Of a stretch of 64,000 nucleotides of DNA, positions 1 to 64,000 are shown piece after piece; positions within the stretch are counted from its first letter, which is position 1; each line of letters begins with the position of its first letter. The DNA is from Candidatus Omnitrophota bacterium (GTDB lineage: Bacteria; Omnitrophota; Gorgyraeia; JABMRN01; RBG-13-46-9): the NCBI GenBank assembly GCA_013203315.1, contig JABMQJ010000001.1:16382-80381 (forward strand). The letters are read 5' to 3'. Under the pieces are notes generated by a model. That model saw nothing but the letters and a program-made list of their open reading frames with translations. It was not told the origin of the DNA and did not search any database. Both the position numbers and the translations under genes were made by a program.

Positions 1-171
1 TACTACGAGCTGGGTAATCGCTACGTCAGGTGCTTTAAGTATTAAAAATACTATCGAAAGCCCGAGGCCCACCGCGCCCACCGCTACCACCGAAGAAAGT
101 AAATCCTTTACTTCAATGGCGATTATCGCCCCGACAATCATGAATATCAATAAAATATAAAGTTCTACCAT
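1..171 (-). CDS. Mrp/Mbh-type antiporter small membrane subunit (MnhB-like), N-terminal part only; gene runs past window start
   Basis: Minus-strand ATG near 171 overlaps the stop of the upstream ORF (ATGGTAG). Translation MVELYILLIFMIVGAIIAIEVKDLL... is hydrophobic and MnhB/MbhE-like. Not in the ORF track because it is truncated by the window edge. Confidence 0.45.
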   Translation of the reverse strand, partial: MVELYILLIFMIVGAIIAIEVKDLLSSVVAVGAVGLGLSIVFLILKAPDVAITQLVV

Positions 172-1829
172 ATGTGTTTAAATAAAATGTAAAAAAGAAT
201 TATCATCCCAAGAAGGCACCACGCCAGGTATGTAGGGAGTATCCCGTTATGGACATAACGCAGTATGCCGTTAAAGCCAAACGTTATGCTCTTCCCTACT
301 TCGTATATGTCAAAAAGTTTCTTTTCGGCCATTTTATAAATAAATTTCAAAATCCCTATATCGCTTACCGTATTATAAAACTCGGTTCCGGATACCCTCA
401 TGTCCGGGTTATCTTTAAGCGTCTCTCCGCCTACAAAAATCTCGGTCTGTCTTGTTTTAGTTGCCGTGCCCAATAAATAAATTATGAAACCTATTATTAT
501 GCCGACGATCAATAAAATAGTAGCCAACCCCGAACCCCAGAACCCGGTAAATACAACATTCATGTTGAGGCTCGGTAATATAAGCATTTTAAGCGGTATT
601 GCGAGGGCAAAAACACCAAAGATAACGCAAAGCGAAGCCAGTAAAACAGTCGGGATCCACATTGCCGGGCCGACTTCTGTAATTTTACGGTTTTTAGCCG
701 GTTGTCCCAAAAATACGGCATGTATTAATTTCATGAAGCTGGCCAGCGTAAGAGCGCTTCCGAACATGGCCGCTACGAGCCATACTATCCAAAGCCGCCC
801 GCCGGCTTTCGCTGTTTCAATTATTCCCTGGTAAACCATCCACTTCGACGCGAAGCCGTTAAAAGGCGGCACACCCGATATGGCGAATGAGGCTATTAAA
901 AATGTTATGAACGTAATCGGCATAAACTTTGCCAGCCCGCCCAGTTTACTCAGATCCGTTGTCCCGGTTTTCTTTTCAACTGCGCCGCCCGACAGGAATA
1001 AGCATGATTTGTATATGGCGTGGTTTAACATGTGAAAAATACCGCCGGCTATTCCTATGGGAACGCCTGTTCCTATTCCTAAAACCATGTAACCTACCTG
1101 GCTTACGGCGTGGTAACCCAAAAGTCTTTTTAGATCGTGCTGCACGAGCGCCATCATGACTGCGGCGATTATTGTTACGCTACCGACAATAAGAAGCACT
1201 CGATTCATGGCCGGATCCATCTGGAATACGTCTAAAGATATTCTCGCAAGAAAATATATGCCGAGTAATTTATCCAGTGATGCCGGTAAAAATGCCGTGA
1301 CAGGTGTCGGCGCATCTTCTGCGGTATCCGGAACCCATGTGTGAAAAGGCATGGCGCCCGCTTTTGCGAAGGCCCCGGCTGCCAGGCACAAATAAGCCAA
1401 AACAGCGAGTCTGGTATTAAACGCGATGCTTAATTTATCGATATTCAAAGAACCGTTGAGATGCCAGATAAAAGCGAGCCCGAGCAGCATGAACGCATCG
1501 GTCCCACCTATTATTATGAACGCTTTCTTTGCAGTGTAAGAGGTTCTTTCCTTTCCGCCAAAATCTATCAGAAGATATAGTAGCAAACCTAAGAATCCCC
1601 AGAATATCATGAGAATAATCAGGTTGTTGGCAAAAACCACACCGAGGGATGCAACTATCGTGAGCACTATATATAGGTAATAGTGGCCCAGGCCCTTTCT
1701 CTTTTTCATGAACCCAAGAGAATAGACTATGGTCAAAAGAGAAAAGAAGACAATGAATATTCCTATAAAAACGGACATACCATCGACTTTAAAAAGCGCT
1801 TTTCCCAGAAGATCAGGAACTAAATTCAT
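165..1829 (-). CDS. NuoL/M/N-family proton-translocating membrane subunit of group-4 hydrogenase (MbhH/HyfB-like)
   Basis: 554 aa polytopic membrane protein. Family resemblance to complex I subunit L / hydrogenase-4 subunit B. Lies in an operon with the NiFe large and small subunits. Confidence 0.8.
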   Translation of the reverse strand: MNLVPDLLGKALFKVDGMSVFIGIFIVFFSLLTIVYSLGFMKKRKGLGHYYLYIVLTIVASLGVVFANNLIILMIFWGFLGLLLYLLIDFGGKERTSYTAKKAFIIIGGTDAFMLLGLAFIWHLNGSLNIDKLSIAFNTRLAVLAYLCLAAGAFAKAGAMPFHTWVPDTAEDAPTPVTAFLPASLDKLLGIYFLARISLDVFQMDPAMNRVLLIVGSVTIIAAVMMALVQHDLKRLLGYHAVSQVGYMVLGIGTGVPIGIAGGIFHMLNHAIYKSCLFLSGGAVEKKTGTTDLSKLGGLAKFMPITFITFLIASFAISGVPPFNGFASKWMVYQGIIETAKAGGRLWIVWLVAAMFGSALTLASFMKLIHAVFLGQPAKNRKITEVGPAMWIPTVLLASLCVIFGVFALAIPLKMLILPSLNMNVVFTGFWGSGLATILLIVGIIIGFIIYLLGTATKTRQTEIFVGGETLKDNPDMRVSGTEFYNTVSDIGILKFIYKMAEKKLFDIYEVGKSITFGFNGILRYVHNGILPTYLAWCLLGMIILFYILFKHIW

Positions 1830-3013
1830 GCCTTTTTACCTAGCTTTCGCCTTATTTTTTCTGTCTTTTCCTGTGATAGACGAACCAAGTCCTCGCCGTT
1901 ATACAACATTTTCCCCTTGGTATTTCGTACAGCCATTCTTTCTGTGCAGCAATAGCACGGGTCGATAGCGGCCAGAATGATCGTAGCATCTGATATGGTT
2001 TGCCCAACAACAGTTGCTTTATACGTAGGCAGGTTCATGAATGTTGGGGCTCTCACCTTGTGGCGCACGGGCCTGTTCGTACCGTCTGTTTTTACGTAAT
2101 GGAAAGTTTCTCCGCGCGGCGCCTCTATATGGCCTATCCCTTCTCCCGCCGGAATACTCTTTAGATTTAAATCGATGTCACCTCCGGGAAGATTCTGGAG
2201 GCAATATTTAACTATTTTTATTGATTCAAAAGTCTCAAGTATCCTTACAACTGCTTTATCAAAAACATCACCGTTTTTGGTCACGATCATGTCCCATTGC
2301 ATTTTATCATAGGCGCCATAAGGACAATCTTTCCTGAGGTCCCTTGCAACACCGGAAGCACGGGAAGTTGGCCCTAGAGCCGAATAATTTATAGCATCTT
2401 CCTTGCTTAAAATGCCTACGCCTTTTGTTCTAGCATGCAAAACCGGGTCATCTATGACGGCTTTTTTTAGCATAATAAGCGTTGGCACAATGGAGTCTAT
2501 TTTCTTTAAACAAACAGGTATGTCTTCTGCTTTTATGTCGCGTCTTACGCCGCCGGGTTTAAACATGGCGTAGTTATTTCTATTACCCGAGAGAATCTCC
2601 ATGACATCTAAGATTTCTTCTCTCAACTTCCACGCCCACATGTAAACTGTGTTATATCCTAAAAAGTGTCCAGCAAGTCCGAGCCACAACAGATGTGAAT
2701 GAATTCTCTCACCCTCAGCGATTATGGTCCGTATAAATTTAGCTCTCTCGGGAACCTCTACGGATATTACGTCTTCTACGGCCCTGGTATGAGCATAAGG
2801 ATGGCTCGTTGAGCATATACCGCAAATTCTCTCTACGAGAAAAGTAGCCTGGTCAAAGGTTTTCGACTCGGAGAGTTTTTCTATGCCGCGATGGTTATAG
2901 CCGACCTTAACGTCTATGTCTATGACCGTTTCACCTTCAACAGTGAGCGTAAAAAATTCCGGCTCTTCCTGCAGCGGGTGATACGGGCCTATCGGCACTA
3001 TTGTCTTTGCCAT
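1826..3013 (-). CDS. [NiFe] hydrogenase group 4 large subunit (NuoD-like, EchE/MbhL-like)
   Basis: L1 motif RICGICSTSH and C-terminal L2 motif DPCYCCTER are both present, so the Ni-binding Cys pairs are intact and this is a true hydrogenase. Confidence 0.85.
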   Translation of the reverse strand: MAKTIVPIGPYHPLQEEPEFFTLTVEGETVIDIDVKVGYNHRGIEKLSESKTFDQATFLVERICGICSTSHPYAHTRAVEDVISVEVPERAKFIRTIIAEGERIHSHLLWLGLAGHFLGYNTVYMWAWKLREEILDVMEILSGNRNNYAMFKPGGVRRDIKAEDIPVCLKKIDSIVPTLIMLKKAVIDDPVLHARTKGVGILSKEDAINYSALGPTSRASGVARDLRKDCPYGAYDKMQWDMIVTKNGDVFDKAVVRILETFESIKIVKYCLQNLPGGDIDLNLKSIPAGEGIGHIEAPRGETFHYVKTDGTNRPVRHKVRAPTFMNLPTYKATVVGQTISDATIILAAIDPCYCCTERMAVRNTKGKMLYNGEDLVRLSQEKTEKIRRKLGKKA

Positions 3014-3489
3014 TAAACTCCTCTATCCCTGATTGCTTTTTTATCCCACTCTTTATAATCACGCCTTAGGGGATAAACGCCTTCGGGCCACTCGTCCGGT
3101 AAAAGTAATTTTCTTAAATCCGGATGGCCCTTAAAGTTTATTCCCAGAAGTTCGTGTATTTCTCTTTCGATCCAGTTGGCGGCTTCAAAAGTATTGGCAA
3201 GTGAATCGATTTCCAACTTTTTCGATTTTTCCAGTTTTACACGCAGAGAAATTATTAGATTAATTTCTTCAAAAGTAAAATGATAAAGAATTTCCATGTG
3301 GTCTCTCGCATCTAACCCAGAGGCTATGTTAAATCTGGCGCCGAGATCCTTAAAAATATATTTTGCGACCTTTACTATGGACTCGGGTTTAATTTCCATG
3401 TAAACCCTCTTCGAAGATTTATCAAATACGTCGATGATGTCCGAACTGAATCTCTCGCAAAGGTCTTTTATGATACTTGTTTTTGTCAT
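3013..3489 (-). CDS. NuoC-like subunit of group-4 hydrogenase
   Basis: 158 aa NuoC/HycE-N-terminal-like protein; position between the NuoB-like and NuoD-like genes fits. Confidence 0.7.
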   Translation of the reverse strand: MTKTSIIKDLCERFSSDIIDVFDKSSKRVYMEIKPESIVKVAKYIFKDLGARFNIASGLDARDHMEILYHFTFEEINLIISLRVKLEKSKKLEIDSLANTFEAANWIEREIHELLGINFKGHPDLRKLLLPDEWPEGVYPLRRDYKEWDKKAIRDRGV

Positions 3490-3920
3490 TTCTTTTTAAT
3501 GCTTTCCTGAACTTTACCGATTAACTTAACTACACCCGCGATAATTGCCTCCGGCTTGGGTGGGCAACCCGGTATGTACGCGTCTACCGGAATAATCTTA
3601 TCCAAAGGCTCGGGGCAGTTATAACTATGAATAAACATGCCCCTTGACATGGAGCATTCTCCTATGGCAACTACAAGACACGGTTTTGGAACCTGTTCAT
3701 ATAGCCTTTTTAATCTTTCGACTGATTTGCGGTTACATGAACCCGTAATCAAAAGAACGTCTGCGTGCTTTATGCTCCCCGCCAGAAGTATGCCGAACCT
3801 TTCGATATCAAATCTTGGTGTAAGACAATCCAGAATTTCTATGTCACAGTTGTTGCAGCTTCCCGTTGAAAGGTGAAACACCCAGGGAGATTTCAGCAAT
3901 GCTTTAAGTTTTAAGCTCAT
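3486..3920 (-). CDS. NuoB-like [4Fe-4S] small subunit of group-4 hydrogenase
   Basis: Cys motifs GSCNNC ... GCPPKP are typical of the NuoB/HycG/MbhJ family. Confidence 0.8.
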   Translation of the reverse strand: MSLKLKALLKSPWVFHLSTGSCNNCDIEILDCLTPRFDIERFGILLAGSIKHADVLLITGSCNRKSVERLKRLYEQVPKPCLVVAIGECSMSRGMFIHSYNCPEPLDKIIPVDAYIPGCPPKPEAIIAGVVKLIGKVQESIKKK

Positions 3921-3921
3921 A

Positions 3922-4845
3922 TTATAAACCCTTGAAAGCTAAAATAACAGCCACAATCGCAATTATAGTCATCGGGCCCCAGAAAAATCTGACGGCCTGG
4001 TCAATTCTTACGCGCGGATTAGTGTTTCTTATCACCGTGATAAGCGCCACTAAACCAACATATCTTAAGACACTGTATAAAAGTTGGATACCTTTTAATC
4101 GGAACCCACCCATGAATAAAATCATCACGAAGAAAGGAAGCGTAAATAAAAGCATGTTTTTCATGAGCTTGTAAACAGCAAGCCCTGAGCCGGAATATTC
4201 GATTAGGGCTCCGCCTGCAAGCTCTGTTTCCGCTTCCGGAACATCGAAAGGAACAAGCGCTAACTTGGCCTGCACGCACATTATGACAACGATTAAAGCC
4301 AAAGCACCGGACCAGCTTCCTACAATAGCGCCGTTTACGGCCTGAAACGCAATAATATCCCCTAACCTTATGGAAAACCCGGAATGTATAACAGGAACAA
4401 ATACCGCGAGCACGAACGGAAGTTCATAACCCAAGACGAGCTTCATTTCTCGAGATGCTCCTATGCTTGCAAGTGGGTTTGCCGACGCAAAGCCACCCAT
4501 TATGATGCTTATCGAAGGAATCGTCAAAAGATACACAGCGACAATTAAGTCTCCTATAAAAGTGTTGCTTGTATTAATATTGTTTAACCATAAAAGCGTT
4601 GATACCAGTATTACGCCACCTAATCCTACAAGTGGCGCTAGTAAAAAAGCGGTTTTCGATGCCCCTTTCGGAACAAGCGTTTCTTTTCCGAGAAGTTTTA
4701 CAATATCTATGAGAGGTTGTAAGATCGGCGGCCCTACACGATACTGCACGCGGGCGGTAACCTTTCTGTCTATCCAGCTTGCCACAAGGCCGACAACAGC
4801 TGTTAACAAGAAACCGTAAACTATAAGGTAAACAACATAAATCAT
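3922..4845 (-). CDS. NuoH-like membrane subunit (HycD/MbhM-like)
   Basis: 307 aa polytopic membrane protein of the NuoH family. Confidence 0.8.
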   Translation of the reverse strand: MIYVVYLIVYGFLLTAVVGLVASWIDRKVTARVQYRVGPPILQPLIDIVKLLGKETLVPKGASKTAFLLAPLVGLGGVILVSTLLWLNNINTSNTFIGDLIVAVYLLTIPSISIIMGGFASANPLASIGASREMKLVLGYELPFVLAVFVPVIHSGFSIRLGDIIAFQAVNGAIVGSWSGALALIVVIMCVQAKLALVPFDVPEAETELAGGALIEYSGSGLAVYKLMKNMLLFTLPFFVMILFMGGFRLKGIQLLYSVLRYVGLVALITVIRNTNPRVRIDQAVRFFWGPMTIIAIVAVILAFKGL

Positions 4846-5399
4846 GCTTTTTCCCGCTGCCAGTGCGTTGAGTGCACTATAAGATTATCTCCGACTAAAA
4901 AATTATTTTCATCCAGTTTAGTGTCGCTGTCTTTTAAGCTGAGCGCGCCGTAAGAACAGCTTTTTATACAAAGCGGTTCATTTTTCTTGTTTTGCCTATC
5001 CAGGCAAAAATCGCAATTGCGAATGAGTAAAGGAACAAGTTCCGGATAAATAGTGCCGTAAGGACAGGCGTGTGAGCAGGATTTACAGCTAACGCAACGC
5101 AGGTTATGCCTTTCCAGCAATTTATCCTTTTCCTTCTGTTGCTCGAGCGCTTCAAACGGGCACGCATTTACGCAATGCGGCTCATCGCATCTTCGACAGA
5201 CAAGCGCGTATGTTGCCAGTTCCGCTACCGATAAAATTCCGTTATTGTCAGGATGATAGAAGAAGCTGCACTTAATGTCGCATTTTTTGCATTCACCCGC
5301 GGCGCAAATATCGAGATCAATAAATAATCTCTTATCCTTGCCATTTGTCGGGCTAGCGTTTAATTTTCTGTGATGTATTTGTTCTGCGCTTGTGCTCAT
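4842..5399 (-). CDS. multi-cluster 4Fe-4S ferredoxin-like electron transfer subunit (HycB/HydN-like)
   Basis: Four Cys clusters: CxxCxxCx3C, CRRCDEPHC, CVSCKSCSHACP, CDFC...CIKSC. Confidence 0.7.
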   Translation of the reverse strand: MSTSAEQIHHRKLNASPTNGKDKRLFIDLDICAAGECKKCDIKCSFFYHPDNNGILSVAELATYALVCRRCDEPHCVNACPFEALEQQKEKDKLLERHNLRCVSCKSCSHACPYGTIYPELVPLLIRNCDFCLDRQNKKNEPLCIKSCSYGALSLKDSDTKLDENNFLVGDNLIVHSTHWQREKA

Positions 5400-5403
5400 A
5401 AAT

Positions 5404-6228
5404 TTATGCCCAAATCTCGTGGAAATTCTTTATTTTATCGTATGTAAAAACAGGGCCGTCCTTGCACGCGTAATATGTGCCAATCCTGCAATGACCGCAT
5501 TTACCGATACCGCAGGACATGTTCTTCTCCATTGAAAGATAAATATTTTCGTCTTTGAAGCCCAGGCTAAGTAGTTTCTGAGTAGAGAATTTCATTGCGA
5601 TAGGCGGGCCGCACACAACCGCGATGCCTTGCGAAAAGTCCATGTCTATCCCGTCCAGTATTGTCGTAACAACACCGACATTCCCGTCCCAGCCTTCCTC
5701 GCCCTTATCAACGGTAAGTTTTATATTTATATCTTTTTTTGCGATCCAACCGTCTATTTCTTTTTTATATAAAAATTCTGAGGGGGTCTTGCAGCCACCT
5801 CTGTAAAATACCTTCTTGAAGTCGCCTAACCTTGAAAAAACTTCATATACCAAACTTCGTATCGGCGCCAGGCCACATCCGCCTCCGACAATCAATAGTT
5901 CCTTGCCCTTAAAGTGATCCATCGGATAACCGTTGCCGAATGGCCCTCTTACCCCTATCGTGTCGCCGACTTTAAGCTCGTGCACCTTCTCGGTAACCTT
6001 GCCTACCTTCATTACCGTTACTTCCATGGTATCCTTAACGTCGGGCCTTGAAGACGGCGTAAAAGGCGCTTCTCCCAATCCGGGGATAGTTATTTCCACG
6101 AACTGGCCCGTTTCGAAAGATATGGGTTCGACCGGCTTAAACTTTATGGTTTTTATGGTAGGGGTTTCAGTCCTAACCTCTAAAACCTTTGCTTCAATGG
6201 GCCTGTATGGATTTTCGTTATGATGCAT
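5404..6228 (-). CDS. FAD/NAD(P)-binding oxidoreductase with C-terminal 2Fe-2S cluster (sulfhydrogenase gamma / AsrB-like)
   Basis: FNR-like fold with GGCGLAPI motif. C-terminal motif CGIGKCGHCRIG. Confidence 0.75.
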   Translation of the reverse strand: MHHNENPYRPIEAKVLEVRTETPTIKTIKFKPVEPISFETGQFVEITIPGLGEAPFTPSSRPDVKDTMEVTVMKVGKVTEKVHELKVGDTIGVRGPFGNGYPMDHFKGKELLIVGGGCGLAPIRSLVYEVFSRLGDFKKVFYRGGCKTPSEFLYKKEIDGWIAKKDINIKLTVDKGEEGWDGNVGVVTTILDGIDMDFSQGIAVVCGPPIAMKFSTQKLLSLGFKDENIYLSMEKNMSCGIGKCGHCRIGTYYACKDGPVFTYDKIKNFHEIWA

Positions 6229-7246
6229 TTCCCACCAGTCTCTTAAGCACTTTTCTTATATCTATTTTTGCAGGACACGCTGATATGCAGCGGCCGCATC
6301 CGGTGCAGGCATAGGTTTCCGCTACATTAGGGAAATAGTCGAACTTTTTCTCGAATCTGTTTCTAAGTCTTTGCTGAAGCTTCGCGCGCGGGTTAGCGCC
6401 GCCGGCGACCCTTGCAAAATCTTTTATCATGCACGAGTCCCACATGCGCAAACGCTCCATCTTGCCTTTGTCTTTCTGGTCATAAAGCAAAAAGCAGTGG
6501 CATGTCGGGCAAATAGTGTTACACGCCCCGCATTCCACGCAGGCTTTCGCTTCATCTTCCCAGATATCAGATTCAAACTTCTTCTCTACCATACCTTTAT
6601 ATAGGTCCTGATGCGGTACGTCATTTTCTTTTACGTTATTTTCTACCTCTTTTACCACCCTATCCCTGCGTTCCGCTACGTCTTCATCGATACCGGATCT
6701 GGCTTCCTGGAATAGTGAGGCGTGTTTCTTCGTAAGCGCGCGGCCCTTCTCGGACCCGGCTTCAGCGACAAACCCACCCCTTGTTTCGGAAAGATTAATA
6801 TCAAAATTTTCTTGCGGATGCGGTTTTATTCCAAGAGCCGTGCAAAAGCACGTCTCTATGGCCAAGGTACAGTCTGAGGTTATTATAAGATTTTGTTCGC
6901 GATTTTTAATATAGAAGGGATCTTTGTAATCGTGGTTTTTAAATACGTGGTCCTGGATTTTAAAGCCTTTCAGGTCACAAGCCTTTACCCCTACAATCGC
7001 GAAGGGTTTACGATCCGCGCCCGGCACGTCCGGCTTAAAGCCTTTGGCGACTACCTCACGCGCGAAACTGAAGAAAGCCTTCAGCGGCTCAAATGCCCTT
7101 ACCTCGCCGATTGTGATGTCATCTGTGGGGCGTTCATATTTTTTATAAAAACGCTGTTTGCCCTTTTTAACCGGCACATAAACGTCGTAGTCGGCCCTCA
7201 GGGCATCCAGTAGTTTAAAAAGATTCGCTTTTGAAATAAATTGCAT
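6218..7246 (-). CDS. 4Fe-4S dicluster protein (sulfhydrogenase beta / AsrA-like)
   Basis: Motifs CVECGACNTICPTCHC and CTGCGRCISACP. Paired with the gamma-like subunit downstream. Confidence 0.7.
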   Translation of the reverse strand: MQFISKANLFKLLDALRADYDVYVPVKKGKQRFYKKYERPTDDITIGEVRAFEPLKAFFSFAREVVAKGFKPDVPGADRKPFAIVGVKACDLKGFKIQDHVFKNHDYKDPFYIKNREQNLIITSDCTLAIETCFCTALGIKPHPQENFDINLSETRGGFVAEAGSEKGRALTKKHASLFQEARSGIDEDVAERRDRVVKEVENNVKENDVPHQDLYKGMVEKKFESDIWEDEAKACVECGACNTICPTCHCFLLYDQKDKGKMERLRMWDSCMIKDFARVAGGANPRAKLQQRLRNRFEKKFDYFPNVAETYACTGCGRCISACPAKIDIRKVLKRLVGNAS

Positions 7247-7248
7247 AA

Positions 7249-7878
7249 TTATCTTTTATTGGCCAAAAAATAAGAGAGCGTTTCAAGCTCTCTTGATAAA
7301 TCGACGTCTTTTACTTTAACTTTTTCCGGCATAGAAAGTGATGTTGGGGCAAAATTTAAAATGCACGAAACGCCGGCTGCTACAAGTTTTTCCGCCGCAT
7401 CCTGGGCGCTCTCGGACGGAACAGCCACGACACCTATCGAAATCTTTTTTTCTTTTATAATTTTCGGCATATCCTCGATGGAATCTATCATCACGCCGCT
7501 TATTTTCTTCCCTATTTTTTTGGTGTCCGCATCAAATGCCGCTACAACGCTTAGTTTGTGCTGCTTGAATCCGGGATAAGCCAAAAGTGCCGAACCTAGT
7601 TGTCCTGTTCCCACAACCGCGACGTTCCAGGTTTTATCTTTACCGAGGATTCTCTCAAGCGCAACCTTAAGTTCGCCCGTGTCGTACCCGGAACCGCTTA
7701 CGCCGAACTGTCCGAACTGCCCGAGGTCTTTTCTCACCTTTGCGTCGGTCAGGTTTGTCCTCTCGCCTAGCTCAGCGGATGATATCGTGCGGATATTCAT
7801 GCGAACAAGCGCTGTAATTTCTCTTAAGTATATAAAGAGCCGGGAGATCGTTCCTTCTGATATCTTCTTTGTACTCAT
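7249..7878 (-). CDS. rex: redox-sensing transcriptional repressor Rex
   Basis: N-terminal KISEGTISRLFIYLREI wHTH plus a CoA/NAD-binding Rossmann domain (VVGTGQLG). The ORF track starts at a TTG at 7917; the ATG giving MSTKK at ~7878 is more likely. Confidence 0.85.
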   Translation of the reverse strand: MSTKKISEGTISRLFIYLREITALVRMNIRTISSAELGERTNLTDAKVRKDLGQFGQFGVSGSGYDTGELKVALERILGKDKTWNVAVVGTGQLGSALLAYPGFKQHKLSVVAAFDADTKKIGKKISGVMIDSIEDMPKIIKEKKISIGVVAVPSESAQDAAEKLVAAGVSCILNFAPTSLSMPEKVKVKDVDLSRELETLSYFLANKR

Positions 7879-7944
7879 TTTCACAGACTTTGTACCATTT
7901 TTCACAGAATAAGTCAAGGGAAATATATGAAAATTATTACAGGT
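7879..7944 (-). promoter_or_regulatory. rex promoter with two tandem Rex-box-like sites
   Basis: Minus strand reads CCCTTGACTtattcTGTGAAaaatggTACAaagtcTGTGAAaATGagTACAaag. The -35 is TTGACT. There are two TGTGAA-N6-GTACA repeats resembling the Rex half-site TGTGA; the second overlaps the start codon. Confidence 0.45.
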
Positions 7945-8574
7945 TTATTTAAAAATGAATCCCGTGGCGTTAGACCAGAATAAAAGGTCCAGTTCCCCGA
8001 GGGGTATCTTTATTTTCTTAGCGAACTCCCTCATTCTGTTTTCGGTTTCAATGTAGGTTTTTCTGTTAAGTGAAGCCGGTATTTTCTCAATTACACCGAG
8101 CCTTTTTAAGTTCCTGAGAATGTGGACGTCCAGTATCGCTATGTCCCTACCAAGACCAATGTTCCTAAGGAAGTGACTTGATTCTTTATAGCCCAGTCCT
8201 TTAATATTTTTAACGAGCCACTCTCTTGTTTTAAGTACGTCGTTCCGGTCGAGTTTTTTATTAACCTCGAACTTTTTATTGTTTTTAAAAATTCTTCTTG
8301 CAGCGATGAGATAGTCGGCTTTTTTATTGTGAAATCTCGCGAGCCCCTTCAGCTTACACCTTATCCGCCGGGCAGTGCCCCCGGAAAGTAAATCTTCTTT
8401 TTTTAATTCTTTTACGGCCTTGTCGCAGGAAACCGCTTTAGATTGCGGGGTCAGTATGCAAAAGCAAAGTTCCGTAAAAAGGTCCTCATCTTTTTTATAA
8501 GGGCTTTCAAATTCTTTTAGTCTTTTTTTTATATTTGATCTTTTTTTGCGGTAGGCTGAAATAAGGCTCTTCAT
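7945..8574 (-). CDS. 8-oxoguanine DNA glycosylase / N-glycosylase-DNA lyase, archaeal Ogg2-type
   Basis: 209 aa, the length and N-terminal pattern of the Ogg2 family (Thermotoga/Methanocaldococcus type). Confidence 0.6.
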   Translation of the reverse strand: MKSLISAYRKKRSNIKKRLKEFESPYKKDEDLFTELCFCILTPQSKAVSCDKAVKELKKEDLLSGGTARRIRCKLKGLARFHNKKADYLIAARRIFKNNKKFEVNKKLDRNDVLKTREWLVKNIKGLGYKESSHFLRNIGLGRDIAILDVHILRNLKRLGVIEKIPASLNRKTYIETENRMREFAKKIKIPLGELDLLFWSNATGFIFK

Positions 8575-8580
8575 TTATTA

Positions 8581-8769
8581 CTAGGAAACCATTTCTATCA
8601 GTCTTTTTGCTACTTTTATGTGGGCAATTTCGTCGTTTCGAATGGAAATCAATTTTTCTTTTATTTTTTCGTCACTGATTTGCTCTATATAATGGTCGTA
8701 AAAATGTTTTGCCCTTTCTTCGAGGGTCAATATGTTTTGAAACTCTTTTTTAAGCATCTTAGTATTCAT
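8581..8769 (-). CDS. small ferritin-like (rubrerythrin-type ExxH) half-domain protein
   Basis: Carries LEERAKHFYDHY and DEIAHIK, two ExxH diiron-type motifs. Resembles the N-half of the 159-aa ferritin-like protein at 11342-11821. Start taken as MNTKMLKK, preceded by GAAGGG. It overlaps the upstream ORF's stop (ATGAATACTAA). Confidence 0.4.
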   Translation of the reverse strand: MNTKMLKKEFQNILTLEERAKHFYDHYIEQISDEKIKEKLISIRNDEIAHIKVAKRLIEMVS

Positions 8770-9001
8770 TTTTTGTACCCTTCGAAACCTCTTCAATCAT
8801 GTTGTCCACCATCTCTTTATGCTTTGAGGAGTCGCGATAAAGATAGGAAAGCATTTTTGTCATCTCTTCTTTTCTGTCCTTTTCTATCTCGCCCGCATGC
8901 TTTAAAATCGCTTTAGAAAAGTTGGCAAACAGGGTTACCATGCCCTCTTCGACATCAATGAGTTCGTTAAGCGCCGCGAGTAGTTTTTCCTTTGTAATCA
9001 T
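8759..9001 (-). CDS. small ferritin-like half-domain protein, partner of 8581-8769
   Basis: 80 aa helical protein resembling the C-half of the 11342-11821 protein. Appears translationally coupled to the downstream small ORF. Confidence 0.4.
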   Translation of the reverse strand: MITKEKLLAALNELIDVEEGMVTLFANFSKAILKHAGEIEKDRKEEMTKMLSYLYRDSSKHKEMVDNMIEEVSKGTKNEY

Positions 9002-9003
9002 GT

Positions 9004-9906
9004 TTATTTTTTGCGCGACAGAAAACTAAAGGCGTTTAAAAGCGCCTTGGACCCTTCTCCCGCCGCTATAATTATTTGTTTTGCCGGTATGTCGGTAACG
9101 TCTCCGGCAGCAAAGATGCCGGTAACGTTTGTCTCGTTAGAAGAATTTATCTTGATCTCGCCTTTTTCATTCTTATCCAGCTCTTTGGCAAAGTCGGAAT
9201 TCGGCATGAGCCCGATTTCTACAAAAATACCCTGCAGGGTAAGCGTTTTTTCTTTCGCTTTCTCTTTTATCTTTATGCCGGTAACCATTTTATCACCAAT
9301 GACTTCGGTCACACGGGTATCGTTTAAGATAGTCACGTTTTCGGCTCCTTCAACCTTGTCCTGCATGATTTTATCCCCGGTAAGCTCCGGGGTAATGTTT
9401 ATAAGGTGAACGTGCTTCGCTATTTTCATAAGTTGAAGGGTTGCGTCTAGGCCGGCATTCCCGCCGCCTATGACCGCTACGTCCTTTCCCGCAAAAATGG
9501 GCCCGTCGCATGTGGCACAATACGTAACCCCTTTGTTCTTGAACTCTTTTTCTCCGGGAACACCAAGTTCTTTTGAATGCTTACCTGAGGCTACTATCGC
9601 GGTTTTAGTTTCATACACGTCTTTATTGGTTTTAATTGAAATCAGAGCGCCCTTCTTTTTTAGCTCCAAAACACCTTCTTCTTTTAAGGGGACCTTGTAT
9701 TTTTTCATGTGCTCTTCAAATTTCGATACCAGATTAGCACCCGTAATGAATTGATAGCCTGTAAAATTTTCTATGTCACCGCTCCAGGCGGTCTGTCCCC
9801 CGATATCCTTGGAAATAACCAAAAAATTAATTCTCTTGCGGGCCGCGTATACGCTTGCAGTTATGCCTGCGGGTCCTGCTCCTATTATTATGAGATCATA
9901 CACCAT
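9004..9906 (-). CDS. trxB: thioredoxin-disulfide reductase
   Basis: GAGPAG FAD motif, CATC redox-active disulfide and GGGNAG NADPH motif; 300 aa. Confidence 0.9.
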   Translation of the reverse strand: MVYDLIIIGAGPAGITASVYAARKRINFLVISKDIGGQTAWSGDIENFTGYQFITGANLVSKFEEHMKKYKVPLKEEGVLELKKKGALISIKTNKDVYETKTAIVASGKHSKELGVPGEKEFKNKGVTYCATCDGPIFAGKDVAVIGGGNAGLDATLQLMKIAKHVHLINITPELTGDKIMQDKVEGAENVTILNDTRVTEVIGDKMVTGIKIKEKAKEKTLTLQGIFVEIGLMPNSDFAKELDKNEKGEIKINSSNETNVTGIFAAGDVTDIPAKQIIIAAGEGSKALLNAFSFLSRKK

Positions 9907-9915
9907 GTTGCCTCT

Positions 9916-11085
9916 CTAAAATATCTTATTAGCTATAAATCCAAGCACAATTACCTGCGGCACGGTTATAACAGGGAGCCAGATGGCTACGCGCCTTCCC
10001 ACGTTGTGCCATAAAAGGCCTATTTCGGTATAATCCGTAACTACGCCCCCCATTAGAAAAACAAAGCTATTGCCGAGAGCGCCGGTTTGCCTGAATATCT
10101 CGAATGCCATGGGCGCTGAGCCTTCGGAGCATACCTCTATAATAGTGGCTATTCCAAGCGTTATAAAAAGCCCGAGCACTGTCGGGCCCATATAATCATG
10201 GAAAAAGTTTGGCGGAATGTACGCCCCGGCTAAACTTGCCAGGCCCATACCTATAAGTACCCACCATAGCACCATGTTTGCCAGGGTAATTGTCCCGGCA
10301 TATATACCCTTCGCGTCAGCTTTAAGTGAGTCAGCAGAAAATTTATATTCCTTGAACCTTTTACGGATATCGGCCAGTACGGAAAAATCGTCTTCTGTTT
10401 CGATTATATTTTTGTTCTTTTCGATAAGGTTTTTCTTTTCAAGAACCTGGAAAATAAGCCCTGTCACTATCGCAATTAAAAATGCGGAAAATATTATATA
10501 CAGGGCTTTTAAACCGAAAAAACCTAGAAGCATTATTGTAAGCGTGAGATTGGACCATGGGCTTGCCAGCAAAAATGCCACAACCCCGGGATTGGATGCG
10601 CCCTTTTTGTGTAGCTCGATGGAAAGCGCTAAAATTCCGTGCGAGCACGCACTCATAAAAAACCCAAGGATAACCGAATAAAAAATAGTGCGCTTTCTTG
10701 GTTTTGCCAGTATGTGGGAAATATACTCCCGCGGAACGTAATAATCTAATAATCCGCCTAAAAATAAGCCGAGTATGATCGCCCACCAGATGGTTTTAAG
10801 ATAGCTAAAAAGAGACAGCCTGAAAGCCGTAAGAAAAGGTATAACATAAGATAGAAGGGCAAGCCCTGTTAAAACCGCGGCAACGATAATTGTTTTATTC
10901 TTATAAAAAGGGACGGTTGGCGCGGCAAGGCAGGCTGCCTGAATTACGTTTTTGGGGGTTTTGTTCTGTCCGGCGAATTTCTCAAGGCAAGTCTTGCTGC
11001 AGAAAAAATAAGTTTTTCTGTTTTGCGTCAGTTTAAGGCCGGTCTTTTCGTTAACCGACATCCCGCATATCGGATCCTTCGTCAT
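9916..11085 (-). CDS. permease (COG0701-like) with N-terminal YHS/TRASH metal-binding domain
   Basis: N-terminal DPICGMSV...FCSKTC is a TRASH/YHS-type motif, followed by about 10 TM helices. Confidence 0.6.
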   Translation of the reverse strand: MTKDPICGMSVNEKTGLKLTQNRKTYFFCSKTCLEKFAGQNKTPKNVIQAACLAAPTVPFYKNKTIIVAAVLTGLALLSYVIPFLTAFRLSLFSYLKTIWWAIILGLFLGGLLDYYVPREYISHILAKPRKRTIFYSVILGFFMSACSHGILALSIELHKKGASNPGVVAFLLASPWSNLTLTIMLLGFFGLKALYIIFSAFLIAIVTGLIFQVLEKKNLIEKNKNIIETEDDFSVLADIRKRFKEYKFSADSLKADAKGIYAGTITLANMVLWWVLIGMGLASLAGAYIPPNFFHDYMGPTVLGLFITLGIATIIEVCSEGSAPMAFEIFRQTGALGNSFVFLMGGVVTDYTEIGLLWHNVGRRVAIWLPVITVPQVIVLGFIANKIF

Positions 11086-11087
11086 GA

Positions 11088-11333
11088 TTATATACCCAGG
11101 CTCTCCTTGATGGCGTCTTTGTCAAAGCCGGTAATGATTTTACCGTCGATTTCCAGAACGGGCACGCCCATCTGGCCCGATTTATCAACCATCTCCTGCG
11201 CCTTCTCGGGATTTGTCGCAACATCGATATTCTCAAACTCTATATTGTTATCTTTCAAAAACTGCTTTGCTTTTATGCAATACGGACATGTAGGCGTGGA
11301 ATAAACTTTAACATTTTTTGCCATAAGTGTCAC
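11088..11333 (-). CDS. glutaredoxin
   Basis: CPYC active site and thioredoxin fold; 81 aa. Confidence 0.8.
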   Translation of the reverse strand: MTLMAKNVKVYSTPTCPYCIKAKQFLKDNNIEFENIDVATNPEKAQEMVDKSGQMGVPVLEIDGKIITGFDKDAIKESLGI

Positions 11334-11341
11334 CCCTTTAA

Positions 11342-11821
11342 TTAATCTAAAACCGCTTTAAGCTCGACTAATTGCCTCAAATGATCCTTTTCCTCATTAA
11401 TAACCACATCAATCATCTTATTGTCTTCCCCGGGCACGAGTTTCTTCATGCCTTCATAAAAGAGAATGGAGAATTTTTCGGCATTAATACCCAAATCAAG
11501 CGCTTCTTTCTCATTTTTTACATTTTTCGCGGTTTCTTTTCCCTTGTTTTTTTGAGCAAACACCTTGCCCTCGGCCAACGCGCGTATGTACGCGAAATAT
11601 TCTTCCGGATAGGCCCCTTCCGGCGCATCCGTCTTCACCGAATCCAGCATCTTCTGAAAGGTCTCGCGATGTTTTTCCTCTTCATCCGTTAGATGCCTAA
11701 AAATATCTTTCGCTTTTTCGTTTTTAGACTGCTTCGCCAAAATGTCATAAAAATCTTTTCCGTTTATTTCTATCTGGACCGCCAGTTCCAACACTTCGCT
11801 TATGGCAAATGTATCAGCCAT
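11342..11821 (-). CDS. rubrerythrin-like ferritin-fold diiron protein
   Basis: Motifs GKDFYD and EEEKHRETF, plus a C-terminal EEKDHL ExxH motif; 159 aa. Confidence 0.55.
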   Translation of the reverse strand: MADTFAISEVLELAVQIEINGKDFYDILAKQSKNEKAKDIFRHLTDEEEKHRETFQKMLDSVKTDAPEGAYPEEYFAYIRALAEGKVFAQKNKGKETAKNVKNEKEALDLGINAEKFSILFYEGMKKLVPGEDNKMIDVVINEEKDHLRQLVELKAVLD

Positions 11822-12261
11822 TATAGTTCAACCTCCTTAATCCACGCCCCGTGCACAGTACAAAATTCTATAGCGGCTAATTTTCCGCTGTTTGCTTTAA
11901 GGTGCAAAGCTGCTGCGGGATTAAGTTTTTCAGGGGTTAAATGAACCCTTGCGATAAATTCCTTATCAAGATAAAAATCGATATGATTAATGTAGTGTTG
12001 CGGCTGCATGGGATGGAGGATCTGCCCCATCTTTACATGCGCGTCTACGCAACCTTCCGGTATCAAGCCGCATTTCCTTAAAACAGTAATAACCGGCACG
12101 TGCTTTTTATCGCCTTCTGTTAAATTCTTTGGATCAGCCGGTGTATTTATAGCGTCTTTTTCCTGAAATGATGCTTTCGGCGCCCCGCATACAGGACAGT
12201 TATCAGGCGCACTTCCGTTTATCGCAATATAACCACAAACCTTGCATACATAACCTTTCAT
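11821..12261 (-). CDS. superoxide reductase (desulfoferrodoxin/neelaredoxin family) with N-terminal rubredoxin-like CxxC-x15-CxxC domain
   Basis: N-terminal CKVCGY...CPVCG, followed by the SOR signature EGDKKHVPVI (EKHVP-like). Confidence 0.8.
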   Translation of the reverse strand: MKGYVCKVCGYIAINGSAPDNCPVCGAPKASFQEKDAINTPADPKNLTEGDKKHVPVITVLRKCGLIPEGCVDAHVKMGQILHPMQPQHYINHIDFYLDKEFIARVHLTPEKLNPAAALHLKANSGKLAAIEFCTVHGAWIKEVEL

Positions 12262-12273
12262 AAATCACCCCGC

Positions 12274-12864
12274 TTAGTAGTTCTCACACACAACTTCGTA
12301 ATAGCTCTGAGGATGCTCGCACGCGGGACATACGTCCGGCGCGGCTTTTCCCTCATGCAAGTATCCGCAGTTACGGCATTTCCATTTAACAACAGCGTCC
12401 TTTTTGAACACCTTACCGTCTTTTATGTTCTTCAAAAGTTTTCTGTATCTTTTTTCGTGTTGCTCTTCAACTTCAGCGATCTCTTTGAACTGATCGGCTA
12501 CGTCTTCGAAGCCTTCTTTTCGTGCTGTTTCTGCGGCTTCTTTGTAGAGCTTTGTCCATTCCATGTTTTCTCCGGCTGCGGAAGCTTCCAGGTTCTTGGC
12601 TGTATCGTTAATTATGCCTGCCGGGTAGGAGGCTTGAATCTCCACGTCCCCGCCTTCAAGGAGTTTAAAGAACCTTTTTGCGTGTTCTTTTTCATTGTCG
12701 GCCGTTTCCAGAAAGATCGCGGCTATCTGCTCATATCCGGCCTTCTTTGCTACGCTTGCAAAATACGTGTAGCGGTTTCTTGCCTGTGACTCCCCTGCAA
12801 AAGAAGCCAGTAGATTGTGTTCGGTTTTAGTGCCCTTGATAGACTTTGTCCTCGTTTTCTGCAT
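12274..12864 (-). CDS. rbr: rubrerythrin
   Basis: N-terminal ferritin-like diiron domain (EHNLLASFAGESQARNRY, EKEH) plus a C-terminal rubredoxin domain (CRNCGY...CPAC). Confidence 0.9.
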   Translation of the reverse strand: MQKTRTKSIKGTKTEHNLLASFAGESQARNRYTYFASVAKKAGYEQIAAIFLETADNEKEHAKRFFKLLEGGDVEIQASYPAGIINDTAKNLEASAAGENMEWTKLYKEAAETARKEGFEDVADQFKEIAEVEEQHEKRYRKLLKNIKDGKVFKKDAVVKWKCRNCGYLHEGKAAPDVCPACEHPQSYYEVVCENY

Positions 12865-12876
12865 ATTTCACCCCTT

Positions 12877-13290
12877 TTATTTCAAAAAATCCATGTAAAT
12901 CGCCAGCAGCAACGCTGCTGCGGATAAAACAAATATAAAAAAGTAATTTATTCTTTCTTTCCTGGACCCCACGCCGCAAAGAATAGCGCCTATTGTCTCG
13001 TAGTCTTTCTTTTCGAGATTTTTTTGATTGTTAATTTTGCTGATAAGGCCCTGCTTTGCTATTAGCCTTGCCCTGTTTTGATTTATTCTGTATTTATAAA
13101 TAAAAAATGCCAGGAATCCGCCTATTCCTACATACCATGCTATCTTAGCATAAAGCGGGTTTAGGTGCATTAAAACAGTTACAAGCCTGACAGCTACTGT
13201 TGCTATAAGCCCTATTACAACGAAACCCCACGAAGCCAGGGAATCTTTACAATTTTTGTATTCACTGCACTTTATACATGTTTTTTTCAT
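12877..13290 (-). CDS. hypothetical membrane protein with Cys-rich N-terminus
   Basis: Starts MKKTCIKCSEYKNCKD and has 3 predicted TM segments. Confidence 0.4.
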   Translation of the reverse strand: MKKTCIKCSEYKNCKDSLASWGFVVIGLIATVAVRLVTVLMHLNPLYAKIAWYVGIGGFLAFFIYKYRINQNRARLIAKQGLISKINNQKNLEKKDYETIGAILCGVGSRKERINYFFIFVLSAAALLLAIYMDFLK

Positions 13291-14000
13291 TAGTATCCCG
13301 CGAAATTCTCAATCCTGATTTTATCGTTCCCAAGTGCAAGCTTATCTTTAAGGACACTCACCATGGCCCCTACCATGTTTGGAGGGCCGCATATATAAAA
13401 TATTCTTTCTTTGTAATCCGGAATTTCCTCTTTTATCATGGCATCGGTTATATAACCGGTTCTGCCCTTCCATATTTTTTTATCTATGTCAGGCGAGGTG
13501 AGCGTGTGCACAACACGCAAGTTGCCGCGCCCGGCCATGTCTTCGAAATCTTTCTCGAATATAATATTATCTTCCGTGCGGTTACTGTATAGTAATACTA
13601 TATCCGTTTTTAGCTTTTTGTCTATGACAAATTTACACATGCTCCTTATCGGAGTAATCCCTATGCCGCCTGAAAGAAACGCTATTTTTTCACATTCCCC
13701 TTCAAATGTGAATTTGCCGAGGGGCATCTTTATTTTTGCGATGTCGCCGGTTTTTAGCTTGTCCAGGGCCTTTGAAAATTCGCTTTCTGTTATTCTTTTT
13801 GTAAATTCGATGTAACCTGTTTCCGTAGGTGAGTTCGAAAACGAAAAATGCTTTGCCTTATCCTCGTTACCTACCTTGATCGTAAGCGTAAAAAACTGGC
13901 CCGGCTTGAAGCCTTCCCCCGGTTTTTCTCCGAACCTGAAGCTTTTCACGGTATTTGTCCGCTCTATTACATCTATAACGCGCGTTTCGAATTCAACCAT
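13290..14000 (-). CDS. FNR-like oxidoreductase, FAD/NAD(P)-binding domain protein
   Basis: Motifs PGQFFTL and FLSGGIGITP; no Fe-S motif. Candidate rubredoxin or ferredoxin reductase. Confidence 0.7.
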   Translation of the reverse strand: MVEFETRVIDVIERTNTVKSFRFGEKPGEGFKPGQFFTLTIKVGNEDKAKHFSFSNSPTETGYIEFTKRITESEFSKALDKLKTGDIAKIKMPLGKFTFEGECEKIAFLSGGIGITPIRSMCKFVIDKKLKTDIVLLYSNRTEDNIIFEKDFEDMAGRGNLRVVHTLTSPDIDKKIWKGRTGYITDAMIKEEIPDYKERIFYICGPPNMVGAMVSVLKDKLALGNDKIRIENFAGY

Positions 14001-14001
14001 T

Positions 14002-14409
14002 CTATTTACCTTTTTTAATCAAGGATCCTATGCTAATTGATTTTAAATCGGATACTATGTGTTTCTGTATCATGTCCAATTTTCCTTTTAAGGCGCAGGT
14101 CCTGATGTGAGGGCACAGGCTTTTTTTGAAAATATGTTCGTTGCATTTTAAAGGCCCCTGGAATATTTTCATTACATCGGCAACGAATATCGCGCCGGCG
14201 GCGCGTGATAATTCAAAACCCCCGCCTTTTCCTTTATAGGATTTCAGGAGCCCCGACTTATTCATGCGCTGTAATATCTTCCGCAGGAAGGGGCGCGGAA
14301 TTTTCAAATCGCGCACCAGTTTCTTTACCGAAACTATGCTCTTTTTGCGCTTTGCGATATAGCAAAGCGCCCTTATCGCGTAATCAGTGTCTCGTGTAAC
14401 TAATTTCAT
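14002..14409 (-). CDS. Rrf2 family transcriptional regulator (IscR/NsrR-like)
   Basis: Rrf2 wHTH N-terminus (DYAIRALCYIA) and C-terminal Cys residues. Confidence 0.8.
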   Translation of the reverse strand: MKLVTRDTDYAIRALCYIAKRKKSIVSVKKLVRDLKIPRPFLRKILQRMNKSGLLKSYKGKGGGFELSRAAGAIFVADVMKIFQGPLKCNEHIFKKSLCPHIRTCALKGKLDMIQKHIVSDLKSISIGSLIKKGK

Positions 14410-14960
14410 ATGCTATGCGCCACCACTTCCGATAAAACAACAATATCTTCGGTTCCAAAAATATCCGTAATGCTTTTGTCAAAAAGAAGATTGGCTTCCG
14501 GCCCAAATTCTTCATCCCCGCGCCAGAGCGTTATAAGGAAAGGCGTGCTCTCCTCGATTGTATCCAAGACTACGCTTACGTCCGCAAGCTCGGCTTTTTT
14601 AGCTCTGAAGCGCTCAACTAGCGTTAAAAGGGCTTCGGGATTTTTACCGTACTTTCGCGTAATCGTATTAATTACACGCTTCTTAAAATTTGGATAATAC
14701 CCTTCGCCGCCTACTAATTCCTTAAAAGAGATCCACTCGCCCTTTATTGAAGGCAGTCCTTTGATTTTGCGTATCAGGTAATGCAAAATCAAAATGGACG
14801 TATAAACTTTTGCTGGAACGTTGCATGAAACGGAAAAAACGGTTTTCTTGTCTACGTTAACCTCGTAATCATCGCCCAAAAACCGCAAAGAATGAGTCCT
14901 CTCCTCCATAACTTGCGCAAGACGCTCCCACGCATTGTTTAAAGCGACTTCGTATTCCAT
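14406..14960 (-). CDS. hypothetical protein (possibly DUF3786-like)
   Basis: The ORF track starts it at 15005, but an unannotated rubredoxin gene ends at ~14960 with a TAATG overlap onto MEYEV, so the start is probably the internal Met. Confidence 0.4.
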   Translation of the reverse strand: MEYEVALNNAWERLAQVMEERTHSLRFLGDDYEVNVDKKTVFSVSCNVPAKVYTSILILHYLIRKIKGLPSIKGEWISFKELVGGEGYYPNFKKRVINTITRKYGKNPEALLTLVERFRAKKAELADVSVVLDTIEESTPFLITLWRGDEEFGPEANLLFDKSITDIFGTEDIVVLSEVVAHSI

Positions 14961-15118
14961 TAAACCGGCTCGAACTTGTCTTTCCCAACCCCGCATTCCG
15001 GGCAAACCCAGTTCTCCGGTAAGCTTTCAAAAGATGTTCCGGGCTTTGCGCCGCTTTCCGGGTCGCCTTTTTCAGGATCATACACATACTGGCATATGGT
15101 GCATACGTATTGTTGCAT
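14960..15118 (-). CDS. rubredoxin
   Basis: Hand translation: [52 protein letters not shown]. This is the classic rubredoxin CxxC...CPxCG pattern, preceded by a strong SD (AAGGAGGAAGGC). Absent from the ORF track because it is under 60 aa. Confidence 0.8.
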
Positions 15119-15128
15119 GCCTTCCTCC

Positions 15129-15350
15129 TTATACTGATATAACTTCTTTTACTTCAGGCACTTCTTGTTTTACAATTCTTTCAACGCCGGCTTTTAAGGT
15201 CATCTGGCTCATTGGGCAACATCCGCATGCGCCGGTGAGTTTCACCTTGACGACGCCATCAGGTGTAACGTCTACAAGCACAACGTCTCCGCCGTCAGCC
15301 TGAAGTGATGGTCTTATTTTGTTTAGTGCAGCTTCTACTCTTTCTTTCAT
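15129..15350 (-). CDS. NifU-like (Nfu-type) Fe-S cluster assembly domain protein
   Basis: CGCCPMS motif; 73 aa NifU C-terminal-domain fold. Confidence 0.8.
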
Positions 15351-15370
15351 TTTGACCTCCGATTTTTTTA

Positions 15371-15859
15371 CTATTTTCTTTTTACAAGCTCTCCGTCTAC
15401 CTCAGAAATACCTTTTTCGTCTTTTCCTGCTTTACTGATTTTCTCGAGAATCCCGGCCGGTGTGGCCTCTTCCTCTTTCTGCTCTTTCACGTACCACTGC
15501 AAAAAGTCCTCTGTGGTTTTATCGTTTTCCTCCTGGGCCAGTTTAACGAGGTTATTGATTAACCCCGTAACTTTCTTTTCGTGCGCGAGGGTCTTTTCGA
15601 AAAGGTCCGGGCCTGAAGTGAAATCCTGCGGCGGATTATCAATAGCCTTTAGCGTGACCCTTTGGCCCTCTGCGTGCACGTAATCAAACATCTTTTTCGC
15701 GTGAAAAATCTCTTCGTTCCACTGCTTATAAAACCAGTTGGCAAAACCGGCTAGCCCTTTTGACGCCGCATATGCGGACATCCCGAGATAAAAGTAAGCA
15801 GAGTATATTTCCTTATTAATCTGCTCATCTAAAGCGTCTGTCATCTTTTTACTTAACAT
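15371..15859 (-). CDS. ftn: ferritin (non-heme)
   Basis: Motifs EIYSAYFYLGMS and EEIFHAKKMFDY are ferritin ferroxidase-centre motifs. Confidence 0.85.
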   Translation of the reverse strand: MLSKKMTDALDEQINKEIYSAYFYLGMSAYAASKGLAGFANWFYKQWNEEIFHAKKMFDYVHAEGQRVTLKAIDNPPQDFTSGPDLFEKTLAHEKKVTGLINNLVKLAQEENDKTTEDFLQWYVKEQKEEEATPAGILEKISKAGKDEKGISEVDGELVKRK

Positions 15860-16112
15860 TTTTCCCTCCCTCTTTCGTTTTCTTATTGTTTAGATATTTC
15901 TTATAAAGTTTTTCTCCTACGCACTCTTTGCCATATTTACACCAATCAAGGCATGTTGCGCCCCCGTTTCGTAATACGGTTTTTTTGCACTTCGGGCACC
16001 TCGCCTTCACCTCATCTGTCCATATCTCCATCTCTTCGCTGCAAAAAGGGCATTTTATACTCTCTGGATGCGGCTGACTAAAACTTTGTGACCCCGGACA
16101 CTTAAAATTCAT
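15849..16112 (-). CDS. small Cys-rich zinc-ribbon-like protein
   Basis: CPxxC...CPFC...CPKC...C pattern; 87 aa. Confidence 0.35.
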   Translation of the reverse strand: MNFKCPGSQSFSQPHPESIKCPFCSEEMEIWTDEVKARCPKCKKTVLRNGGATCLDWCKYGKECVGEKLYKKYLNNKKTKEGGKNVK

Positions 16113-16942
16113 TTCCTATCCCCTTTAATGCCGATATTAACGTCAGTAAACGGTATATTTTTACCTGAGGCCGCAAGCGCTTCCTGAACAATATTCAAAA
16201 GCCCGAAACAGCAAGGGACCTCCATATGCGCGCAGGTTACTGACTTTATGTTATTGGTTTTAAAGATTTCGGTGAACTTGTTCTTGTAGTATTCCGCGTC
16301 GTCTAACTTGGGACAGCCTACCAGCAGGATCTTCCCCTTCAATAAATCATCCTGGAAGCCTGCGTATGCGAATGAAGTGCAATCCGCCGCTATGAGTAAA
16401 TCCGAGTTGTCAAGATACGGAGCAAATGCCGGGACAAGCTTGATCTGGACCGGCCAGTTCTCGAGTTGCGACACGCCGCTTGGAGTGACTCCGCCCTTTT
16501 TGGTTTCTTTTCCGCGTAAATCCACTATTTTCGTTCCGGGACATCCAGAAGGTCCGCCGGCGTGCTTGTGCGCGTACGCTTTTTCAGTTAACGGGTTTTT
16601 TATGCCCTTTTCCTTCAGGACCTCTAATGCCTGATTTAGAAATTTTGTCTCTCCGTGTTCTTTCAGGTGTTCAAGGTGCGCTATTATTACGTTCTTCCCC
16701 TGTTTTACAATATTTTGCATTACTTTCTTTTCATCGTACTTTTCGGCTTCTCTTTCCTCTATATTTATCGCCCCTTCCGGACAATGCCCTATGCAGGCGC
16801 CCAGGCCGTCACAGAATAGATCACTTATAAGACGCGCCTTTCCGTCTATAATTTGAAGCGCCCCTTCCGGACAGTTTGGAATACACAGACTGCAACCGTT
16901 GCATTTCTTCTCATCGATTTTTATTATTTTTCTCTTTGCCAT
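16109..16942 (-). CDS. 4Fe-4S dicluster domain protein with C-terminal Cys-containing domain
   Basis: Motifs CNGCSLCIPNCP and CDGLGACIGHCP. Start taken as MAKRK, preceded by GGGAGGGAGAGC. Confidence 0.6.
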   Translation of the reverse strand: MAKRKIIKIDEKKCNGCSLCIPNCPEGALQIIDGKARLISDLFCDGLGACIGHCPEGAINIEEREAEKYDEKKVMQNIVKQGKNVIIAHLEHLKEHGETKFLNQALEVLKEKGIKNPLTEKAYAHKHAGGPSGCPGTKIVDLRGKETKKGGVTPSGVSQLENWPVQIKLVPAFAPYLDNSDLLIAADCTSFAYAGFQDDLLKGKILLVGCPKLDDAEYYKNKFTEIFKTNNIKSVTCAHMEVPCCFGLLNIVQEALAASGKNIPFTDVNIGIKGDRK

Positions 16943-16966
16943 AATGCTCTCCCTCCCTTGTTGCCT

Positions 16967-16998
16967 AAATGATACCACTTTAGTATCATTATGTCAAG
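16967..16998 (-). promoter_or_regulatory. promoter (TTGACA-17-TATCAT on minus) overlapped by palindrome AATGATACC-N5-GTATCATT
   Basis: Minus strand reads CCCTTGACAtaatgatactaaagtggTATCATttagg...GGGAGGGAGAGCattATG. The palindrome covers the spacer and -10. The same operator recurs at 21785-21807. Confidence 0.5.
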
Positions 16999-17006
16999 GG
17001 ATTTAT

Positions 17007-17972
17007 TTACTTTTTTAAAGCCCCTTCGCAGCTTGAGCCCGCGCCTGCCGTACAGCAGTAACAGTGATTTTCGAAAATTATTTCCCTCTCCTGCAATTCA
17101 TCAGGGCTTATGTCACTTACCTTTATCGTTTTATCACTCTTATCCTTAAGGGACAAGTTGAGCGCCTGGTTAAAGTCGCAATCGTACAAAGTACCGTCCC
17201 AACCGACGCTTAACAGTTTGCGGCACATTATATTACCGGCTACGTTCTCATTAAAATTATCCATTAAGAGTTTCATGTACTTGTCAAAATTGCCGTTTGC
17301 CTTAAGATACTGTTCAAATCTTTTTATCGGGGCATTCGTGATCGTCAAAAGATAGCTGAATGTCACCTGATACTTTTCTTTTAGAACTTTTTTGTAGTCT
17401 CTTTCGAGTCCGGACTGTTCTCCCGGTAAAACAGCGCCTCCCGGGTTATAGACAAGGTCAAGCACGAGATTTTCTTCTTTCCCGTATCCTAATTCATTGA
17501 GAATCCTGAGCGCTTTAATGCTCTTGTCAAAAACACCTTCGCCTCTTTGCTTGTCCACGTTCTCCCGGGTATAACAGGGCATCGAGCAAACAAGGTGGAC
17601 ACCTTGATCCTTGTAAAATTGCGCCATGCCCTCCATGCCCGGCTCAAGTAATACTGTAAGGTTACTTCTTACCTTTATTTCTTTTGCGTGTGGTTTGGCT
17701 TTTTCTATAAAATACTTAAAGTTAGGGTTAAGTTCGGGACACCCGCCTGTTACATCCAGGATAAGGTCCTTCTTTTTGGATAAAAATATTACGATATCGC
17801 CCATCACTTCTTTGGACATTATTTTAGCGCCACTCGGGCTTGCGTCAACATGGCAGTGCGCGCACTGCTGGTTACATCTATTGCCTAGATTCACTTGTAG
17901 CGTCTCCGGGTTAACGCGCCTTGAATAGGTTCTATCAATTGTGTAGACCTTTTCCTTAAAATCGCTTTTCAT
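17007..17972 (-). CDS. radical SAM / Cys-rich domain protein (ArsS-like, TIGR04167-type)
   Basis: CNQQCAHC radical SAM motif and a C-terminal CYCCTAGAGSSC Cys-rich tail. Confidence 0.7.
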   Translation of the reverse strand: MKSDFKEKVYTIDRTYSRRVNPETLQVNLGNRCNQQCAHCHVDASPSGAKIMSKEVMGDIVIFLSKKKDLILDVTGGCPELNPNFKYFIEKAKPHAKEIKVRSNLTVLLEPGMEGMAQFYKDQGVHLVCSMPCYTRENVDKQRGEGVFDKSIKALRILNELGYGKEENLVLDLVYNPGGAVLPGEQSGLERDYKKVLKEKYQVTFSYLLTITNAPIKRFEQYLKANGNFDKYMKLLMDNFNENVAGNIMCRKLLSVGWDGTLYDCDFNQALNLSLKDKSDKTIKVSDISPDELQEREIIFENHCYCCTAGAGSSCEGALKK

Positions 17973-17974
17973 TT

Positions 17975-19405
17975 TTACCTTAATATTTTGATGAAGAATT
18001 TCATCATGGCTTTAAACCAACCCGAAGACATGACCGACATATAACGCTGGTCAGCGGAACTTTTAACAACTTGAGACAATGTCGGATATATGTGTATAGA
18101 TGAGCTTAATTTATCAATGCTTAGCTTTGCCGACTTGGCAAGCACATATTCATGTATGAGCTCTCCTGCATTTGCCCCTACTATGTGCGCGCCAAGGATC
18201 TTGCCTTTCTTATCGCAAATAACCTTAGCCATCCCCTCCTTTTGGAGATCCGTAACAGCCCTATCGTTTGCGCTATATTGGGATCTGTATACATTTACAT
18301 TCTTATATTGCGAGCGCGCCTCAACTTCGGTAAGCCCGAGGTGCGCAAGTTCGGGTTCTGTAAATGTGCACCAGGGCACAGCGCCATAGTCGACCGCTCG
18401 CTTGAAAGGAAGAAGCGCGTTACCCAGGGCAATAATTGCCTGGTATTCTGCGATGTGGCTAAATTGATACGGCCCTACAATATCTCCGGCTGCGTATATA
18501 TTTGGAGCGTCTGTTTTTAACGTCTTATCTGCCTCTATACCTTTATTACTATACTTAACTCCGGCTTTTTCCAAGTCAAGGCCCCGAACGTTAGCAGATC
18601 TGCCAACCGCGACAAGAACCCTTTCAGAGGTAACCGTGGAAAGTTTTTTATCTTTGTCTTCGATGGTTACGGTAACGCTTTGTCTGTTTTTACTGAACTT
18701 AACCGCTTTTTTACCTGCATAAATTTTCACGCCGTCTTTTACGAGGTTTTCGCGTAGTACCCGGGCAAGTTCCTCGTCTTCCCTGAAAAGTATCCTGTCA
18801 AACATCTCTACGATCGAAACCTTAACGCCGAGCCTCGCAAGCGCCTGGGATAGCTCTATGCCGATGGGGCCTCCGCCAAGAACCGTTATCGATTCCGGGA
18901 GCGCTTCCAGATCGAAGATGTTTTCATTGGTAAGATAGTCGATGTCTTTGAGGCCCTCTATGGGTGGGACCATTGGATGCGAACCCGTGCATATGATAAA
19001 TCTCTTTGCGGACATGCGCTTACCGTCTAATAATATGGTTTTATTATCAACGAATTTGGGAGCCCCGAAAAGTACCTTTATGCCTTTTTTTTCAAAAACA
19101 CCGGCGGGATGGTGAGAGCTTATTTCCTTTATAATACTTCTTACGTGCGGCATTACGTTGTCGGTGTCAAATTTTGCGCCTTGTGCGGAGGATATTCCGT
19201 ATTTGTCCGAGTGCTTAAGCAGCGAAAAAACCTGAGATGACTTTAAGAGCGCTTTAGAGGGAATACATCCGTACCACGTACAGTCGCCACCCAGTTTATT
19301 CTTCTCAATAAGGGCCGTCTTAGCACCCATCATGGCTCCACCCGTAGCTGCCACTAGGCCCGCCGCTCCGCCGCCTATAACGATTAGATCGTAATCAGGT
19401 TTCAT
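17975..19405 (-). CDS. class I pyridine nucleotide-disulfide oxidoreductase (dihydrolipoamide dehydrogenase / MerA-like)
   Basis: Motifs DLIVIGGGAAG and GGDCTWYGCIPSK (redox-active CxxxxC), plus a dimerisation domain. Confidence 0.8.
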   Translation of the reverse strand: MKPDYDLIVIGGGAAGLVAATGGAMMGAKTALIEKNKLGGDCTWYGCIPSKALLKSSQVFSLLKHSDKYGISSAQGAKFDTDNVMPHVRSIIKEISSHHPAGVFEKKGIKVLFGAPKFVDNKTILLDGKRMSAKRFIICTGSHPMVPPIEGLKDIDYLTNENIFDLEALPESITVLGGGPIGIELSQALARLGVKVSIVEMFDRILFREDEELARVLRENLVKDGVKIYAGKKAVKFSKNRQSVTVTIEDKDKKLSTVTSERVLVAVGRSANVRGLDLEKAGVKYSNKGIEADKTLKTDAPNIYAAGDIVGPYQFSHIAEYQAIIALGNALLPFKRAVDYGAVPWCTFTEPELAHLGLTEVEARSQYKNVNVYRSQYSANDRAVTDLQKEGMAKVICDKKGKILGAHIVGANAGELIHEYVLAKSAKLSIDKLSSSIHIYPTLSQVVKSSADQRYMSVMSSGWFKAMMKFFIKILR

Positions 19406-19420
19406 CTATTTTTCTTTCCT

Positions 19421-19599
19421 CATTGCGGCTTCATCTGAGTTTTTAAATAATTATAGCACTTTTTGCATATTCCATCTTCCTCTTTCCAATCAGGGTGTTT
19501 CTTTTTTATTTCGTTAATGATGTGCTCTTCGGTGTGCGGTATAATAACGAGTAATTCTCTGGGAAGTGATTTCCCGCATGTAGGGCAAGTAAATTCCAT
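19421..19599 (-). CDS. small Cys4 zinc-ribbon protein
   Basis: Hand translation: MEFTCPTCGKSLPRELLVIIPHTEEHIINEIKKKHPDWKEEDGICKKCYNYLKTQMKPQ. It has a strong SD (GAGGAGGAC ATG). Under the ORF track cutoff. Confidence 0.4.
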
Positions 19600-19611
19600 A
19601 ATGTCCTCCTC

Positions 19612-20295
19612 TTATTTTTTGTTTCGTTTTTTAACACGCGTGTAAATTAAAGGTATTGCTATAATAAGAATAAGTAAACCAAGCGCAACCAAAAACTCCG
19701 TAGAAAGTAAATCTTTAAGGTTTTTTACTTCGCCGAGCGTTCCCCCGAAAAACGCGGATATTACAACCCCCGGGATAATGCCTAAAAACGTCGCCAAAAA
19801 ATAATCTTTTAATTTTATCTTTGAAAGCCCACAGGCGTAGTTTAATACTTCGTAGGGCACTATCGGGATAAGTCTGAAGAGAAGAACTGTTACGAACCCC
19901 TTTCTTTCCAGGAGCTCGTTCAGTTTTTTACCCTTGCCCTTAAGTATCCTGTCAACCAGGCTCCTTCCGAAGAATCGCGATATGAAAAAGGTGGAAGTTG
20001 TTCCGAGCATAGCACCTGTCATTAAATACACGGCACCCCAGACTTTACCGAAGGCAAGGCCTGCCGTAAGTGAAAGTAGGGCTATCGGCGGGATGATCGA
20101 AATCGTATTCAAGGCATATGCTATTATGTATATGACAGCGGCAAGGGTTCCGAAACCCTGTATGTAATCCCTTATGCTTGAGGGCGTGAGAGACTCCAGG
20201 TTGAGGCACTGGCATTTTACTATCCACCAGATACCTGCTACAAGTAAAACCCCTATGAGTACTTTAACTAAATTTTTAAGAATCTTCGTGTCCAT
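19612..20295 (-). CDS. TVP38/TMEM64 (DedA-family) membrane protein
   Basis: Motif FRLIPIVPYEVLNYACG is characteristic of DedA/SNARE-associated proteins. Confidence 0.75.
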   Translation of the reverse strand: MDTKILKNLVKVLIGVLLVAGIWWIVKCQCLNLESLTPSSIRDYIQGFGTLAAVIYIIAYALNTISIIPPIALLSLTAGLAFGKVWGAVYLMTGAMLGTTSTFFISRFFGRSLVDRILKGKGKKLNELLERKGFVTVLLFRLIPIVPYEVLNYACGLSKIKLKDYFLATFLGIIPGVVISAFFGGTLGEVKNLKDLLSTEFLVALGLLILIIAIPLIYTRVKKRNKK

Positions 20296-20915
20296 TTCGC
20301 CGATTTTTTATTTTTCTTTAGATCCCTAACAAGACGAAACAATTCAAGCGGTGTGTCAACATCATACCACTTATCCAAAAGAGCTACTTTTTTCTTAAGG
20401 CGCTTTGCCTTTTTAAGAGTGTCGCCCAACACCTCTTGAGAGCTCCATTTTATATTACTAAAGAGGGCACCACAAGGCTTTTTAAGTCCTATCAGGTAAT
20501 ACCCACCGTCACGGCTCGGCCCCAATACGAGGTCGTTTTTCTCGAGCTTGCGGAATGCTTTTTTAACGAGATCGGAAGGCAGGTTAGGGGCATCCGAACC
20601 GATAATAAGCGTTTTCGAATCCTCGTCTTTCGAGGCGTTCCTGAAAGCATTGTGCATTCTCCGGCCGAGATCTTTCCCCTTTTGCCTGTAGAATTTAAAG
20701 CGCGGCGCTATTTTTTTAAGGCTTCCGGGATTTTTTGATCTTGAATCATAAGCCATTATCCTCCGGTCGCATTTCACGCTTTTTGCAAGGTTCACGGTGT
20801 CTTTTAAAAAAGCCTTATATAAATCCACGCGATCCGTATCAGAGAGAAAGCTCGATAGTCTTGTTTTTATATCGTGTTTTTTCGGTTCTTTCGCGAAAAT
20901 GACTAAATTCTTCAT
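20268..20915 (-). CDS. DUF2064 family protein (TIGR04282-type; partner of a GT2)
   Basis: Motifs IFAKEPKKHDIKTRL and DGGYYLIG; paired with the upstream GT2 as in the TIGR04282/TIGR04283 gene pairs. Confidence 0.7.
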   Translation of the reverse strand: MKNLVIFAKEPKKHDIKTRLSSFLSDTDRVDLYKAFLKDTVNLAKSVKCDRRIMAYDSRSKNPGSLKKIAPRFKFYRQKGKDLGRRMHNAFRNASKDEDSKTLIIGSDAPNLPSDLVKKAFRKLEKNDLVLGPSRDGGYYLIGLKKPCGALFSNIKWSSQEVLGDTLKKAKRLKKKVALLDKWYDVDTPLELFRLVRDLKKNKKSAKWTRRFLKI

Positions 20916-21586
20916 CTCAAATCTTCATACAGATCTTTTATTTTATCAAGCGGGAATTTCAGGCAGTGTAATAACGTTACGTAATTATGTAGTAATATGG
21001 TGCTAAGCACTCCCTTTTTCTCCCATCTTCTCGGAGAAACGCTAACCTTGTTGCATAACACAACGGTTCTGCCTGACCTTCGCAACTTTCTAGTGAAAAG
21101 CACGTCCTCCATGATCGGGACTTCGGGGAAACCTTTAAGTTTTAAGAATTTATCTTTTTTTGTAAATATTGCCTGATCACCGTAAAAGACTTTAGTAGCC
21201 CTGGCTCTTAAGTTACCCTGCATTTCAAGTATCCTATATATCAGTCCTTTTCTATCTATCCTTTGCGTAAGGCAACCGCCTACACAACTGCTATTTTTTA
21301 ATCGTTTTTCAACGGCCGCGACTGTTCTGGGAGAAATTACATTATCGGCGTGTAAGAATAGGAGGATATTGCTTTCGGCGTGCCCTGCCCCACAATTCAT
21401 CTGGAGGGCACGGCCCTTGCCGGTGCGCACTACTTTGCCATAAACCTTAGCGACTTCTACACTTCTGTCAGAGCTACCGCCGTCTACAAAGATGAGCTCC
21501 GCTTTTTCGGCAAGCCTGCGAAACCCGGGCAGGTTCTTTGACAGGATCTTTTCTTCGTTATATATGGGAATAATTATGCTAACCAT
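20912..21586 (-). CDS. family 2 glycosyltransferase (TIGR04283-like)
   Basis: Motifs VSIIIPIYNEE and VDGGSSD. The ATG at ~21586 is preferred over the GTG at 21598. Confidence 0.75.
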   Translation of the reverse strand: MVSIIIPIYNEEKILSKNLPGFRRLAEKAELIFVDGGSSDRSVEVAKVYGKVVRTGKGRALQMNCGAGHAESNILLFLHADNVISPRTVAAVEKRLKNSSCVGGCLTQRIDRKGLIYRILEMQGNLRARATKVFYGDQAIFTKKDKFLKLKGFPEVPIMEDVLFTRKLRRSGRTVVLCNKVSVSPRRWEKKGVLSTILLHNYVTLLHCLKFPLDKIKDLYEDLR

Positions 21587-21655
21587 GTCCCCTAACACTT
21601 CGTGGGGACAGATCTCTCATCAAGCATGCTTAACAAGATGAGGAGATCCGTCCCC
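21587..21655 (-). promoter_or_regulatory. 5' leader alternative hairpins upstream of the GT2 gene
   Basis: A long inverted repeat, GGGGACGGATCTCCTCATC...GATGAGAGATCTGTCCCC, lies on the minus strand. Its 3' arm GTCCCC can instead pair with GGGGAC, which overlaps the GT2 SD and ATG. Confidence 0.4.
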
Positions 21656-21672
21656 ATATTTTTTCGGGCAGT

Positions 21673-21756
21673 TTAGAGTCTTACCCGGGACGATCTACTG
21701 CAGCCTTCGTCACAATGTGCTACAGGGCGTAACATGTACCTAATTGTAATTTGCAT
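21673..21756 (-). CDS. candidate leader peptide / uORF (27 aa)
   Basis: A strong SD (AAGGAGGGA) sits 7 nt upstream of ATG; peptide MQITIRYMLRPVAHCDEGCSRSSRVRL. It lies between the promoter at 21785-21814 and the leader hairpin. Confidence 0.3.
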   Translation of the reverse strand: MQITIRYMLRPVAHCDEGCSRSSRVRL

Positions 21757-21784
21757 CTTAATCCCTCCTTTTTAGTTCTGTATT

Positions 21785-21814
21785 AATGATACCTAATAGG
21801 TATCATTCTGTCAA
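21785..21814 (-). promoter_or_regulatory. promoter (TTGACA-17-TATCAT) with 11-1-11 perfect palindrome AATGATACCTA-A-TAGGTATCATT
   Basis: Minus strand reads CTCTTGACAgaatgatacctattaggTATCATtaat. The -35 overlaps the cusA stop codon. This is the same operator family as at 16967-16990. Confidence 0.5.
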
Positions 21815-24800
21815 GAGCTTTTTTTAAGCTCTTTCTCTTTCAGCCAGGCGTATAAGACCGGGACCAGTATTAGGTTGGCTAGGGTTGCGGTGACGAGTCC
21901 TCCTACAAGGGGCGATGCCATCGGCTTCATGACCTCAGAACCTGTCCCCGTCGATAGCATTACAGGCATTAGCGCTATGACTGTAGTCGTCGCGGTCATC
22001 ATTGCCGGTCTTAAACGTAATAGACAACCTTCGATTACTGTCTTACGTATGTCTTCTACTGTTTTCGGTAGTTTTTTCTTAAAGAGATTATCCAGTGTTG
22101 AAAGCAGTACGACCGCGTTGTCCGTGGCAACACCAAACAGGGCTATGAACCCTACCCATACGACAGTGGAAAATTTGAATCCCAGTAAGAATAAAAGTAT
22201 TACCCCTCCCGTAAGCGCTACGGGAATTCCCGTAGAGAGAATAAGAAGCGACTTAACGTTCCTAAACGCTATGTAGAGCAGGATCATGATTACGCCCAGG
22301 CATATTAAAAGTGACGGGATAAGCCTTTTTCTTGATTCCATCTCTGACTCAAACTGGCCTGACCAGGAAACATAATATCCCGACGGAAGCTTTATTTCTC
22401 CTTTTTTAATCTTTTCATCCACGGCCCTTTGCGCATTTTTTACGAAGTCTATAAGACCTACCTTGTCCTGATCAACGTTCACAAAAATTCTCGCGTATGA
22501 AAGCGTATTTTCCGAGTTGATAACGGCGGGGCCGGGAACGCGTTTCAGTTCGGCTATCTGCGCCAGCGGAATATGCTCCCCGCCGGATGTAGGAATAAAA
22601 ATTCTCTTAAGCGCTTCCGGATTGTCGCGTAACTCACGCATGTATCTTACGCGAACCGGATAACGCTCTCTTCCTTCAACGGTTGTAGTAATATTCATGC
22701 CGCCTATCGCGGTCATGATGACATGTTGAATGTCCCGGACGTTTATGCCGTATCTTGCAGCGGCCTCTCTATCTATTTCAATTTCGAAATAGGGCCTGTT
22801 CGATATGCGTTCGGCATAGGGGCTCACCGCGCCTTTTACCTTGGATACGACAGCCTCTATCTCGGTTGCGATCTCGACTATTTTATTAAGGTCCGGCCCG
22901 AAAACCTTGATACCTACGGGTGTTTGTATACCCGTAGCTAACATGTCTATCCTATTCCTTATGGGCTGAGTCATTATCGGGCTTACACCGGGCATACGCG
23001 TTTTTTCCTGTATTTCCAGTATGAGTTTCTCGCGCGTCATGCCCCTTCGCCAGAATTTTTTGTCTTTAAGATTAATAATTGTCTCTATCATTGCTACAGG
23101 CGCCGGGTCTGTCGCGGTTTCCGCGCGGCCAAGCTTACCCACGACCTGCTTTACCTCATTTGGGAATTCCTTTTTAATGATGATATCCTGCGTTCTCATT
23201 ACATCCATTACCTGCGTGAGAGACGCCCCCGGCAGAAGAACGGGCATGAAAAGAAGGTCCCCTTCATTTAAAGGCGGCATGAATTCCTGTTTTATCATGG
23301 AAGCGAATATTCCGCCCAATAGCAAAAGCGCGACTGTTATTATTATAATTTTTTGCTTATTTTTTAACGCCCAGCTGATCGTGGGTAAATAGTGCTTACG
23401 AAGATTACGCGAAGTAGCATTTTTATCAGGGTCCTGCAATTTTCCCCTTAAAAAATAATAACAAAGCGTCGGAAGAAGCGTAAGCGCGATTACCGCGGCG
23501 CCCACCATGACAAATGTCTTCGTAAAGGCAAGCGGCCTGAAAAGCTTGCCTGCCTGTCCTGTCAGAACAAAAACCGGCAGAAACCCTACAATAGTCGTAA
23601 GAAGAGCGAAAAGAACGGGCTTCCCTACTTCCTTGGCGCCGTCTATGCAGACGTCGAGTCTTTCTTCGGGCGCGAGACTATTTGCGCCCTTTTCTTTTCT
23701 TCTATCTACAATTCTTCTATAAATGTTTTCAACCAGCACACAACCCGAATCAACCATTATGCCTATGGCGATGGCGATACCGCCAAGCGACATTATGTTG
23801 GCATCCACGCCAAAGAGGCGCATGAGAATAAATGCGATCAATATGCCTACGGGCAGGACGATCGCTATGGCAGCGCTTGCCAGGAAGTGCGCGAGAAATA
23901 CCAGGATAACAAATACTGTTATTATAATTTCCTGTATAAGAGCGGTCTTAAGCGTATCAATAGAGCGCATGATAAGCCCTGTTCTGTCATAAAACGGTAC
24001 TATTTTAACACCGGGAGGCAGGCCCACGGATAGCTCTTCGATTTTTTCCTTTATGTCCTTTATTACTTTAAGCGGATTCTCACCGTAACGCATGAGAATC
24101 ACACCGCCTGTTACCTCTTTTCCTTCCTTGTCAAGGGCGCCCCTCCTGAATTCAGGGCCGATTGTCACCGTGGCTATGTTTTTTACATAAATAGGGGTGC
24201 CATTTTTCTCATCAATTACTATGTTTTCTATGTCGTCTGTGTTTTTTATGAAACCGAGGCCCCTTACTACAAATTCGGTCCCGCCTTCTTCAAAGACCTT
24301 GGCCCCTACGTCAATATTGGAGGCTTCTACCGCTTTTATTACCTCGTGAATCCTGACGTCATGCGCGAGCAGCTTATTTGGGTCTACGTCTATTTGATAT
24401 TGCTTTACATGACCGCCTACTGAAGCGACTTCTGATACGCCCTTTACGGCATTAAGCTGATACCTTATATACCAGTCCTGGATCGAACGCAACTCATCCA
24501 GGCTGTGACCCTCGCCTTCAACCGTATACCAGAAAATCTGGCCGAGCGCCGTTGCGTCAGGCCCTAAAGTGACAGAGACATCACTCGGGATACCCCTTTT
24601 CGCAAAATCAAGCCTTTCTAAAACGCGTGTCCTGGCCCAGTAAAAATCTGTTCCGTCCTCAAAGATCATGTTTACCAGGCCAAAGCCAAAAGCTGACGTG
24701 GAACGTACAACTTTTATATTGGGCGTTCCCATGAGCCCTGTCGTCAAAGGATATATAACCTGGTCTTCCACATCTTTAGGGCTTCTGCCTGGCCAATCCG

Positions 24801-24951
24801 CATAAACTATTATCTGAAGCTCGCCTATATCCGGTATAGCGTCCACAGGGGTTTCGCGCATGGAGTGAAACCCCCAGATCATGAGTAGTATGAAAACTGC
24901 TATAACAAGAAACCGGTTCCTAAGACAGGCTTCGATAATTTTATTTATCAT
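21811..24951 (-). CDS. cusA: CusA/CzcA-family heavy-metal efflux RND transporter
   Basis: 1046 aa with 12 TM helices and large periplasmic loops; HME-RND family. Confidence 0.9.
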   Translation of the reverse strand: MINKIIEACLRNRFLVIAVFILLMIWGFHSMRETPVDAIPDIGELQIIVYADWPGRSPKDVEDQVIYPLTTGLMGTPNIKVVRSTSAFGFGLVNMIFEDGTDFYWARTRVLERLDFAKRGIPSDVSVTLGPDATALGQIFWYTVEGEGHSLDELRSIQDWYIRYQLNAVKGVSEVASVGGHVKQYQIDVDPNKLLAHDVRIHEVIKAVEASNIDVGAKVFEEGGTEFVVRGLGFIKNTDDIENIVIDEKNGTPIYVKNIATVTIGPEFRRGALDKEGKEVTGGVILMRYGENPLKVIKDIKEKIEELSVGLPPGVKIVPFYDRTGLIMRSIDTLKTALIQEIIITVFVILVFLAHFLASAAIAIVLPVGILIAFILMRLFGVDANIMSLGGIAIAIGIMVDSGCVLVENIYRRIVDRRKEKGANSLAPEERLDVCIDGAKEVGKPVLFALLTTIVGFLPVFVLTGQAGKLFRPLAFTKTFVMVGAAVIALTLLPTLCYYFLRGKLQDPDKNATSRNLRKHYLPTISWALKNKQKIIIITVALLLLGGIFASMIKQEFMPPLNEGDLLFMPVLLPGASLTQVMDVMRTQDIIIKKEFPNEVKQVVGKLGRAETATDPAPVAMIETIINLKDKKFWRRGMTREKLILEIQEKTRMPGVSPIMTQPIRNRIDMLATGIQTPVGIKVFGPDLNKIVEIATEIEAVVSKVKGAVSPYAERISNRPYFEIEIDREAAARYGINVRDIQHVIMTAIGGMNITTTVEGRERYPVRVRYMRELRDNPEALKRIFIPTSGGEHIPLAQIAELKRVPGPAVINSENTLSYARIFVNVDQDKVGLIDFVKNAQRAVDEKIKKGEIKLPSGYYVSWSGQFESEMESRKRLIPSLLICLGVIMILLYIAFRNVKSLLILSTGIPVALTGGVILLFLLGFKFSTVVWVGFIALFGVATDNAVVLLSTLDNLFKKKLPKTVEDIRKTVIEGCLLRLRPAMMTATTTVIALMPVMLSTGTGSEVMKPMASPLVGGLVTATLANLILVPVLYAWLKEKELKKSS

Positions 24952-24966
24952 GATACAACTCCTCGC

Positions 24967-26199
24967 CTAGTGCTGATGCACCGGCGGTTTCTTCTCTTCG
25001 GCGCCTATTGACCCGCCATAAGCTGAGGCAGCGACACCGCTAATTTGGCTCTGTGAATCAATAAGGAAATTGGCCTTGGTCACGACAAGCTCGCCTTCGA
25101 CGAGGCCCTTTAACACAGGATAGAACTTTCTTTCTCTGCCGTCCACCAGAGCTCTTGCTTCCGGGCCGATAACAACGAGTCGGCCTTCATATTTTCCGTC
25201 TCCTACTTCAAGCCACACGATCTTTCGCGTGCCGGTATCAAGCACAGCGCTCTTAGGAATAGCAAGAACCTCATGCTCTCCTTCGGCGCCCATGTACATT
25301 CCCATGATAACCAAATCAACGTACATCCCCGGTTTTAGTTTAAGATCTGCGTTTTCGACTTCGGCTCTGAATTTGATCGAACGCGTCTTGGAATTTAACA
25401 CAGGATCTATTGAAGATATAACGCCCTGAAATTCTTCGCCCGGGATACCGGCGGCTATAACCTTTACTTTTTCTCCGACTTTTATCCAGGCCAATTCGTA
25501 CTCGTATATATCCCCGTAAATCCACATCTTCTTTTCCGGTAAAATAAGATTCGTATGAACCTTTTTCGTCTTTTCCAATTCCTTTATCTGTTCGGCGCTT
25601 AGGCCAAGCAACTTTAGTTTTCTCCTTGAGGATTCCACTAAATTCGCGGTTCTTTCTTTAATCTCTGGTATATTGCCTTCAGATATTTTCTCAAGGGAGC
25701 GAACCGCGGAAATAAATTCCTCTTCTGCGATGGCAAGTTGCGGGTCATAGGCTACCTTGCCTACGGTGCGTAGCTCTTTGTAAAGATGAAGCTTCCCTAT
25801 TGGCTCTGCTTTGACACCGGCCAGACGAAGCTGGTCTCCTTTTATTTTGACGCTGCTCACAACACCTTTTAAGCTATCCGCTTCCGCTTTCGATATTTTT
25901 TTAAGATCCATGCCGCATATAGGGCAGGTCATGCCTTCTGCGTCCTTCATGAGAAAAACGTGTTCTGCCCCTTCCATGCCGCATCCGTAATAATTGAGGC
26001 TCTCTTCGGCTTCCTCTTTGTATACAGGAATAAGTTTCATGTTGCAAATAGGGCAATTCACGCTGCCTTTGTCATACTCCTCCGGAGACACCCTCACACT
26101 CGGATGCATGCCGCAGGTATAGTATTCAATATCGTCGGCCCCGGCGTAGGTAACAATGGATGCTAACAACATAATTACAATAATAATTCGATACTTCAT
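24967..26199 (-). CDS. cusB: RND efflux periplasmic adaptor (CusB-like) with N-terminal metal-binding repeats
   Basis: N-terminal repeats YYTCGMHPSV, CPICNM, YYGCGMEGAEH, CPICGM, followed by a membrane-fusion-protein beta-barrel domain. Confidence 0.8.
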   Translation of the reverse strand: MKYRIIIVIMLLASIVTYAGADDIEYYTCGMHPSVRVSPEEYDKGSVNCPICNMKLIPVYKEEAEESLNYYGCGMEGAEHVFLMKDAEGMTCPICGMDLKKISKAEADSLKGVVSSVKIKGDQLRLAGVKAEPIGKLHLYKELRTVGKVAYDPQLAIAEEEFISAVRSLEKISEGNIPEIKERTANLVESSRRKLKLLGLSAEQIKELEKTKKVHTNLILPEKKMWIYGDIYEYELAWIKVGEKVKVIAAGIPGEEFQGVISSIDPVLNSKTRSIKFRAEVENADLKLKPGMYVDLVIMGMYMGAEGEHEVLAIPKSAVLDTGTRKIVWLEVGDGKYEGRLVVIGPEARALVDGRERKFYPVLKGLVEGELVVTKANFLIDSQSQISGVAASAYGGSIGAEEKKPPVHQH

Positions 26200-26218
26200 T
26201 TTATTTTCCTCCCGGTCG

Positions 26219-27481
26219 TTATAAATCTCGGCCTACTACCCTTTCCAGATACGCGATTGATTTCTCGTAATCTACTATAGCCTTATAATAAGCGAGCTTT
26301 GTCTTAAGAAGCACTCTCTCGGAATCAAGCCAGTTTAAAAAGTCTACCTTGCCCGCTTCATAGGCTGTCTTAGCGGCATTGAATGCCTGCTCTGTCTGCG
26401 GGACAAGCGCTGTTTTATACAAACTTACGATCTCTTTGTAAGTGTTTATCTTATAATAAACATCCTCCACTTCATATATAACGTTATTTTTCACGTCCTC
26501 GAAGTTTTCCCTGCTCGCGCGCAAGGATGCGGATTTTTCTTTTAGCTCGGCCACCTGCTTATCAAGCCAGATTGGTATGTGAACGGCAAATGTTGTCATC
26601 CAGGCGTCCTGGCCGTCGTCCGGAAGGGTCGTAGTATCATCGCCTACCTGGATGTAATCAAAACCAAATGTGAAGTCCGGAAGAAAATTAAGCCCCGCTA
26701 AAGACTTCTCGTATTTGGCTCTTTCTATGTTAATATTCGCTGCGAGCAATTCCTGCCTGCTCGTGCCGGCCAGATTATGCAAACTGTCTAAGGTATAATT
26801 GAACTTATCTAACTCTATGTCTTTTACCTTCCCCATCATAACCACGTTAGGCCTGCTAAGCAACGCGTTCAACTTGGCGGCGAGGCTTTTTCTGTGCTGT
26901 CTTAATTTAAACAGCTTATCTATTAATTTTGAAATCTCAACCTGGGCCTTGATAACATCCTGCTGCGGCGCATGAGCTACCTCGAACTTTTTTCCCGCTA
27001 CCTTTTCAAGGTTACTTAAGACACCTTTCTCCTCCTCGGTTATGTCAATCGCCCTGTCCACCCAGAAAATATCATAATAGACAAACTTTACGTCTTTTAT
27101 AATTTCGCGCTTTGTGGCTTCGTACTTCTCCCTCAGCACATCAGCCTTTTTAAACTCTGCCCTACCCTTAAGATGGAGCTTCCCGGGAAAAGGAACGCTT
27201 TGCGATACGCCGTACTTATGCTTCTGCGGGCCCACCTTTGTTTCAACGCTTTCACCGAAATACGTATACCGCGCCGTAGGGTCCGGAAGCACCGAAACCT
27301 GCTTTATCCTATATGTTGCAGCCTTCCAATTCTCATACGCCGCCTGAACACGAGGATTATTGTCTATAGCCTCGTTTATAAGAGCATCGAGGTCGCCGCC
27401 AGGAACTCCTTCTGCATGGATGTGACCTGTGGCGCTTGCAACAAAAGCGACGATTATAAACACAGTAAAAAATAAACGCAT
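26219..27481 (-). CDS. TolC-family outer membrane efflux protein (CusC-like)
   Basis: Signal peptide plus two outer-membrane efflux protein (OEP) repeats; 420 aa. Confidence 0.8.
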   Translation of the reverse strand: MRLFFTVFIIVAFVASATGHIHAEGVPGGDLDALINEAIDNNPRVQAAYENWKAATYRIKQVSVLPDPTARYTYFGESVETKVGPQKHKYGVSQSVPFPGKLHLKGRAEFKKADVLREKYEATKREIIKDVKFVYYDIFWVDRAIDITEEEKGVLSNLEKVAGKKFEVAHAPQQDVIKAQVEISKLIDKLFKLRQHRKSLAAKLNALLSRPNVVMMGKVKDIELDKFNYTLDSLHNLAGTSRQELLAANINIERAKYEKSLAGLNFLPDFTFGFDYIQVGDDTTTLPDDGQDAWMTTFAVHIPIWLDKQVAELKEKSASLRASRENFEDVKNNVIYEVEDVYYKINTYKEIVSLYKTALVPQTEQAFNAAKTAYEAGKVDFLNWLDSERVLLKTKLAYYKAIVDYEKSIAYLERVVGRDL

Positions 27482-27490
27482 GGTACCACC

Positions 27491-27772
27491 TCATATATTC
27501 TTCGTAAACCTCTTTAATAAATTTGTTATCTCGCCTATCTTCGTATACGTATCCCCTGTGCTTTTGCTCTTAAGCGCCCCGGCCACACAGCCTGCAAGGT
27601 GCTTACTAAAGACTTTCTCCCTTACCCTCATGAGAGCTCCGATGGTCGATTGGATCTGGGTCAGGATATCAACGCAATACCGACCATCATCGATCATCTT
27701 CTGCAGGCCACGAACCTGCCCCTCGATCTTCTTCAGGTAAATTATCTGCTCTTTATGGCTCATCTTTGCCAT
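27491..27772 (-). CDS. csoR: CsoR/RcnR-family metal-sensing transcriptional repressor
   Basis: 93 aa; motif GQVRGLQKMIDDGRYCVDILTQ...H...C is the CsoR-family metal-binding C-H-C pattern. Confidence 0.8.
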   Translation of the reverse strand: MAKMSHKEQIIYLKKIEGQVRGLQKMIDDGRYCVDILTQIQSTIGALMRVREKVFSKHLAGCVAGALKSKSTGDTYTKIGEITNLLKRFTKNI

Positions 27773-27825
27773 GGTAAAAGCCTCTCTTTCCGTGATACAA
27801 GTATACCATACCCCCCTACCCTATG

Positions 27826-27915
27826 TCAAGGGCTGGCGCTCACTATTTTTGCGGGTTTTACCCTACGGAATCAGCTGGTATTGGCCTGCGGCTTGGCACT
27901 TTCGCCGGAGCTCTT
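27826..27915. repeat. conserved ~90-bp divergent-promoter element, copy N1 (csoR / nifS intergenic)
   Basis: GTCAAGGG..CAC.ATTTTTGCGGGT..CCCTACGGAAT..GGTATTGGC.TGCGGCTTGGCA.TT..CGGAGC is about 80% identical to the copy at 35225-35345. The left end supplies the minus-strand -35 TTGACA for csoR (TTGACA-18-TATACT). Confidence 0.5.
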
Positions 27916-28030
27916 TCCGTTAGCCCTCCCCCTTCTATTGGTGCAACCTAGGCATAAAGCCCGCTAAAATAATTCGCTTGAAAAGTCCACTTATGTGTGT
28001 TATTAATATGTATTACGAAAGGAACGAATA

Positions 28031-29218
28031 ATGGCACGACACATATACATGGATAATAACGCAACGACCCCTCTCCACCCTGAGGTGAAGAAGGCTATCA
28101 AGGGTGCGCTCGATATGTTCGGCAATCCTTCGAGTCTGCATGAGTTCGGACGAGAAGCGAGGGCAGCTGTCGAGAGAGCCAGGGAACGCGTTGCTTCGTT
28201 TATTGGGGCAAGTCCTGATGAGATTATATTTACGGGAAGCGGCTCTGAGGCTAATAATACGGTGCTTTCGCTTGCGGCGTGCCCTGCTACATCCTGCTTA
28301 AATCTTCTCGACAAGAAGAAAACCGGTATTATCACCACTACCATTGAGCACCCCTGCGTGTTAGAGACTTCAAAATGTCTCACGGATAGAGGTGTCGATG
28401 TCACGTATCTTAAAGCCGATTGCCTGGGCAAGGTAAGCGTTGAAGAATTAGAGAACGTCCTCACCGAGAAGACCGGCATCGTTTCTATAATGATGGCAAA
28501 TAACGAAATCGGTACGACACAGGATATTAAGTTGCTTGCGAAGATGGCGCATAAACACGGTGCCCTGTTCCACACGGATGCGGTTCAGGCAGTGGGTAAG
28601 ATCCCTGTAGATGTAAAAGATTTAGATATTGATTTTCTGACGCTTTCGGCGCACAAGATATATGGGCCCAAGGGAATCGGCGCGCTTTATATTAAAAAAG
28701 ATATTCCGTTTTGTCCATTGATTCGCGGCGGTCACCAGGAAAGAGGCCGGCGTGCAGGGACAGAAAATACTTTAGGCATAGTAGGCCTCGAAAAAGCAGT
28801 CGAAATGCGCGCAAAAGAGATGAATGCCGAAGAAACACGCCTACTTCAGTTTAAAAATAAACTTAAAAAAGGTATCGAAGACAATATTAAGGATGCGCGT
28901 TTCAACGGACATCCGCACGATTGCCTTACCGGCACGACGAATGTTTCGTTTGATGGCGCAGAGGGTGAGGCGATTCTCCTATATCTTGACCAGAAGGGCG
29001 TCGCTGTCTCTACGGGTTCAGCCTGCGCGTCCGGTTCACTCGACCCTTCGCATGTGCTTCTTGCAACAGGCACACCGGCTGAAAGAGCGCATGGCTCGAT
29101 ACGCATAAGCATGGGCCGGGAAAATACTGAAAAAGAAGTAGACTACGTTCTAACAACGCTGATTGACGTGATAAAGAAAGTGCGTAGCATGTCAACAGCC
29201 TACGGAGATAAAAAATAA
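28031..29218 (+). CDS. nifS: cysteine desulfurase NifS/IscS
   Basis: Class V aminotransferase fold: PLP Lys motif SAHKIYGPKG and active-site loop SGSACASGS. Confidence 0.9.
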   Translation: MARHIYMDNNATTPLHPEVKKAIKGALDMFGNPSSLHEFGREARAAVERARERVASFIGASPDEIIFTGSGSEANNTVLSLAACPATSCLNLLDKKKTGIITTTIEHPCVLETSKCLTDRGVDVTYLKADCLGKVSVEELENVLTEKTGIVSIMMANNEIGTTQDIKLLAKMAHKHGALFHTDAVQAVGKIPVDVKDLDIDFLTLSAHKIYGPKGIGALYIKKDIPFCPLIRGGHQERGRRAGTENTLGIVGLEKAVEMRAKEMNAEETRLLQFKNKLKKGIEDNIKDARFNGHPHDCLTGTTNVSFDGAEGEAILLYLDQKGVAVSTGSACASGSLDPSHVLLATGTPAERAHGSIRISMGRENTEKEVDYVLTTLIDVIKKVRSMSTAYGDKK

Positions 29219-29832
29219 TGGCTAAAGAAGAATTTAGCTGGGTATATACAGGAATCGCCAAAGACCACTTCACTAATCCCAGGAATATTCTGGGAGATGA
29301 GGCCTCATTCAAGGATAACGGAAAAGGTACCGTTGGCAACATGAAGTGCGGCGACCAGATGCTGGTAGCGATTAAGGTAGATAAGAGTAAAGGTACGATT
29401 ACAGACTGTAAATGGAAAACCTACGGTTGCGCAAGCGCTATCGCGAGCACTTCCATCATGTCGGAGATGGTAATAGGTATGACAATCGAGAAGGCTTATC
29501 ACCTCTCCCCGAAAGACGTTGCCGCAGCACTTGGCGGTCTACCCGAACACAAAATACACTGCTCTGTACTAGGAGATAAAGCGTTACGCGCGGCAATAGA
29601 CGACTACTACAAGCGTAACGGAATGGAAGATAAGATCGTTAAAGAAAAAGCGCGCCTTGTATGTCAATGTATGAACGTAACCGACCACGAAATCGAGCAC
29701 GCTGTCTTAGAAGGCGCACGAACGCTCTACGAACTCCAGGAAAGAACCAAACTCGGCACCGTCTGCGGTCAGTGCAAACCCGAAGCAACTCGCCTCCTGC
29801 AACTCTACATCAAAAAACATTTCAGTAAGTAA
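29218..29832 (+). CDS. nifU: NifU Fe-S scaffold (IscU-like N-domain plus BFD-like [2Fe-2S] domain)
   Basis: Motifs GNMKCGDQM and YGCASAIAS are the IscU scaffold Cys residues. C-terminal CQCMNV...CGQC is a BFD-like domain. Confidence 0.85.
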   Translation: MAKEEFSWVYTGIAKDHFTNPRNILGDEASFKDNGKGTVGNMKCGDQMLVAIKVDKSKGTITDCKWKTYGCASAIASTSIMSEMVIGMTIEKAYHLSPKDVAAALGGLPEHKIHCSVLGDKALRAAIDDYYKRNGMEDKIVKEKARLVCQCMNVTDHEIEHAVLEGARTLYELQERTKLGTVCGQCKPEATRLLQLYIKKHFSK

Positions 29833-29892
29833 AATATTATTCTATTTTTGATTTTTATTATAAAGAAGCTTATAACGCGGTAGGGTTTTGGA

Positions 29893-29920
29893 TAGGCACT
29901 CTTAAGTGTGCCCTGCTTAC
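29893..29920. repeat. REP-like hairpin element, copy 1 (AGGCAC-TCTTAAGT-GTGCCCT-GCTTAC)
   Basis: Lies between convergent nifU and the 29987-30304 ORF. Near-identical to copy 2. Confidence 0.5.
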
Positions 29921-29986
29921 TTGAAAAATACAAAATAAGATGGCTCTACTTGAATTATTTAAACAAATAGAGCCATCCCGAATGCT

Positions 29987-30304
29987 TTATTTCTTATTTC
30001 CTAAAAGAAATTCCGGATTCTTAATTATTGGGCCATATTCAGGGAACGGAAAAGTAACTGTTTCAAACACTCCGCAAAGAACTCTTCCGCCAAATTTGAA
30101 AATCCCACCTAATGGTCCCCACGTTATGGCACCAAGAATTCCATCCTTCTCATACCCATCTTGGATTCCATTAAGTATTTCAAGCGGGCTTGTAACGATG
30201 TTTGTCACACCTCTGTAAAGTTTTTTGGCGGCTAGATCAGCATAAGCTGCGGTAGCGCTAAATAACATTACACCGATAAGAAGCAGGATAATTAGCTTTT
30301 TCAT
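29987..30304 (-). CDS. small secreted protein (signal peptide), hypothetical
   Basis: MKKLIILLLIGVMLFSATAAYA signal peptide; Gly-rich; 105 aa. Confidence 0.4.
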   Translation of the reverse strand: MKKLIILLLIGVMLFSATAAYADLAAKKLYRGVTNIVTSPLEILNGIQDGYEKDGILGAITWGPLGGIFKFGGRVLCGVFETVTFPFPEYGPIIKNPEFLLGNKK

Positions 30305-30374
30305 TTTTTTACCTCCTTATTTTAAATATAGTATACCCAATGAAAATCAATACTGCAAATATACTTCAGTTATC

Positions 30375-30410
30375 CACAGGGTAGGGCACTCTTAAGTGTG
30401 CCCTGCTTGC
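30375..30410. repeat. REP-like hairpin element, copy 2 (CACAGGGTAGGGCAC-TCTTAAGT-GTGCCCT-GCTTGC)
   Basis: Overlaps the 3' end of the tautomerase gene. The stop codon TAA lies inside the hairpin loop (CTTAAG). Confidence 0.5.
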
Positions 30411-30595
30411 TTTCTGTCGCAAATTAACTGGCCGCCGACTCCAACGTTTTCCGGTGCATTTTCCTTGATTACCGCTACAATAACCGCGGGAGGTAACTTA
30501 TATGCCTTTACTGCTGCTTCAGTCACTTCTTTGATTAAAGCTCGTTTCACCTCTAAATCTTTTATCTTTGGTCCTTCCACTGTAATATTAGGCAT
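30392..30595 (-). CDS. 4-oxalocrotonate tautomerase family protein
   Basis: 67 aa, starts MPNITVE with the catalytic Pro1 after Met; beta-alpha-beta tautomerase fold. Confidence 0.7.
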   Translation of the reverse strand: MPNITVEGPKIKDLEVKRALIKEVTEAAVKAYKLPPAVIVAVIKENAPENVGVGGQLICDRKQAGHT

Positions 30596-30624
30596 TCTTC
30601 CCCCTTTTTTGGATTTTTACTCTT

Positions 30625-30691
30625 GTGCCATTTCAGAATCTGAACTCCTGTCTGCCGGCAGGTAGACAGGCTATTTTTGAAAATGGTTCAC
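30625..30691. repeat. intergenic repeat family, copy A (GC palindrome plus conserved core ..TTCAGATTCTGAAAtGG..)
   Basis: Plus strand reads GTGCCATTTCAGAATCTGAACTCCTGTCTGCCGGCAGGTAGACAGGCTATTTTTGAAAATGGTTCAC. It is an imperfect ~65-bp palindrome, about 30 nt upstream of the tautomerase ATG. Confidence 0.6.
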
Positions 30692-30747
30692 TGTCCTCAA
30701 TTTTAACGGTGTTTAAGTGGGTATACAGGGTGAGGATATGCTATGGC

Positions 30748-31173
30748 TCAGTCTACCTGATGCGCAGTCAAGAACATAGACTTCTCGAGAACAGTGAAAA
30801 AATCCTGATAAGACTCCGGATTATCGACAGCCCTAAGCCCAAATTGAGCATTTGCCCTAACCAATAGTTGCGTTTCTCCTCTGGGCCTTACCGTAACAGT
30901 CATCTTTAATAAAGTATGCCTTGTAAATTTTGATGCTGTTACAGAGCCCAAGCTTAAATCTGCTCTATCAATAACAAATTCTAAATCTTGAAGAGTGCTT
31001 ATTACTGTCCTAAGCATTTTTTTTCTATCGGTAGTATCAAAAGCCCTTGTTTGTATGCTACGCAATTGAACTTGGCTCTGTTCGGCATCAATTGTTCGCT
31101 GGGCAGTTGTTGTACAACCCGCTAAAGATAAAACGAAAAATAAAAGAAGAAGACCTCTTAACATTATTTTCAT
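30748..31173 (-). CDS. lipoprotein, hypothetical (paralog of 31170-31742)
   Basis: Lipobox LSLAGC. Shares the pattern Q.R..Q.R.F.T...L....LQD.EF..D...SLG.V.ASK with the adjacent gene. Confidence 0.5.
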   Translation of the reverse strand: MKIMLRGLLLLFFVLSLAGCTTTAQRTIDAEQSQVQLRSIQTRAFDTTDRKKMLRTVISTLQDLEFVIDRADLSLGSVTASKFTRHTLLKMTVTVRPRGETQLLVRANAQFGLRAVDNPESYQDFFTVLEKSMFLTAHQVD

Positions 31174-31742
31174 ATTTCCTGCCCTTCAAGGAATATTGCT
31201 TTTGATACTTTGTCGAAGAAACCTTGGTATAATTCTGGTCCTTTCAAAGTCTCCAGTCTAGAAACGTTTCCCAGTCTGTTCCAGACAATTCTCTGAAAGG
31301 TAGTGCGGACGATTAATTTATTTCCTTCGGCGTTTAGCTTACTAACAACGGATACTCTAATTTTCTGCTCTTTATCAATATAGTCAAAAGCGTTTGTATT
31401 TGTGCCTGAGAGTGCGGCGAGGGCAACTGCTGCGGTTGCTGCCGCAACCTGAACTGCATCTGTTGCATCTCTACTTTTTGAAGCTACAACAAGCCCTAAT
31501 TCTGTTTCGCTATCGTCAAGCGTAAAGCCCATATCTTGAAGAGCACCGGCGCAGGCTGAGAGTACTTCTGCTTCGTTTATCGTTTCAAATTGCCGCATTT
31601 GTAACTGGCGTACTTGCAGACTGTCCTCTGATAGGGTAAATAATTTTTTAGGGGTGGTAGCAATACAACCTGTTATAGAAATGCACAAAACAAGGAGTGA
31701 CGGTAAGATAAAGTCTTTTTTTAATTTTGTAACTTTAAGCAT
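31170..31742 (-). CDS. lipoprotein, hypothetical (paralog of 30748-31173)
   Basis: Lipobox ISITGC; same domain pattern as the downstream paralog; 190 aa. Confidence 0.5.
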   Translation of the reverse strand: MLKVTKLKKDFILPSLLVLCISITGCIATTPKKLFTLSEDSLQVRQLQMRQFETINEAEVLSACAGALQDMGFTLDDSETELGLVVASKSRDATDAVQVAAATAAVALAALSGTNTNAFDYIDKEQKIRVSVVSKLNAEGNKLIVRTTFQRIVWNRLGNVSRLETLKGPELYQGFFDKVSKAIFLEGQEI

Positions 31743-31744
31743 AT

Positions 31745-32143
31745 TTAAAATTTAGAAGCGTGATATGCAAAATCTCTTACTTTGCCCTCATTGTCAAACT
31801 TGATAACAATGGTCAAGGTTCTCTGCGTAGTCGATTTTGCTCCGGCGGTCCCAGGTGTTAGAAATTTTAGACCGGCATTGCTATCCGAATATACTATATC
31901 AGTAGCTATTTTATCGTAGACCCATACTTCCCGTCGCTGCTCATCAGTGGTTACAACATTGGGAGAACCTAATGTCTCTACAACCTTCGATGAGGGCATT
32001 CCGATCAAAATTTCACGCTGGACTTTGCCCACAGTTATCCTATCCCCGGTATCATCCTGCACTTCTCTTCTATGATAACTAGCTGACGCACATCCCATTA
32101 AGAATATTAAAGAAACAACTACTATAATAAGTTTTTTATCCAT
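31745..32143 (-). CDS. lipoprotein with BamE/SmpA_OmlA-like motif
   Basis: Lipobox LMGC; GMPSSKVVETLGSPN resembles BamE-family motifs. Confidence 0.45.
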   Translation of the reverse strand: MDKKLIIVVVSLIFLMGCASASYHRREVQDDTGDRITVGKVQREILIGMPSSKVVETLGSPNVVTTDEQRREVWVYDKIATDIVYSDSNAGLKFLTPGTAGAKSTTQRTLTIVIKFDNEGKVRDFAYHASKF

Positions 32144-32176
32144 GATTCCCCCCTATTTTCATTAGTATTGTTTTAT

Positions 32177-32205
32177 ATTTTAGTCTTGCCGGTATTGAAT
32201 GTCAA
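32177..32205 (-). promoter_or_regulatory. sigma70-type promoter of the three-lipoprotein operon (TTGACA-17-TAAAAT)
   Basis: Minus strand reads cTTGACAttcaataccggcaagacTAAAATataaaac, about 35 nt upstream of the ATG at 32143. Confidence 0.6.
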
Positions 32206-32237
32206 GCCTATTTAGCGATTCTCTATCTGAACTACCC

Positions 32238-32300
32238 TTCGACCGTTTCAGAATCTAAATTCCTACCTAACGGTAGGCAGGCCGGCAGGTTATTTTTGAA
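32238..32300. repeat. intergenic repeat family, copy B
   Basis: Plus strand reads TTCGACCGTTTCAGAATCTAAATTCCTACCTAACGGTAGGCAGGCCGGCAGGTTATTTTTGAA. It abuts the arfB stop codon and lies upstream of the lipoprotein promoter. Confidence 0.6.
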
Positions 32301-32723
32301 TTAGAAGTCCTCGCTTTTTAAACCATGCCTTGAACGTAGTTTTTTCTTTTCCGCCCTCTTCTTTTTATTCCTAAGCATCTTTTCTTTTGCTCTGCGGGAT
32401 CGCCGGCGTTTTTGCCTTCTTATCTTTTCTATCCTTTTTCTTTCTTCCGAATGCCTTCCCAGTATGTGCGCTTCGATTTTGCCCGTGAGGCGCCTGCGCG
32501 CTATAAATCTATTTAAAGCCTGCGAGCGCTCTTCCTGGCATTTTACCTCTATGCCGGTCGGCCCATGCCTAAGATGCACGCAGGTAGATACCTTATTAAC
32601 ATTTTGACCGCCCTTTCCGCCTGAACGGACAAACCACTCCTCCATGTCCTGTTCGCGGATACCAAGCTTCCGCATCTTCGCCTTCAGGGCTTCTTCTTTA
32701 CTGCTGCTCACACCGAATTGCAT
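32301..32723 (-). CDS. arfB: alternative ribosome-rescue factor ArfB (peptidyl-tRNA hydrolase, GGQ motif)
   Basis: GGQ motif in [34 protein letters not shown], plus a basic C-terminal tail; 140 aa. Confidence 0.8.
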
Positions 32724-32736
32724 AATTGAAATCCAC

Positions 32737-32787
32737 TTTTCGACCGTTTAAGAATCTGAACTCCTGCCTGCCGGCTTTAAAGTAACA
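32737..32787. repeat. intergenic repeat family, copy C (truncated right half)
   Basis: Plus strand reads TTTTCGACCGTTTAAGAATCTGAACTCCTGCCTGCCGGC. On the minus strand the core ends 14-23 nt before the arfB ATG. Confidence 0.55.
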
Positions 32788-32796
32788 AATCGATCA

Positions 32797-33162
32797 CTAG
32801 GCGGAATAGACTAAGAGAGCTCCGAAAGCTAAGGCCAAAAGACTGATCAGGCGCATGGATAAAATAGGTTTTCCCTGCCACCAGTCAAGATAGGTATATA
32901 TCGATTTTGGTTTTATCACAAGTAAAAGCACACCCTTTATGATCGACCAGATACCAAGTACCTTAATCAGTAATACTATCCTGCACTGCGGGGCAGCAAT
33001 TAAAAAGACGATACCGAAAAGAAGTGCCAAAATACCGCCGACCTTTAGCCTTTTTTCATTTCTCCAGAACGCAATATATCCTTTTAAAGTATTTTTCCTT
33101 ACTAAAAAAAGGATTCCAATAACCATAATAATTACACCAAAAAGCCTGACAACCATAACCAT
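32797..33162 (-). CDS. hypothetical small membrane protein
   Basis: 121 aa with 3-4 TM helices. Confidence 0.4.
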   Translation of the reverse strand: MVMVVRLFGVIIMVIGILFLVRKNTLKGYIAFWRNEKRLKVGGILALLFGIVFLIAAPQCRIVLLIKVLGIWSIIKGVLLLVIKPKSIYTYLDWWQGKPILSMRLISLLALAFGALLVYSA

Positions 33163-33183
33163 AAGTACCTCCCTTTTTTACTC

Positions 33184-33242
33184 TTCGACCATTTCAGAAT
33201 CTGAACTACTGTCTGCTAGCAGGTAGGCTCTACTTTGTCTTA
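33184..33242. repeat. intergenic repeat family, copy D
   Basis: Plus strand reads TTCGACCATTTCAGAATCTGAACTACTGTCTGCTAGCAGGTAGGCTCTACTTTGTCTTAA. It overlaps the stop codon of the upstream zinc-ribbon gene. Confidence 0.55.
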
Positions 33243-33734
33243 AAACCCAAGAAACATTAGCCACCTGGCACGCCTTCCCAGTAAATCAGCTCGTTCAACC
33301 CTGTTAATATCTCGCAGTAATTTATCACGCGTTTCCGTTATGCCACGTTCAGTAATTTTTAGCTTCTCATATTCTATTCCGCCGGCTTTAATAAACTCAA
33401 CGGCTTTCTGCAATTCTCCTTCATCGAAAAACGTCCCATGTTTTTTACACTTATCGACAACAATTCCCGAGTGATGCATGTAGTTTTTGCGCCACATCAA
33501 TCTACTACAACGGGGGCATTTGCAATACTTTACTTTTTCCGTACGCCCCAAAGGTTTATATACCTTGTGTAAATCACGTAGCTCACTCACGGTAAAGACT
33601 TCCGGAATTATCTTCAATACCTGTTTTTCTTCGAACTTATCTACCCATACACCTTTACATTTTGGACAAATGTCGGTTTCGATACCGTTTTCCTTGAACA
33701 CCTTCATTTCAATATCACATTTGGGACATTTCAT
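33240..33734 (-). CDS. double zinc-ribbon (zf-TFIIB-like) protein
   Basis: Two CPxC...CPxCxGxWxD modules (CPKCDIEM...CPKCKGVWVD; CKCPRCSRLM...CKKHGTFFDEGEL). Confidence 0.5.
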   Translation of the reverse strand: MKCPKCDIEMKVFKENGIETDICPKCKGVWVDKFEEKQVLKIIPEVFTVSELRDLHKVYKPLGRTEKVKYCKCPRCSRLMWRKNYMHHSGIVVDKCKKHGTFFDEGELQKAVEFIKAGGIEYEKLKITERGITETRDKLLRDINRVERADLLGRRARWLMFLGF

Positions 33735-33807
33735 TTTCCTCTCCTATATAAACTTCTCCCTGCCTATTTAAAATCGCGGACGTTATAAAGCTACCGCCGG
33801 GACAGGC

Positions 33808-34473
33808 CTAAGATCGTGCTTTGCCCCGCCCCATACCTTCCCGGAGGCCAACCACCAGAAATAACATTCCGACTATCTGGATAAGATGAAAAATACCGTT
33901 GTTATCAAATTTCCAAATAAGCCGGGCAGCAATATCCTTGTTAGCTTGAAAAATTGCGGCGATGATTGTGAAGAGAACCCCGATCGCTATTAATCCGGCG
34001 CCGCCGAGTCGCTTTCGCAAGGCCAACCAGCTGTAAGCGATCAAAACAAAGGTCATGGTAATTGCCTCGTAAATAATAAAAACCAGAAAAGTTCTCGGAA
34101 AAAGCAGGTTCACCGCGTAAAAGGCTACCCCAATCGCAAGCATGACCGGAAGCATCCGACGGACAGCAGCGCGGCCCAGCATGTCGTAGATGGCCCCAAG
34201 GATAAATAAAACAACCACGAAACCCAATGCCAAAAAGAGTGGTTGCCACAGAATATTCTCTAATGCCTCGGACATTTTAAGGCCATGCAGTAATGCCCCC
34301 GATGCGGACGAAAAGGTGACCAGCCCAAAGAACCATGACCAGATATTTGTTCTCTGCATATCACGCTGCTTGGTTCGGCGCAGGTAAAAGAGGCAAGCCG
34401 CGGCAACTAAGGCTAAAACCGCATCTGTCACGGCTGTCGTTTGCTCTATTGGTATATTAGTGATTTCCAGCAT
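33808..34473 (-). CDS. hypothetical polytopic membrane protein
   Basis: 221 aa with about 6 TM helices. Confidence 0.4.
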   Translation of the reverse strand: MLEITNIPIEQTTAVTDAVLALVAAACLFYLRRTKQRDMQRTNIWSWFFGLVTFSSASGALLHGLKMSEALENILWQPLFLALGFVVVLFILGAIYDMLGRAAVRRMLPVMLAIGVAFYAVNLLFPRTFLVFIIYEAITMTFVLIAYSWLALRKRLGGAGLIAIGVLFTIIAAIFQANKDIAARLIWKFDNNGIFHLIQIVGMLFLVVGLREGMGRGKARS

Positions 34474-34509
34474 TAAATTCGTAACCTTAGACCGTTTTCG
34501 ATAAAATGA

Positions 34510-35148
34510 TTATCTATCTATCAGTTTACTGACCGTCTCCATGCAATGATTCACAATCTCTTTAATAATATTTAACATATCAAGATATCGGACCTTTGCC
34601 CATTCATCACAAATTCCCTTTGCTGACCTATCTATATGGTTAAGGCGACTTTTTTCTATTAATGCGTAGAGGGATGATTTATTTTTTAAAATATTTTTGC
34701 CTAACTTCCTATCATTAGTCTTCACCGCCACAATTGTAACTGACAAAATCTCTTCTATATTGTTACATAGCTCCTTATATTCTTGCAATGCTTTGTCACT
34801 AAATAACAATTTTTCACTAACTTTATACTCAATTCGTTCTACTAAATCTACACATAGATCTCCCATCCTCTTAATTGCGCCGATAATGCTTACCAAATCA
34901 ATGACTATTTTTTTAGCTTTGCCTGATGATTTCTTTTTGGAAATTTCGATTGCTAAGGTAGTTAAATTAGTATAAGCTTCATTAATTTTTGTTTCATTCT
35001 TAAGCACCTGATCTAAGAGCTTGATATCGTTCTTCATCAAACCATTAAAGTTAGTACGAAACATTATTTGAACCCGTTCTAACATTTCTATGGTCTCTTG
35101 TCTTAATGAAGCTATTTTTCTTAATTCAGCTTTATTTAATTTGGCCAT
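34510..35148 (-). CDS. PhoU-like domain protein
   Basis: 212 aa all-helical protein with two PhoU-like repeats (ETKINEAYTNLTTLAIEI; IEYKVSEKLL...). Confidence 0.45.
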   Translation of the reverse strand: MAKLNKAELRKIASLRQETIEMLERVQIMFRTNFNGLMKNDIKLLDQVLKNETKINEAYTNLTTLAIEISKKKSSGKAKKIVIDLVSIIGAIKRMGDLCVDLVERIEYKVSEKLLFSDKALQEYKELCNNIEEILSVTIVAVKTNDRKLGKNILKNKSSLYALIEKSRLNHIDRSAKGICDEWAKVRYLDMLNIIKEIVNHCMETVSKLIDR

Positions 35149-35162
35149 AGTTTTACTCCCTC

Positions 35163-35230
35163 TTTTACCGTCTCAGAATCTAAAACCTGCCTACTACTAA
35201 TATTGTAGGCTTGGCGTTGTTCAAAGTCAA
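35163..35230. repeat. intergenic repeat family, copy E (degenerate)
   Basis: Plus strand reads TTTTACCGTCTCAGAATCTAAAACCTGCCTACTACTAATATTGTAGGCTTGG. It is in the 5' leader of the PhoU-like gene, downstream of TTGACT-17-TACAAT. Confidence 0.5.
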
Positions 35231-35345
35231 GGGGCAAAAAAGTGACATTTTTGCGGGTACTGCCCTACGGAATGAGAGGGTATTGGCGTGCGGCTTGGCA
35301 TTTAACGACGGAGCCCTGCCAATACCCTCTCATTCCGTTGATTGG
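35225..35345. repeat. conserved divergent-promoter element, copy N2 (PhoU-like / nitroreductase intergenic)
   Basis: Shares the same conserved blocks as N1. It also contains a perfect 20-bp inverted repeat, CGGAATGAGAGGGTATTGGC...GCCAATACCCTCTCATTCCG. Confidence 0.5.
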
Positions 35346-35438
35346 CAGGGACTCGCAAAAATATGCTTTTATATTGAGGGGTTTTTTGTTATAATTTTAG
35401 TCATTCAAACCGATAAACTATCAAGAAGGAGGAAATCA

Positions 35439-36095
35439 ATGAAGATATTAATTTTAATAGTAGCGATGTGCATGATGGCAGCGAATGTGTTTGCCGAGGG
35501 GGATATGGCAACGCAGGCAAGTCCTTCGGTGACGATAAAACTTCCGACGCCCGAGACGAGCGGAGGCAAACCGTTGATGCAGGCGCTGAAAGATAGAAAA
35601 TCGAGTAGAAACTTTAGTGACAAGGAGTTACCACAGCAGGTATTATCCGACCTTTTGTGGGCAGCGTTCGGCATAAACAGGCCGGATTCAGGAATGCGCA
35701 CGGCACCCACAGCGCATAATATGCAGGAAATCTATATTTTTGTGGCAATGTCCAAAGGCCTTTATCTTTATGAACCAAAGCAGCATATATTGAAGCTGAT
35801 GCTAGCCGAAGATATACGCGCTGTAACCGGTATGCAGGAGTTTGTGGCAACAGCACCGGTGAACCTTATCTATGTGGCGGAATATTCCAAGATGGCCAAT
35901 ATAGGCAGTGAGAAAGACTTTTACTCAGCTACAGACACCGGATTTATTTCTCAGAATGTATATTTATATTGCGCATCGAAGGGCCTGGCAACAGTCGTAC
36001 GCGGCTGGGTAGACAGGAAAGCTCTGGGAAAAGCAATGAACCTACGCCCCGACCAGAAGATAATCCTTGCCCAGACGGTCGGGTACGAAAAATAA
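35439..36095 (+). CDS. nitroreductase-family protein with N-terminal signal peptide
   Basis: Starts at ATG after AAGGAGGAAATCA. MKILILIVAMCMMAANVFAEG signal peptide, then a nitroreductase fold (DLLWAAFGINR, TAPTAHNMQ). The ORF-track N-terminal extension is spurious. Confidence 0.7.
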   Translation: MKILILIVAMCMMAANVFAEGDMATQASPSVTIKLPTPETSGGKPLMQALKDRKSSRNFSDKELPQQVLSDLLWAAFGINRPDSGMRTAPTAHNMQEIYIFVAMSKGLYLYEPKQHILKLMLAEDIRAVTGMQEFVATAPVNLIYVAEYSKMANIGSEKDFYSATDTGFISQNVYLYCASKGLATVVRGWVDRKALGKAMNLRPDQKIILAQTVGYEK

Positions 36096-36107
36096 CGAAG
36101 AGTTATT

Positions 36108-36143
36108 CACAGGGCAGGGCGCTCTTGGGGGTGCCCTGCTTGC
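36108..36143. repeat. REP-like hairpin element, copy 3 (CACAGGGCAGGGCGC-TCTTGGGGG-TGCCCT-GCTTGC)
   Basis: Lies between the convergent nitroreductase and NYN genes. The 3' end abuts the NYN stop codon. Confidence 0.5.
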
Positions 36144-36643
36144 TATAGCACGCCTTTACCCTCTAGATATTCCTCGTAATAATCAGTTACTTTTCTGTTT
36201 TTCGTTGCGCTAAACGACTTATCCGCATGCATGGCCGGTTTATTGGCATGTTTTTTGGTTTTTTGCAAGAATGTTGGGTATTCAACCCGCGCACCGTGCA
36301 CGCGAGAGCCATTTCGTACCCGGTTATCATGCGATATGACAGTTATGCTAGATGGCTCCTTCGAATTCTTCACCATGCTTATTATGCGATCATCCGCTGC
36401 TTCTTTGGCGCGCGTAAAAACGCAGTCAATGCCGCCTATCTTTGTGCGGGAATAATCCATAAAGTCGACATCCCTCCCGTCAAATACTATAATAATTTCC
36501 GCATTAACACGGCTACGCTTCCATCCCGCCACATGCATTGCCAGGGCGCTCCTGGCTTCGGCAAGGCTTTCCTTAAGCTTCGCCGTGAGCTCCGAAATCC
36601 GGTAAATAACGTTATATCCGTCTAGTATAAATATCTTTTTCAT
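36143..36643 (-). CDS. NYN-domain protein, YacP/Rae1-like predicted ribonuclease
   Basis: ILDGYNVIY N-terminus plus PIN-like acidic residues; 166 aa. Confidence 0.7.
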   Translation of the reverse strand: MKKIFILDGYNVIYRISELTAKLKESLAEARSALAMHVAGWKRSRVNAEIIIVFDGRDVDFMDYSRTKIGGIDCVFTRAKEAADDRIISMVKNSKEPSSITVISHDNRVRNGSRVHGARVEYPTFLQKTKKHANKPAMHADKSFSATKNRKVTDYYEEYLEGKGVL

Positions 36644-36655
36644 ATCCGTGAGTTA

Positions 36656-36693
36656 TCTTTCGACCGTTTCAGAATTTGGGCTCAACGCAGAAC
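36656..36693. repeat. intergenic repeat family, copy F (core only)
   Basis: Plus strand reads TCTTTCGACCGTTTCAGAATTTGGGCTC. It lies in the 5' leader of the NYN gene, 13 nt from ATG and downstream of a TATAAT box. Confidence 0.55.
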
Positions 36694-36721
36694 AGTGTAT
36701 TTAAATTATACCCCTAAAATA

Positions 36722-36768
36722 GAAACGCCTCAAGGAAAACCTTGAGGCGTCACGGTACACTGTTTCGT
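36722..36768 (-). terminator. rho-independent terminator of 36776-37603, overlapped by the TTGAGG-17-TATAAT promoter for the NYN gene
   Basis: Minus strand reads CGCCTCAAGGttttCCTTGAGGCG followed by TTTCTATTTT. The same region reads ccTTGAGGcgtttctattttaggggTATAAT. Confidence 0.6.
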
Positions 36769-36775
36769 TCAAATT

Positions 36776-37603
36776 TTATTCTATATCCTCGTCTTTCCCG
36801 TTAATGAATTGCAACATGGATGCTCTGTTTTTTTGAATACGGTTTGCAATAAGTTTCAGGGACCCTTCGTCTAACTCCGGTTTTTCTGTCTCGGTTTCGG
36901 ATTGCGCGGGTGTTTCTGTAATCTTGGTGGTTACTGCAATTGTGCAACCCGTGTTACGAGACGCCTCGAGATCGCTTGAAAAAAAGTTAACCATATACGG
37001 CTTAGGGTCGTGGTACACAATCGTCTGAACAAGCCAAGCGTCTTCATACCACATTTCACCCTTATCAAGAGGTTCTCCCGGCTGTGGCAGATGTGGCTGA
37101 TTATATACAATTAACTGGACAAGCCGGCCATCCTTATAGTTATACTCGGGATAACCGTCTATTTCGCTGGGATCTATCGGAAGGTACTCCCTTATATCCA
37201 TATTGGGAAACTTCAGGTCCACCGGGTATTTTTCGTATTCTTTTTTTGGTATCAACGGTTCTCTGGGCAACTCTATTATCCTGGCAATCGGGTTTTCTAA
37301 GCCTGGCTTCGGAGCCAAACCGCGTACGGGATCGGACCCTATGTCTTTATTAGGGTATTTAATTATCTCGAAACCCTTTTCGGGCAGCTCGATATTATCC
37401 CCTATTTCTTTTTTCACGATCAACTCTTTTTTCGTTTCTAGCACTTCCTTAAACTGTTTCACGGATCTGCTCGGAATTTCTTTGAGTTCTTTATCTTTAT
37501 ATGCATTCGCTTTGCCTTTTTCGGCAAGGCAAGGACTCTGAGAAACCACAATACCCAAACAGATTACGAGCACGATAACCTTAATTGTCATTCTGCCATT
37601 CAT
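36776..37603 (-). CDS. secreted Pro/Glu-rich protein, hypothetical
   Basis: Signal peptide MNGRMTIKVIVLVICLGIVVSQSPCLA; 275 aa. Confidence 0.4.
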   Translation of the reverse strand: MNGRMTIKVIVLVICLGIVVSQSPCLAEKGKANAYKDKELKEIPSRSVKQFKEVLETKKELIVKKEIGDNIELPEKGFEIIKYPNKDIGSDPVRGLAPKPGLENPIARIIELPREPLIPKKEYEKYPVDLKFPNMDIREYLPIDPSEIDGYPEYNYKDGRLVQLIVYNQPHLPQPGEPLDKGEMWYEDAWLVQTIVYHDPKPYMVNFFSSDLEASRNTGCTIAVTTKITETPAQSETETEKPELDEGSLKLIANRIQKNRASMLQFINGKDEDIE

Positions 37604-37733
37604 TTCATTTACCCCCTTCTTGCTTACGGTTTTTAAAACTCTTTACTTTCGTGTCAAAAAAATAACTCGAATCTCATACTCTATAACAAAATCACAGCTT
37701 GTTTACTCCTGTTATTTTCTGACTATTTTATTC

Positions 37734-39167
37734 TTAATTTTGCTTACTTCTTATCATTTGAGCTTCAGGGCTTCTCGGGTATTTTCGTAATACAAGCGCA
37801 TAATAGTGCTCTGCTTCCTTTGTATTATTCAGTCTTTCTTCATATATAATTCCCGTAGCATACAGTGCCATGCTTGCAAACGTAGACTCGGGATATTTAC
37901 GAGAGACCTTTTGGAAAGTCTCTATCGCTTTCTCGGACATGCCAAGATAGTTGTAATAGGCACCTATAAAAAGGAAGATCTGTGGCTTATGGCCCAAACT
38001 CGGATGCATGGCCATTATCGCTTCCAGCGTCCTAATTCCCTGCAAGTGTTTACTTCTGTCCTTTGTCTTTATCGCATTGTCTATTAACTCAATCGCCTTC
38101 CTAAGGTCAAGAGCGGCTTCTTTCGGCTCGAGGTCAGATATATATAATGGGGCGGGCCTTAAGAGCTCTCTTGTCCTGTATTTTCCATTACTGATTAAAA
38201 GCGCAACCTGGACTTTCTCTCCGATTTCATAGAACTCCGTCATTTCCTGCCATTCTTTTTCCAATAGCTGGCGCGGGGCCATGGGTGCCTCCCCCTTAAA
38301 TACTTCTGTTGCCTCCCCGCCACCTAGTATTACCTGCTGCTGTTTAAGCGCTCCTTCTGGTATGAATGTTGACACAACCTTTACCCTGCCGTTTAATACA
38401 CCAAGCCGCGTCATCATTGAGGGCTGTGCGGAAACATCTACTAAAAAATCAGTTCCCAGCGCCGTGGCTGTGGCTTCGGGAGTTGCCATGACAAAACGTG
38501 ACCCCTTGAATTTTTTGCTTAAACGCACCAGCGTTTTACCTTTTTTGAGGTTGTATACTGTCTTGCCGGGCACATATTTTGGCAATAACTTCGCTATTTT
38601 TATTTCAGAATTCTGCTTAATCCTGACCCTGTATTTATTTGTATGCGCTATGTCAACAAAAGATCCACTGTCAACGGTTAGCGTATCGTTCTTGCCGAGT
38701 AGTAGCCCTTTGGTTCCTTTGGCCCACTTACGCCCCCTATGACTGTAAATCATTACTTTGCCCTTTACCGTCACAATCTGTACGGGCTGGACCACTAAAT
38801 ATGTAAGAACCCCGTATGCCGACACAAACAAAAGGAGCGTTACGACAACCCTTGCAAGCATGGGCGCAGGCAGGACAAAGACTTCCCGGGTTCTTTGAAG
38901 AACGCGAGTTACAATGAAACCTATCCTGTTTTCTTCCCTGCTTTTTAAAGTGTTACGCAGTTTTTGATTGAAGGCCCGGTCGAAAGAGGTAGACAGCTTT
39001 TCTCTATCCGCATGCCTAATGACCAGATTCGAATTCTTTAATAAAAGGGCTGTTTTCCTGCAGGATTCGCACTCGCTAAGATGGCTCTCTACCCTTTCCC
39101 TTTCAGGGAGAGAGCACCTCTGATCTATATATCTCGATAATAATTCGAAAGGCATTTTGTGCTTCAT
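37734..39167 (-). CDS. anti-sigma factor (zf-HC2 N-terminus, TM, FecR-like domain, C-terminal TPR repeats)
   Basis: N-terminal HLSECESCRK; one TM helix; FecR-like beta domain; C-terminal TPR repeats (YYNYLGMSEKAIETFQKV...). Overlaps the sigma factor gene by 4 nt. Confidence 0.65.
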   Translation of the reverse strand: MKHKMPFELLSRYIDQRCSLPERERVESHLSECESCRKTALLLKNSNLVIRHADREKLSTSFDRAFNQKLRNTLKSREENRIGFIVTRVLQRTREVFVLPAPMLARVVVTLLLFVSAYGVLTYLVVQPVQIVTVKGKVMIYSHRGRKWAKGTKGLLLGKNDTLTVDSGSFVDIAHTNKYRVRIKQNSEIKIAKLLPKYVPGKTVYNLKKGKTLVRLSKKFKGSRFVMATPEATATALGTDFLVDVSAQPSMMTRLGVLNGRVKVVSTFIPEGALKQQQVILGGGEATEVFKGEAPMAPRQLLEKEWQEMTEFYEIGEKVQVALLISNGKYRTRELLRPAPLYISDLEPKEAALDLRKAIELIDNAIKTKDRSKHLQGIRTLEAIMAMHPSLGHKPQIFLFIGAYYNYLGMSEKAIETFQKVSRKYPESTFASMALYATGIIYEERLNNTKEAEHYYALVLRKYPRSPEAQMIRSKQN

Positions 39168-39811
39168 TTTACGCCACTTTTTTGCGGAATTTTAATTTTC
39201 TTTATAAACTGTTTCCGTGCCCTTGCAAGCCGCGAAGAAATTGTCTTCATATTTGTTTTCAGCACTTTGGCTGCCTCTTCGTAAGAAAGGCCTTCTATTA
39301 CGCAGAGCGCAATGACATCCCTGTAAAGCGGATGAAGGCTTTTCAGGGCATTTTCTATCGCTTCCTTGAGTTCCTTATTTTTCACGAAGGAATCTGCCGA
39401 AAACCCGTCTTTCGTCAATACGCCTTCGAGGTTGATATCCATGTCCCCTTTTCCCGCTCGACCGGACAAAGATACCTGCCGCATCGAACTCCTTTTCTTT
39501 AATTCGTTTTTTGCCAGATTCGAAGCTATTGTATAAATCCAGGCCTTAAAAAGCCCCCTGGGCTCGTATCTATTGATGTTAAGGTATATGTTTATAAAAA
39601 CTTCCTGCGTAAGCTCTTCGGCAACCGCCCTATCGCCTATCTTTCTGTTGATGAAATTAAATATTCTTTCCTTGTACGCATTATACAATTCATCAAAGCA
39701 GGCCCGGTCGCCTTCCCTGAATTTCCTTACCAGGGCATCGTCTTTATTCATTACCCTCTCTATATATATTAAACAATATTTTGTGCCGAAAACTCCACGT
39801 TCTATAGACAT
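39164..39811 (-). CDS. ECF (sigma-24-type) RNA polymerase sigma factor
   Basis: Region 2 (YNAYKERIFNFINRKIGDRAVAEELTQEVFINIY) and region 4 (SYEEAAKVLKTNMKTISSRLARARK). Start is probably the internal MNKDD near 39751. Confidence 0.8.
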   Translation of the reverse strand: MSIERGVFGTKYCLIYIERVMNKDDALVRKFREGDRACFDELYNAYKERIFNFINRKIGDRAVAEELTQEVFINIYLNINRYEPRGLFKAWIYTIASNLAKNELKKRSSMRQVSLSGRAGKGDMDINLEGVLTKDGFSADSFVKNKELKEAIENALKSLHPLYRDVIALCVIEGLSYEEAAKVLKTNMKTISSRLARARKQFIKKIKIPQKSGVK

Positions 39812-39840
39812 TCTGTATCAGCTTGCTTTTTTTGTCAATA

Positions 39841-39880
39841 AAAAAAACGGGACTGGTTTTTACCAAATCCCGTTTTTTTT
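39841..39880 (-). terminator. bidirectional rho-independent terminator
   Basis: Sequence A8-ACGGGACTGGtttttaCCAAATCCCGT-T8. On the minus strand the hairpin is followed by a T8 run, after the stop of 39910-41463. Confidence 0.75.
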
Positions 39881-39909
39881 GTTATCTGCGATTTAACGCT
39901 GATTGTTAC

Positions 39910-41463
39910 TTATTCATCTTCCTCTTCGCTTCCTGTCTCATCTTCGGCATCGTATGAGCTGAAGGCCTCCAGGAGAATTATGGCGCCTTTACCGCCTGAA
40001 TAAACAGCACCCGGCGTTTCCCGGAGAATACCTTTAAATGCTTCCTGCAACTTATTTTTGTGCTGCATCCATTCGTTTTCCAACAACGAAATCTTGTTAA
40101 CCCGGCCTGTGTTGAAGTTTTTTGCGAAATCCATTTTTGCGGCAGGTACTTTTCCGCGTGTCCCAAACTTTTCGGCTTTTTCAAAAAGATTATTTGGCTT
40201 TGATGCGGATCCCCCCTCCTGTATCGGGCTTTGGTTTTTGCCGGTCTTATAGGCGTAAATCGGTTGCGCTTCATATGCTGCTTTTTGATCTTCGATAACC
40301 TGTGGCTTATACAATTTAATATCTACGCTTTCGGTTCGCTCATCGTTTAATTTTCCGGCAATCTTTTGCTTGGTAACATTGAGGCCAACGAAAATTTCCT
40401 TTATTTCTGTTATTCTTCCGGGCTCTACGCCGGGTGGCCGCGTATATGTTACTGCTATTGTCCAATCATCATTGGTAATGGTAAGGGTGTATCCTCCGCC
40501 GTAAGCTGATTCTGACAAGCTCAAAACAGTATCTCCAAACTGTTGCGGCATGGGTTGTCCCCAATAGTTTCTGGCAAACCACACCAGTATGACTCCTAAA
40601 AGCTCGCGCATTTCACCGTCCATGCGGGATACGCCAAAACCGCTACTTTCCGGGCCTTCATACCGCGAATACCAGCCCCCGTGAGGCAGCCTATAAAAGT
40701 TTCTGTATTCTTCTATATCATCCAAATCATTGAACTCGCCATCCCCGTTTGTATCAAGGAGATTCTTTGCGAGTTCGTCCAAAAAGTCTCGTAAATCCTC
40801 GTCGATTTGACGCTGAAAAAGTTCGGCGAAGGATTCTTCAACGGGATCCCTTGCATCAACGGGATCCCTTGCATCAATAATAATAAGCTTGCTGTTTTCG
40901 TCGTCCCACTTAATCGTAAAACCATCACCGATCGGTATCTTCATAGAGACACCTTCGTCTTTCTCTTTATCCCCGTCCGGATCTCCGTTATTACCTTTAA
41001 GCGCTTCGAGCGCGCTTTCAAGATCTCTTAATCTAATATCTAATTTTTCACGAATATCTTTTTCCGAATCGTCATCCTGATATATACTGATTATATCTTC
41101 CAGAATATCCGAGAGCCCCTTGCTTGGCAGTCCCTTGTTTAGCAGATTTTCGATCTCTTTATTCAGCAAGCCTTTGTATGTTTCAAGGATTTTTGGCAAA
41201 GGCGGATCATTCTTCGGCTTTATCGTTATGGACAAGTTATCTCTGGATTTCTCAGAGAGACTATTTTTCAATTCCAGGTACTGACTCACCAGGGCTTCCC
41301 GTTGGGGGTTATATACAGCGACAATCTTGCCGGAAACCTTTGCCTTGGGCTTCTCCGAAATGCTTTTTGCGTGCGCAAAATCACAGGGAAGCGTCGAAGA
41401 GACAAAAGCCACCACCACTGACATCGCTAAAATCCTATTAAATATTCTTTTCCTGTTTAACAC
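39910..41463 (-). CDS. secreted acidic protein with internal DARDPV tandem repeat, hypothetical
   Basis: GTG start. Signal-like N-terminus; Asp/Glu-rich; an 18-nt direct DNA repeat at 40840-40877 encodes DARDPVDARDPV. Confidence 0.4.
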   Translation of the reverse strand: MLNRKRIFNRILAMSVVVAFVSSTLPCDFAHAKSISEKPKAKVSGKIVAVYNPQREALVSQYLELKNSLSEKSRDNLSITIKPKNDPPLPKILETYKGLLNKEIENLLNKGLPSKGLSDILEDIISIYQDDDSEKDIREKLDIRLRDLESALEALKGNNGDPDGDKEKDEGVSMKIPIGDGFTIKWDDENSKLIIIDARDPVDARDPVEESFAELFQRQIDEDLRDFLDELAKNLLDTNGDGEFNDLDDIEEYRNFYRLPHGGWYSRYEGPESSGFGVSRMDGEMRELLGVILVWFARNYWGQPMPQQFGDTVLSLSESAYGGGYTLTITNDDWTIAVTYTRPPGVEPGRITEIKEIFVGLNVTKQKIAGKLNDERTESVDIKLYKPQVIEDQKAAYEAQPIYAYKTGKNQSPIQEGGSASKPNNLFEKAEKFGTRGKVPAAKMDFAKNFNTGRVNKISLLENEWMQHKNKLQEAFKGILRETPGAVYSGGKGAIILLEAFSSYDAEDETGSEEEDE

Positions 41464-41687
41464 TTTTTTAACTCCGTTCTAAAGTGGGTAAAAAAAATAC
41501 CCCTCACACACGGTGTGCCTTGTATATACAAGTGTACCATAAATTAAAGGGTCTTGTGGGGGGAAATATCTTACTTTTTTATAGCCTAACAAGGTTAAGT
41601 GGCATTAGGAATTATTCTAGGGACGGTTCTCGCTAAGTCTTTTATTTACAGTTGGTTGCGGATTGCTTCATCTACTCTTGTACCGTT

Positions 41688-41719
41688 TCGGGCGCTCTTG
41701 GGGGTGTCCTGCTTGTTCA
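41688..41719. repeat. REP-like hairpin element, copy 4 (GGGCGC-TCTTGGGGG-TGTCCT-GCTTGTTCA)
   Basis: Near-identical to copy 3. It overlaps the last codons and TGA stop of 41717-41950. Confidence 0.5.
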
Positions 41720-41950
41720 CTTCCCCTTTGACCCTCTAATTGCCCAGAGGATAAGACGGATAAGTAAATAGACGGGGTATCCGAGAAGCATAAACATGAA
41801 CGCGAATGTGACTATTTGCTGACCGGCTTGTTCACCAACTATTGCAAACTCGGTCATACGCAGGGCAAATATGACAATTGCGGATATGACCACGATGCCG
41901 AGCAATATGAGCCCTTCCTTCTTTATGATTTTTTTTATACCATCTTTCAT
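41717..41950 (-). CDS. small membrane protein, hypothetical
   Basis: 77 aa with 2 TM helices; SD AAGGAG. Confidence 0.35.
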   Translation of the reverse strand: MKDGIKKIIKKEGLILLGIVVISAIVIFALRMTEFAIVGEQAGQQIVTFAFMFMLLGYPVYLLIRLILWAIRGSKGK

Positions 41951-41964
41951 CCAGACATCTCCTT

Positions 41965-41978
41965 GCCTGCCGGCAGGC
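41965..41978. repeat. GC palindrome GCCTGCCGGCAGGC (same palindrome as in the intergenic repeat family) directly upstream of the SD of 41717-41950
   Basis: Perfect palindrome; the same CTGCC(T)GCCGGCAGG motif is seen in copies A, B and C. Confidence 0.5.
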
Positions 41979-41993
41979 AGACTTTAATTAGGC

Positions 41994-42028
41994 CCCAGGG
42001 ACAGTTCTTAATCTGTCCCTTGCCTGAA
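41994..42028. repeat. REP-like hairpin element, copy 5 (CCAGGGACAG-TTCTTAAT-CTGTCCCT-TGCCTG)
   Basis: Same architecture as the other copies (AGGGnnn-TCTTAAnT-nnnCCCT-TGC). Lies 25 nt after the stop of 42053-42280. Confidence 0.45.
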
Positions 42029-42052
42029 CCGTTCCTATTTTCAATTTTTGAC

Positions 42053-42280
42053 TTACAGCTCGAACTTGCTTTTATCTACTCTCGCGGTTTTAGAAAATTT
42101 TTCTTTAACACCATCCAGAGTATCCTGGAGAGCCTTAAATATTTTCTCCACCTCTTCCGGCGTGGATTCGTAACCGGCACCCGATAAATTACCCAACAGT
42201 TCTATCTTCTTTATCGCATTCGTTACCCTCTGCGTCGCGAGTCTTTTAAACTTATCATGTTTGCTTTCAGATTCTGCCAT
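42053..42280 (-). CDS. small hypothetical protein
   Basis: 75 aa helical protein; strong SD AAGGAGGAAAAT. Confidence 0.35.
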   Translation of the reverse strand: MAESESKHDKFKRLATQRVTNAIKKIELLGNLSGAGYESTPEEVEKIFKALQDTLDGVKEKFSKTARVDKSKFEL

Positions 42281-42315
42281 ATTTTCCTCCTTTTTTTAAA
42301 ATCGTTATTGTTTAG

Positions 42316-42360
42316 CTTTCGACCGTTTCAGAATCCGGAAATTCTTATCAGCTCGTGCAT
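42316..42360. repeat. intergenic repeat family, copy G (variant palindrome AGAATTTCCGGATTCT)
   Basis: Plus strand reads CTTTCGACCGTTTCAGAATCCGGAAATTCTTATCAG. On the minus strand the core ends about 36 nt before the ATG of 42053-42280. Confidence 0.55.
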
Positions 42361-42373
42361 ATCTTCCTCCTAT

Positions 42374-42886
42374 CTAATTTTCGGTTACATGCTCGATTAC
42401 GCTGCTTTTTGCGATGTCACCCGGGGATGTAGTGTCTGCTGTCGGGACTTCTGGGACTATGTCGAGCCCGCCGGAGTTGAAAGCCTCGTAGCAGAGCTCC
42501 GAACAGAAATAATCTTTATCCTTTTGCCACGTATTGGCGATATCTTCAAAGGGGAGTTTAAGCTTTGAGAGAAGTTTTAAAAAACCCAGAAAAAATACGC
42601 CAAGGTAGTCATATTTATTGTTTAACGCGTCTACTAAATACGATATTGTGTTGTTTATATCAAAGCTATGCCCTTCTTTTATTCTATAAACATCATAGCC
42701 CTGTTTTATTTTCCTTATATCACGGGCCCTTACGCCGCCTTTTGTTATCGCTTCTATCACAAGATTCATTTCCGGGGATACACAAACAGCGACGTGTGAA
42801 TATTTACTACCAGTTCCCCACTGTATGATCTTAGATATCCCGTCTTCTCCTTCAAATAAAAGTATATCGCCGGTTTTCATCTGCAT
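42374..42886 (-). CDS. YiiX/YaeF-like permuted papain-fold (NlpC/P60 superfamily) hydrolase
   Basis: Motifs GDILLF...SHVAVCV and a conserved Cys/His pattern; 170 aa. Confidence 0.5.
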   Translation of the reverse strand: MQMKTGDILLFEGEDGISKIIQWGTGSKYSHVAVCVSPEMNLVIEAITKGGVRARDIRKIKQGYDVYRIKEGHSFDINNTISYLVDALNNKYDYLGVFFLGFLKLLSKLKLPFEDIANTWQKDKDYFCSELCYEAFNSGGLDIVPEVPTADTTSPGDIAKSSVIEHVTEN

Positions 42887-42888
42887 AA

Positions 42889-43554
42889 TTAAAACAATAG
42901 TTTTATTTTTGTGCCCAGCACGTTATAGCTTATCCAATGCTTGGACTTCTTGCTGAATTGCCAGAGATAAAATACGTCCAGGCTTAAGTTTTTTATGATT
43001 TTAAAGTTGGCGCCTGCGTAGAGCCTGTTTCTGTTTAGTTCGCCCGCATCGAAATCAACAAATACCTCATCAGCTACATACGGCGTAAATTTAAACTGGT
43101 CTAGTTCCAGCGGATACCCCACCGTAAATTTATTTCTATAGCGCCACTTGGTGTTGGAATTTTCGGGCATTCTCCACTCCAACCTACCACGATTACTCAA
43201 CGAAAAACCATCTGTCTTATGTTTAAGCGTGGCATTAAAGTGCGGCCTGTTTTCATATTCCCAACCGTTACTTCCCTCTTCAAAAGCCAAGCGATAGTTA
43301 ACCCCTACATCGAGCCATTCGGCGAGACCCGCATACGTTACCCCTACATCAGAATGCTGATAATAAAAATCGCTTACGCCGTCTCCGAACCGAAATTCTT
43401 CTTCTACTTTTATTTTCCAGTCCTCATTTATTTTATATGATATATTTTCCGTGTTCCAATACTGAAAATCACCGTCATCAAAAGCAAAACATGCGCCTGA
43501 TAAAAACAATATTACAGTTAAAGCAACAAAGAAAATCTTTCCCCGATTCGACAT
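42889..43554 (-). CDS. outer membrane beta-barrel protein, hypothetical
   Basis: Signal peptide, alternating aromatic strands, C-terminal ...KLLF. Confidence 0.45.
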   Translation of the reverse strand: MSNRGKIFFVALTVILFLSGACFAFDDGDFQYWNTENISYKINEDWKIKVEEEFRFGDGVSDFYYQHSDVGVTYAGLAEWLDVGVNYRLAFEEGSNGWEYENRPHFNATLKHKTDGFSLSNRGRLEWRMPENSNTKWRYRNKFTVGYPLELDQFKFTPYVADEVFVDFDAGELNRNRLYAGANFKIIKNLSLDVFYLWQFSKKSKHWISYNVLGTKIKLLF

Positions 43555-43571
43555 TTTCTCCAGTTTCCTCC

Positions 43572-44789
43572 TTATTTTAGTTCGTATAAAAATACCTTAT
43601 CGTTACGACGGGCCTTGAAGGGTAGCTTTATACCCACCCGGTCGCCTTTTTTCGCGGAATCCACGGGGATTTCGTCTTTGTGCATTTCATCTATTTTCGC
43701 AACTCTGGCGGGGGTGGTTTTTCCGCAAATTAATACGTTCTGGCCTTTCTTGATGCCATTATCTATTACAGATACTCCCGCAACATTCACTTTGTTGTAG
43801 AAATTAATAACCTTTCCCACAAAAAGCTTATTGTAGGCGCTCTGCCCCTTTTTGCTGCCGGTATCATTGGGTTGCGAGAAGAAGAAGCCGTCTGTAAAAC
43901 CCCTGTTATACGTAAGCGAGAGCCTAATTTTAAGCGCTTTTTTACTTTTCGGGTCAAGCTTGCCGGCGAAAAAAGAATCTATCGCTTCCCTGTAAACGGC
44001 AGTAACCTCCCCCACGTATTCGGCCGAACGCATACGGCCTTCTATCTTAAAAGCGCTTATACCGGACTCTATTAGTTTATCAATAAACTCAATAGTGCAC
44101 AAATCCTTTGTGCTCAACACGTAATCGGTACCTAAAACGTAATCGTTTTCTTTATCTCTGGTATCTTTGATTAAAAATGCGCGCCTGCACGGCTGGAGGC
44201 ACATGCCGCGGTTTGCTGATTTTGAAAATGAAGCGTGCGAAAGAAAACATCTGCCGGATATGCTGACGCATAAGGCCCCGTGGATAAAAGTTTCTATTTC
44301 ACAATCCAATTTTTCTTTCTTTACATTTTTAATTATTTCTTTTATATCCGAAAGATTGCACTCCCTGGCAAGAACGATTCTTTTTACGCCTTGGGAATGG
44401 TAAAATTTGAGCGCGGTGAAATTGGCGACACTTGCCTGTGTTGAGAGGTGGGTTTTTAGTTTCAGGTCTTTTGCGTATTGTAGTGCCGCCATGTCCCAGA
44501 GCATGACAGCGTCAACATTGGCTTTCTTGGCATTTTCTAAAATTTTCTTTATCTTTTTCATGTCGCTATTATACATGATGGTATTAAGCGCAAGATAACC
44601 CTTCTTCCCGTTATCGTGAAGACGCGACATTACCTTTTTTATTTCGAGCATATCAAAATTAGCGGCCCAGTGCCGCATGTTTAAATTCTTTATGCCGAAA
44701 TATACGCTATCTGCGCCGGCTTCTATCGCCGTATTTAAAGCGCACCAATCCCCTGCCGGGGATATTAGTTCCGGTTTTTTGTGCTTCAT
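43572..44789 (-). CDS. peptidase U32 family protein
   Basis: ELISPAGDW N-terminus and conserved Cys in the U32 domain; 405 aa. Confidence 0.8.
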   Translation of the reverse strand: MKHKKPELISPAGDWCALNTAIEAGADSVYFGIKNLNMRHWAANFDMLEIKKVMSRLHDNGKKGYLALNTIMYNSDMKKIKKILENAKKANVDAVMLWDMAALQYAKDLKLKTHLSTQASVANFTALKFYHSQGVKRIVLARECNLSDIKEIIKNVKKEKLDCEIETFIHGALCVSISGRCFLSHASFSKSANRGMCLQPCRRAFLIKDTRDKENDYVLGTDYVLSTKDLCTIEFIDKLIESGISAFKIEGRMRSAEYVGEVTAVYREAIDSFFAGKLDPKSKKALKIRLSLTYNRGFTDGFFFSQPNDTGSKKGQSAYNKLFVGKVINFYNKVNVAGVSVIDNGIKKGQNVLICGKTTPARVAKIDEMHKDEIPVDSAKKGDRVGIKLPFKARRNDKVFLYELK

Positions 44790-45514
44790 TACATGGCTCG
44801 GGCGAGGTTATTTAGCTTTTCGCGTATGAGCTCTCTTAGGCGTGCATAGTCTTCGATTTTGTAAGGCGTTGTATCGATCGGCGGCAGAACGGTGAGTTTG
44901 CCGGATACTTTTGTTTTAAAAACCCAGCTACCCTTGGGGATCGCTTCCCTTGTGCCGCCCATAAAAACAGGAAGAATGGGTTTGCCTTCCCTTATGGCTA
45001 GCTTGAAGGCCCCATTCTGGAATTCGTTCATGTCGTCTGTATCACTGCGTGTGCCTTCCGGGAAAAAGAGTACCGACTTACCTTCCCTTAACTTCTGGGC
45101 CGCGGCCCTATACACTTTTTTAATGCTCGCAAAGTCTCCCCTGTTTAGCAAAATATGGTTATTGACCCTGAGAAGGCCTCCGATAAACGGAACCTTAAGG
45201 AGGTTTTTTTTGGCCACCCATTTGAATTGCGTGCGTATTTTGTATATTAGGACAATATCGGCAAGACTCTGGTGATTGGCAACTATGACATATGTTTTTT
45301 TGTGGTCAATATTCTCTAATCCGCTTACCTCCAGATTCCAATAAGGATTTAAGGATACCAAGGCATCCGACCACCAGAAGCACTGCGCGTGGACTATTTT
45401 TTCTCGCTTGTCAGGCGGAAAAGGCATCTTCGACAGGACCCGGCTCACAAAAATCACAGTCGCGGTAAGGATAGTGCCCACGACCCATATCACGATTGAT
45501 ATTATAAATCTCAT
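44789..45514 (-). CDS. plsC: 1-acyl-sn-glycerol-3-phosphate acyltransferase
   Basis: HQSLADIVL (HX4D) and FPEGTRS acyltransferase motifs. Confidence 0.8.
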   Translation of the reverse strand: MRFIISIVIWVVGTILTATVIFVSRVLSKMPFPPDKREKIVHAQCFWWSDALVSLNPYWNLEVSGLENIDHKKTYVIVANHQSLADIVLIYKIRTQFKWVAKKNLLKVPFIGGLLRVNNHILLNRGDFASIKKVYRAAAQKLREGKSVLFFPEGTRSDTDDMNEFQNGAFKLAIREGKPILPVFMGGTREAIPKGSWVFKTKVSGKLTVLPPIDTTPYKIEDYARLRELIREKLNNLARAM

Positions 45515-45517
45515 AGG

Positions 45518-45982
45518 TTATCTTGATATCTTCAATATCTTATATTTCAGGGTCCCAGCGGGAACCTGAATTTCAACGATTTCCTTTACCTTGTGGCCCA
45601 ATAGGCCCTTACCTACCGGGGAAGTTACGGAAATCTTGTTTTGCGCGAAATCTGCCTCTAATTCGGCTACCAGCATATATTCAAGTTCTTCCCCCGAATC
45701 CATATCTTTTAGTTTAACTGTTGCGCCGATAAGCGCCTCGTCTTTGGCAATTTTTGTATCATCGAGTATTTGCGAGCTGGCTAATTTCCCTTCTAATTCG
45801 GCGATTCTTTTCTCATTCATCCCCTGCGCGTCTTTGGCCGCGTCATATTCGGCGTTTTCGCTTATATCTCCGTGCGCGCGCGCCTCCCCTATCGCCTTGG
45901 ACAACTTTCGGCGCTTGGTTGTTTTCAGGGTCTCGAGTTTCTTTCTAAGCTTCTCATATCCTTCGGGCGTTAAATAAGACAT
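45518..45982 (-). CDS. greA: transcription elongation factor GreA
   Basis: N-terminal coiled coil plus an FKBP-like C-domain; 154 aa. Confidence 0.9.
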   Translation of the reverse strand: MSYLTPEGYEKLRKKLETLKTTKRRKLSKAIGEARAHGDISENAEYDAAKDAQGMNEKRIAELEGKLASSQILDDTKIAKDEALIGATVKLKDMDSGEELEYMLVAELEADFAQNKISVTSPVGKGLLGHKVKEIVEIQVPAGTLKYKILKISR

Positions 45983-45995
45983 TTTTTCTCCCTTT

Positions 45996-46343
45996 TTATT
46001 TTTTTATAAACGCAATTTTTACGGTAGTATGGGTGTCATCCTGCCAGGGCCAAAACATCGCTATTATAGTACCGTCTTCAAACTCTTTCTTAAAAAGTGT
46101 CTGATTATCAAAAACACCGCCACACTCTTGTGTAATGCGCACGTCTTCTTTTGTGGGTTTTACCTTTGCGGGTTTTGTCGCAGGCCCCAAAATACCGGTA
46201 AGCATCTTTTCCCATTTATTTATTTCATCGGTAGCTACGACATATTCGCAATATTCGTCGTTTACTGTGCGTTTTTCGAAAATATCAAGCGTCTTAGATT
46301 TTTCAATGATTTCTTTTAGCATGTTATCCGCTTTTTCTGCCAT
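45996..46343 (-). CDS. hypothetical protein
   Basis: 115 aa; no recognisable motif. Confidence 0.3.
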   Translation of the reverse strand: MAEKADNMLKEIIEKSKTLDIFEKRTVNDEYCEYVVATDEINKWEKMLTGILGPATKPAKVKPTKEDVRITQECGGVFDNQTLFKKEFEDGTIIAMFWPWQDDTHTTVKIAFIKK

Positions 46344-46361
46344 ATAAAGCGCTCCTCTTGT

Positions 46362-46781
46362 TTACTCGCCGATCAGCTTAACGAGGATGCGTTTCCGGCG
46401 GCGTCCGTCAAATTCACCGTAGAAGATCTGCTCCCACGGCCCGAAATCAAATTTACCTTTAGTAACAGCGACGACTACCTCGCGCCCCATTATGGTTCTT
46501 TTAAGATGCGCGTCGGCGTTGTCTTCGCCGGTAAGATTATGCTTATATTGCGAGATAGGCGCGTGTGGGGCAAGTTTTTCGAGCCACTTTTCAAAATCTG
46601 CGTGAAGGCCTTTTTCGTCATCGTTTATAAAAACGCTCGCTGTTATGTGCATTGTGTTTACAAGGCACAGGCCTTCTTTTATGCCACTTTTTCGTAGGAT
46701 CTCTTCAGCCTCGGGGGTTATGTTTATAAACTCTCTCTCGTTTTTCGTATTAACCCAAAGGTATTCGGTATGTGTCTTCAT
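46362..46781 (-). CDS. yjbQ: YjbQ-family (UPF0047) secondary thiamine-phosphate synthase-like protein
   Basis: 139 aa, YjbQ fold pattern ([11 protein letters not shown]...HLKR). The TATAAT box is only about 8 nt upstream of the ATG, so the mRNA may be leaderless. Confidence 0.75.
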
Positions 46782-46814
46782 GTATACTAATTATACCCCT
46801 AAAAATAAATAGCC

Positions 46815-47624
46815 TCAAGATTTATCTAAGGTTTCGTCGAACCAATCGAGTATTAACTTTCTTAGCTTATCGGGATAGAATTGAACAAGCCTTTCCGCAT
46901 GAAGGCCGTTTTCTATTATTTCTATTTTTTTGTAAGTCGGCGCCGCATTGTAAAGCGTTTCGGAATGATAGTCTTTAATAATCCAGTCTTTGTCCCCGTG
47001 TATGAAAAACATCGGCGTACGCTTTACTAAGGTTATCGTATCAATGGGTTTTTTCTTCGGAAGAAAAATGTGATCAACCCTTGCGCCCTTTCCTTCCCAT
47101 TTACAATCGATATTGTCTTTTAAATCTGATAGCATCCCGGGTTCCCAGAAGTGAAAGTTCACACCCTTAAAACTCGAGGGACAACTTATCAGTATCATGC
47201 TATCCACGTCATCTCTTTCGGAGACAGCGTTTATTGAGGAAGCGGCGCCCAATGAAAAGGCTAATATGCCTATTTTTTTGTATCCTTCAAGTTTTGCGTA
47301 ATCCAATATAGCGTTAATATCCAAATGTTCCCGGGCCCCCCACGAGTATTTTCCCGTGCTCTTTCCGTGCCCCCTTAAATCAAATATTATGACATCGTGT
47401 TCGGACAAGAGTAAATCGACGGTCTTCCGCATCCATCGATTTTCCATGCTGTTATAGAACCCCGGGCATACTACAATTACAGAGTCGAATTCATTTTTGT
47501 ACTGCTCGTAAGCAATTGTAATATTATCTTCCGTATAAAGCGTGCCGCTTGTGCAGTTCGGGTTACTCTCCGCATACGCACTTAAAGATAACGTTACTAT
47601 TGCAAGTATAATTATTATCCGCAT
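46815..47624 (-). CDS. secreted alpha/beta hydrolase
   Basis: Signal peptide; GxSxG motif (AFSLGA); HGDKD region. Confidence 0.6.
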   Translation of the reverse strand: MRIIIILAIVTLSLSAYAESNPNCTSGTLYTEDNITIAYEQYKNEFDSVIVVCPGFYNSMENRWMRKTVDLLLSEHDVIIFDLRGHGKSTGKYSWGAREHLDINAILDYAKLEGYKKIGILAFSLGAASSINAVSERDDVDSMILISCPSSFKGVNFHFWEPGMLSDLKDNIDCKWEGKGARVDHIFLPKKKPIDTITLVKRTPMFFIHGDKDWIIKDYHSETLYNAAPTYKKIEIIENGLHAERLVQFYPDKLRKLILDWFDETLDKS

Positions 47625-47639
47625 CGCTACTCTTGGTTA

Positions 47640-48632
47640 TTAAACCCTTAACGCGTTTAGTTCTTCTTCACCCATGGGTAAGACTTCGGGGTGGCCGGTA
47701 CTTTTCTCTTTGCAGGTAATTTTTAATGGTTGGTTCGGCTCCCCGTCGCTATACCTTGCGACTATACGCCCGGCCTTTAGAATAGAATCTTCGTCAAAAG
47801 CGCCTCTCCCGATGCCGGTCGGGCCGGTTGTATCTAGAGGATAAAAATGAAAATCGTTTTCCTTGGAGAGGCTTGATAGTTTCTTGTTTTCTTCATCGTT
47901 TCTGCCTACAATTAATTTGGCTTTTGTGTTTAGGCGAAAGTGCCTGCCGACTTTGAGAAGCTGCACGTCATTTATAGTGATATCGGGTTTATGTTTTAGC
48001 AAATCACGCATTCTCCTGGCAAAACCCGGATCCGTTAAAAGACATCCGCCCGCGGGACAAGGATAGTCATTGATGCCAAAGTCTTTGGCGAGTTGTATTT
48101 GCGGTTTTCTTGAGCGTCCGCTTATGGATAGGAACTTTTCCCTGTCAACCAGGCCTTCTTTTTCCGGGATGCTGGGCTCCATGAGCTTGGACGAAAGCGG
48201 CCTTACGATGAATCCCTTTAATCCGCTCTCGTTCTCTATGGTTCGCATGGCGTCTTTTCTCTGCGACATCGGGCGTTCTCCCAATACCTCTCCGGTGAAA
48301 ATAAAAGAAGCGCCCGTTTGCTTCATGTACTCACCTGCTTTTCTAAATATGAATATGCGGCAGTCAAGGCACGGATTCATGTTGCTGCCGTAGCCGTGCT
48401 TGGGATTTTTGACTATCTCCAAATATTCTTTGGTTATTTCGAAGACCTTAAGAGGAACACCGAGGGTATCAGCTGCTGATTTGCTGGCAAGGCATGTTTT
48501 TCCGTGGGCAGTACAGTTGCAGAATACGGTTAAAAAGTTAAGCGCTTCTACTTCTATGCCCTGTTCCAGCATAAGCTTCGTAGCTAATATGCTGTCTAAT
48601 CCCCCGGAAAGTAATGCTATTGCTTTAGTCAT
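47640..48632 (-). CDS. PP-loop ATPase (ThiI/TtuA-like sulfurtransferase candidate)
   Basis: SGGLDS PP-loop plus two Cys pairs (CNC...C and CLDC). Sits at the end of a thiazole / sulfur-carrier cluster. Confidence 0.5.
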   Translation of the reverse strand: MTKAIALLSGGLDSILATKLMLEQGIEVEALNFLTVFCNCTAHGKTCLASKSAADTLGVPLKVFEITKEYLEIVKNPKHGYGSNMNPCLDCRIFIFRKAGEYMKQTGASFIFTGEVLGERPMSQRKDAMRTIENESGLKGFIVRPLSSKLMEPSIPEKEGLVDREKFLSISGRSRKPQIQLAKDFGINDYPCPAGGCLLTDPGFARRMRDLLKHKPDITINDVQLLKVGRHFRLNTKAKLIVGRNDEENKKLSSLSKENDFHFYPLDTTGPTGIGRGAFDEDSILKAGRIVARYSDGEPNQPLKITCKEKSTGHPEVLPMGEEELNALRV

Positions 48633-48659
48633 TTAAAAAAAGTAACAGCGACTATCCTT

Positions 48660-48700
48660 CATTAATAGAAAAATAGTCGCTGCTCCTTCGTATCTTGTTT
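48660..48700 (-). terminator. candidate terminator after thi4
   Basis: AGCGACTA...TAGTCGCT 8-bp stem, followed on the minus strand by GTTACTTTTTTT. Confidence 0.4.
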
Positions 48701-48706
48701 ATAAGG

Positions 48707-49531
48707 TTACGCTACTGCTGCTTCCAGTTTGGTAGCTGCCGGTTGCGGTTTGGTGCCGTCTTTTGAAAGCATTTTCATCGCTACCTCAGCCGCTTTTTTA
48801 CCGGAAAGGAGCATTCCGCCAAAAGTCGGGCCCATGCGCGGAATTCCGTAAGCAGTGGAAACTGCCATGCCTGCTACGATAAGACCCGGAAAAATCTCGC
48901 CTGTTCTTTTCACTACTAAGTCTTCTGAAGTGTCTGCGTCCATCGGACCGAAAGTGGCCAACTTCAGCATGTGTCTTTTCTCAAGGCTTCTGCATACACA
49001 GGCGTCGTGCCCCGTAGCGTCAATTACAACCTTGGACTCCATGGAAATAGGATCAACGCAGGTGATTTGTCTTGGTAGGGCCGCTACAGGTGTCCAGTTG
49101 ATAACCGCGCCCTCTACTCTTTTGTTGCGATATACAACGTCGTCAAACCTTGTCATGTTCAAGATCTTTACGCCGGCGTCGCATGCTGACGCTATGAGTT
49201 TTGAGCAGGCGTGCGGGCCATCGGCAACTAATAAGCCGTCTTCTCTTTCCCTGTAGGGGATACCGATCTCGTCTAAAACAGTTTCTGCGGGGGATCTAAA
49301 GGTTATCGTGTTCATCAGATAACCACCTATCCAGAAACCGCCGCCGATATAATTGTTGGCCTCTACTATGAGGGTCTTAACACCCTGTCTCGAAAGGTCC
49401 CTTCCGGCTACAAGGCCACTTGGGCCTCCACCAACTATGATTACGTCGGAAATTATGTAGTCCTCGAACCATTTCGTGAATTCACTTACGATTGCTTTAC
49501 TTATTTGCGCTTCACTTACTTTTTTAAACAT
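48707..49531 (-). CDS. thi4: thiazole biosynthesis enzyme Thi4 family
   Basis: Motif DVIIVGGGPSGL and conserved Thi4 regions; 274 aa. Promoter TTGACA-17-TGTAAT at ~49540-49575. Confidence 0.8.
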   Translation of the reverse strand: MFKKVSEAQISKAIVSEFTKWFEDYIISDVIIVGGGPSGLVAGRDLSRQGVKTLIVEANNYIGGGFWIGGYLMNTITFRSPAETVLDEIGIPYREREDGLLVADGPHACSKLIASACDAGVKILNMTRFDDVVYRNKRVEGAVINWTPVAALPRQITCVDPISMESKVVIDATGHDACVCRSLEKRHMLKLATFGPMDADTSEDLVVKRTGEIFPGLIVAGMAVSTAYGIPRMGPTFGGMLLSGKKAAEVAMKMLSKDGTKPQPAATKLEAAVA

Positions 49532-49615
49532 ACGTACCTCCTTTTTATTATATTACACCACAGACGTGTTTACATGTCAATGATATTTCTAGAGATCCGG
49601 TTCTATTTTTTTGTA

Positions 49616-49855
49616 TTACTCTACTATGTCTCCCAGGAGCGACTCAACCTTTATGCCTTGCCCGGTAAGATACTTGATGCCTTTTTCGAGATTTTCCTTC
49701 GTGCCCTCCAATTCGAGCGTTACCTCACCTACTGTTTCGGTTACCTTTGCCCTCCTGATGTTGGGAATTACATCGTATTTTTTGGCCATTGTAAAAATAG
49801 CAGGCTCTTTAATGAGTTTCTGCGGGAATATTAAATGCACCATTTTCTTTGGCAT
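49616..49855 (-). CDS. NIL-domain (ferredoxin-like fold) small protein
   Basis: 79 aa; resembles the C-terminal NIL domain of MetN. Confidence 0.45.
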   Translation of the reverse strand: MPKKMVHLIFPQKLIKEPAIFTMAKKYDVIPNIRRAKVTETVGEVTLELEGTKENLEKGIKYLTGQGIKVESLLGDIVE

Positions 49856-49857
49856 AA

Positions 49858-50673
49858 TTACTCCTCCTTTTTCTTTTTTATACTGCAGAACTGTTCATAA
49901 TCTATTAGCTTAGTTACCGTAGGTTTTTCGCCGCAAATCGGGCACTTTGGGTCTTTTGGGACCTTTACCTGGCGAAAGCTGGAGTCCAGCGCATTAAACA
50001 CAAGGAGTTTTCCGGCTAAAAGATCACCTATGTTTAAAATGTATTTAAGGACCTCGTTTGCCTGGATTACACCGATTGCACCTGCAACTGCGCCGAGGAT
50101 CCCTGCTTCCTGACAGCTTGGCACAAACCCCGGAGGCGGCGGTTCGGGAAATAGGCATCTGTAGCATGCGCTTTTGCCCGGTAAAATTGTTATCGCCTGG
50201 CCGTCAAACCTGAATATTCCTCCGTGGGAGAGTGGTTTCTTTTCCAGAACGCATGCATCGTTTACCAAATATCGCGTAGGAAAATTGTCCGATCCGTCTA
50301 CAACGATGTCGTATTCTTTTATAACATCGGTTATATTCTTTGACGTGAGACGCATGTTTAACGCTTTTACTTTGACATCCGGATTTATGGCGTTTAATCT
50401 TTGTTTGGCAGATTCAACTTTTGCGACACCTACGGTATTCGTATCGTGCACAATTTGTCTCTGCAAATTGTTGAGCTCTACTTTATCCGAATCTACGATA
50501 CCGATCGTGCCGATACCGGCTGAGGCCAGATATAAAGCGCATGGCGAGCCTAAGCCACCTGCGCCTATTATGAGAACTTTGCCTCCGAGAAGTTTTTCCT
50601 GGCCCTTTCCGCCGACTCTAGGCAATATAATTTGCCTTGAATAACGTTCTATCTGATCTTCTTTTAGGCTCAT
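49858..50673 (-). CDS. ThiF/MoeB-type E1-like sulfur-carrier adenylyltransferase
   Basis: Motif GAGGLGSP and two C-terminal CxxC pairs (CYRC...CPIC). Confidence 0.85.
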
Positions 50674-50951
50674 CGACTTCCACCTGCTATTGCCGGAATT
50701 ATCGAAACTTCGTCCCCGTCTTTTAAGGGTGTGGCGTCCTGTTTTAAGAAACGCACATCCTCCTCATTTACGTAGATATTTATAAATCTGCGAACCTTAC
50801 CTTGGTCGTCACAGATCCTCTCTTTTATCCCGGGAAAATCTTTTTCCAGGTTCTCGATTAACTCCCCTACATTTTTACCGTTTACCTCTACTTCGGCCCT
50901 GTTGCCGGTAAGTTTTTGTAACGGTGTCGGAACTCTTACTTTTACTGCCAT
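50670..50951 (-). CDS. ThiS/MoaD-like sulfur carrier protein with C-terminal GG-SR extension
   Basis: 93 aa beta-grasp ending ...[10 protein letters not shown]. Start taken as MAVKV; its ATG overlaps the ThrC-like stop. Confidence 0.6.
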
Positions 50952-50952
50952 C

Positions 50953-52188
50953 TTAAACCCCCAGTCGTTTATTTTTAGCTTTTTCAAACGCTTCCAAACT
51001 CGGTTTTATCTTGAGCGGTTTTCCTATTTTTTCCGCAACAGCTTCCTGAGTTTTTAAACCATTGCCTGTTATACACACGACAATTGATTCATTCTTCGGA
51101 ATTTTTCCCTGTTCTATCAGTTTCTTTGTAACGCCAAGCGTTACGCCTCCTGCGGTTTCGGTAAATACGCCTTCGGTCTTGGCCAAAAGCTTAATCGCTT
51201 CTACTATTTCCTCGTCCGATACGTCTTCCGCAAAACCACCCGATTCCTTTACAGTTCCGACAGCATATATGCCGTCAGCAGGATTCCCGATGGCTAAAGA
51301 CTTCGCAATGGTATTTGGCTTAATAGGCTTTATGATATCCGAACCTTCTTTTATCGCGGTAACTATCGGCGCGCATCCTGTGGCCTGGGCAGCATAAATT
51401 TTTGTGTCGACTTTATCAATCAGCCCCAGTTTCTTAAATTCGTGCAAGCCCTTCCATATTTTCGTGATAAGTGAGCCGCCCGCGCAAGGAACTACGATGT
51501 GCTTGGGCGCTTTCCATCCCAGCTGTTCGGCAATTTCATATCCGTATGTTTTCGACCCTTCGGCGTAATACGGCCTTATGTTTATGTTAACAAAGGCCCA
51601 TTTATATTTTGCTGCGACTTCCGAACAAAGCCTGTTAACCTGGTCATAATTCCCTTCGACAGCCACCAAATTTGGATCATATATAAGTGTCCCTATAACC
51701 TTTCCTTTTTCAAGGTCAGCGGGTATAAATATATATCTTTCCAGGTTAGCTATGGCGGACTGCGCTGCTACTGAATTCGCAAGATTACCCGTCGAAGCGC
51801 ATGCAACAGTTTTGAAACCGAATTCCTTCGCCTTTGATAGCGCTACCGCGACCACTCTATCTTTGAAGGAAAGTGTCGGGTGGTTTACAGAGTCGTCTTT
51901 TATGTAGAGTTCTTTCACGCCCAGCACCTTTTCAAGATTCCTGGCTCTTATTAAAGGTGTGTATCCTGAATTTAGACCGTCTGTAGGGTCTTTGTCTATG
52001 GGCATAAGTTCTCTATAACGCCATAGGTTCTTGGGTCTTGACTCTATTTCCTTCCTGGTCAATATCTTCTTTATCCATTCGTAATCATAGTCCACCTCTA
52101 GCGGCCCGAAACAGTATTCGCATACATATATGGGGTCCTTCGGATAAGCCCTGCCGCATTCCCTGCACTTTAATCCTTTTACATAACT
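50953..52188 (-). CDS. threonine-synthase-like PLP enzyme (ThrC family) with N-terminal zinc ribbon
   Basis: N-terminal CRECG...CEYC zinc ribbon plus a PLP fold II domain (SFKDR). Sits immediately upstream of the sulfur carrier; candidate MetM-like homocysteine synthase. Confidence 0.65.
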
Positions 52189-52195
52189 CATTTTG

Positions 52196-52435
52196 TCACC
52201 TCGATTTCCTGACAATAAGATTCCAATACCCGTTTTTTTCTTCAACTTTTAAAATTTCGTGCCCTTCTTCCTTAGTGCTGGCCGTAACGTTCTTAATCGG
52301 CTCACCGTCGTCAAGGAGAACCTCCAGTATCTTGCCCGCTTGCATCGATTCAAGTTTTAATTTCGTTTTTACAAAATTCATCGGGCAAGGAACGCCCTTT
52401 AAGTCTAATATCTGATCTATTTTTATATCACTCAT
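52196..52435 (-). CDS. TusA/SirA-like sulfurtransferase
   Basis: 79 aa two-layered alpha/beta fold with Cys in GVPCPMNFV. Confidence 0.6.
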   Translation of the reverse strand: MSDIKIDQILDLKGVPCPMNFVKTKLKLESMQAGKILEVLLDDGEPIKNVTASTKEEGHEILKVEEKNGYWNLIVRKSR

Positions 52436-53322
52436 AAAATCTTGTCCTTTGCTTTCTTAAGCCCTGTCCTGTCCAGCGCTTCTCCAAATCGCTCACCCTT
52501 GTTTGCTATTTCTTTATAGTACTCGACTGATTTTTCTATGATTTTGGGGATCTTTTTTTCCTCTACAAACTCTGCTATTTCAGTTCCGAATCGAGGAAAA
52601 CGTCCCACCTTACCGCCTATGTAAACCTTAAAACCGACTTTCTTTGTTTTCCAGGCGCTTACCGGGCATACCCTCACACAATCCCCTTCGAAGTAACAAT
52701 TTTCTTTTCTGTACACGGGTTTTTTGTCTTTATCCATTACAATAGCCGGTTGCCCTTTTCCCCTTGCGCAGACTTTTTCACAAACCTTTGCGCAAAGCGT
52801 ACAGTGTATGCACGCATCAAGATCTACTTCGGGTTCGCCCTGCGCCTGGAATCCCAAATCGTTCTCCTGCGGCTTGGCGCAAGAATTCATGCAGCCTGTA
52901 ATTGCTACTTTGAATTTTTTGGGAACCTCTTTGCCAAACGCGACTTTATCAAGTTTCATAGCCAACTTTTCAGCATCAACAAAACCAAATCTACATACGC
53001 TCGACCCCGGACAGGCAATGAGGTTTCTGGATCTCGGGCCGCATGCGCCTTTTAATATTCCGAACTTCTTCATATCTTTGAGTAAACTATTTATATTTTT
53101 TATGTGTATCCACGGAATTTCTATCCCCTGCCGGGTCGAGACGTGGACATAATCTTTGCCGTATTTTTTGGCAAGTATGGCGTATTTTTTTAGTTTTTCC
53201 GCTTTTAAATGCCCGCCGGGAATTCTTGTACGCAGGATAAAATAATCCTTTTGTATTTGTTTCAAGACCCCGCCGGTTCTCAGATCCAAAAGTTCTGTTT
53301 CATTGTATTTTTTTAATGCCAT
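52432..53322 (-). CDS. small nitrite/sulfite reductase-like protein (siroheme/4Fe-4S domain plus ferredoxin motif)
   Basis: CPGSSVCRFG...TGCMNSC siroheme-[4Fe-4S] Cys motif, plus CIHCTLCAKVC. Confidence 0.6.
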   Translation of the reverse strand: MALKKYNETELLDLRTGGVLKQIQKDYFILRTRIPGGHLKAEKLKKYAILAKKYGKDYVHVSTRQGIEIPWIHIKNINSLLKDMKKFGILKGACGPRSRNLIACPGSSVCRFGFVDAEKLAMKLDKVAFGKEVPKKFKVAITGCMNSCAKPQENDLGFQAQGEPEVDLDACIHCTLCAKVCEKVCARGKGQPAIVMDKDKKPVYRKENCYFEGDCVRVCPVSAWKTKKVGFKVYIGGKVGRFPRFGTEIAEFVEEKKIPKIIEKSVEYYKEIANKGERFGEALDRTGLKKAKDKIL

Positions 53323-53334
53323 CTCTTTGTCTCC

Positions 53335-54477
53335 TTAGGCCCCAAAATACCTTTCCATCGAAAAGTATCTCTCACCCGTATCGGGTAAAATTGTAACTAC
53401 AAGTTTATCTTTTCCCAACTTTTTAGCGACCTCAAGCGCCGCCCAGACTGCCGCACCTGCGGATATCCCCACAAACAATCCTTCGAGTGTGGCAAGCTTT
53501 CTTGAGGTTGTAAAAGCATCGTCGTCATTTACCTGTATTATTTCATCAATCACTTTTTTATTAAGGACATCCGGAATAAATCCGGCGCCGATACCCTGTA
53601 TTTTATGTGGACCGGGCTTCCCGCCGGATAATACTGGGCTCGCCTTTGGTTCAACAGCAATAATTTTAACTTCCGGATATTCTTTTTTTAATGCTTCTCC
53701 TACACCTGTTATGGTCCCGCCCGTCCCAACGCCGGAAACAAAGGCGTCTATCTTTTTATCAACTGCCTCAAGTATTTCTTGAGCGGTTGTATCTCTATGA
53801 GCCTGCGGGTTTGCCTTATTTTTAAACTGCTGAGGCATAAAGCTATTCGGTGTTTTCTTAAGAAGCTGTTCGGCTTTTTTTATGGAGCCCTGCATCCCCT
53901 CTGCGCCCGGGGTAAGAACTACTTGTGCGCCAAAAGACTTAAGTATGTAAATTCTTTCGAGACTCATGGTTTCAGGCATTGTAAGAATGCATTTATAACC
54001 CTTTACAGCAGATACCATGGCAAGGCCAATTCCGGTATTCCCGCTTGTCGGTTCAATTATGGTTGCACCTTTTTTCAGGAGGCCCTTACGCTCGGCGTCT
54101 TCTACCATCGAAAGGCATATCCTGTCTTTAACACTGCCGCCGGGATTATAAAATTCAAGTTTTCCAAAAATATCCGCCATGCCGGGCTCGACAATATTAT
54201 TCAGCTTGACCATGGGGGTGTTGCCTATCAATTCTAATATATTGCGCGCCGCTTTTCGGCCGCCTTTTTCACAGCCGCCGCCCATGAAATATACAAATTC
54301 CAGCTTGTCATTGGTTTTAAGCGAGGTGTCGCTGTATTTACCTCTCTCTATAATCTTCTCGTTTAATTCGACCGTAACGACTTCCGGCTTTATATTCTTG
54401 TCCGCCAGGAGCTCGGCAACGCTCATGTCATCGCCGATTTCTTCCTTTTTGCCATTTAAATAGATTGTCGTCATCAT
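53335..54477 (-). CDS. fusion of an N-terminal ThiS/MoaD-like domain to cysteine synthase (CysK/CysM family)
   Basis: The first ~65 aa form a ThiS-like beta-grasp ending FVYFMGGG; then cysteine synthase motifs GNTPMV, KLEFYNPGGSVKDR and TSGNTGIGLA. Confidence 0.7.
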   Translation of the reverse strand: MMTTIYLNGKKEEIGDDMSVAELLADKNIKPEVVTVELNEKIIERGKYSDTSLKTNDKLEFVYFMGGGCEKGGRKAARNILELIGNTPMVKLNNIVEPGMADIFGKLEFYNPGGSVKDRICLSMVEDAERKGLLKKGATIIEPTSGNTGIGLAMVSAVKGYKCILTMPETMSLERIYILKSFGAQVVLTPGAEGMQGSIKKAEQLLKKTPNSFMPQQFKNKANPQAHRDTTAQEILEAVDKKIDAFVSGVGTGGTITGVGEALKKEYPEVKIIAVEPKASPVLSGGKPGPHKIQGIGAGFIPDVLNKKVIDEIIQVNDDDAFTTSRKLATLEGLFVGISAGAAVWAALEVAKKLGKDKLVVTILPDTGERYFSMERYFGA

Positions 54478-54489
54478 CCCGATACCTCC

Positions 54490-55773
54490 TTATTTTTTTA
54501 AAACCTCACTGATTACTTCCAAAGTTTTCTCTATGTCCCCCTTGCTGTGCGCAAGGGATAAGAAATTCGCTTCAAATCCGGACGGAGAAAAATATATACC
54601 TTGTTTCAATAAGCCGTGAAAAAATCTTTTAAATGAATCCGTATCTTGTTTTTTCGCGGTCCTGTAGTCTACGACAGCCTCATTTGTAAAAAATACGCTA
54701 AACATTGAACCGACGCGGTTTACTCTAAGGGCTATTTTGTCCGCAGCGGCTATTTTTTCTATTCCCTCACATAATTCTTCGGTTTTGTTTTTCAGTTCTG
54801 CGTAAGGATTTTTTTCTTTCAATATATTTAAAGTTGTGATGCCAGCTTTTACGGCTATGGGGTTACCTGATAATGTCCCCGCCTGGTAAACACCACCCTG
54901 GGGCGCCAGAAGCGATATAACATCTTTCCTGCCGCCAAAAGCGCCTACCGGCAGTCCGCCTCCTATGATCTTTCCGAGGCAGGTTATATCCGGTATTATA
55001 CCAAAAAGTGCCTGTGCGCCACCATATAAATACCGAAATCCGGTAATAACCTCATCAAATATTAAAAGTGCACCATGTTGATCAGCTATTTTTCTTAACC
55101 CTTTAAGGAAACCCGCCTCCGGAGGAATGACGCCACAATTTCCGGCTACAGGTTCAACAATTATGGCGGCCAAATCTTCTTTGTACTTTTCGGCTATTTT
55201 TTCCGTTTCCTCGATATCATTGTAAGGCGCTACAATCGTGTGCTTGGTAAAGTCTTTCGGCACTCCTAGACTATCGGGCATGCTAAGCGTAGCAGCACCG
55301 GATCCTGATTTTACCAAAAGATAGTCCGCGTGGCCGTGATATGCGCCTTCGAATTTTATAATTTTGTTTCTTTTGGTATAGCCCCTTGCAAGTCTTATAG
55401 CACTCATTACCGCTTCTGTGCCGGAGCTGGTAAGCCTCACCTGTTCGACCGAAGGGATCGCTTCAACAATAAGTCGCGCCAACTCTGTCTCTTTTGTAGT
55501 GGCCGCACCGAAGCTCGTCCCATCTTTTACGGCTTTTTCAAGCGCCTTTGTTACTTCCGGATACGCGTGGCCGAGTATCATAGTGCCCCATGAAAGGCAA
55601 TAGTCGATGAATTCGCCGCCGCACTCACCGTAAAGCTTTGAGCCGCTGCCGCGCTTTACGAACACGGGATAGCCGCCGACAGCCTTGAAAGATCTTACGG
55701 GGCTATTTACGCCACCCGGGATGAATCTCTTGGCATCATTTAATAAATCTTTCGCGATTCCTACCCCAGCCAT
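54490..55773 (-). CDS. hemL: glutamate-1-semialdehyde 2,1-aminomutase
   Basis: Class III aminotransferase; 427 aa; HemL family pattern. Confidence 0.9.
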   Translation of the reverse strand: MAGVGIAKDLLNDAKRFIPGGVNSPVRSFKAVGGYPVFVKRGSGSKLYGECGGEFIDYCLSWGTMILGHAYPEVTKALEKAVKDGTSFGAATTKETELARLIVEAIPSVEQVRLTSSGTEAVMSAIRLARGYTKRNKIIKFEGAYHGHADYLLVKSGSGAATLSMPDSLGVPKDFTKHTIVAPYNDIEETEKIAEKYKEDLAAIIVEPVAGNCGVIPPEAGFLKGLRKIADQHGALLIFDEVITGFRYLYGGAQALFGIIPDITCLGKIIGGGLPVGAFGGRKDVISLLAPQGGVYQAGTLSGNPIAVKAGITTLNILKEKNPYAELKNKTEELCEGIEKIAAADKIALRVNRVGSMFSVFFTNEAVVDYRTAKKQDTDSFKRFFHGLLKQGIYFSPSGFEANFLSLAHSKGDIEKTLEVISEVLKK

Positions 55774-56720
55774 TTTATAACCTCTTTTCCGAAATAAGTT
55801 ATTATACGATCCGCACCTGCTCTTTTCATAGAAGTTAGCGCCTCCAGCACAAGTTCTTTTTCCTTGGCACTGTCTCCATCGGCAAGTTTTTTAATCATGG
55901 TATATTCTCCGCTTACGCTGAAAGCGGCTATTGGTGTCTTAAATTTTTTCTTTGCTTTGTAAAGGATGTCCAGGTACGCAAGTGCGGGTTTAACCATGAC
56001 GAGATCCGCACCTTCTTTAATATCCTCTTCTATTTTCGCTAAACCCCGATCGGTGTTTCTGGGGTCCAGTTGATAACTCGTTCTATCCCCAAACTTGGGC
56101 GACGAATTAAGCGCCTCTCTAAACGGCCCATAGAAATTAGACGCGTACTTGGCTGAATAAGCCAGTATCTTTGTGGATTTGAAGCCTTCGCAGTCTAAGG
56201 CGTGTCTTATCACCGCGACTTGGCCGTCCATCACAGCAGAAGGCGCAACAAAATCCGCCCCTGCCCTAGCGTGTGAGACGGCAATTTTAGCCAGCGTCTC
56301 CAATGTAGCTTTTTTATCTACGGCCAGCTTCGCTTTTTGCTTTCCTTTTTTTAATATCCTGCAATGCCCGTGAGAGGTATAAGCGCAAAGGCAAACATCC
56401 GTAACAACTTTTAAGTTTTTGAATTCTTTCTTTATTGCCCTTATGGCTTTCTGGATGAGGCCGAATTCATGATAAGCGGCAGAAGCTGTATCGTTTTTTG
56501 TTTTGGACACGCCAAAAAGAAGCACCTCTTCGATGCCCCGGGCCGATCTTATGTCCTTGATCAAGTTATCGACAGAAAAGTGATAAATACCGGGCATCGA
56601 ACGGATAGGCCGCTTCACATCCTTACCACCAACAACAAAATAAGGAGTAATTATGTCTTTTTTCTTTAGTTTAAAAGTCCGCATCGTTTCGCCTCTTTTA
56701 GTGTCACGCGACCTATGCAT
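55761..56720 (-). CDS. hemB: porphobilinogen synthase (delta-aminolevulinate dehydratase)
   Basis: Conserved active-site Lys region; start is likely the internal MRTFKLKK. Confidence 0.9.
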   Translation of the reverse strand: MHRSRDTKRGETMRTFKLKKKDIITPYFVVGGKDVKRPIRSMPGIYHFSVDNLIKDIRSARGIEEVLLFGVSKTKNDTASAAYHEFGLIQKAIRAIKKEFKNLKVVTDVCLCAYTSHGHCRILKKGKQKAKLAVDKKATLETLAKIAVSHARAGADFVAPSAVMDGQVAVIRHALDCEGFKSTKILAYSAKYASNFYGPFREALNSSPKFGDRTSYQLDPRNTDRGLAKIEEDIKEGADLVMVKPALAYLDILYKAKKKFKTPIAAFSVSGEYTMIKKLADGDSAKEKELVLEALTSMKRAGADRIITYFGKEVIKWLG

Positions 56721-58069
56721 CTAATCTTTACGGCCTTGGGCACTTTCTTATATCTTTTTTTGAAACTTCTCACCGTTGACGGGCTCGTAAACATTATCTC
56801 GTCGAAATTCGTAATATCAAGATCCGGAAGATTATCCGGTATTGTATTTTTGTAAGCTACGCATGGAAAAATCGTGGCGCCTTCTTTTTTTAATCCCTCG
56901 GTCAGGCCCTTGTCAGCAATATCCGAACGCGGTAACAAAATATTCTTTTTGATAAGATTTATTTTTTTCAGTTCCGCAAGCAACCCCTTCGAAGATTCGT
57001 CCTTCGGGACAAGATCCGGAAATACGCCGAACTCTTTTAATTTTTCGGCAGTAGAGTTTCCGATAGCGGCAACCTTGATACCCCCCATTTTACGGGTGTC
57101 GAGCCTGAGTTTAAACAGCCGCTCGAAGAAGTAGAGCGCGGCGTAACGGCTCGTAAAGACAATCCAATCAAAAGCTTTAAGTTTTCTTATAAGCTCGTCA
57201 AGCTTTGTATAATCTTTTAGAGGTTTTATTTCAATAAGCGGAAGATGAAAAATTAAACCCTTCTCATAAGGCCTGTGATTTGAGAGTCCCGTGAAAAGAA
57301 TTTTCCTGGATTTTTTAAACCAGCCAAATTCTTTTTCTTTCCTCACCACTTCGCCGATTATAATAATTGCGGGCGCTTTTATATTTTCTTTTTTGACAAT
57401 AGCGCCTATATACTTTAATCTGCCGGTTACTGTCCTTTGGTTTATTTTCGAAACGTTGGAAATAACGGCAACGCTTGTGTTTTTGTTTTTGCCTTTTGAG
57501 ATAAGCGTATCCGCGATCCGGGAAATGCTTCCTACTGCCATGTATAAAACAATCGTTCCACCTTTTGCAAGCTCATCCCAATTGATAGAGCTTTTTTTCT
57601 TTTTAGGGTCCTCATGCCCGGTAACAAATGCAACGCTTGAAGCGAAACCCTTTGACGTAAGCGGAATACCACTATAACAGGCTGCCGCTTGAGCTGCGGT
57701 AACTCCGGGAATCACGGAAAACTCTATTCCTTTCTTGATTAAACCCCTGATTTCTTCAGTGGCCCTGCCAAAGACAAAAGGATCTCCGTTTTTTAGCCTC
57801 ATTACATTTTTACCCTTTTGGGCCCTATCTACAAGCAGCTTGTTTATCAAATTCTGCCTTTTGGAAAATCCGTCGCTATGACGGACCCTGTCCAGTTTAT
57901 CGGCGCATACGAGTTCTGAGGCGGGGTTTGCGTATTGCAAAACCCTCTTATCTACAAGCCGGTCGTATACAATAACATCGGCCTGCTTAAGAGCCTCTAG
58001 GCCCTTGACCGTGATCAAATCCGGCTCGCCGGGCCCTGCGCCTGCTAAAAAAACTTTACCCTTTTTCAT
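56666..58069 (-). CDS. uroporphyrinogen-III C-methyltransferase / uroporphyrinogen-III synthase fusion (CobA-HemD)
   Basis: N-terminal SUMT motifs (FLAGAGPGEPDLIT) plus a C-terminal HemD domain; 467 aa. Confidence 0.85.
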   Translation of the reverse strand: MKKGKVFLAGAGPGEPDLITVKGLEALKQADVIVYDRLVDKRVLQYANPASELVCADKLDRVRHSDGFSKRQNLINKLLVDRAQKGKNVMRLKNGDPFVFGRATEEIRGLIKKGIEFSVIPGVTAAQAAACYSGIPLTSKGFASSVAFVTGHEDPKKKKSSINWDELAKGGTIVLYMAVGSISRIADTLISKGKNKNTSVAVISNVSKINQRTVTGRLKYIGAIVKKENIKAPAIIIIGEVVRKEKEFGWFKKSRKILFTGLSNHRPYEKGLIFHLPLIEIKPLKDYTKLDELIRKLKAFDWIVFTSRYAALYFFERLFKLRLDTRKMGGIKVAAIGNSTAEKLKEFGVFPDLVPKDESSKGLLAELKKINLIKKNILLPRSDIADKGLTEGLKKEGATIFPCVAYKNTIPDNLPDLDITNFDEIMFTSPSTVRSFKKRYKKVPKAVKIRCIGRVTLKEAKRCGLLN

Positions 58070-58746
58070 ATTACAGCCGTTTCTCTTGAATCTATTTTTG
58101 AGAGAATTTCTATTAAGTCAGAATCCTCCGCCCTTGCGATAACTGCAAGACGCCCCTGCAAGGGGTGCGGCTCAAGTATATGTGGCGGTAAAATTTCGGT
58201 TATTCTTTCTTCTAATCCCAGACGAATCAAGCCTGCAGCGGCTATTACTATGGCATTTAAGCTTGTTGTTTCCAATATCTTAAGTCTTTCCTGGATATTA
58301 CCCCGGATATCTACAAGCTCAAAATCCGGCCTGAATTTCTTCAATGCCTCTTTACGGCGAATGCTGCTTGTCCCGATCCGCGCGCCAAATGGTAGACTAT
58401 CTAACTTTAATCCATCTCTTGAAACTAAAACATCGTACGGATCGATCGATTCCGTAAGCGCTGCTATGTGAAACCCCTCCGCTAAAACAAAAGGCACGTC
58501 TTTTGCGCTATGCACGGCAAAATCAATTTCACCTAAAAGAAGCGCCTGATCTATCTCTTTTGTAAAGAAGTCCTCACCTTCTATATACGATATGGGTGTG
58601 AACTTATCTTTGTCGCCGCAGGTATCTATACCCACTATTTCGGCTTTAAGGGACGTTCCTGCGTCATTTAAAGCATTTAAAATTTCTTCTACCTGCTTTA
58701 ACGCGAGAGGACTAGTTCTGGTTCCGATTTTGTAAGTTTTCGCCAT
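58066..58746 (-). CDS. hemC: hydroxymethylbilane synthase (porphobilinogen deaminase), apparently lacking C-terminal domain 3
   Basis: N-terminus KIGTRTSPLALKQ and domains 1-2 are present, but the ORF stops at 226 aa (...SRETAVI). The region carrying the dipyrromethane-cofactor Cys (GGCQVP in E. coli) is missing. Confidence 0.65.
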   Translation of the reverse strand: MAKTYKIGTRTSPLALKQVEEILNALNDAGTSLKAEIVGIDTCGDKDKFTPISYIEGEDFFTKEIDQALLLGEIDFAVHSAKDVPFVLAEGFHIAALTESIDPYDVLVSRDGLKLDSLPFGARIGTSSIRRKEALKKFRPDFELVDIRGNIQERLKILETTSLNAIVIAAAGLIRLGLEERITEILPPHILEPHPLQGRLAVIARAEDSDLIEILSKIDSRETAVI

Positions 58747-59729
58747 ACTGTACCTGCTTCTATATCTATAATTTGTCTTACTTTTTTTGCGATTTCTGTT
58801 TTCTTTTCTATATTTTCTTTAATCACAGTATCCAAGTCTTCCAGGCCGAATAAATCTACGTTTTCGATTCTTTTTACCTCGGGATCAACGTCCCTTGGTA
58901 AGGCAAGATCTATTATTAATAGTTTCCCGTTTTGCTTCTCTTTGAAGGTTTCTTTCTTGATTATAAAATGCGGGCTGGCGGTAGCCGTTATAACGATATC
59001 CGCCTTACCCAGTGATTCTCTTAGGTTATCAAATCTTACCGCCTGCGCCCCGATCTGGGAAGCAAACTCTCGTGCCCTGGAAAAGGTCCTATTTGATACG
59101 AAAACTACAGAGGCCCTTTCTTTTTCCAGGTATTTCAAAACAAGTTCCGTAACCTTCCCTACCCCTATGATCAAAATTATTTTATTTTCCAGCCGGCCTA
59201 TTTTTTTCTTTATAAAGTCTATGGCCACGCTTCCCACCGATACTTTCCCCTCGGATATCTTCGTCGTCGCATGCATGTCCTTGGCAAAGAAGAACGCAGA
59301 ATTAAATACGCCGTCTAATAGCTTATCCGTAAAACCAATGCTTTGACTTTTTAAAAAGGAGGCCCTAACCTGGCCCAGCACTTGTGTTTCGCCGAGTATA
59401 AGAGAATCAGTTCCACTCGCAACTGAGAACAAATGCTTTAACGCTCCCTCGTCCGCATACCTATATAGGTAAGGCGAGATACTTTCTTTATCGATTTGGT
59501 GATACCGTGAAATAAAGTCTTCCAATTCCCATAGCCCCTTATCTTTATTGTCTGTGCTTGCATAAATCTCTGTTCTATTACACGTCGAGATTATAATAGC
59601 TCCGTTTAAACCGGTGTTTTCCTTTAAAAAAGAGATCTCATCCCTTACCCGCTTTTTGGAAAAAGCGATTCTTTCCCTGAACTCTACCGGACTATATTTA
59701 TGGTTTGTTCCTACTAATATGAGATTCAC
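58698..59729 (-). CDS. hemA: glutamyl-tRNA reductase (short form)
   Basis: IISTCNRTEIY catalytic Cys motif and NADPH domain; 343 aa, with a shortened C-terminal dimerisation region. Confidence 0.8.
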   Translation of the reverse strand: MNLILVGTNHKYSPVEFRERIAFSKKRVRDEISFLKENTGLNGAIIISTCNRTEIYASTDNKDKGLWELEDFISRYHQIDKESISPYLYRYADEGALKHLFSVASGTDSLILGETQVLGQVRASFLKSQSIGFTDKLLDGVFNSAFFFAKDMHATTKISEGKVSVGSVAIDFIKKKIGRLENKIILIIGVGKVTELVLKYLEKERASVVFVSNRTFSRAREFASQIGAQAVRFDNLRESLGKADIVITATASPHFIIKKETFKEKQNGKLLIIDLALPRDVDPEVKRIENVDLFGLEDLDTVIKENIEKKTEIAKKVRQIIDIEAGTVWRKLTKSEPELVLSR

Positions 59730-60169
59730 TTTATTTCTATTTCCTCTTCGGTGATCTTGCCTTCTACGATCTTAAATGATCTTACGCTTGGACTTGCCTC
59801 ATCCTTTATTGAAACTATCACGTATGACGAGTCAGGATAGTAGGCCAGCTTCACATCATGCGACGAAGGAAAGGCTTCTGTTTCTAAATGTGAGTGGTAT
59901 ATGCCAACCATTTCCAGGCCCAGGGTTCTTATCTCTTTGGTGACTTTAAGCTGTTCTTTAGGGTCCATTAAAAATGTCTGTCCGCTGTTGTCCGCATTGG
60001 CCATAAGATATATCTTCGTTACTTTTGATATCCGCCGAAGCCTACCTGCTGCGAATTTCTCCTCTGGCGTAGGCGGACCGGCAAGTATACCGCAAGCCTC
60101 GCTGGGGGCCTCTTTCTTTGAATACTCCACTAAATCATCTATATGCTTCCGGCTTAAAGAAATCATCAC
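59726..60169 (-). CDS. JAMM/MPN+ metalloprotease (Mec+-like)
   Basis: JAMM motif HSHLETEAFPSSHD (HxHx7Sx2D); 147 aa. Confidence 0.75.
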   Translation of the reverse strand: MMISLSRKHIDDLVEYSKKEAPSEACGILAGPPTPEEKFAAGRLRRISKVTKIYLMANADNSGQTFLMDPKEQLKVTKEIRTLGLEMVGIYHSHLETEAFPSSHDVKLAYYPDSSYVIVSIKDEASPSVRSFKIVEGKITEEEIEIK

Positions 60170-60177
60170 AGGGCTCC

Positions 60178-61143
60178 TTAAATCTTGTCAAGTACTGCTG
60201 TCAGTAAAAATGATATGATAAGCGCAATAATCGGTGTCACGATCCAGGTCATATATGTTTTTCTTGTTACAGGGTTAGTAAATGTTGTCTTATGTCCGTT
60301 TTTTAGACCTCCTACGGCAAACAGACAAGCCACTTTGATCATTACAAAGGACTGCGGCACACCTAAGAGAGAGGCCACTATCATAAGCGTTCCGGTAACA
60401 AGGCATACAATCGTCGCCGATAAAACGCCTAACGGCACTATTTTTTCGCCCGCGGTCTTAAGCGAGCCATGGAATACAAGGCTTCCTAACCCAAAAATAG
60501 GCGCGATTAAAATAAGTCCGAGCGTTGTACTTAAAATTCCGGCCCCGGAAAGCGGACCCACGACATTGGCTACATTATTCGCGCCCACTGAAAAGGCGTT
60601 ATAGCAACTTGCAATTATCACGAATAGTTTCAACCTATCGGTGTGATTAACCAGTTTTTCATAGATCCAGAAATTATTATTTTTCGGCGGATATACGACT
60701 TTTCCCAAAAGATATGTTAAGAAATAGCCTAAAACCGGCAAAAGTACCCAAAAAGGCACCAGGTATAATAAGGTTTTGGTGTATACACTCCTGTAATACA
60801 GACCCACACCTAATATAGATGCGACCGTAACCAGGCTCGTGGACTGTGGCACATGCAATCTATTCGCCACAAATAAACTGAGCGTCGCTGAAATCAAAAT
60901 CACGAGGATAACGTTAATCCCCATAAGCTCATGCGGAATGATCTTATTGCCCAAAGTCTCTGAAACAGGCTTACCTATAAGAACAGCCCCTAGAAAGACA
61001 AATATAGCAAAAAGAATCTGCGCCCGAGCTCTGGTGATAATTTTGCCACCGTGCGCGGCGGCAAAAGAAGCGCCAAAGTTGCTTCCGCCCATATTAAGAG
61101 CGAAAAGAATAGCCAGTATTGCTAAAACGATATAGTGTGCCAA
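60178..61143 (-). CDS. PiT-family inorganic anion permease (candidate sulfate permease CysP-like)
   Basis: PHO4/PiT-family repeats (GANNVAN, two halves); sits in a sulfur-assimilation context. Confidence 0.65.
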   Translation of the reverse strand: MAHYIVLAILAILFALNMGGSNFGASFAAAHGGKIITRARAQILFAIFVFLGAVLIGKPVSETLGNKIIPHELMGINVILVILISATLSLFVANRLHVPQSTSLVTVASILGVGLYYRSVYTKTLLYLVPFWVLLPVLGYFLTYLLGKVVYPPKNNNFWIYEKLVNHTDRLKLFVIIASCYNAFSVGANNVANVVGPLSGAGILSTTLGLILIAPIFGLGSLVFHGSLKTAGEKIVPLGVLSATIVCLVTGTLMIVASLLGVPQSFVMIKVACLFAVGGLKNGHKTTFTNPVTRKTYMTWIVTPIIALIISFLLTAVLDKI

Positions 61144-61164
61144 GTATTGCCTCTTCTAGATACC

Positions 61165-61887
61165 TTAGATGCCGTCGCCGCCAATATTTTTAAGGGGTCT
61201 GGTGTGAATACCGCATTCACCGCCGCATTTGCTCGTGCCGATCCAGCGGCCCGCGCGCTCATCGTCTTCAACTGTAATTTTTGTGCAGGGCGCGCAGCCC
61301 AATGAACGGTACCCTAACCCATAGAGAGGATTTACTTTTACTTCGTTAAGCGCCAGATACTCCCAGACCTCTCTTTCCTTCCAGATAAGAATCGGATTTA
61401 ATTTTACAAGGCCCTTGTCCCGCTCCTCTACCTCTTTAAAGTCTGTACGAGTTCTGCCTTCGGTGCAACGCAGGCCCGTAATCCAGCATGTTACCTTCAT
61501 CTCTTCTACGGCTTTTCTTGTGGGCTCTACCTTTAATATATCGCAGCACTTATCAGGTTTAGTTTCGTAAAGCTTATCCGGTATTTCAACGTCATTTTTG
61601 TAAACCTTGAGCTCCGGGAACCTGGCAACTTCTTCATTCATAAATTTAATGGTTGCCTTTGGTTTATAGCGCGTAGTTACTATAAAGCCTCTTATCTTGG
61701 GGTTTACTTTTCTTGCAAGATCCCAAATAGCAACGGAATCTTTCCCCAGGCTATTGGCCACCACAAGCCCATCACCGTATTTCTTATACGCTTCTTCGAT
61801 AAGCGCAAGCGACCTTTCAACTTTTTCTTTAAAATTCAGCGTGTCGACTAGTTTTTTTAGATCATCGTTGTTCTTCAATATGCTCAC
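61165..61887 (-). CDS. APS/PAPS reductase family protein with Fe-S Cys motifs (CysH-like)
   Basis: PAPS reductase PP-loop-like fold; KCCDIL...GCAPC...KCGGEC Cys pattern. Confidence 0.75.
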   Translation of the reverse strand: MSILKNNDDLKKLVDTLNFKEKVERSLALIEEAYKKYGDGLVVANSLGKDSVAIWDLARKVNPKIRGFIVTTRYKPKATIKFMNEEVARFPELKVYKNDVEIPDKLYETKPDKCCDILKVEPTRKAVEEMKVTCWITGLRCTEGRTRTDFKEVEERDKGLVKLNPILIWKEREVWEYLALNEVKVNPLYGLGYRSLGCAPCTKITVEDDERAGRWIGTSKCGGECGIHTRPLKNIGGDGI

Positions 61888-61914
61888 TTTCTTTTCCTCC
61901 TTTACAATACATCG

Positions 61915-62337
61915 TTATATTTGGTAAGCAAATGCTCCCCTTTTTCCTTTGGACCTCTCCGCTATATCTTCAAAAGTGACTTTATCCAGTATTTTGGCTA
62001 TAGCGCCATCGACCTCATCCCAAATCGCCGCAAATACAGATTCTCTTTTTGCAACTGATTTGGACGCAGTTAAAAGAGGGCCTCCTATCCGGCGCATCAC
62101 TTCGCCCAGCGTTATTTCATTCGGAGGCTTGGCCAGGTTATACCCGCCGTCCTTACCTCTTATGCTCGAGACCTGACCCATTCTTTTGAGTTGAATTAGA
62201 ATTTGTACCAAGTATCTAATAGGTATACTCTGTCTATCGGATATAGTGTGAATTTGTAGCGGCGCATCCCCCGGCCAATGCAGTGATAGCTCCAAAAGCG
62301 CCTTACATGCATAGTCACATCTTGCTGAAATTCTCAT
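61915..62337 (-). CDS. Rrf2 family transcriptional regulator (CymR/IscR-like)
   Basis: Rrf2 wHTH N-terminus (MRISARCDYACKALLELS); 140 aa. Confidence 0.8.
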   Translation of the reverse strand: MRISARCDYACKALLELSLHWPGDAPLQIHTISDRQSIPIRYLVQILIQLKRMGQVSSIRGKDGGYNLAKPPNEITLGEVMRRIGGPLLTASKSVAKRESVFAAIWDEVDGAIAKILDKVTFEDIAERSKGKRGAFAYQI

Positions 62338-62373
62338 ATTAACTCCCTACTTGCCGCCGGCAAGCTTTATTGC

Positions 62374-62440
62374 TATACTTTACTATGTTTATCAACATAG
62401 TAAAGTATACACTAAAAGAGCCATACTGTCAAGAAAAACT
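62374..62440 (-). promoter_or_regulatory. promoter TTGACA-17-TATACT with perfect 14-bp inverted repeat operator TATACTTTACTATG-N8-CATAGTAAAGTATA, upstream of the Rrf2 gene
   Basis: Minus strand reads tTTGACAgtatggctcttttagtgTATACTttactatgttgataaacatagtaaagtata. The inverted repeat spans the -10 and TSS and is followed by the GC palindrome TTGCCGCCGGCAA. Confidence 0.55.
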
Positions 62441-62477
62441 TTATTTTTTTATAGGTGTGTTTAAAAGCCGGCTTGCG

Positions 62478-63044
62478 CTACTCGACCAGGTCTTTTCCAA
62501 GCTCAAATGCCTTATCCAGGTAATCGGGGTGTTTTAAGATGTCTTCCTTCCCCTCAATCCCCTGGCAGAAAAGCTCAAGCTTATAGGCCGCATCTATGCT
62601 GACGAAGAAATTCTTCACTATGGATTTGGCGTTATCGAAAAAGTCCTGCCTTTTTGAGGCCTCTACGGAAATAAAGGCGCCTCGTTTGGTTTTTTCACGG
62701 TGAGCTTCCTTATTTAATATGTATTTATATCTCCAATCGCACTGAAAGCGATCAATCATGATTTTGGTCTGCGCACTTAAAGATCCGAAAAATATGGGAG
62801 ACGCTATAATAATGGCGTCGGCTTTTTTAATCTTCTCGTAAACCGGCTGAAAGTCGTCTTCCAGTATACATGTCCCGTCATCCCTTACATATTCGCATTC
62901 CTGGCAGGCCATTATTCTAAAGGTATTCAAAATAACCTTCTCTACTTCAGCGCCTTTTGATTTTGCGCCTTCGAGGGCCTTATCGAGCAGGGTATCGGTA
63001 TTTCCGTGTATTCTAGGGCTACCATTTATTCCCAATACGTACAT
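62478..63044 (-). CDS. NAD(P)H-dependent FMN reductase / iron-sulfur flavoprotein-like protein
   Basis: Flavodoxin-like fold (LGINGSPR...IIASPIFFGS) with a Cys cluster CQECEY...C. Confidence 0.6.
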   Translation of the reverse strand: MYVLGINGSPRIHGNTDTLLDKALEGAKSKGAEVEKVILNTFRIMACQECEYVRDDGTCILEDDFQPVYEKIKKADAIIIASPIFFGSLSAQTKIMIDRFQCDWRYKYILNKEAHREKTKRGAFISVEASKRQDFFDNAKSIVKNFFVSIDAAYKLELFCQGIEGKEDILKHPDYLDKAFELGKDLVE

Positions 63045-63068
63045 CTTTGTGTCCTCCGTTCGTTTTTT

Positions 63069-64000
63069 TTAAAGATACGTTCCGCTTTCTAAGTAATTTA
63101 CGTAATCTTTTACAGCTTTCTCTAAACTATGGAATTCGTGAAGATCGAAAAACTTATGTATTTTGTTCGCTTCTTTCAGCTTCTTAAGATCCGCTTCGGT
63201 GAAATACTGGTATTTATCTTTAAGGGTCTCCGGCATGTCAAAATATTCGATTTTGGGTTTCATGCCAAGGGCTGAAAAGATCGCGTTTGCCAGTTCGTTC
63301 CAGGTCCCGGCCTTACCGGTTCCTATATTGTAAAGGCCTCTTGCCTCGGGGTGCTCAACAAAATGATACACAAGCTCCACGGCGTCTTTTACGTAAACAA
63401 AATCTCTTTTTTGTTCTCCGGCTTTATATTTTGGTTTATACGAATTAAAAAGGCGTATCATGCCTTTTGTTTTTATCTGTTTGTACCCTTTATTAACCAT
63501 GCTGCGCATGTCGCCCTTATGGCCTTCGTTTGGGCCGAAGACATTGAAAAATTTAAATCCTACGAATTCCTCCTCGAGGCCGTTTCTTAAAACCCACAGA
63601 TCAAAGGCGTGCTTGGAATAACCATAGACGTTTAGCGGCTTAAGCCTGGGGGTTACTTCATCGGTGTCGGAATAACCCTCTTCGCCTGCGCCGTAGGTTG
63701 CCGCGCTTGAGGCATATAAAAATCTTTTCTTAGTTTTAAGAGCCCAATCGGCAATTCTTCTTGAATAGACATAGTTATTCTCCATCATGTATGTTGCGTT
63801 TTGCTCGGTTGTGGAAGTGCATGCGCCCAGATGAATAACAATGTCTATATTCCGATTTAGCTTACCGCTTTCCAGGTAATCCAAAAATTTGTCCTTCTCA
63901 AAGTAGTTCTCAAAACGTTTTCCGGTTAAATTTTTCCACTTCTCGGAGGAACCCAGATGGTCAACTACCGTAATATCCGTAATCCCGGCGTTATTAAGCC
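63069..64000 (-). CDS. hldD: ADP-L-glycero-D-manno-heptose-6-epimerase, 5' end beyond window
   Basis: The reading frame continues upstream of the track's TTG at 63884 (LNNAGITDITVVDHLGSSEKWKNL...). SDR-family epimerase with HldD-like C-terminus. Confidence 0.7.
   Translation of the reverse strand, partial: LNNAGITDITVVDHLGSSEKWKNLTGKRFENYFEKDKFLDYLESGKLNRNIDIVIHLGACTSTTEQNATYMMENNYVYSRRIADWALKTKKRFLYASSAATYGAGEEGYSDTDEVTPRLKPLNVYGYSKHAFDLWVLRNGLEEEFVGFKFFNVFGPNEGHKGDMRSMVNKGYKQIKTKGMIRLFNSYKPKYKAGEQKRDFVYVKDAVELVYHFVEHPEARGLYNIGTGKAGTWNELANAIFSALGMKPKIEYFDMPETLKDKYQYFTEADLKKLKEANKIHKFFDLHEFHSLEKAVKDYVNYLESGTYL

Follow-up and report, generated by a model that had tools for sequence, protein, structure and literature searches.

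The window (the whole stretch of DNA analysed, 64 kb of a Candidatus Omnitrophota genome) contains two 23-bp dyads of the form AATGATAC-N7-GTATCATT, at 16968-16990 and 21785-21807. Each dyad occupies the 17-nt spacer and covers the -10 element of its own minus-strand promoter, and the two promoters were among the three best promoter-like matches between 14000 and 28200. The upstream gene, for an RND pump, ends with a TGA stop codon that falls inside the -35 hexamer of promoter 2.

16968..16990, minus strand: operator copy 1, AATGATACTAAAGTGGTATCATT on the minus strand and AATGATACCACTTTAGTATCATT on the plus strand; a perfect dyad but for one mismatch
16969..16997, minus strand: promoter 1, TTGACA (16997-16992), 17 nt, TG-extended TATCAT (16974-16969)
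21785..21807, minus strand: operator copy 2, AATGATACCTATTAGGTATCATT on the minus strand, other-strand form AATGATACCTAATAGGTATCATT; perfect 11-1-11 palindrome
21786..21814, minus strand: promoter 2, TTGACA (21814-21809), 17 nt, TATCAT (21791-21786)

The palindromic sites and the genes behind them

With up to three mismatches allowed, these were the only two matches to the dyad in the 64 kb, where shuffled sequence gave an expectation of 0.03 matches and none of 100 shuffles contained two or more. A looser half-site scan of the window found nothing else comparable beyond sites 1 and 2. The layout is one of 8-bp arms, AATGATAC and GTATCATT, around a 7-bp centre, and the same 8-7-8 arrangement was present in the window and, among the matches listed, in 128 related sites. 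The centre has TG at positions 14-15, which makes an extended -10 element and accounts for the residual conservation there. Other assemblies of this organism (L001, L002) carry operator copy 2 without any change. Two known operator types were tried on the dyads and rejected: the Fur/PerR/Zur box, a 19-bp 9-1-9 or 7-1-7 inverted repeat of the GATAATGATAATCATTATC type, with which the arms share only TGATA; and the CsoR/RcnR type, as the dyads have no G/C tract and the CsoR-like gene of the window has a G-tract site of its own.

The genes downstream of the two sites are all on the minus strand and are listed here from each promoter onward.

21673..21756, minus strand: first cistron of site 2, 27-aa peptide MQITIRYMLRPVAHCDEGCSRSSRVRL, of a conserved peptide family with core YMLRPVAHCKEGC
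17007..21586, minus strand: site-2 operon body, TIGR04283 GT through ArsS
21586-20912, minus strand: TIGR04283 GT (219 bits, cut-off 182)
20915-20268, minus strand: TIGR04282/DUF2064 (186.8 bits, cut-off 134)
20295-19612, minus strand: DedA/VTT, site-2 operon
19599-19420, minus strand: 59-aa Cys-rich ORF, site-2 operon
19405-17975, minus strand: FAD disulfide oxidoreductase ("Lpd-like", a MerA-like flavoprotein), site-2 operon
17972-17007, minus strand: radical-SAM ArsS (TIGR04167, 420.1 bits, cut-off 300)
9004..16942, minus strand: site-1 operon body, tightly packed on one strand, with genes listed as far as 9004
16942-16109, minus strand: Fer4/AF_0155 (4Fe-4S) protein, first gene of the site-1 operon
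15118-14960, minus strand: rubredoxin, site-1 operon
14002..14409, minus strand: Rrf2-family regulator, 135 aa, proposed cognate repressor, within the site-1 operon
9906-9004, minus strand: thioredoxin-reductase-like, last listed gene of the site-1 operon

Site 1 lies after ArsS and ahead of the 4Fe-4S protein. The order after Fer4/AF_0155 is an 87-aa Zn-ribbon protein, ferritin, a NifU-like protein, rubredoxin, DUF3786 and Rrf2; past Rrf2 come an FNR-like reductase, a 137-aa membrane protein, rubrerythrin and desulfoferrodoxin, followed by rubrerythrin-like, glutaredoxin-like, YHS-ArsP_1 permease and thioredoxin-reductase-like genes. In the site-2 operon, the ArsS, TIGR04282 and TIGR04283 proteins all score above their curated NCBIfam cut-offs, by which the cargo of this operon qualifies as a putative arsenosugar-type gene cluster. 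No ORF resembling the arsenite methyltransferase ArsM was found in the 64-kb window; a relative (L008) has ArsM (NF008823, 342.7 bits, cut-off 263) at the equivalent position behind operator and peptide. The peptide family behind the operator consists of members of 25-30 aa and provides the first cistron in 38 of the at least 120 promoter-operator loci described below, and the 27-aa peptide of the window had no Pfam or NCBIfam match.

The earlier note had described a palindromic operator shared over the -10 of two TTGACA-17-TATCAT minus-strand promoters, with a perfect 11-1-11 palindrome at 21785; both sites were found, and the perfect symmetry was borne out. Its coordinates hold for site 2, but site 1 starts at 16968 and not at 16967, and CCCTTGACA is present at site 1 only, CTCTTGACA standing at site 2 instead. 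It correctly placed the 4Fe-4S and Zn-ribbon genes with site 1 and the GT2, DUF2064 and DedA genes with site 2, but the radical SAM and Lpd-like genes that it put under site 1 belong to the site-2 operon, and its "uORF" is instead the conserved peptide gene.

The operator and the Rrf2 gene in other genomes

We scanned species-representative genomes (596 Gb) with the pattern TTGACA-N0-1-AATGATAC-N7-GTATCATT, for which about 0.1-3 matches in 596 Gb were estimated by chance. At least 120 promoter-operator loci were found, mostly in Omnitrophota, a count that leaves operators in other promoter contexts unrevealed because the scan demanded promoter and operator together. The two palindromes are confirmed as real, and they are conserved among more than a hundred uncultured anaerobes. 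Additionally, the regions around sites 1 and 2 have no resemblance outside the promoter and operator elements, which means that the sites did not arise by recent block duplication.

Among the matches listed, 69 of the 95 loci with a readable downstream gene run began with Rrf2, and 72 contained it. About a quarter of the matches had no Rrf2 gene in the 8-kb block, and many of these end at the block edge. The other downstream genes, again per 95 loci among the matches listed, were Fer4/AF_0155 (52), Zn-ribbon (32), hybrid cluster protein (HCP; 29), FNR-like reductase (19), superoxide reductase (SOR; 13), flavodiiron protein (FDP; 12+3), rubredoxin (9) and AhpC-like (9+2), and the Rrf2 orthologue is followed by genes for ferredoxin-like protein, HCP, SOR, rubredoxin, FDP and rubrerythrin.

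This linkage was also tested independently of the DNA pattern, by fetching loci through Rrf2 homologues only (60-72% identical). In all six informative distinct homologue loci, the operator heads the operon that bears the Rrf2 gene. L008 has two operator sites, as in the window, and L010 has one; in L011, L012 and L014 the operator is 6-75 nt upstream of Rrf2, and in L013 a site with one arm mismatch lies 2.8 kb upstream, ahead of co-directional genes that include Rrf2. The layout expected of autoregulation, with an operator upstream of the regulator's own unit, was thus seen in 6 of 6 protein-chosen loci and in 69 of 95 pattern-found loci among the matches listed. As judged from these comparisons, the regulator and its putative operator are conserved as a pair across Omnitrophota. 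Some MAGs that bear the labels of further anaerobic candidate phyla also have the operator with an Rrf2 orthologue; several such phyla are represented, all the genomes compared being MAGs whose phylum labels may be unreliable.

The further genomic copies that the earlier note had anticipated therefore exist, and together with the unlike flanks these copies in other genomes show that the two sites are not a recent promoter duplication only. Its proposal of a dimeric repressor co-regulating the redox operon and the glycosyltransferase/DedA operon is likewise supported, since a shared dyad-symmetric operator that overlies both the -10 and the spacer in each promoter implies such a repressor. Its assignment of that repressor to the Fur family fared poorly, as set out below.

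The candidate repressor and its rivals

The regulator encoded at 14002-14409 matched PF02082 (1e-28) and TIGR00738 (96.6 bits, cut-off 73.3). The top 38 structural matches to its AF2 model (pLDDT 82.8) were all Rrf2 proteins (TM about 0.75), the nearest structures being RsrR and T. potens IscR. A profile alignment with Streptomyces coelicolor NsrR (ScNsrR, 5n07) was full-length and placed D9, C92, C99 and C105 on Asp8, Cys93, Cys99 and Cys105. D9, C99 and C105 are invariant among 20 close homologues, and among the matches listed C99 and C105 are invariant in 72 operator-adjacent orthologues, 93% of which have Cys at position 92. The window protein has His there and carries an extra C89, so that its cluster chemistry may differ from that of the orthologues. 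The P38-N50 helix and K59-F65 wing, the DNA-reading parts, vary little or not at all among orthologues, matching the invariant operator arms. The regulator falls far below the NCBIfam equivalog cut-offs for NsrR, IscR and RirA; its best scores were 73 bits for RirA and 68 bits for the SUF regulator, with 52.9 bits for NsrR (NF008240, cut-off 182).

Taken on sequence evidence, the palindromes are most likely the sites of an iron-sulfur Rrf2-type repressor, not of Fur, with oxygen and nitric-oxide defence and the arsenosugar-type cluster as its predicted targets. We hold it to be highly probable that they are operators of the autoregulated Rrf2 protein at 14002-14409, acting as an NsrR-like Fe-S repressor released by O2 or NO, and the best reading of this protein is as an undescribed, autoregulated, NsrR-like repressor of putative Fe-S type.

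The Rrf2 protein could also bind the sites but sense iron or Fe-S supply, as do IscR and RirA, or arsenite on its Cys/His triad, in which case derepression would serve Fe-S homeostasis or arsenic handling. Ferritin, NifU, SufBC-like (L030, L043, L066), VIT1-like and NadA genes in the regulon suggest the former, as do the RirA and SUF regulator scores, which exceed that of NsrR (53 bits). Arsenite sensing would suit the ArsS cluster under the operator in the window and L018, the ArsM gene of L008 and the ArsP_1-family permease in the site-1 operon. However, arsenic genes occur at few of the more than 120 loci, the commonest enzymatic members of the regulon are the NO and O2 detoxifiers HCP, SOR, FDP, rubredoxin, rubrerythrin and AhpC, and the ligands, the N-terminal Asp among them, correspond to those of NsrR. 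From this regulon content and ligand conservation we infer that the signal would be O2 or NO, and we regard iron, Fe-S status or arsenite as unlikely signals.

It is very unlikely that the DNA-binding factor is another product of the regulon, namely the 87-aa Zn-ribbon protein, which co-occurs in 32 of 95 loci among the matches listed, or the 27-aa Cys/His peptide with its 38 first-cistron positions. Both are tied to the operator less consistently than Rrf2 and neither matches a DNA-binding family, whereas Rrf2 has a winged-helix domain and belongs to a family of regulators that bind just such 23-bp dyads.

In the earlier note's reading a Fur-family dimer (Fur, PerR or Zur) would bind these palindromes, whose half-sites AATGATA/TATCATT, with their TGATA, look like Fur-box hexamers. 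Rubrerythrin, SOR, rubredoxin and FDP are under PerR control in clostridia, and the gene string behind the operator of L014 includes a FUR gene at a distance of 5 kb. The window, however, contains no Fur-family ORF, FUR was found in none of 95 downstream gene runs among the matches listed, and the arms are 7 bp apart in a total of 23 bp, as against 9-1-9 or 7-1-7 in a Fur box. The operator tracks Rrf2 instead, in 69-72 of 95 loci among the matches listed and in all six protein-chosen loci. We consider the Fur reading largely refuted, and extremely improbable in any form.

Almost no weight can be given to the CsoR/RcnR-family repressor (27491-27772, same strand, 6 kb further upstream) as the protein that binds the palindromes, even though their ATACC...GGTAT core is CsoR-like. 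In CsoR-family operators, AT-rich inverted repeats surround a G/C tract; neither dyad has such a tract, and the typical G-tract site TAGGGTAGGGGGGTATGGTA (~27803-27822) lies between the -35 and -10 of the CsoR-like gene's own promoter. Furthermore, no match to this protein was found downstream of the operator among the at least 120 matches listed, and no Trns_repr_metal gene was called in the six homologue loci. It is equally implausible that the palindromes serve as hairpins in the RNA read through from the upstream genes, be it as terminators or as processing sites, or that they are a mere trace of promoter duplication lacking operator function: each region folds as RNA to about -15 kcal/mol (z about -4) and both sites directly follow a same-strand upstream gene, but neither is followed by a U-run, the dyad follows no co-directional gene in most related loci, what is conserved across phyla is the arm sequence itself in fixed register to the -35 and -10 and not pairing potential, and the two copies in the window have unlike flanks.

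Proposed regulation and comparison with known systems

In the proposed model, an Rrf2 dimer would bind the 23-bp dyad through the two 8-bp arms that flank the 7-bp centre. As the dyad spans the spacer and overlies the -10 in an otherwise near-consensus sigma-70 promoter, the bound repressor is predicted to block RNA polymerase. By analogy with NsrR, the DNA-binding form would carry an Fe-S cluster bound by Asp9 from one subunit together with Cys/His92, Cys99 and Cys105 from its partner. If O2, reactive oxygen species or NO damaged this cluster, the repressor would come off the DNA and repression of both promoters would be lifted. Promoter 1 would then yield a defence and Fe-S repair operon that includes the repressor itself (with ferredoxin-like protein, ferritin, NifU, rubredoxin, rubrerythrins, superoxide reductase, glutaredoxin and thioredoxin reductase), and promoter 2 the 27-aa Cys/His peptide followed by TIGR04283, TIGR04282, DedA, the MerA-like flavoprotein and ArsS.

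Among the closest known systems is ScNsrR (PDB 5n07, 7b0c; hmpA1, hmpA2 and nsrR operators), whose [4Fe-4S] ligands are Asp8, Cys93, Cys99 and Cys105 (PMC5411485) and whose 23-bp site has a central 7 bp without base contacts (PMC9338935). The window regulator shares its Rrf2 fold, aligns over the full length with all four ligand positions matched, and is predicted to bind a 23-bp dyad of the same 8-7-8 layout (PMC9338935); its role as an autoregulated repressor of NO- and O2-detoxifying genes is similarly predicted. However, identity is about 20%, the window protein has His for the first Cys, the arms are AATGATAC here as against AACACGAA...ACCAATT in hmpA1 and do not resemble the NsrR consensus, and the regulon is large and anaerobe-typical (HCP, SOR, FDP, rubrerythrin), with HCP and FDP frequent. 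No flavohaemoglobin (hmp) appeared as a target when the downstream genes were labelled from a set that lacked this protein.

IscR, RirA and RsrR have the same fold, and the known ones are Fe-S-dependent dimers on dyad operators at promoters, with Fe-S assembly and iron-storage genes among the targets. In contrast, the operators of IscR (29 bp, at hya) and RsrR (39 bp) have other sequences, the ligand pattern here is C/H-x6-C-x5-C plus Asp, unlike the ligand sets of IscR and RsrR, and the window regulator scores below every equivalog cut-off. HypR of S. aureus relies for sensing on a thiol-disulfide switch and not on an Fe-S cluster, and the window regulator reached 26.7 bits against the HypR equivalog cut-off of 180. 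The HypR-MerA system (PMC6067689) is alike in that an Rrf2 repressor, which regulates itself through an inverted repeat, has control of a MerA-like FAD disulfide oxidoreductase, such a flavoprotein being present in the site-2 operon. The PerR regulons of strict anaerobes (clostridia) comprise an equivalent gene set under an oxidant-inactivated repressor (cf. part of PMC11841134), but PerR belongs to the Fur family and not to Rrf2, and has another box geometry and other sensing chemistry. Finally, the uncharacterised Lachnospiraceae Rrf2 protein UniRef50_C0FN14 adjoins FDP and rubrerythrin genes, according to the relevant part of a 2026 preprint (PMC13404960). It comes from another phylum, and that part of the preprint reports no operator for it; it is independently proposed there to be an NsrR-like Fe-S Rrf2 protein with three Cys plus Asp8, encoded, as here, beside anaerobic oxygen-defence genes (PMC13404960).

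Two promoter-operator units and the genes behind them

Scanning the 64 kb for the dyad AATGATACC-N5-GGTATCATT with up to three mismatches returned exactly two matches, at 16968-16990 (site 1, one mismatch) and 21785-21807 (site 2, none), where shuffled sequences gave an expectation of 0.03 matches and none of 100 shuffles contained two. This confirmed the observation of the earlier note that two promoters share a palindrome; a looser, variable-spacer dyad scan found no further close match. On the minus strand, the first unit reads cccTTGACAtAATGATACTAAAGTGGTATCATTtagg, with 26 nt to the ATG of a 4Fe-4S protein, and the second reads gctcTTGACAgAATGATACCTATTAGGTATCATTaata, with 28 nt to the ATG of a 27-codon open reading frame (ORF). 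Both promoters were among the three best -35/-10 matches in a promoter scan of 14000-28200, each matching at 11 of 12 positions with a 17-nt spacer. The two regions showed no relatedness beyond the -35, dyad and -10, and a recent block duplication is therefore excluded as their origin. Gene order in the source, a Candidatus Omnitrophota MAG, as established by ORF calling with Pfam and NCBIfam scans, was as follows:

Upstream of site 2, minus strand: CsoR-like repressor, then CusCBA-like RND pump
21785-21807, minus-strand promoter: site 2 operator dyad
After site 2, minus strand, part 1: 27-aa ORF, TIGR04283 glycosyltransferase, TIGR04282 (DUF2064), DedA
After site 2, minus strand, part 2: 59-aa Cys-rich ORF, MerA/Lpd-like FAD disulfide oxidoreductase, radical-SAM ArsS (TIGR04167, 420 bits)
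16968-16990, minus-strand promoter: site 1 operator dyad
After site 1, minus strand, part 1: Fer4 ferredoxin-like protein (AF_0155), 87-aa Zn-ribbon protein, ferritin, NifU-like protein, rubredoxin, DUF3786, Rrf2 regulator
After site 1, minus strand, part 2: FNR-like reductase, membrane protein, rubrerythrin, desulfoferrodoxin, rubrerythrin-like protein
After site 1, minus strand, part 3: glutaredoxin-like protein, YHS-ArsP_1 permease, thioredoxin-reductase-like protein

This order places the radical-SAM and Lpd-like genes behind site 2, and their earlier assignment to the site-1 promoter was wrong. Because there is no terminator between ArsS and site 1, transcription that starts at site 2 may continue through the site-1 operon, and a repressor bound at site 1 would then also act as a roadblock to it.

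The RND pump operon directly abuts the site-2 operon: the TGA that ends the pump gene lies in the -35 hexamer of promoter 2 (21809-21814, minus strand), and the last codons of that gene contain a AAGAGCTT/AAGCTCTT hairpin. The 59-aa ORF (19420-19599, minus strand), located between DedA and the FAD oxidoreductase, contains two CxxC pairs (MEFTCPTCG...CKKCYNY) and is among the genes called in every assembly of the source organism. Downstream of the site-1 gene string lies a Rex-type redox-sensing repressor gene (7249-7905, minus strand), followed by a ferredoxin / FAD-NAD oxidoreductase / NADH-dehydrogenase-like gene set; a Rex-box search of the window gave no match above chance.

Operator and Rrf2 gene across genomes

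Two regulators are encoded near the dyads: the 135-aa Rrf2 protein by a gene of the site-1 operon (14002-14409, minus strand), and the CsoR-like protein by a gene 6 kb upstream. Loci were fetched via Rrf2 homologues alone, and were thus unbiased toward the DNA motif, before being scanned for the operator. All six informative loci carried it, and the only two without a site (L006 and L007) were on contigs that start inside the operon. Locus L008, whose Rrf2 protein is 72% identical to that of the window, has two sites as the window does, one before the same small ORF and then an arsenite methyltransferase gene, and the other before the Fer4/AF_0155 gene, the first of the Rrf2 operon. A single site was present at the head of the operon in L010 (70%). 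The operons of L011, L012 and L014 (60-64%) are rearranged, with Rrf2 as the first gene and the dyad and TTGACA 6-75 nt upstream, and in L013 a site with one arm mismatch was found 2.8 kb upstream of Rrf2, in front of a series of co-directional genes to which Rrf2 belongs. The operator accompanies the Rrf2 gene despite these changes in gene order.

Further copies in other genomes came from a scan of 185,579 species-representative genomes (596 Gb) with the pattern TTGACA-N0-1-AATGATAC-N7-GTATCATT, which returned at least 120 promoter-operator loci, where by our estimate 22 fixed bases would match by chance roughly 0.1-3 times. The matches listed were mostly from Omnitrophota; the others were labelled Elusimicrobia, Aminicenantes, Firestonebacteria, Auribacterota, Margulisiibacteriota/Saganbacteria, Atribacterota and 'Planctomycetia', labels that, being those of MAGs, need caution. 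Downstream ORFs were labelled by phmmer against the window proteins and a few others, and a readable co-directional run was present in 95 of the 120 loci listed. An Rrf2 orthologue (38-60% identical) was the first gene in 69 of these 95 runs and was found anywhere in the run in 72, so that operator and Rrf2 subfamily are co-localised and conserved. The other members of the listed runs were Fer4/AF_0155 (52), Zn-ribbon protein (32), hybrid cluster protein (HCP, 29), FNR-like reductase (19), superoxide reductase (SOR, 13), flavodiiron protein (FDP, 12+3), rubredoxin (9) and AhpC-like protein (9+2), along with rubrerythrin-like protein, PNPOx, glutaredoxin, thioredoxin reductase, ferritin and NifU. 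Among the genes that phmmer left unlabelled, some were read by eye from sequence as SufC/SufBD-like, NadA, CcdA-like and hemerythrin.

As the arms of the 120 scan sites were fixed by the search pattern, only the 7-bp centre was free to vary, and its consensus over the sites listed was T-A-(A/T)-T-A-T-G. Position 10 was A in 99 of the 120, mirroring position 14 (T in 107), and the TG at positions 14-15 makes the -10 element an extended one. The -35 touched the dyad in 87 of the listed sites and stood one extra base away in 33, giving 16- or 17-nt spacers. With this register fixed across sites, the dyad always covers the spacer and -10 of a near-consensus promoter, which is where repressors that exclude RNA polymerase classically bind. 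Promoters of MerR-type activators, in contrast, have over-long spacers of 19-20 nt. In two loci (L085, 852-886; L125, 3932-3954) TTGACA occurs on both flanks of the palindromic operator, and a single operator of this kind could serve two divergent promoters.

We consider it very probable that the palindromes are the operator of an autoregulated Rrf2 repressor. The Zn-ribbon protein and the 27-aa peptide also recur behind the operator and are rival candidates for its binder, but their linkage to it is less consistent than that of Rrf2, and neither belongs to any DNA-binding family. The CsoR-like repressor was rejected, as it has a G-tract operator of its own and never occurred with the dyad in the other genomes' loci examined. 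The promoter of its gene (TTGACA-18-TATACT, 27829-27800, minus strand) contains the G-tract site TAGGGTAGGGGGGTATGGTA in the spacer, as is typical of the CsoR family, and this site presumably controls the csoR-OEP-MFP-RND (Cus-like) operon. The assignment to Fur, PerR or Zur made in the earlier note fails on both geometry and gene association: the box geometry is wrong, the 64-kb window contains no Fur-family ORF, and a FUR gene was found in none of the 95 downstream runs listed. A role as RNA hairpin or terminator was dismissed, since the hairpins are stable (~-15 kcal/mol) yet neither is followed by a U-run; the conserved feature of the dyads is sequence at a fixed promoter register. A search of 16000-23000 for riboswitches or known RNAs in the leaders (Rfam, E<=1) gave one chance Histone3 match only.

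A conserved small peptide and arsenic-related genes

The 27-aa ORF behind site 2 (21673-21756, minus strand) can be aligned codon by codon with its counterpart behind the first L008 site (3663-3746), whereas the genes downstream of it differ between the two loci. Outside the window, a regex search identified the peptide in 48 of the 134 loci fetched, including about 45 of those from the pattern scan (L015-L134), with a length of 25-30 aa and a nearly invariant core, [IV]T[IV][KR]YMLRPVAHCKEGC. Its gene comes first behind the operator in 38 of the 120 loci listed, with the ATG 15-47 nt past the operator, and in L010 and L011 lies within the operon. Over 40 distinct DNA versions of the 13-codon core, the summed entropy at codon positions 1, 2 and 3 was 2.2, 0.8 and 15.1 bits. 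Variation confined almost entirely to third codon positions argues that the peptide is translated and under strong purifying selection, and what had been labelled a "uORF" is better described as a conserved peptide gene. The peptide matched no Pfam or NCBIfam family. Its H-C-x3-C motif suggests metal or redox chemistry. The interval from the peptide stop to the glycosyltransferase start contains a short GC stem-loop (21642-21655, minus strand; GGGGACGGATCTCC then TCATCTTGTT) that could be a weak attenuator; ACTGCCCG, just 3' of the peptide stop, is conserved in L008.

Behind this operator, arsenic-related genes recur in other Omnitrophota. In L008 (3622-4730), the arsenite methyltransferase gene that follows operator and peptide scored 342.7 bits against NF008823 (cutoff 263). 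In L018 the operator (4581-4603) lies directly before ArsS, FAD oxidoreductase and DedA genes and is a second, independent link to arsenosugar-type genes; a metagenome scan for ArsS returned two short loci only, with the operator in neither. Far more speculative, and in our judgement unlikely to hold as a whole, is the joint proposal that the peptide (YMLRPVAHCKEGC) is a previously unrecognised small metal- or redox-active protein, possibly a partner of the Rrf2 sensor (as co-sensor, anti-repressor, or donor of metal or clusters, for instance), and that the ArsS/ArsM-type genes recruited repeatedly to this operator in Omnitrophota possibly serve in oxidative or Fe-S stress and not in classical arsenic detoxification.

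The Rrf2 protein, its predicted signal and related systems

Across 20 orthologues the invariant residues were T8-D9-Y10-A11 at the N-terminus, P38, P40, F41, R43-Q47 and N50 in the recognition helix, K59, G60, G62-G64 and F65 in the wing, and C99, P100 and C105. Most orthologues have Cys at position 92; the window Rrf2 belongs to a subgroup with His there. The window protein and its closest relatives combine His92 with Cys89, and a further subgroup has His92 but lacks Cys89; the identity of the first cluster ligand seems to differ among family members. A full-length profile alignment to Streptomyces coelicolor NsrR (5n07) placed D9, C92, C99 and C105 on Asp8, Cys93, Cys99 and Cys105, so that the NsrR-type ligand positions are conserved; these residues are described in PMC5411485 as holding the [4Fe-4S] cluster, with Asp8 coming from the other subunit. 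An AF2 model of Rrf2 (pLDDT 82.8) had only Rrf2 proteins (RsrR, IscR, CymR, NsrR) among its top 38 structure matches, at TM ~0.75. The S. coelicolor NsrR site is also 23 bp long; the protein does not contact the bases of its central 7 bp specifically, and binding survives changes to them (PMC9338935). The window dyads share this 8-7-8 architecture but differ in arm sequence. NCBIfam scores (bits/cut-off) of 53/182 for NsrR, 52/208 for IscR and 73/193 for RirA show that the window Rrf2 is not an equivalog of any of these.

We infer that the holo (Fe-S) dimer would be the DNA-binding repressor, and that destruction or modification of the cluster by O2, reactive oxygen species or NO would lift repression at the promoters. 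If the palindromes are indeed the Rrf2 operator, O2 or NO is probably the signal; iron, Fe-S status or arsenite is a less probable alternative. A second Rrf2 paralogue is encoded in the window (61918-62346, minus strand), with a long, perfect inverted repeat, ATACTTTACTATGTT-N-AACATAGTAAAGTAT (~62374-62409, minus strand), that differs from the dyads and begins in the -10 of the paralogue's own TTGACA promoter. Each paralogue appears to have a private operator.

To our knowledge, Omnitrophota and several of the candidate phyla around it are almost entirely uncultured, and none of their transcription factors has been characterised. The present analysis offers them a concrete candidate regulator-operator pair with a defined 23-bp motif and a coherent regulon (HCP, SOR, FDP, rubredoxin, rubrerythrin and Fe-S repair genes), and the motif can be used to annotate oxygen- and NO-defence regulons in metagenomes and to read stress states from metatranscriptomes. 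Further interest comes from the recruitment of arsenosugar-type genes (ArsS, TIGR04282/3, ArsM) to a predicted redox-stress regulator, a clue to why strict anaerobes carry them, and from the strongly conserved 27-aa peptide gene brought to light here without any annotation. Our search of the literature on Rrf2 proteins with anaerobic O2/NO-defence genes or in Omnitrophota found no account of the motif or regulon. The hypothesis offered recently in PMC13404960 for an uncharacterised Lachnospiraceae Rrf2 protein encoded beside FDP and rubrerythrin genes resembles the present one. The Rrf2 protein described here would work like NsrR, IscR and RsrR of the same superfamily while falling outside each named equivalog, and where clostridia use PerR, an NsrR-like predicted Fe-S protein takes its functional place in these anaerobes.

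Follow-up and report, generated by a model that had tools for sequence, protein, structure and literature searches.

The region described here lies within a window of 64,000 nucleotides of DNA from an Omnitrophota bacterium, and all of its leader features (promoter, small ORF, hairpin and alternative pairing) are on the minus strand of that window. They precede an operon whose first large gene encodes a TIGR04283-family GT2 protein of 224 aa (20912..21586), followed in order by genes for TIGR04282/DUF2064, DedA, a 59-aa Zn-ribbon protein, an FAD oxidoreductase and ArsS. The GT2 start codon at 21586 is supported by the homologues, which are also 224 aa long. The leader is headed by a sigma-70-type promoter (21786..21814), with its −35 hexamer TTGACA at 21814–21809 and its −10 hexamer TATCAT at 21791–21786; it matches 11 of the 12 consensus positions, with a spacer of 17 nt. 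The −35 hexamer contains the TGA stop codon of cusA (21813–21811). A sigma-54 promoter reading of TGGGCAC...TGC was ruled out, the GG-to-GC spacing being 14 and not 10.

A palindrome of 21 bp, ATGATACCT-ATT-AGGTATCAT (21786..21806, strandless), lies over the spacer and the −10 hexamer; it is the only one of its kind in the window at up to three mismatches, with none expected. The first-pass annotation had described the promoter as operator-controlled, and the recurrence of the module TTGACA-ATGATAC-N7-GTATCAT bears this out. It is found at two sites in the window and at a minimum of eight independent loci, mostly ahead of operons that contain an Rrf2 gene; the loci outside the window are those designated L001, L014, L045, L089, L096, L097, L101, L107, L109 and L110. 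The second copy in the window, again with a promoter (TTGACAtaATGATACTAAAGTGGTATCAT, 16969..16997, minus strand), has no small ORF and is immediately ahead of a run of genes that starts with Fer4/AF_0155 and ferritin and includes Rrf2. The Rrf2-family regulator encoded in the window (14002..14409, minus strand) is 61% identical to the Rrf2 of L089, whose gene directly follows the operator and small ORF there. Operator and Rrf2 gene share an operon or locus in the window (two sites together with the gene at 14002–14409) and in L089, L096, L097, L107 and L109. On the basis of this co-occurrence, we infer that the operator at 21786..21806 is the binding site of the Rrf2 repressor encoded at 14002–14409. 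The presumed site has the layout ATGATACC-N5-GGTATCAT, the full operator being ATGATACCTATTAGGTATCAT. It resembles the operators of Rrf2-family repressors of the IscR, NsrR and RsrR type in being an inverted repeat, rich in AT and about 21 bp long, that overlaps the −10 hexamer and spacer, and in its position at promoters of genes for Fe-S assembly, Hcp and oxidative stress, including the operon of the regulator itself. It differs in that the half-site ATGATACC matches no verifiable published consensus; Rrf2 binding is suggested by co-occurrence.

The small ORF upstream of GT2 (uORF, 21673..21756, minus strand) has 27 codons and the product MQITIRYMLRPVAHCDEGCSRSSRVRL, and its Shine-Dalgarno (SD) sequence AAGGAGGG (21763..21770, minus strand) is 6 nt ahead of its ATG. 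Protein alignments place a conserved core at codons 7–19 (YMLRPVAHCDEGC, 21700..21738, minus strand). The ratio pN/pS is 0.17–0.29 for the uORF, against 0.17 for GT2. For the seven core codons encoding LRPVAHC, in 14 distinct loci, the entropy is 1.93, 0 and 10.48 bits at codon positions 1, 2 and 3, and the variation is exclusively synonymous: four-fold third positions vary, CGN exchanges with AGR and UUR with CUN, and the second position is invariant. Given the low pN/pS, the purely synonymous variation in the core and the strong SD, the uORF is, as judged from its coding signature, a genuinely translated ORF with selection acting on its peptide. The ORF and SD that had been pointed out in the first-pass annotation are therefore real. 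The uORF is also retained upstream of GT2, in the same arrangement, in L001 and L110, the two closest relatives (GT2 88% identical), which was one of the checks that had been proposed. It is not a general trait of TIGR04283 operons, being limited to three lineages with GT2 identities of at least 88%.

The uORF belongs to a widespread family of small ORFs that we call LRPVAHC after its core. An exhaustive profile search gave 85 representative clusters, all of them short and unnamed, in which the 13-residue core (K/R)YMLRPVAHCxxGC is nearly invariant. To count as a member, an ORF had to be short, to have an SD, and to encode both the core [KR][YWF][MLF]LR[PAT][VI][AT][HR]C-x-x-G-C and a basic N-terminal region. 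The window peptide, KGGIK-MQITIRYMLRPVAHCDEGC, conforms to this definition and can be aligned with 38 database members along the entire core; it was itself the query with which those members were found. A strong SD is present in every member whose DNA was read. Outside the core there is little constraint: the N- and C-terminal flanks are free in length, the tails at the C-terminus have between 0 and over 40 residues, with the frame shifting freely, and the second core Cys is absent in several members. The peptide has no match in Pfam or NCBIfam; an Rfam covariance-model scan of the leader at E ≤ 10 returned only chance matches (best E = 0.6–5, far under gathering scores); and a literature search for the peptide motif, for Rrf2 with a leader peptide and for arsenosugar, ArsS and glycosyltransferase found nothing relevant. 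As far as sequence comparison goes, this is a previously unannotated family, and gene callers have missed it because most of its members are shorter than 30 codons.

Some resemblances of the peptide and its DNA were examined and set aside. Those to boxA and to the PTP loop (HCxxGxxR[ST]) involve positions that vary across the family alignments. A bacterial SECIS would call for a UGA in frame some 11 nt ahead of the hairpin; this selenocysteine reading does not apply to the window, where the uORF has no UGA and the Cys19 codon is UGC; for relatives that end at GC-UGA it is speculation. Those relatives have ordinary terminators after the UGA, and L113 has no further stop in frame close by.

The order operator, small ORF, Rrf2 and then genes such as Hcp, SufCBD or Fer4 is found in L089, L096, L107/108 and L109. 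L106 has the same order of small ORF and Rrf2, and no operator motif was visible in the 130 nt that were read ahead of its core. In L101 the small ORF is ahead of genes for rubredoxin, ferritin, FDP, SOR and rubrerythrin. Metal genes also recur nearby: L092/93 have a CsoR-like operator and a YHS protein, L094 has a P-type ATPase, L106, L107 and L109 have YHS or ArsP, and the window has cusCBA. The family thus appears typically to sit behind the same operator and to head Rrf2 together with oxidative-stress, Fe-S or metal genes. The suggestion in the first-pass annotation that the Cys/His peptide could be a metal-responsive leader fits these neighbourhoods as regards a link to metals or redox; its role as a leader acting in cis is a matter of interpretation, taken up below. 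Other members are in contexts unrelated to these, and some of their contigs are classed as viral.

Just downstream of the core is a nucleotide motif specific to the family, UCCCGGGUA-AGACUCUAAAC-UGCCCG (21665..21690, minus strand), which forms a small hairpin. Its stem pairs 21687–21682 with 21670–21665 (−7.9 kcal/mol), and its 11-nt loop holds the uORF stop codon (21675–21673). The hairpin is a feature of one clade, and the motif is kept in 12 loci, 20–21 nt past the Cys15 codon, with L107, which has an insertion, as the exception. It is kept whether it is in frame, in another frame or untranslated, and is thus conserved as nucleotides and not as codons. In 627 kb of sequence it is found only adjoining the core of a small ORF, apart from one chance match (L074). 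Together with the upstream operator it defines an Omnitrophota-type subclass (UCCYGGGYA-N11(..AAAC)-UGCCC about 21 nt past the first Cys codon), and the window has both, with the hairpin motif at 21690–21665 and the operator ATGATAC-N7-GTATCAT at 21806–21786. Covariation in the stem is weak, consisting of one compensatory change from G-C to A-U, and the observed score was reached in 32 of 500 shuffles. In the relatives, either a U-tract or the next start codon comes after the hairpin; L001, L110, L092 and L096 have a weak version of an intrinsic terminator, with a stem of 5–6 bp and U6. In the window it is followed by an A-tract, and therefore does not terminate transcription here; neither hairpin in the window has a U-tract after it on the sense strand.

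The second hairpin is much larger. It is a near-perfect palindrome of 52 nt (21604..21655, minus strand), which begins 17 nt past the TAA stop of the uORF and is preceded by the A-tract (21664–21656); on the plus strand the palindrome continues into ATATTTTTTC. The first-pass annotation had an interrupted stem of 19 bp at this position. The stem is there, and is measured as 18 bp with one bulged C, a loop containing AAGCATGCTT and a free energy of −32.5 kcal/mol. The leader as a whole folds better than shuffled sequences (z = −3.0), none of 200 shuffles being equally good. The palindrome is present once in the window and otherwise only in contigs of the same species (L005–L008), and it is missing from L001 and L110, which keep the promoter, the operator and the uORF. 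In about 40 other GT2 loci from Omnitrophota, both the uORF and the palindrome are missing. The reading of the palindrome (GGGGACGGATCTCCTCATC) as a dispersed repeat or MITE was set aside, no further copy being found in the window or in the loci retrieved earlier, apart from the contigs of the same species. The palindrome is probably a recent, lineage-specific insertion that is not part of any conserved switch; with three lineages to compare, an inversion and a template switch are both candidate origins.

This distribution bears directly on the proposal of the first-pass annotation that the leader is a translational attenuator dependent on a leader peptide. In such an erm/cat-type switch, a ribosome on the uORF would choose between the large hairpin and a pairing of GUCCCC with GGGGAC that masks the SD of GT2. 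The proposed pairing does exist in the sequence: UGUCCCC (21610–21604) can pair with GGGGACA (21592–21586, minus strand, overlapping the GT2 start codon), giving 7 bp and −11.8 kcal/mol, so that both of the alternative structures are possible, and the uORF is translated, as judged from its coding signature. The remaining evidence is against it. GGGGAC is only 2 nt from the ATG at 21586, a poor spacing for an SD, and it is present in L001 and absent from L110. The large hairpin exceeds the alternative pairing in stability by 20 kcal/mol, and the default state would therefore lock the 3′ arm away from the GT2 start region and leave that region free of it. The erm, cat and cmlA attenuators (ErmCL, CatA86L) are similar in that a small leader ORF, preceded by an SD of its own, lies upstream of a start region capable of joining a hairpin. 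In those systems the ribosome binding site is masked by default, and the stalled leader ribosome overlaps the first arm of the hairpin. Here, the stable hairpin keeps its 3′ arm off the start region, and the leader ORF ends 17 nt ahead of the hairpin: a ribosome terminating on the uORF, whose leading edge is placed at about +16 relative to the P site, would end at about 21662. That leaves roughly 7 nt before the 5′ arm at 21655, which the ribosome would not touch. The first-pass annotation had asked whether the hairpins are conserved upstream of GT2–DUF2064 pairs. They are not, which is an outcome it had itself named as telling against the proposal; and the switch is without comparative support. 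With energetics, ribosome reach and conservation all against it, such a switch is very unlikely. The minimum free energy fold also pairs the GT2 start region over a long range with uORF codons 7–12, and this was judged fortuitous, because these codons vary synonymously in the relatives and GGGGAC is absent in L110. The palindrome could instead have a function of its own, unrelated to the uORF, as an antisense terminator, an inverted remnant of an attenuator-terminator, or an RNase III or stabilising hairpin of the GT2 message. The plus strand does read as a hairpin followed by a T-run, L001 and L110 have a T-run on the sense strand at the equivalent place, terminators follow the small ORF in other members of the family, and L107 shows that palindromic insertions do arise in such leaders. 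Nevertheless, no gene or promoter on the plus strand points into the palindrome, and for an element confined to one lineage, with no copies elsewhere, a neutral insertion explains the observations equally well; a separate function is improbable.

The best explanation of the region as a whole, to which we give somewhat better than even chances, is that it is the 5′ leader of an operon in an Rrf2-type repressor regulon, with the small ORF as a leader element acting in cis. For the role of the small ORF taken separately, a translated leader cistron acting in cis is the reading we favour, at a little under an even chance. It accounts for the position of the small hairpin, at a fixed distance past the Cys15 codon whatever the frame or the position of the stop, and for its confinement to the neighbourhood of the small ORF. 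It also fits the close connection to the next gene in some relatives (in L110 the GT2 ATG is 17 nt past the stop of the small ORF and has no SD, and in L106 the stop overlaps the GTG start of Rrf2), the free length of the peptide flanks, and the terminator hairpins that begin 6 nt past the stop in L094, L095 and L113. The weak covariation of the small hairpin and the A-tract that follows it in the window count against it. Nearly as likely is a free Cys/His micropeptide of 17–27 residues that acts in trans, for example by binding thiols or metals or as the partner of a conserved protein, and is co-expressed as the first cistron of stress operons, the leader having no role in cis; we hold this as a substantial minority possibility. 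The peptide is evidently under selection, its 85 clusters occupy many contexts, copper and other metal genes recur nearby, and the stand-alone unit of promoter, small ORF and terminator in L095 (with a convergent gene downstream), the position in the middle of an operon in L097 and the unrelated contexts, with putatively viral contigs among them, favour action in trans. However, conservation is limited to about 13 internal residues, the C-terminal tail is free in length and frame, several members lack the second Cys, and the fixed spacing of a hairpin conserved as nucleotides is left without explanation. The peptide is moreover short and basic and lacks hydrophobic character, which sets it apart from most of the trans-acting micropeptides known in bacteria. 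That the apparent peptide conservation is really conservation of RNA structure in an untranslated ORF can be practically dismissed: the small hairpin is indeed conserved as nucleotides, but the core varies at third positions and is fixed at second positions, which already contradicts this reading, the SD and start codon are conserved, and there is no Rfam match.

Among known systems, one parallel to a leader acting in cis is with nascent-peptide arrest leaders (TnaC, SecM, SpeFL and MifM). In common with these, about 13 residues are strongly conserved as amino acids and not as codons, between variable flanks; the ORF is in the 5′ leader of regulated genes, with an RNA element at a fixed distance downstream; and several members stop at UGA just ahead of a terminator, as in TnaC. 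The differences are that the family has no sequence similarity to any of them and that one member is a stand-alone gene; arrest is suggested here by analogy. Amino-acid attenuators (trpL, hisL and leuL) share the series of promoter, leader ORF, hairpin (with a U-tract in L001, L110, L092 and L096) and structural genes, and differ in that a run of regulatory codons is missing, the small ORF having just two Cys codons that stand apart, that there is no pair of antiterminator and terminator, and that the peptide sequence itself is under selection. MntS and SgrS/SgrT are similar as very small ORFs co-regulated with a stress regulon, and the promoter, ORF and terminator of L094 and L095 together make up a unit as large as an sRNA gene; there is no homology to them, and the peptide here is shorter, with a C-terminus that is not conserved.

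If the small ORF is a leader cistron acting in cis, a mechanism can be outlined. Release of the repressor at the operator would remain the main on/off control. Ribosomes translating the small ORF would then decide whether the small hairpin forms, and the invariant nascent peptide might react to a thiol, metal or redox signal by slowing or arresting the ribosome. The small ORF would thereby tune read-through and translational coupling into the downstream genes. The large palindrome would at most uncouple GT2 translation from the small ORF.

The attenuator originally proposed would have been a one-off, whereas the family of micro-ORFs is more general, strongly conserved and missed by annotation pipelines. 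It is found repeatedly behind one operator and ahead of Rrf2 and of genes for defence against oxygen, NO and metals and for Fe-S clusters in the barely cultured Omnitrophota. In this lineage, the TIGR04283/ArsS gene set has apparently been brought under an oxidative-stress regulon. We tentatively propose, as a possibility that is well short of even, that Omnitrophota and other uncultured anaerobes use the LRPVAHC small ORFs as sensors of a new class, in which an invariant Cys/His nascent peptide or released micropeptide reports thiol, metal or oxidant status and, with a dedicated RNA hairpin, controls oxidative-stress and Fe-S operons headed by Rrf2. If the peptide is a nascent-chain sensor, it would represent a new arrest-type motif, with a redox or metal input likely; if it is a free peptide, it would be among the smallest conserved soluble stress proteins.

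All of the leader features lie on the minus strand. The promoter comprises TTGACA at 21814-21809, with the cusA stop codon inside the hexamer, and TATCAT at 21791-21786, the spacer being 17 nt; a palindrome, ATGATACCT-ATT-AGGTATCAT (21806-21786), spans the spacer and the -10 element. There follow a Shine-Dalgarno (SD) sequence AAGGAGGG (21770-21763), a 27-codon upstream ORF (uORF) MQITIRYMLRPVAHCDEGCSRSSRVRL (21756-21673) and a large hairpin (21655-21604, -32.5 kcal/mol). On the 3' side of this hairpin is ACGAAGUGUUAGGGGAC and then the ATG, at 21586, of the TIGR04283-type GT2 gene, followed by genes for TIGR04282/DUF2064, DedA, a 59-aa Zn-ribbon protein, an FAD oxidoreductase and ArsS. UGUCCCC in the 3' arm of the hairpin can pair alternatively with GGGGACA (-11.8 kcal/mol), and the leader folds better than shuffled sequence (z = -3.0). 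The first-pass annotation had described the operator promoter, the uORF with its SD, the hairpin, the alternative pairing and the GT2 start, and all are present in the sequence. It placed the hairpin correctly, 17 nt after the uORF stop, and its interrupted 19-bp stem proves to be 18 bp with one bulged C. Rfam has no family for the leader, neither for the ORF nor for the hairpin.

GT2 proteins at least 88% identical occur in three lineages, these being the window (with the same-species contigs L005-L008), loci L001-L004, and locus L110; the GT2 protein also has an identical counterpart in a Candidatus Omnitrophica MAG. All three lineages have retained the uORF together with its promoter and the half-sites of the operator. 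The large hairpin is absent from both L001 and L110, the two relatives with uORF and GT2, which read ...UAAACUGCCCAUUUUUUAUCAUCCACACGAAGUGUUAGGGGACAUG and ...UAAACUGCCCGUUUUUUACCAUG respectively. In L110 the uORF stop is 17 nt from the GT2 start codon, and GGGGAC is absent altogether. Neither uORF nor large hairpin was found in about 40 further Omnitrophota GT2 loci (43-65% GT2 identity), where the genes upstream of GT2 differ. Upstream of GT2, therefore, the uORF is conserved in L001 and L110, and the hairpins proposed in the first-pass annotation in none of the relatives, which by that annotation's own test tells against the hairpins. Its absence from all of these loci marks the palindrome as an insertion peculiar to the window lineage, and no relative offers a version of it for a covariation test.

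It had been proposed that the uORF governs a switch between the large hairpin and the GUCCCC/GGGGAC pairing, as in a leader-peptide-dependent translational attenuator. By the established geometry of footprints and toeprints, a ribosome extends to roughly +16, counted from the first base in the P site; once the uORF stop had entered the A site, the leading edge would be near 21662, 7 nt short of the 5' arm. The large hairpin is favoured over the alternative pairing by about 20 kcal/mol, so that the default keeps the GUCCCC arm off the GT2 start, which is the opposite of an erm-type default. GGGGAC ends only 2 nt from the ATG, a poor SD spacing. Although the alternative pairing can be drawn in the window, these points, with the lack of the hairpin in L001 and L110 and of GGGGAC in L110, make such a switch very improbable. 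The likeness to erm/cat attenuators is superficial, three of their four defining features failing here. In the window the palindrome probably does no more than separate GT2 translation from the small ORF, or is neutral. On the plus strand it reads as a hairpin and then a T-run, and it may conceivably be an antisense terminator, or derive from an inverted terminator.

In L107 (3155-3245) the small-ORF core is parted from a smaller, conserved hairpin by some 63 nt of inserted, hairpin-rich sequence, so palindromic insertions in such leaders also occur in other lineages. Within the window, a 57-nt element occurs twice (27845-27901 and 35247-35338, 86% identity), the latter copy forming part of a perfect inverted repeat (21 bp, spacer 30 nt), and the former closely preceding the csoR promoter; in L001 a homologous stretch precedes the small-ORF promoter. 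Several families of dispersed repeats are found at 29878-42339, with seven copies of TTCGACCGTTTCAGAATCTGAA type and four of GGGCACTCTTAAGTGTGCCCTGCTTGCT hairpin type.

The uORF belongs to a family of short ORFs, named here after its LRPVAHC motif. Members came to light when metagenomes were scanned with the peptide, in profile searches against 5.8 billion proteins and, exhaustively, against 1.84 billion representatives, and in a scan of viral contigs; the exhaustive search yielded 85 representative clusters at E <= 1e-3. The consensus is +[YWF][ML]LR[PAT][VI][AT][HR]C-x-x-G-C, with a lead-in on the N-terminal side and a tail on the C-terminal side that are each of variable length. The source names returned are all "hypothetical protein" or blank, the motif was not in any larger protein family found, and the uORF peptide has no Pfam or NCBIfam family and nothing in the literature. 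Gene-call tables for the window's contigs have no gene at its position; at 84 nt it may fall below the callers' length cut-off.

In the seven LRPVAHC codons of 14 distinct loci, entropy is 1.93, 0 and 10.48 bits at positions 1, 2 and 3. Third positions vary, second positions are invariant, and first positions show only UUR/CUN and CGN/AGR switches; this signature, read from the sequences, is decisive for coding. Across the three GT2-linked lineages, pN/pS is 0.17-0.29 for the uORF and 0.17 for GT2. The translated Cys/His leader ORF of the first-pass annotation is borne out by both this ratio and the synonymous-only pattern.

Some members end right after ...GC (L094 817-873, L095 481-552, L113 about 1507-1560), all with UGA, and a GC-rich strong terminator hairpin begins 6 nt past it. 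In L094 and L095, AUU UAG comes next after the UGA, where other members carry GCC or terminate as ...GCSI*; the UGA might, speculatively, be read as selenocysteine or act as a stop codon that stalls the ribosome. P0193, a match from the exhaustive search, is an ORF of 138 aa in which MLNPITHCSDGSKT, close to the family core, is repeated five times in tandem; it may represent a repeat at the DNA level or a precursor with several cores. The 2.28-Mb contig L100 carries two copies (5001-5186 and about 9050-9200), one adjoining IS3-type transposase genes and a group II intron reverse transcriptase, a hint that duplication or movement of the unit is possible.

In 12 loci the motif UCCYGGGYA-N11(...AAAC)-UGCCC lies 3' of the Cys15 codon, starting 20-21 nt past it except in L107, where the insertion intervenes. 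It is kept irrespective of how it is read, be it in frame with the small ORF (SWARR..., SRVRL*), out of frame (L092, L106) or beyond the stop codon (L097), and in 627 kb of fetched DNA it was found only beside the small-ORF core, bar one chance match in L074. It can pair with itself over 5-6 bp around an 11-nt loop, giving a small hairpin (21687-21665 in the window, -7.9 kcal/mol). Covariation is weak, with a single compensatory change (G-C to A-U) besides U.G to C-G changes, a score reached by 32 of 500 shuffles; the hairpin is plausible as a predicted structure. A U-tract follows it in L001, L110, L092 and L096, its place being taken in the window by an A-tract and the palindrome.

The promoter is operator-controlled, as had been suggested: the module TTGACA-(N2)-ATGATAC-N7-GTATCAT recurs widely, in L014, L045, L089, L096, L097, L101, L107 and L109. 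A second window copy, ATGATACTAAAGTGGTATCAT (16969-16997, minus strand), has no small ORF and lies directly 5' of Fer4/AF_0155, ferritin, ..., Rrf2 (14002-14409) and FNR-like genes, so that two promoters in the window belong to a single regulon. The usual order is operator, small ORF, Rrf2, and then genes such as Hcp, SufC/SufBD, Fer4, SOR and flavodiiron protein (FDP) (L089, L096, L107/108, L109). L106 keeps the order small ORF-Rrf2, the small-ORF stop overlapping the Rrf2 GTG start, and no operator motif was seen in the 130 nt upstream of the core. In L101 the operator and small ORF precede rubredoxin, ferritin, FDP, SOR and rubrerythrins. By its context the operator behaves like IscR/NsrR-type Rrf2 sites, and we infer that the window Rrf2, 61% identical to that of L089, binds it. 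If so, a regulon for oxidative stress, Fe-S and metals would have taken in the GT2-ArsS set in this lineage. In L045 (2460-2510), a distant Omnitrophota-like relative with 44% identical GT2, the operator-promoter stands directly before the GT2 start without a small ORF, so the link of the TIGR04283 operon to the regulon predates that of uORF to GT2.

Links to copper and other metals recur. L092/93 have a YHS protein as well as a CsoR-like G6 operator, L094 has a P-type ATPase, and L106, L107 and L109 have YHS or ArsP. Immediately upstream of the window leader, a CsoR/RcnR-type repressor gene (PF02583; 27491-27832, minus strand; promoter TTGACAtagggtaggggggtatggtatact) heads the metal-efflux module tolC-cusB-cusA (21811-27481, minus strand). 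The G6 operator preceding the L092/93 homologue resembles that of this csoR promoter. L001 lacks the whole csoR-tolC-cusB-cusA module and has a divergent nifS beside the small-ORF promoter, so an insertion or deletion separates these closely related lineages.

Directly supported are that the promoter is under operator control, that the conserved peptide is translated, that a conserved RNA motif is attached to its ORF and that the palindrome is not conserved. That the small ORF acts in cis, as a leader, is the reading we favour, tentatively, at a little under even confidence. In its favour, only about 13 internal residues are conserved, while flanks and stop position drift, and the spacing between peptide core and RNA motif is constant. 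Were a ribosome to pause while codons 15-19 occupy the P site, the small hairpin would be left free; one reaching the uORF stop, which in the window lies in the hairpin loop, would melt it. In relatives a U-tract follows the hairpin, or the next start lies 17 nt past the stop or overlaps it, and small-ORF translation would there set read-through or translational coupling. The UGA 6 nt before a strong terminator in the short members also argues for a cis role, and recalls ribosome-occluded terminators as well as TnaC. The family resembles the arrest leaders TnaC, SecM and SpeFL in its distribution of conservation, with no sequence similarity to them, arrest here being hypothetical. A purely cis role sits less easily with L095, a stand-alone promoter-small ORF-terminator unit faced by a convergent gene, with the mid-operon small ORF of L097 and with the diversity of contexts; these would suit a free Cys/His micropeptide, which we regard as only somewhat less likely than the cis-acting leader.

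The main result is therefore the micro-ORF family rather than a hairpin switch: a widely distributed family with an attached RNA motif, heading Rrf2-type stress operons, is new.

Follow-up and report, generated by a model that had tools for sequence, protein, structure and literature searches.

Why should the same short hairpin recur at the ends of genes within one part of a bacterial genome, and what kind of element is it? The question is raised by a stretch of 64,000 nucleotides from a Candidatus Omnitrophota bacterium (the window), for which an earlier note had listed five copies of a REP-like hairpin between 30 and 42 kb.

Hairpin repeats at the 3′ ends of genes

Searches with an HMM and a covariance model define a hairpin repeat of ~45 bases, F2, of which the window holds four copies, all on the + strand. 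They are given here together with a fifth hairpin of a different family:

29878..29921, + strand: F2 copy 1 (c1), core GGCAC-TCTTAAGT-GTGCC at 29895-29912
30368..30411, + strand: F2 copy 2 (c2), the reference copy, 11-bp stem 30379-30389 / 30398-30408, loop TCTTAAGT
36101..36144, + strand: F2 copy 3 (c3), 13-bp stem with a tetraloop, -23 to -27 kcal/mol
41674..41717, + strand: F2 copy 4 (c4), a hybrid, F2 hairpin 41690-41709 joined to the right half of an F1 repeat
41985..42035, + strand: F3 hairpin (copy 5 of the earlier note), stem 41997-42004 / 42013-42020, loop TTCTTAAT

Pattern searches of the 64-kb window, exact or with three mismatches, match 29893-29920 and 30383-30410 (0.00 expected), and a degenerate hairpin pattern adds 36118-36140 (0.03 expected). 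All four copies are recovered by nhmmer (30368-30411, 36101-36144, 29878-29921 and 41674-41717; E 1e-11 to 3e-7) and, at 50-67 bits, by the covariance model run with its filters off, for which no further match on the + strand of the 64 kb falls below E 0.5. Four of the five proposed copies therefore stand with their coordinates. The hairpin at 41994-42028 is genuine (-22 kcal/mol, z -5.6), yet it is ruled out as a member of F2: neither the nhmmer nor the covariance model detects it, and comparison with two metagenome contigs, L026 and L038, places it in a family F3 with the consensus GGGAC.G ... TTAAGAACYGTCCCT. The two hairpins share GCAAGG...TTAAGAAC...CCCT, F3 having ACAG/CTGT as its inner stem instead; judged by these sequences, F3 is related to F2 yet a distinct family.

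All four F2 copies are intergenic and fall within a single 12.5-kb block. The region 29.8-42.4 kb has 16 intergenic gaps, and these contain 11 of 11 copies when F2 is counted together with F1, against none in the other 48 gaps of the window. Despite a coding fraction of ~92%, the copies are strictly intergenic and strongly clustered, in 16 of 64 gaps. This block has a lower GC content than the rest. Every F2 copy, as well as both orthologues in L026 and L038, sits between unidirectional or convergent ORFs, and c2, c3 and c4 lie 0-5 nt from a stop codon or overlap one, which agrees with the original description of short imperfect, REP-like palindromes at gene 3′ ends.

As described earlier, c1 and c3 lie between convergent genes. 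The former, whose outer stem is split by an 8-9 nt insertion, is found between the intrinsic terminator of a − strand 105-aa gene and the + strand nifU stop (29832), at 46 nt from that stop and, behind the terminator, at 66 nt from the stop of the 105-aa gene. The latter fills the 47 nt that separate the stop of a nitroreductase gene (36095) from that of a convergent YacP/NYN gene (36143). The TAG of this second gene (36143-36643) and the TGA (41717-41719) of a 77-aa gene (41717-41950), which c4 adjoins, do abut the conserved GCTTG/CAAGC flank. In c2, the tautomerase stop TAA was correctly placed inside the hairpin loop (30392-30394), and the element additionally encodes the codons QAGHT at 30395-30409 of the tautomerase gene. 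Where 14 homologues end in DRK(xK), the tautomerase ends in QAGHT*, and QAGHT is missing from 14 of 14; c2 has overwritten the native stop, adding a foreign tail.

The two loop subfamilies were likewise recovered, TCTTAAGT in c1 and c2 and TCTTGGGG in c3 and c4, the latter pair having 27 nt in common with one mismatch. In its left arm c4 resembles L038, in its loop and right arm it matches copy 3 exactly, and its orthologues retain the other loop type, which shows that sequence is exchanged among the copies of a single genome.

A mosaic of small repeats and the order of genes

F2 shares its block with other small repeats, F1 being the most frequent:

30613..30673, − strand: F1 copy upstream of the tautomerase gene, containing an H1 palindrome at 30647-30670
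32227..32286, − strand: F1 copy, then followed by a sigma70-like promoter (32205-32177)
32728..32787, − strand: F1 copy upstream of an RF-1-domain (ArfB-like) gene
33174..33230, − strand: F1 copy with an H1-type palindrome (33209-33226)
35153..35211, − strand: F1 copy upstream of a PhoU-domain gene
36647..36705, − strand: 5′-truncated F1 copy in the YacP gene leader, downstream of a sigma70-like promoter (36733-36705)
41620..41629, − strand: degenerate right arm of F3 (GAACCGTCCC), downstream of c4
41963..41980, strand not assigned: H1 palindrome TTGCCTGCCGGCAGGCAG, also in L038 and absent from L026 at the same site
42308..42364, − strand: 5′-truncated F1 copy upstream of a 75-aa gene

The points of 5′ truncation vary among F1 copies, and several units of the block come with a promoter and terminator of their own, located to either side of F1. 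The arm at 41620..41629 is orthologous to a complete F3 hairpin in L038, its partner having been lost. A similar erosion is seen in c4, which carries the right half of F1 (GAAACGGTACAAGAGTA, 41674-41690 as read on the − strand) and lacks ~95 nt that the orthologous L038 locus has; c4 is a deletion/conversion hybrid with F1.

Three metagenome contigs, whose neighbouring genes are 79-93% identical to those of the window, carry the elements: L019 has F1, and L026 and L038 have F2 plus F1 or F3. In L026 and L038, F2 is at the orthologous site with stop codons adjoining it. L038 has the order F2, 65 nt, F1, F3; in L026, F2 and the right half of F1 are followed by a different gene, synteny diverging right there. 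In L019 (93% nucleotide identity), the order is PhoU-domain gene, remnant of the 77-aa gene, YacP, F1 and 75-aa gene, against 75-aa gene, 77-aa gene, 5 kb, YacP, F2, nitroreductase, F1 and PhoU-domain gene in the window, meaning that the unit of F1 and 75-aa gene seen at 42308..42364 comes after YacP and that the YacP gene is accompanied by F2 in one genome and by F1 in another. Homology stops exactly at the stop codons; L019 also shows an internal gene deletion and one junction outside any repeat. As L019 (1161 nt) and L026 (672 nt) are short metagenome contigs, chimeric assembly keeps a small probability, although their junctions do not fall at perfect repeats. The proposal that F2 and F1 delimit gene units in the 30-42 kb block gains strength from these breaks in synteny.

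Further afield, homologues at ≤85% identity (L020-L025, L027-L037 and L039) have no F2 beside them, and scans with one pattern found none in 185,579 species genomes, JGI metagenomes or IMG/VR, collections that do not contain the source genome. The compared loci offer no clean pair of filled and empty sites, so that mobility of F2 is something we infer.

With a probability of about one half, we regard F2 as a palindromic repeat of the REP/BIME type, intergenic, young and specific to its lineage, and as one of several modules that make up a mosaic. On the best reading, this mosaic of small repeats (F1, F2, F3 and H1) occupies the spaces between genes in a flexible 12.5-kb block of one Omnitrophica lineage, with F2 acting as a recombination substrate that may also fold in + strand RNA. 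F2 takes up space directly after stop codons, in one case replacing the stop; its copies undergo deletions against neighbouring repeats and coincide with gene-order breakpoints between close relatives. As selfish or near-neutral DNA, such copies would spread and be maintained, whether through a RAYT-type, hairpin-specific transposase encoded at an unlinked locus or through recombination and gene conversion. Their main consequence would be to provide short co-oriented patches of homology at which single-gene units could be deleted, excised and re-inserted. Were the hairpin itself under selection, it would presumably be in its + strand form, be it RNA or single-stranded DNA. For the nifSU and nitroreductase units, both convergent and on the + strand, this strand is the 3′ UTR; to the remaining neighbours it is antisense.

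Strand preference of the fold and rival readings

F2 hairpins range from 7 to 13 bp in the stem, with a loop of 8-9 nt (or 4 nt). All five hairpins, including the one at 41994-42028, fold more strongly on the + strand (-11.6 to -23.1 vs -3.4 to -19.5 kcal/mol), and c4 does not fold on the − strand (-3.4 kcal/mol). The A-to-G change that had been noticed to yield a G-T pair on the + strand only is real and part of a general preference: along the 11-bp helix, 87.9% of cells are paired on the + strand vs 68.2% on the − strand, with ~15 vs 2 G-U cells, and the GGGG loop variant gains two extra pairs, again on the + strand only. In L038, the stem GGACAC/GTGTCC replaces GGGCAC/GTGCCC, a compensatory G-C to A-T exchange on both sides that keeps the hairpin despite the altered stem. 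Because only six copies are known, covariation statistics are not significant, with shuffle controls doing equally well in 116-284 of 500 trials.

The favoured strand is antisense to most neighbouring genes. For the − strand genes, an intrinsic terminator is ruled out, since their sense strand has no T-run and c4 is unfolded there. Bona fide terminators with hairpin and U-run exist in the block (29978-29930, directly upstream of c1, and 36751-36724), and F2 elements are therefore not the terminators of co-directional genes, in keeping with the earlier verdict that they are not canonical ones. That verdict had assumed no U-run on either strand, which holds for the gene-sense strand, whereas c2 and c4 have weak T-rich tails on the + strand. 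The suggested role as mRNA 3′ stabiliser of adjacent − strand genes is disfavoured, the stem being weaker on that strand and that of c4 unfolded, and the suggested IHF-type role finds no support.

A selected + strand RNA structure is a doubtful alternative, albeit the best of those considered. F2 would then be a U-tract-poor terminator or a 3′-end-protecting hairpin for nifSU and the nitroreductase gene, two convergent + strand units whose 3′ UTR includes c1 and c3 (46 and 5 nt downstream of the stops), and an insulator against antisense transcription for the upstream − strand genes. The pairing bias fits this reading, as does a + strand consensus scan that scores c2, c4 and the H1 hairpins as terminator-like (H1 at 30647-30670 is followed by CTATTTTTGA). 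However, c2 and c4 score so only because of their weak T-rich tails, which fall within coding sequence and do not amount to U-runs; both copies lack a + strand gene upstream, and terminator-like sites in the block are no commoner than in shuffles (17 vs 14.4 ± 3.7). Conversion between stem variants accounts for both G-T pairs of c4, and the absence of F2 from relatives at ≤85% identity means that it is not a conserved regulatory device. Rfam gives no match at the gathering score in the window and, for 29.7-42.5 kb, chance-level matches (E ≥1.5), none of them on the elements.

Somewhat less probable still is a gene-cassette array with F1 and F2 as its junction modules, in which units are excised and re-inserted as in an integron or CALIN with different sites. 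This would be the work of RecA, using the co-oriented repeats, or of a site-specific recombinase whose gene lies elsewhere. Single, small, unrelated and nearly all co-oriented genes with F1 upstream and F2, F3 or H1 downstream would suit such an array. So would the three-unit order permuted without inversion between the window and L019 (ABC vs CBA), the homology that ends at stops, the passage of L026 into a different gene after F2 and the right half of F1, the confinement of the elements to one lower-GC block, and a hairpin favoured antisense to the cassette genes, like attC bottom strands. Yet no integrase, recombinase or transposase, including Y1_Tnp of the RAYT type, was found among window ORFs of at least 150 aa and the smaller ORFs of 28-44 kb. 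Nor does the whole window contain, on either strand, a pair of attC boxes (RYYYAAC...GTTRRRY, 45-135 nt apart), which together with the lack of a Phage_integrase match speaks against an integron attC or CALIN proper. The breakpoints, moreover, are imprecise, given the variable F1 starts, the YacP gene with F2 or F1, and the non-repeat junction and gene deletion of L019; units with their own promoters and terminators fit poorly, and the independent rearranged contigs number only two.

That F2 is a protein-binding DNA site, be it a GGGCAC-N8-GTGCCC operator or a flanking TTATCCACA/TTATTCACA DnaA box for binding or titration, is very improbable. Loop and flank positions are invariant beyond pairing needs (AAG.AGG.CAC, AAGA), but such invariance can also mean that the copies share a recent ancestor; F2 has no linked regulator gene and, against an operator, lies at 3′ ends rather than promoters. 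The perfect 9-mer TTATCCACA occurs in c2 and L038, c3 deviates only at the degenerate position of TTATNCACA, and two of three matches in 64 kb fall in F2. Yet the box is disrupted in L026, c1 lacks it and c4 has lost it by deletion, and 3 matches vs 1.65 expected are no enrichment.

F2 among known repeat systems

The REP/BIME-like repeat that we favour can be set against four known systems. With intrinsic (Rho-independent) terminators, F2 shares a G+C-rich stem-loop directly after the stop, but has no U-tract on the sense strand. MITE-type gene-end repeats such as Correia/NEMIS, ERIC and Rickettsia RPE are also intergenic with hairpin potential and, as F2 did in the tautomerase gene, can replace a native stop and add foreign residues; at ~45 nt, however, F2 is much shorter than most MITEs, and neither terminal inverted repeats nor a target-site duplication were identified for it.

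The attC sites of integrons and CALINs (Cury et al. 2016, PMC4889954; Bouvier et al. 2009, PMC2727003) resemble F2 as imperfect palindromes 3′ of small, co-oriented, unrelated genes, in the preferential folding of the strand antisense to these genes, in a unit order that varies between close relatives and, for CALINs, in having no integrase nearby. By contrast, F2 has no R″/R′ boxes, L boxes or extrahelical-base architecture, its hairpin measures 30 nt rather than the at least 55 nt of attC, its junction positions are imprecise, and the units have promoters and terminators of their own and in many cases housekeeping-like genes.

REPs are palindromes of 20-40 bp found in unidirectional or convergent gaps within 20 bp of gene 3′ ends, sometimes clustered in blocks, which can supply stop codons, contain G-T pairs, form stem sub-families and carry a degenerate GYAG (Di Nocera et al. 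2013, PMC3733652). They differ from F2 in being high-copy and dispersed, whereas the 64 kb examined hold four F2 copies clustered in 12.5 kb; in many families forming inverted dimers, F2 being co-oriented throughout without head-to-head or tail-to-tail dimers; in an unpaired tag; in a shorter loop than the conserved 8-9 nt of F2; and in going with a RAYT (Y1 transposase) gene, none of which was found in the window. The stem-foot tag of F2 on the + strand reads GTAG in c2 and L038, GCAG in c3 and L026, ATAG in c1 and TTCG in c4, mostly paired with CTRC, which amounts to a degenerate GYAG at one stem foot in four of six copies. Alongside this degenerate motif, F2 has in common with the GTAG- and CGTC-tagged REPs and BIMEs (Di Nocera et al. 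2013, PMC3733652) a palindrome of ~30 bp that is extragenic and near 3′ ends, supplies or overlaps stop codons, has alternative complementary stem bases and G-T pairs, occurs in mosaics with other small repeats and is restricted to a lineage. Rather than a new kind of system, F2 looks most like the REP/BIME-type palindromes of other bacteria.

A hairpin repeat that overwrites gene ends

The earlier note had reported five REP-like hairpins at the 3′ ends of genes. By pattern, nhmmer and covariance-model searches, four of the five are copies of a real, well-delimited repeat family, F2, which a repeat search of the window recovers as a single 44-nt family.

Copies of the F2 hairpin repeat and their folding energies (+ strand / − strand)
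29878-29921: copy 1, −14.6 / −9.6 kcal/mol
30368-30411: copy 2, −19.1 / −12.9 kcal/mol
36101-36144: copy 3, −23.1 / −17.2 kcal/mol
41674-41717: copy 4, −11.6 / −3.4 kcal/mol

The four copies have nhmmer E values of 1e-11 to 3e-7 and score 50-67 bits against the covariance model run with filters off. A 28-nt consensus matches exactly at 30383-30410 and with three mismatches at 29893-29920 (0.00 expected), and a degenerate hairpin pattern also matches 36118-36140 (0.03 expected). The covariance model found no diverged copy beyond these four, and nothing else on the + strand fell below E 0.5. Much of the original description is borne out, including the two types of loop, a convergent-gene setting for copies 1 and 3, a tautomerase TAA inside the loop and the two stop codons abutting the conserved flank. 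The proposed fifth copy at 41994-42028 does form a good hairpin (−22 kcal/mol, z −5.6), yet it is missed by both nhmmer and the covariance model; comparison with related contigs sets it apart as part of a separate recurring family, F3 (GGGAC.G ... TTAAGAACYGTCCCTAAAG).

Read in gene (− strand) orientation, the consensus derived from alignments A3 and A4 runs from the stop codon through G-Y-AAG-Y-AGG-R-CAC, a loop N-C-Y-Y-AAGA and G-Y-G-Y-CC-T to R-CCC-Y-GTGGATAAC. F2 occupies and overwrites gene 3′ ends. In copies 3 and 4 and in the related metagenome contigs L026 and L038, its (N)CAAG/GTAAG follows directly after the stop codon. In fourteen tautomerase homologues (70-85% identity) the protein stops at ...GGQLICDRK or two residues beyond; the window tautomerase runs on with QAGHT*, encoded by CAAGCAGGGCACACTTAA, a sequence made up of the F2 loop, its left arm and the 5′ flank. 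Here F2 has overwritten the end of the gene.

The window is ordinary chromosome. A protein search found its proteins to be identical to those of an NCBI MAG carrying the annotation 'Candidatus Omnitrophica bacterium' (locus-tag prefix HQ549_) and to those on contigs of the JGI samples 3300032737 and 3300032738. Among its genes, Pfam identifies nifS/nifU, an RND efflux system and NADH dehydrogenase, along with heme, thiamine and sulfur-assimilation genes. Pfam detected no integrase, transposase or Y1/RAYT protein among 68 scanned ORFs (all those of at least 150 aa bar a few overlapping longer genes and, within 28-44 kb, also the smaller ones), ARAGORN no tRNA gene in the window, and no Rfam family reached its gathering score there. 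Coding sequence makes up about 92% of the window, nearly all genes lie on the − strand, and the + strand GC skew is negative throughout. The 16 intergenic gaps of a block at 29.8-42.4 kb hold every copy of F2 (four) and of the first repeat family, F1 (seven), whereas the 48 gaps outside hold none; GC content in the block is slightly lower (40.6-42.2% vs 44-46%).

Folding and a possible strand of action

All four F2 copies fold more stably on the + strand, where 87.9% of the cells of the 11-bp helix are paired as against 68.2% on the − strand. The G-U pairs of the + strand turn into A-C mismatches on the other, and the GGGG loop variant adds two pairs on the + strand only. If the hairpin is functional, it would act on the + strand. 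For copies 1 and 3 this strand corresponds to the 3′ UTRs of nifSU and the nitroreductase gene, and for copies 2 and 4 to antisense RNA; by the logic of GC skew, it is also the leading-strand template. Although the earlier reading of these elements was largely right, its suggestion that they stabilise the mRNAs of adjacent genes is the part least supported.

A sense-strand intrinsic terminator is ruled out for F2: the − strand has no U-run, copy 4 is unfolded there and canonical terminators lie nearby.

Canonical intrinsic terminators in the block
29930-29978, − strand: terminator of the 105-aa gene (29987-30304), directly upstream of F2 copy 1; 16-bp stem followed by UUAUUUUGUAUUUUU
36724-36751, − strand: terminator of the 275-aa gene; 12-bp stem followed by a U-run

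These two sites indicate that the organism uses ordinary terminators. That F2 is instead a selected RNA terminator or insulator on the + strand is doubtful: a scan of this strand does label copies 2 and 4 terminator-like owing to weakly T-rich tails, these tails being coding sequence of the neighbouring genes, and the block shows no excess of such sites (17 vs 14.4 ± 3.7 in shuffles). The stem has evidently been kept, and the alignment hints weakly at selection for pairing; across six F2 sequences, shuffle controls for pairing are not significant and a single clean double-sided stem change is seen, from G-C to A-U in L038. Copy 4 joins the left arm of its L038 orthologue (GGACAC) to a loop and right arm identical to those of copy 3 in the same genome, which points to conversion between copies; both the L026 and the L038 orthologue have a TTAAG loop. 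F2 copies exchange sequence, and part of the wobble signal, as copy 4 illustrates, has a trivial origin.

Companion repeats and rearrangement

F2 shares the block with several other small repeats.

Other repeats of the window and related contigs
30613-30673, 32227-32286, 32728-32787, 33174-33230, 35153-35211, 36647-36705, 42308-42364, − strand: F1 (core GTTCAGATTCTGAAACGGTCGAAG in gene orientation); also L019 677-717 and L038 ~478-512
41994-42028: F3 hairpin; recurs in L026 (same site) and in L038 (after F1), with a one-armed remnant at 41620-41629
41963-41980, 30647-30670, 33209-33226: H1 palindrome (CCTGCCGGCAGG type); also L038 117-132
35244-35356, + strand: near-perfect 113-nt palindrome with 20-bp perfect arms CGGAATGAGAGGGTATTGGC / GCCAATACCCTCTCATTCCG
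27845-27901: 57-nt partial copy of the long palindrome (86% identity), upstream of the + strand nifS

F1 sits 15-35 nt upstream of start codons and is 5′-truncated at differing points, its copies starting with GTTCAGA..., GGATTCTG..., AAATTCTG... or GAAACGG...; a weak remnant of its right half, GAAAACGGTCTAAGG, lies at ~34482-34497. Inspection rejected a promoter role (sigma70, sigma54 or ECF) because F1 lies too close to the ATG, and its position downstream of one sigma70-like promoter at 36.7 kb and upstream of another at 32.2 kb also counts against it. A tRNA-fragment att site was likewise rejected (no tRNA by ARAGORN; the F1 motif GTTCAGATTCTG misfits the T-arm register by inspection), as was the 3′ hairpin of a DGR, since a direct-repeat scan found no template/variable pair and the scanned ORFs include no reverse transcriptase. 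H1, which folds better on the + strand, occurs in the window and in L038 and is missing from the same site in L026; its copy at 30647-30670 is followed by a T-run (CTATTTTTGA) and is therefore terminator-like in the antisense direction.

The long palindrome (−66.7 kcal/mol, z −10) closely precedes the promoter of the nitroreductase gene on the + strand. Counting its partial copy at nifS, each + strand unit is preceded by this palindrome and followed by an F2 hairpin; the palindrome may be MITE-like or form a shared regulatory structure. The mechanical nitroreductase ORF (35211-36095, +; TTG, 294 aa) is probably annotated with too early a start: its nitroreductase domain begins at residue 127, and a sigma70-like promoter at 35368-35395, GAAGGAGG and an ATG at ~35439 point to a shorter protein whose N-terminus resembles a signal peptide. 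Public calls of the gene differ as well (218 aa vs 292 aa).

Homologues of the YacP-like, 77-aa and tautomerase genes were traced to their contigs. F2 recurs at the orthologous site after the 77-aa gene in L026 (neighbour product 88% identical in amino acids) and L038 (79%). L038 has the full arrangement of F2, 65 nt, a complete F1 and F3, and in L026 the right half of F1 comes after F2. Relative to L038, copy 4 in the window lacks ~95 nt between the right arm of F2 and the GAAACGG of F1, so that this 'hybrid' is a deletion between neighbouring repeats. Beside more distant homologues (tautomerase at no more than 85% identity, 10 loci; YacP/77-aa at 65-80%) there is neither F1 nor F2, and these loci yield no empty-site comparison at close range. 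In one of their contigs (L024; JGI 3300009373, 11.6 kb), which contains neither repeat, counterparts of the 105-aa and 77-aa genes follow dnaG-rpoD and are separated by 4.5 kb; its 77-aa homologue, from a more distant relative, is 71% identical. The small genes of the block are thus loosely co-located even without the repeats.

A single F2 pattern, GGCRCTCTTNNNNGTGYCCTGCTT, was scanned against 185,579 GTDB species genomes (9 matches) and JGI metagenome contigs (6 matches), sequences that do not include the source contig; all matches were chance hits in unrelated high-GC or coding DNA. F2 had no match in IMG/VR, where eight matches to an F1 pattern were rejected as conserved phage capsid coding sequence. 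From these searches, the repeat families appear to be confined to one narrow lineage.

Within that lineage, gene order in L019 and L026 differs from that of the window exactly at repeats. The window runs 75-aa gene, F3 and H1, 77-aa gene, F2/F1, 5 kb, F1, YacP, F2, nitroreductase (convergent), F1 and PhoU-domain gene; in L019 (YacP gene 93% identical), the end of the PhoU-domain gene is followed by a 15-codon remnant of the 77-aa gene, YacP, F1 and the 75-aa gene. YacP is therefore followed by F2 in the window and by F1 in L019, and similarity between the two ends at the stop codons of the YacP and 75-aa genes. In L026, synteny is lost right after F2 and the F1 right half. The break points are imprecise, and another junction in L019 lies outside any repeat. 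The L019 remnant (110-160) is in frame (MKDDIKKIIRGLKGK*) and at its stop runs straight into the CGGATATG start region of YacP; the 5 kb that part the two genes in the window are missing.

We suggest that the repeats persist as selfish or near-neutral DNA, whose co-oriented homology patches of 25-50 nt would let single-gene units be lost, excised and re-inserted. A dedicated cassette-shuffling system in the block is unlikely: the order of units is indeed permuted, but junctions are imprecise and units have their own promoters. Similarly unlikely is a new type of chromosomal gene-cassette array, whose single-gene units would move out and back in at junction modules, all in one orientation, made of the F1 core GATTCTGAAACGGTCGAAG and the F2, F3 and H1 hairpins; these would be non-attC sites, with the hairpin on the antisense strand and a recombinase elsewhere or none. 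A known integron, attC array or CALIN was rejected, the window having no R″/R′ box pair and the scanned ORFs no integrase. Should the minority possibility of a dedicated cassette-shuffling locus of a new type hold, the block would be far more significant. A protein or DnaA site in F2 is very unlikely, for although its + strand 3′ flank reads TTATCCACA in copy 2 and L038 and TTATTCACA in copy 3, fitting the DnaA-box consensus TTATNCACA (30370-30378 and 36103-36111, +; L038 412-420, − strand of the locus), and two of the three matches in the window fall in F2, three copies have lost the motif and its overall frequency in the window is no higher than expected.

Likeness to REP and BIME elements

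Omnitrophota are an uncultured phylum known only from metagenomes, and to our knowledge small palindromic repeats have not been described in them; the novelty of a REP-like repeat there is modest. What this locus offers is a view of such repeats caught in action at a very short evolutionary distance, between genomes with ~90% identical genes, and of how flexible regions arise in small genomes without obvious mobile-element genes. It is relevant to annotation that repeats have shaped both the apparent 'operons' of the block and the 3′ tails of its small genes, and in the assembly and binning of MAGs the repeats are likely contig breakers.

The REP-type label of the earlier note is the best available. 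F2 is filed as a REP-BIME look-alike and only a putative member of that group. Like REP and BIME elements, it appears to be a young, lineage-specific palindrome, strictly uni- or convergent-intergenic and beside or over stop codons; in known REPs the termini often supply stop codons, and the distance of conv- and uni-REPs from 3′ ends stays within 20 bp (Di Nocera et al., PMC3733652). Its stem sub-variants contain G-T pairs, which are common in REPs (PMC3733652). GTAG or GCAG stands at the + strand stem foot in four of six copies but is mostly paired; the GTAG tag of REPs may degenerate to GYAG, and one REP family is clustered in blocks (PMC3733652). Finally, F2 forms mosaics with other small repeats, its copies are converted, truncated and deleted, and it coincides with rearrangement break points; its placement, stem variants and mosaic behaviour, taken together, fit the REP-BIME type.
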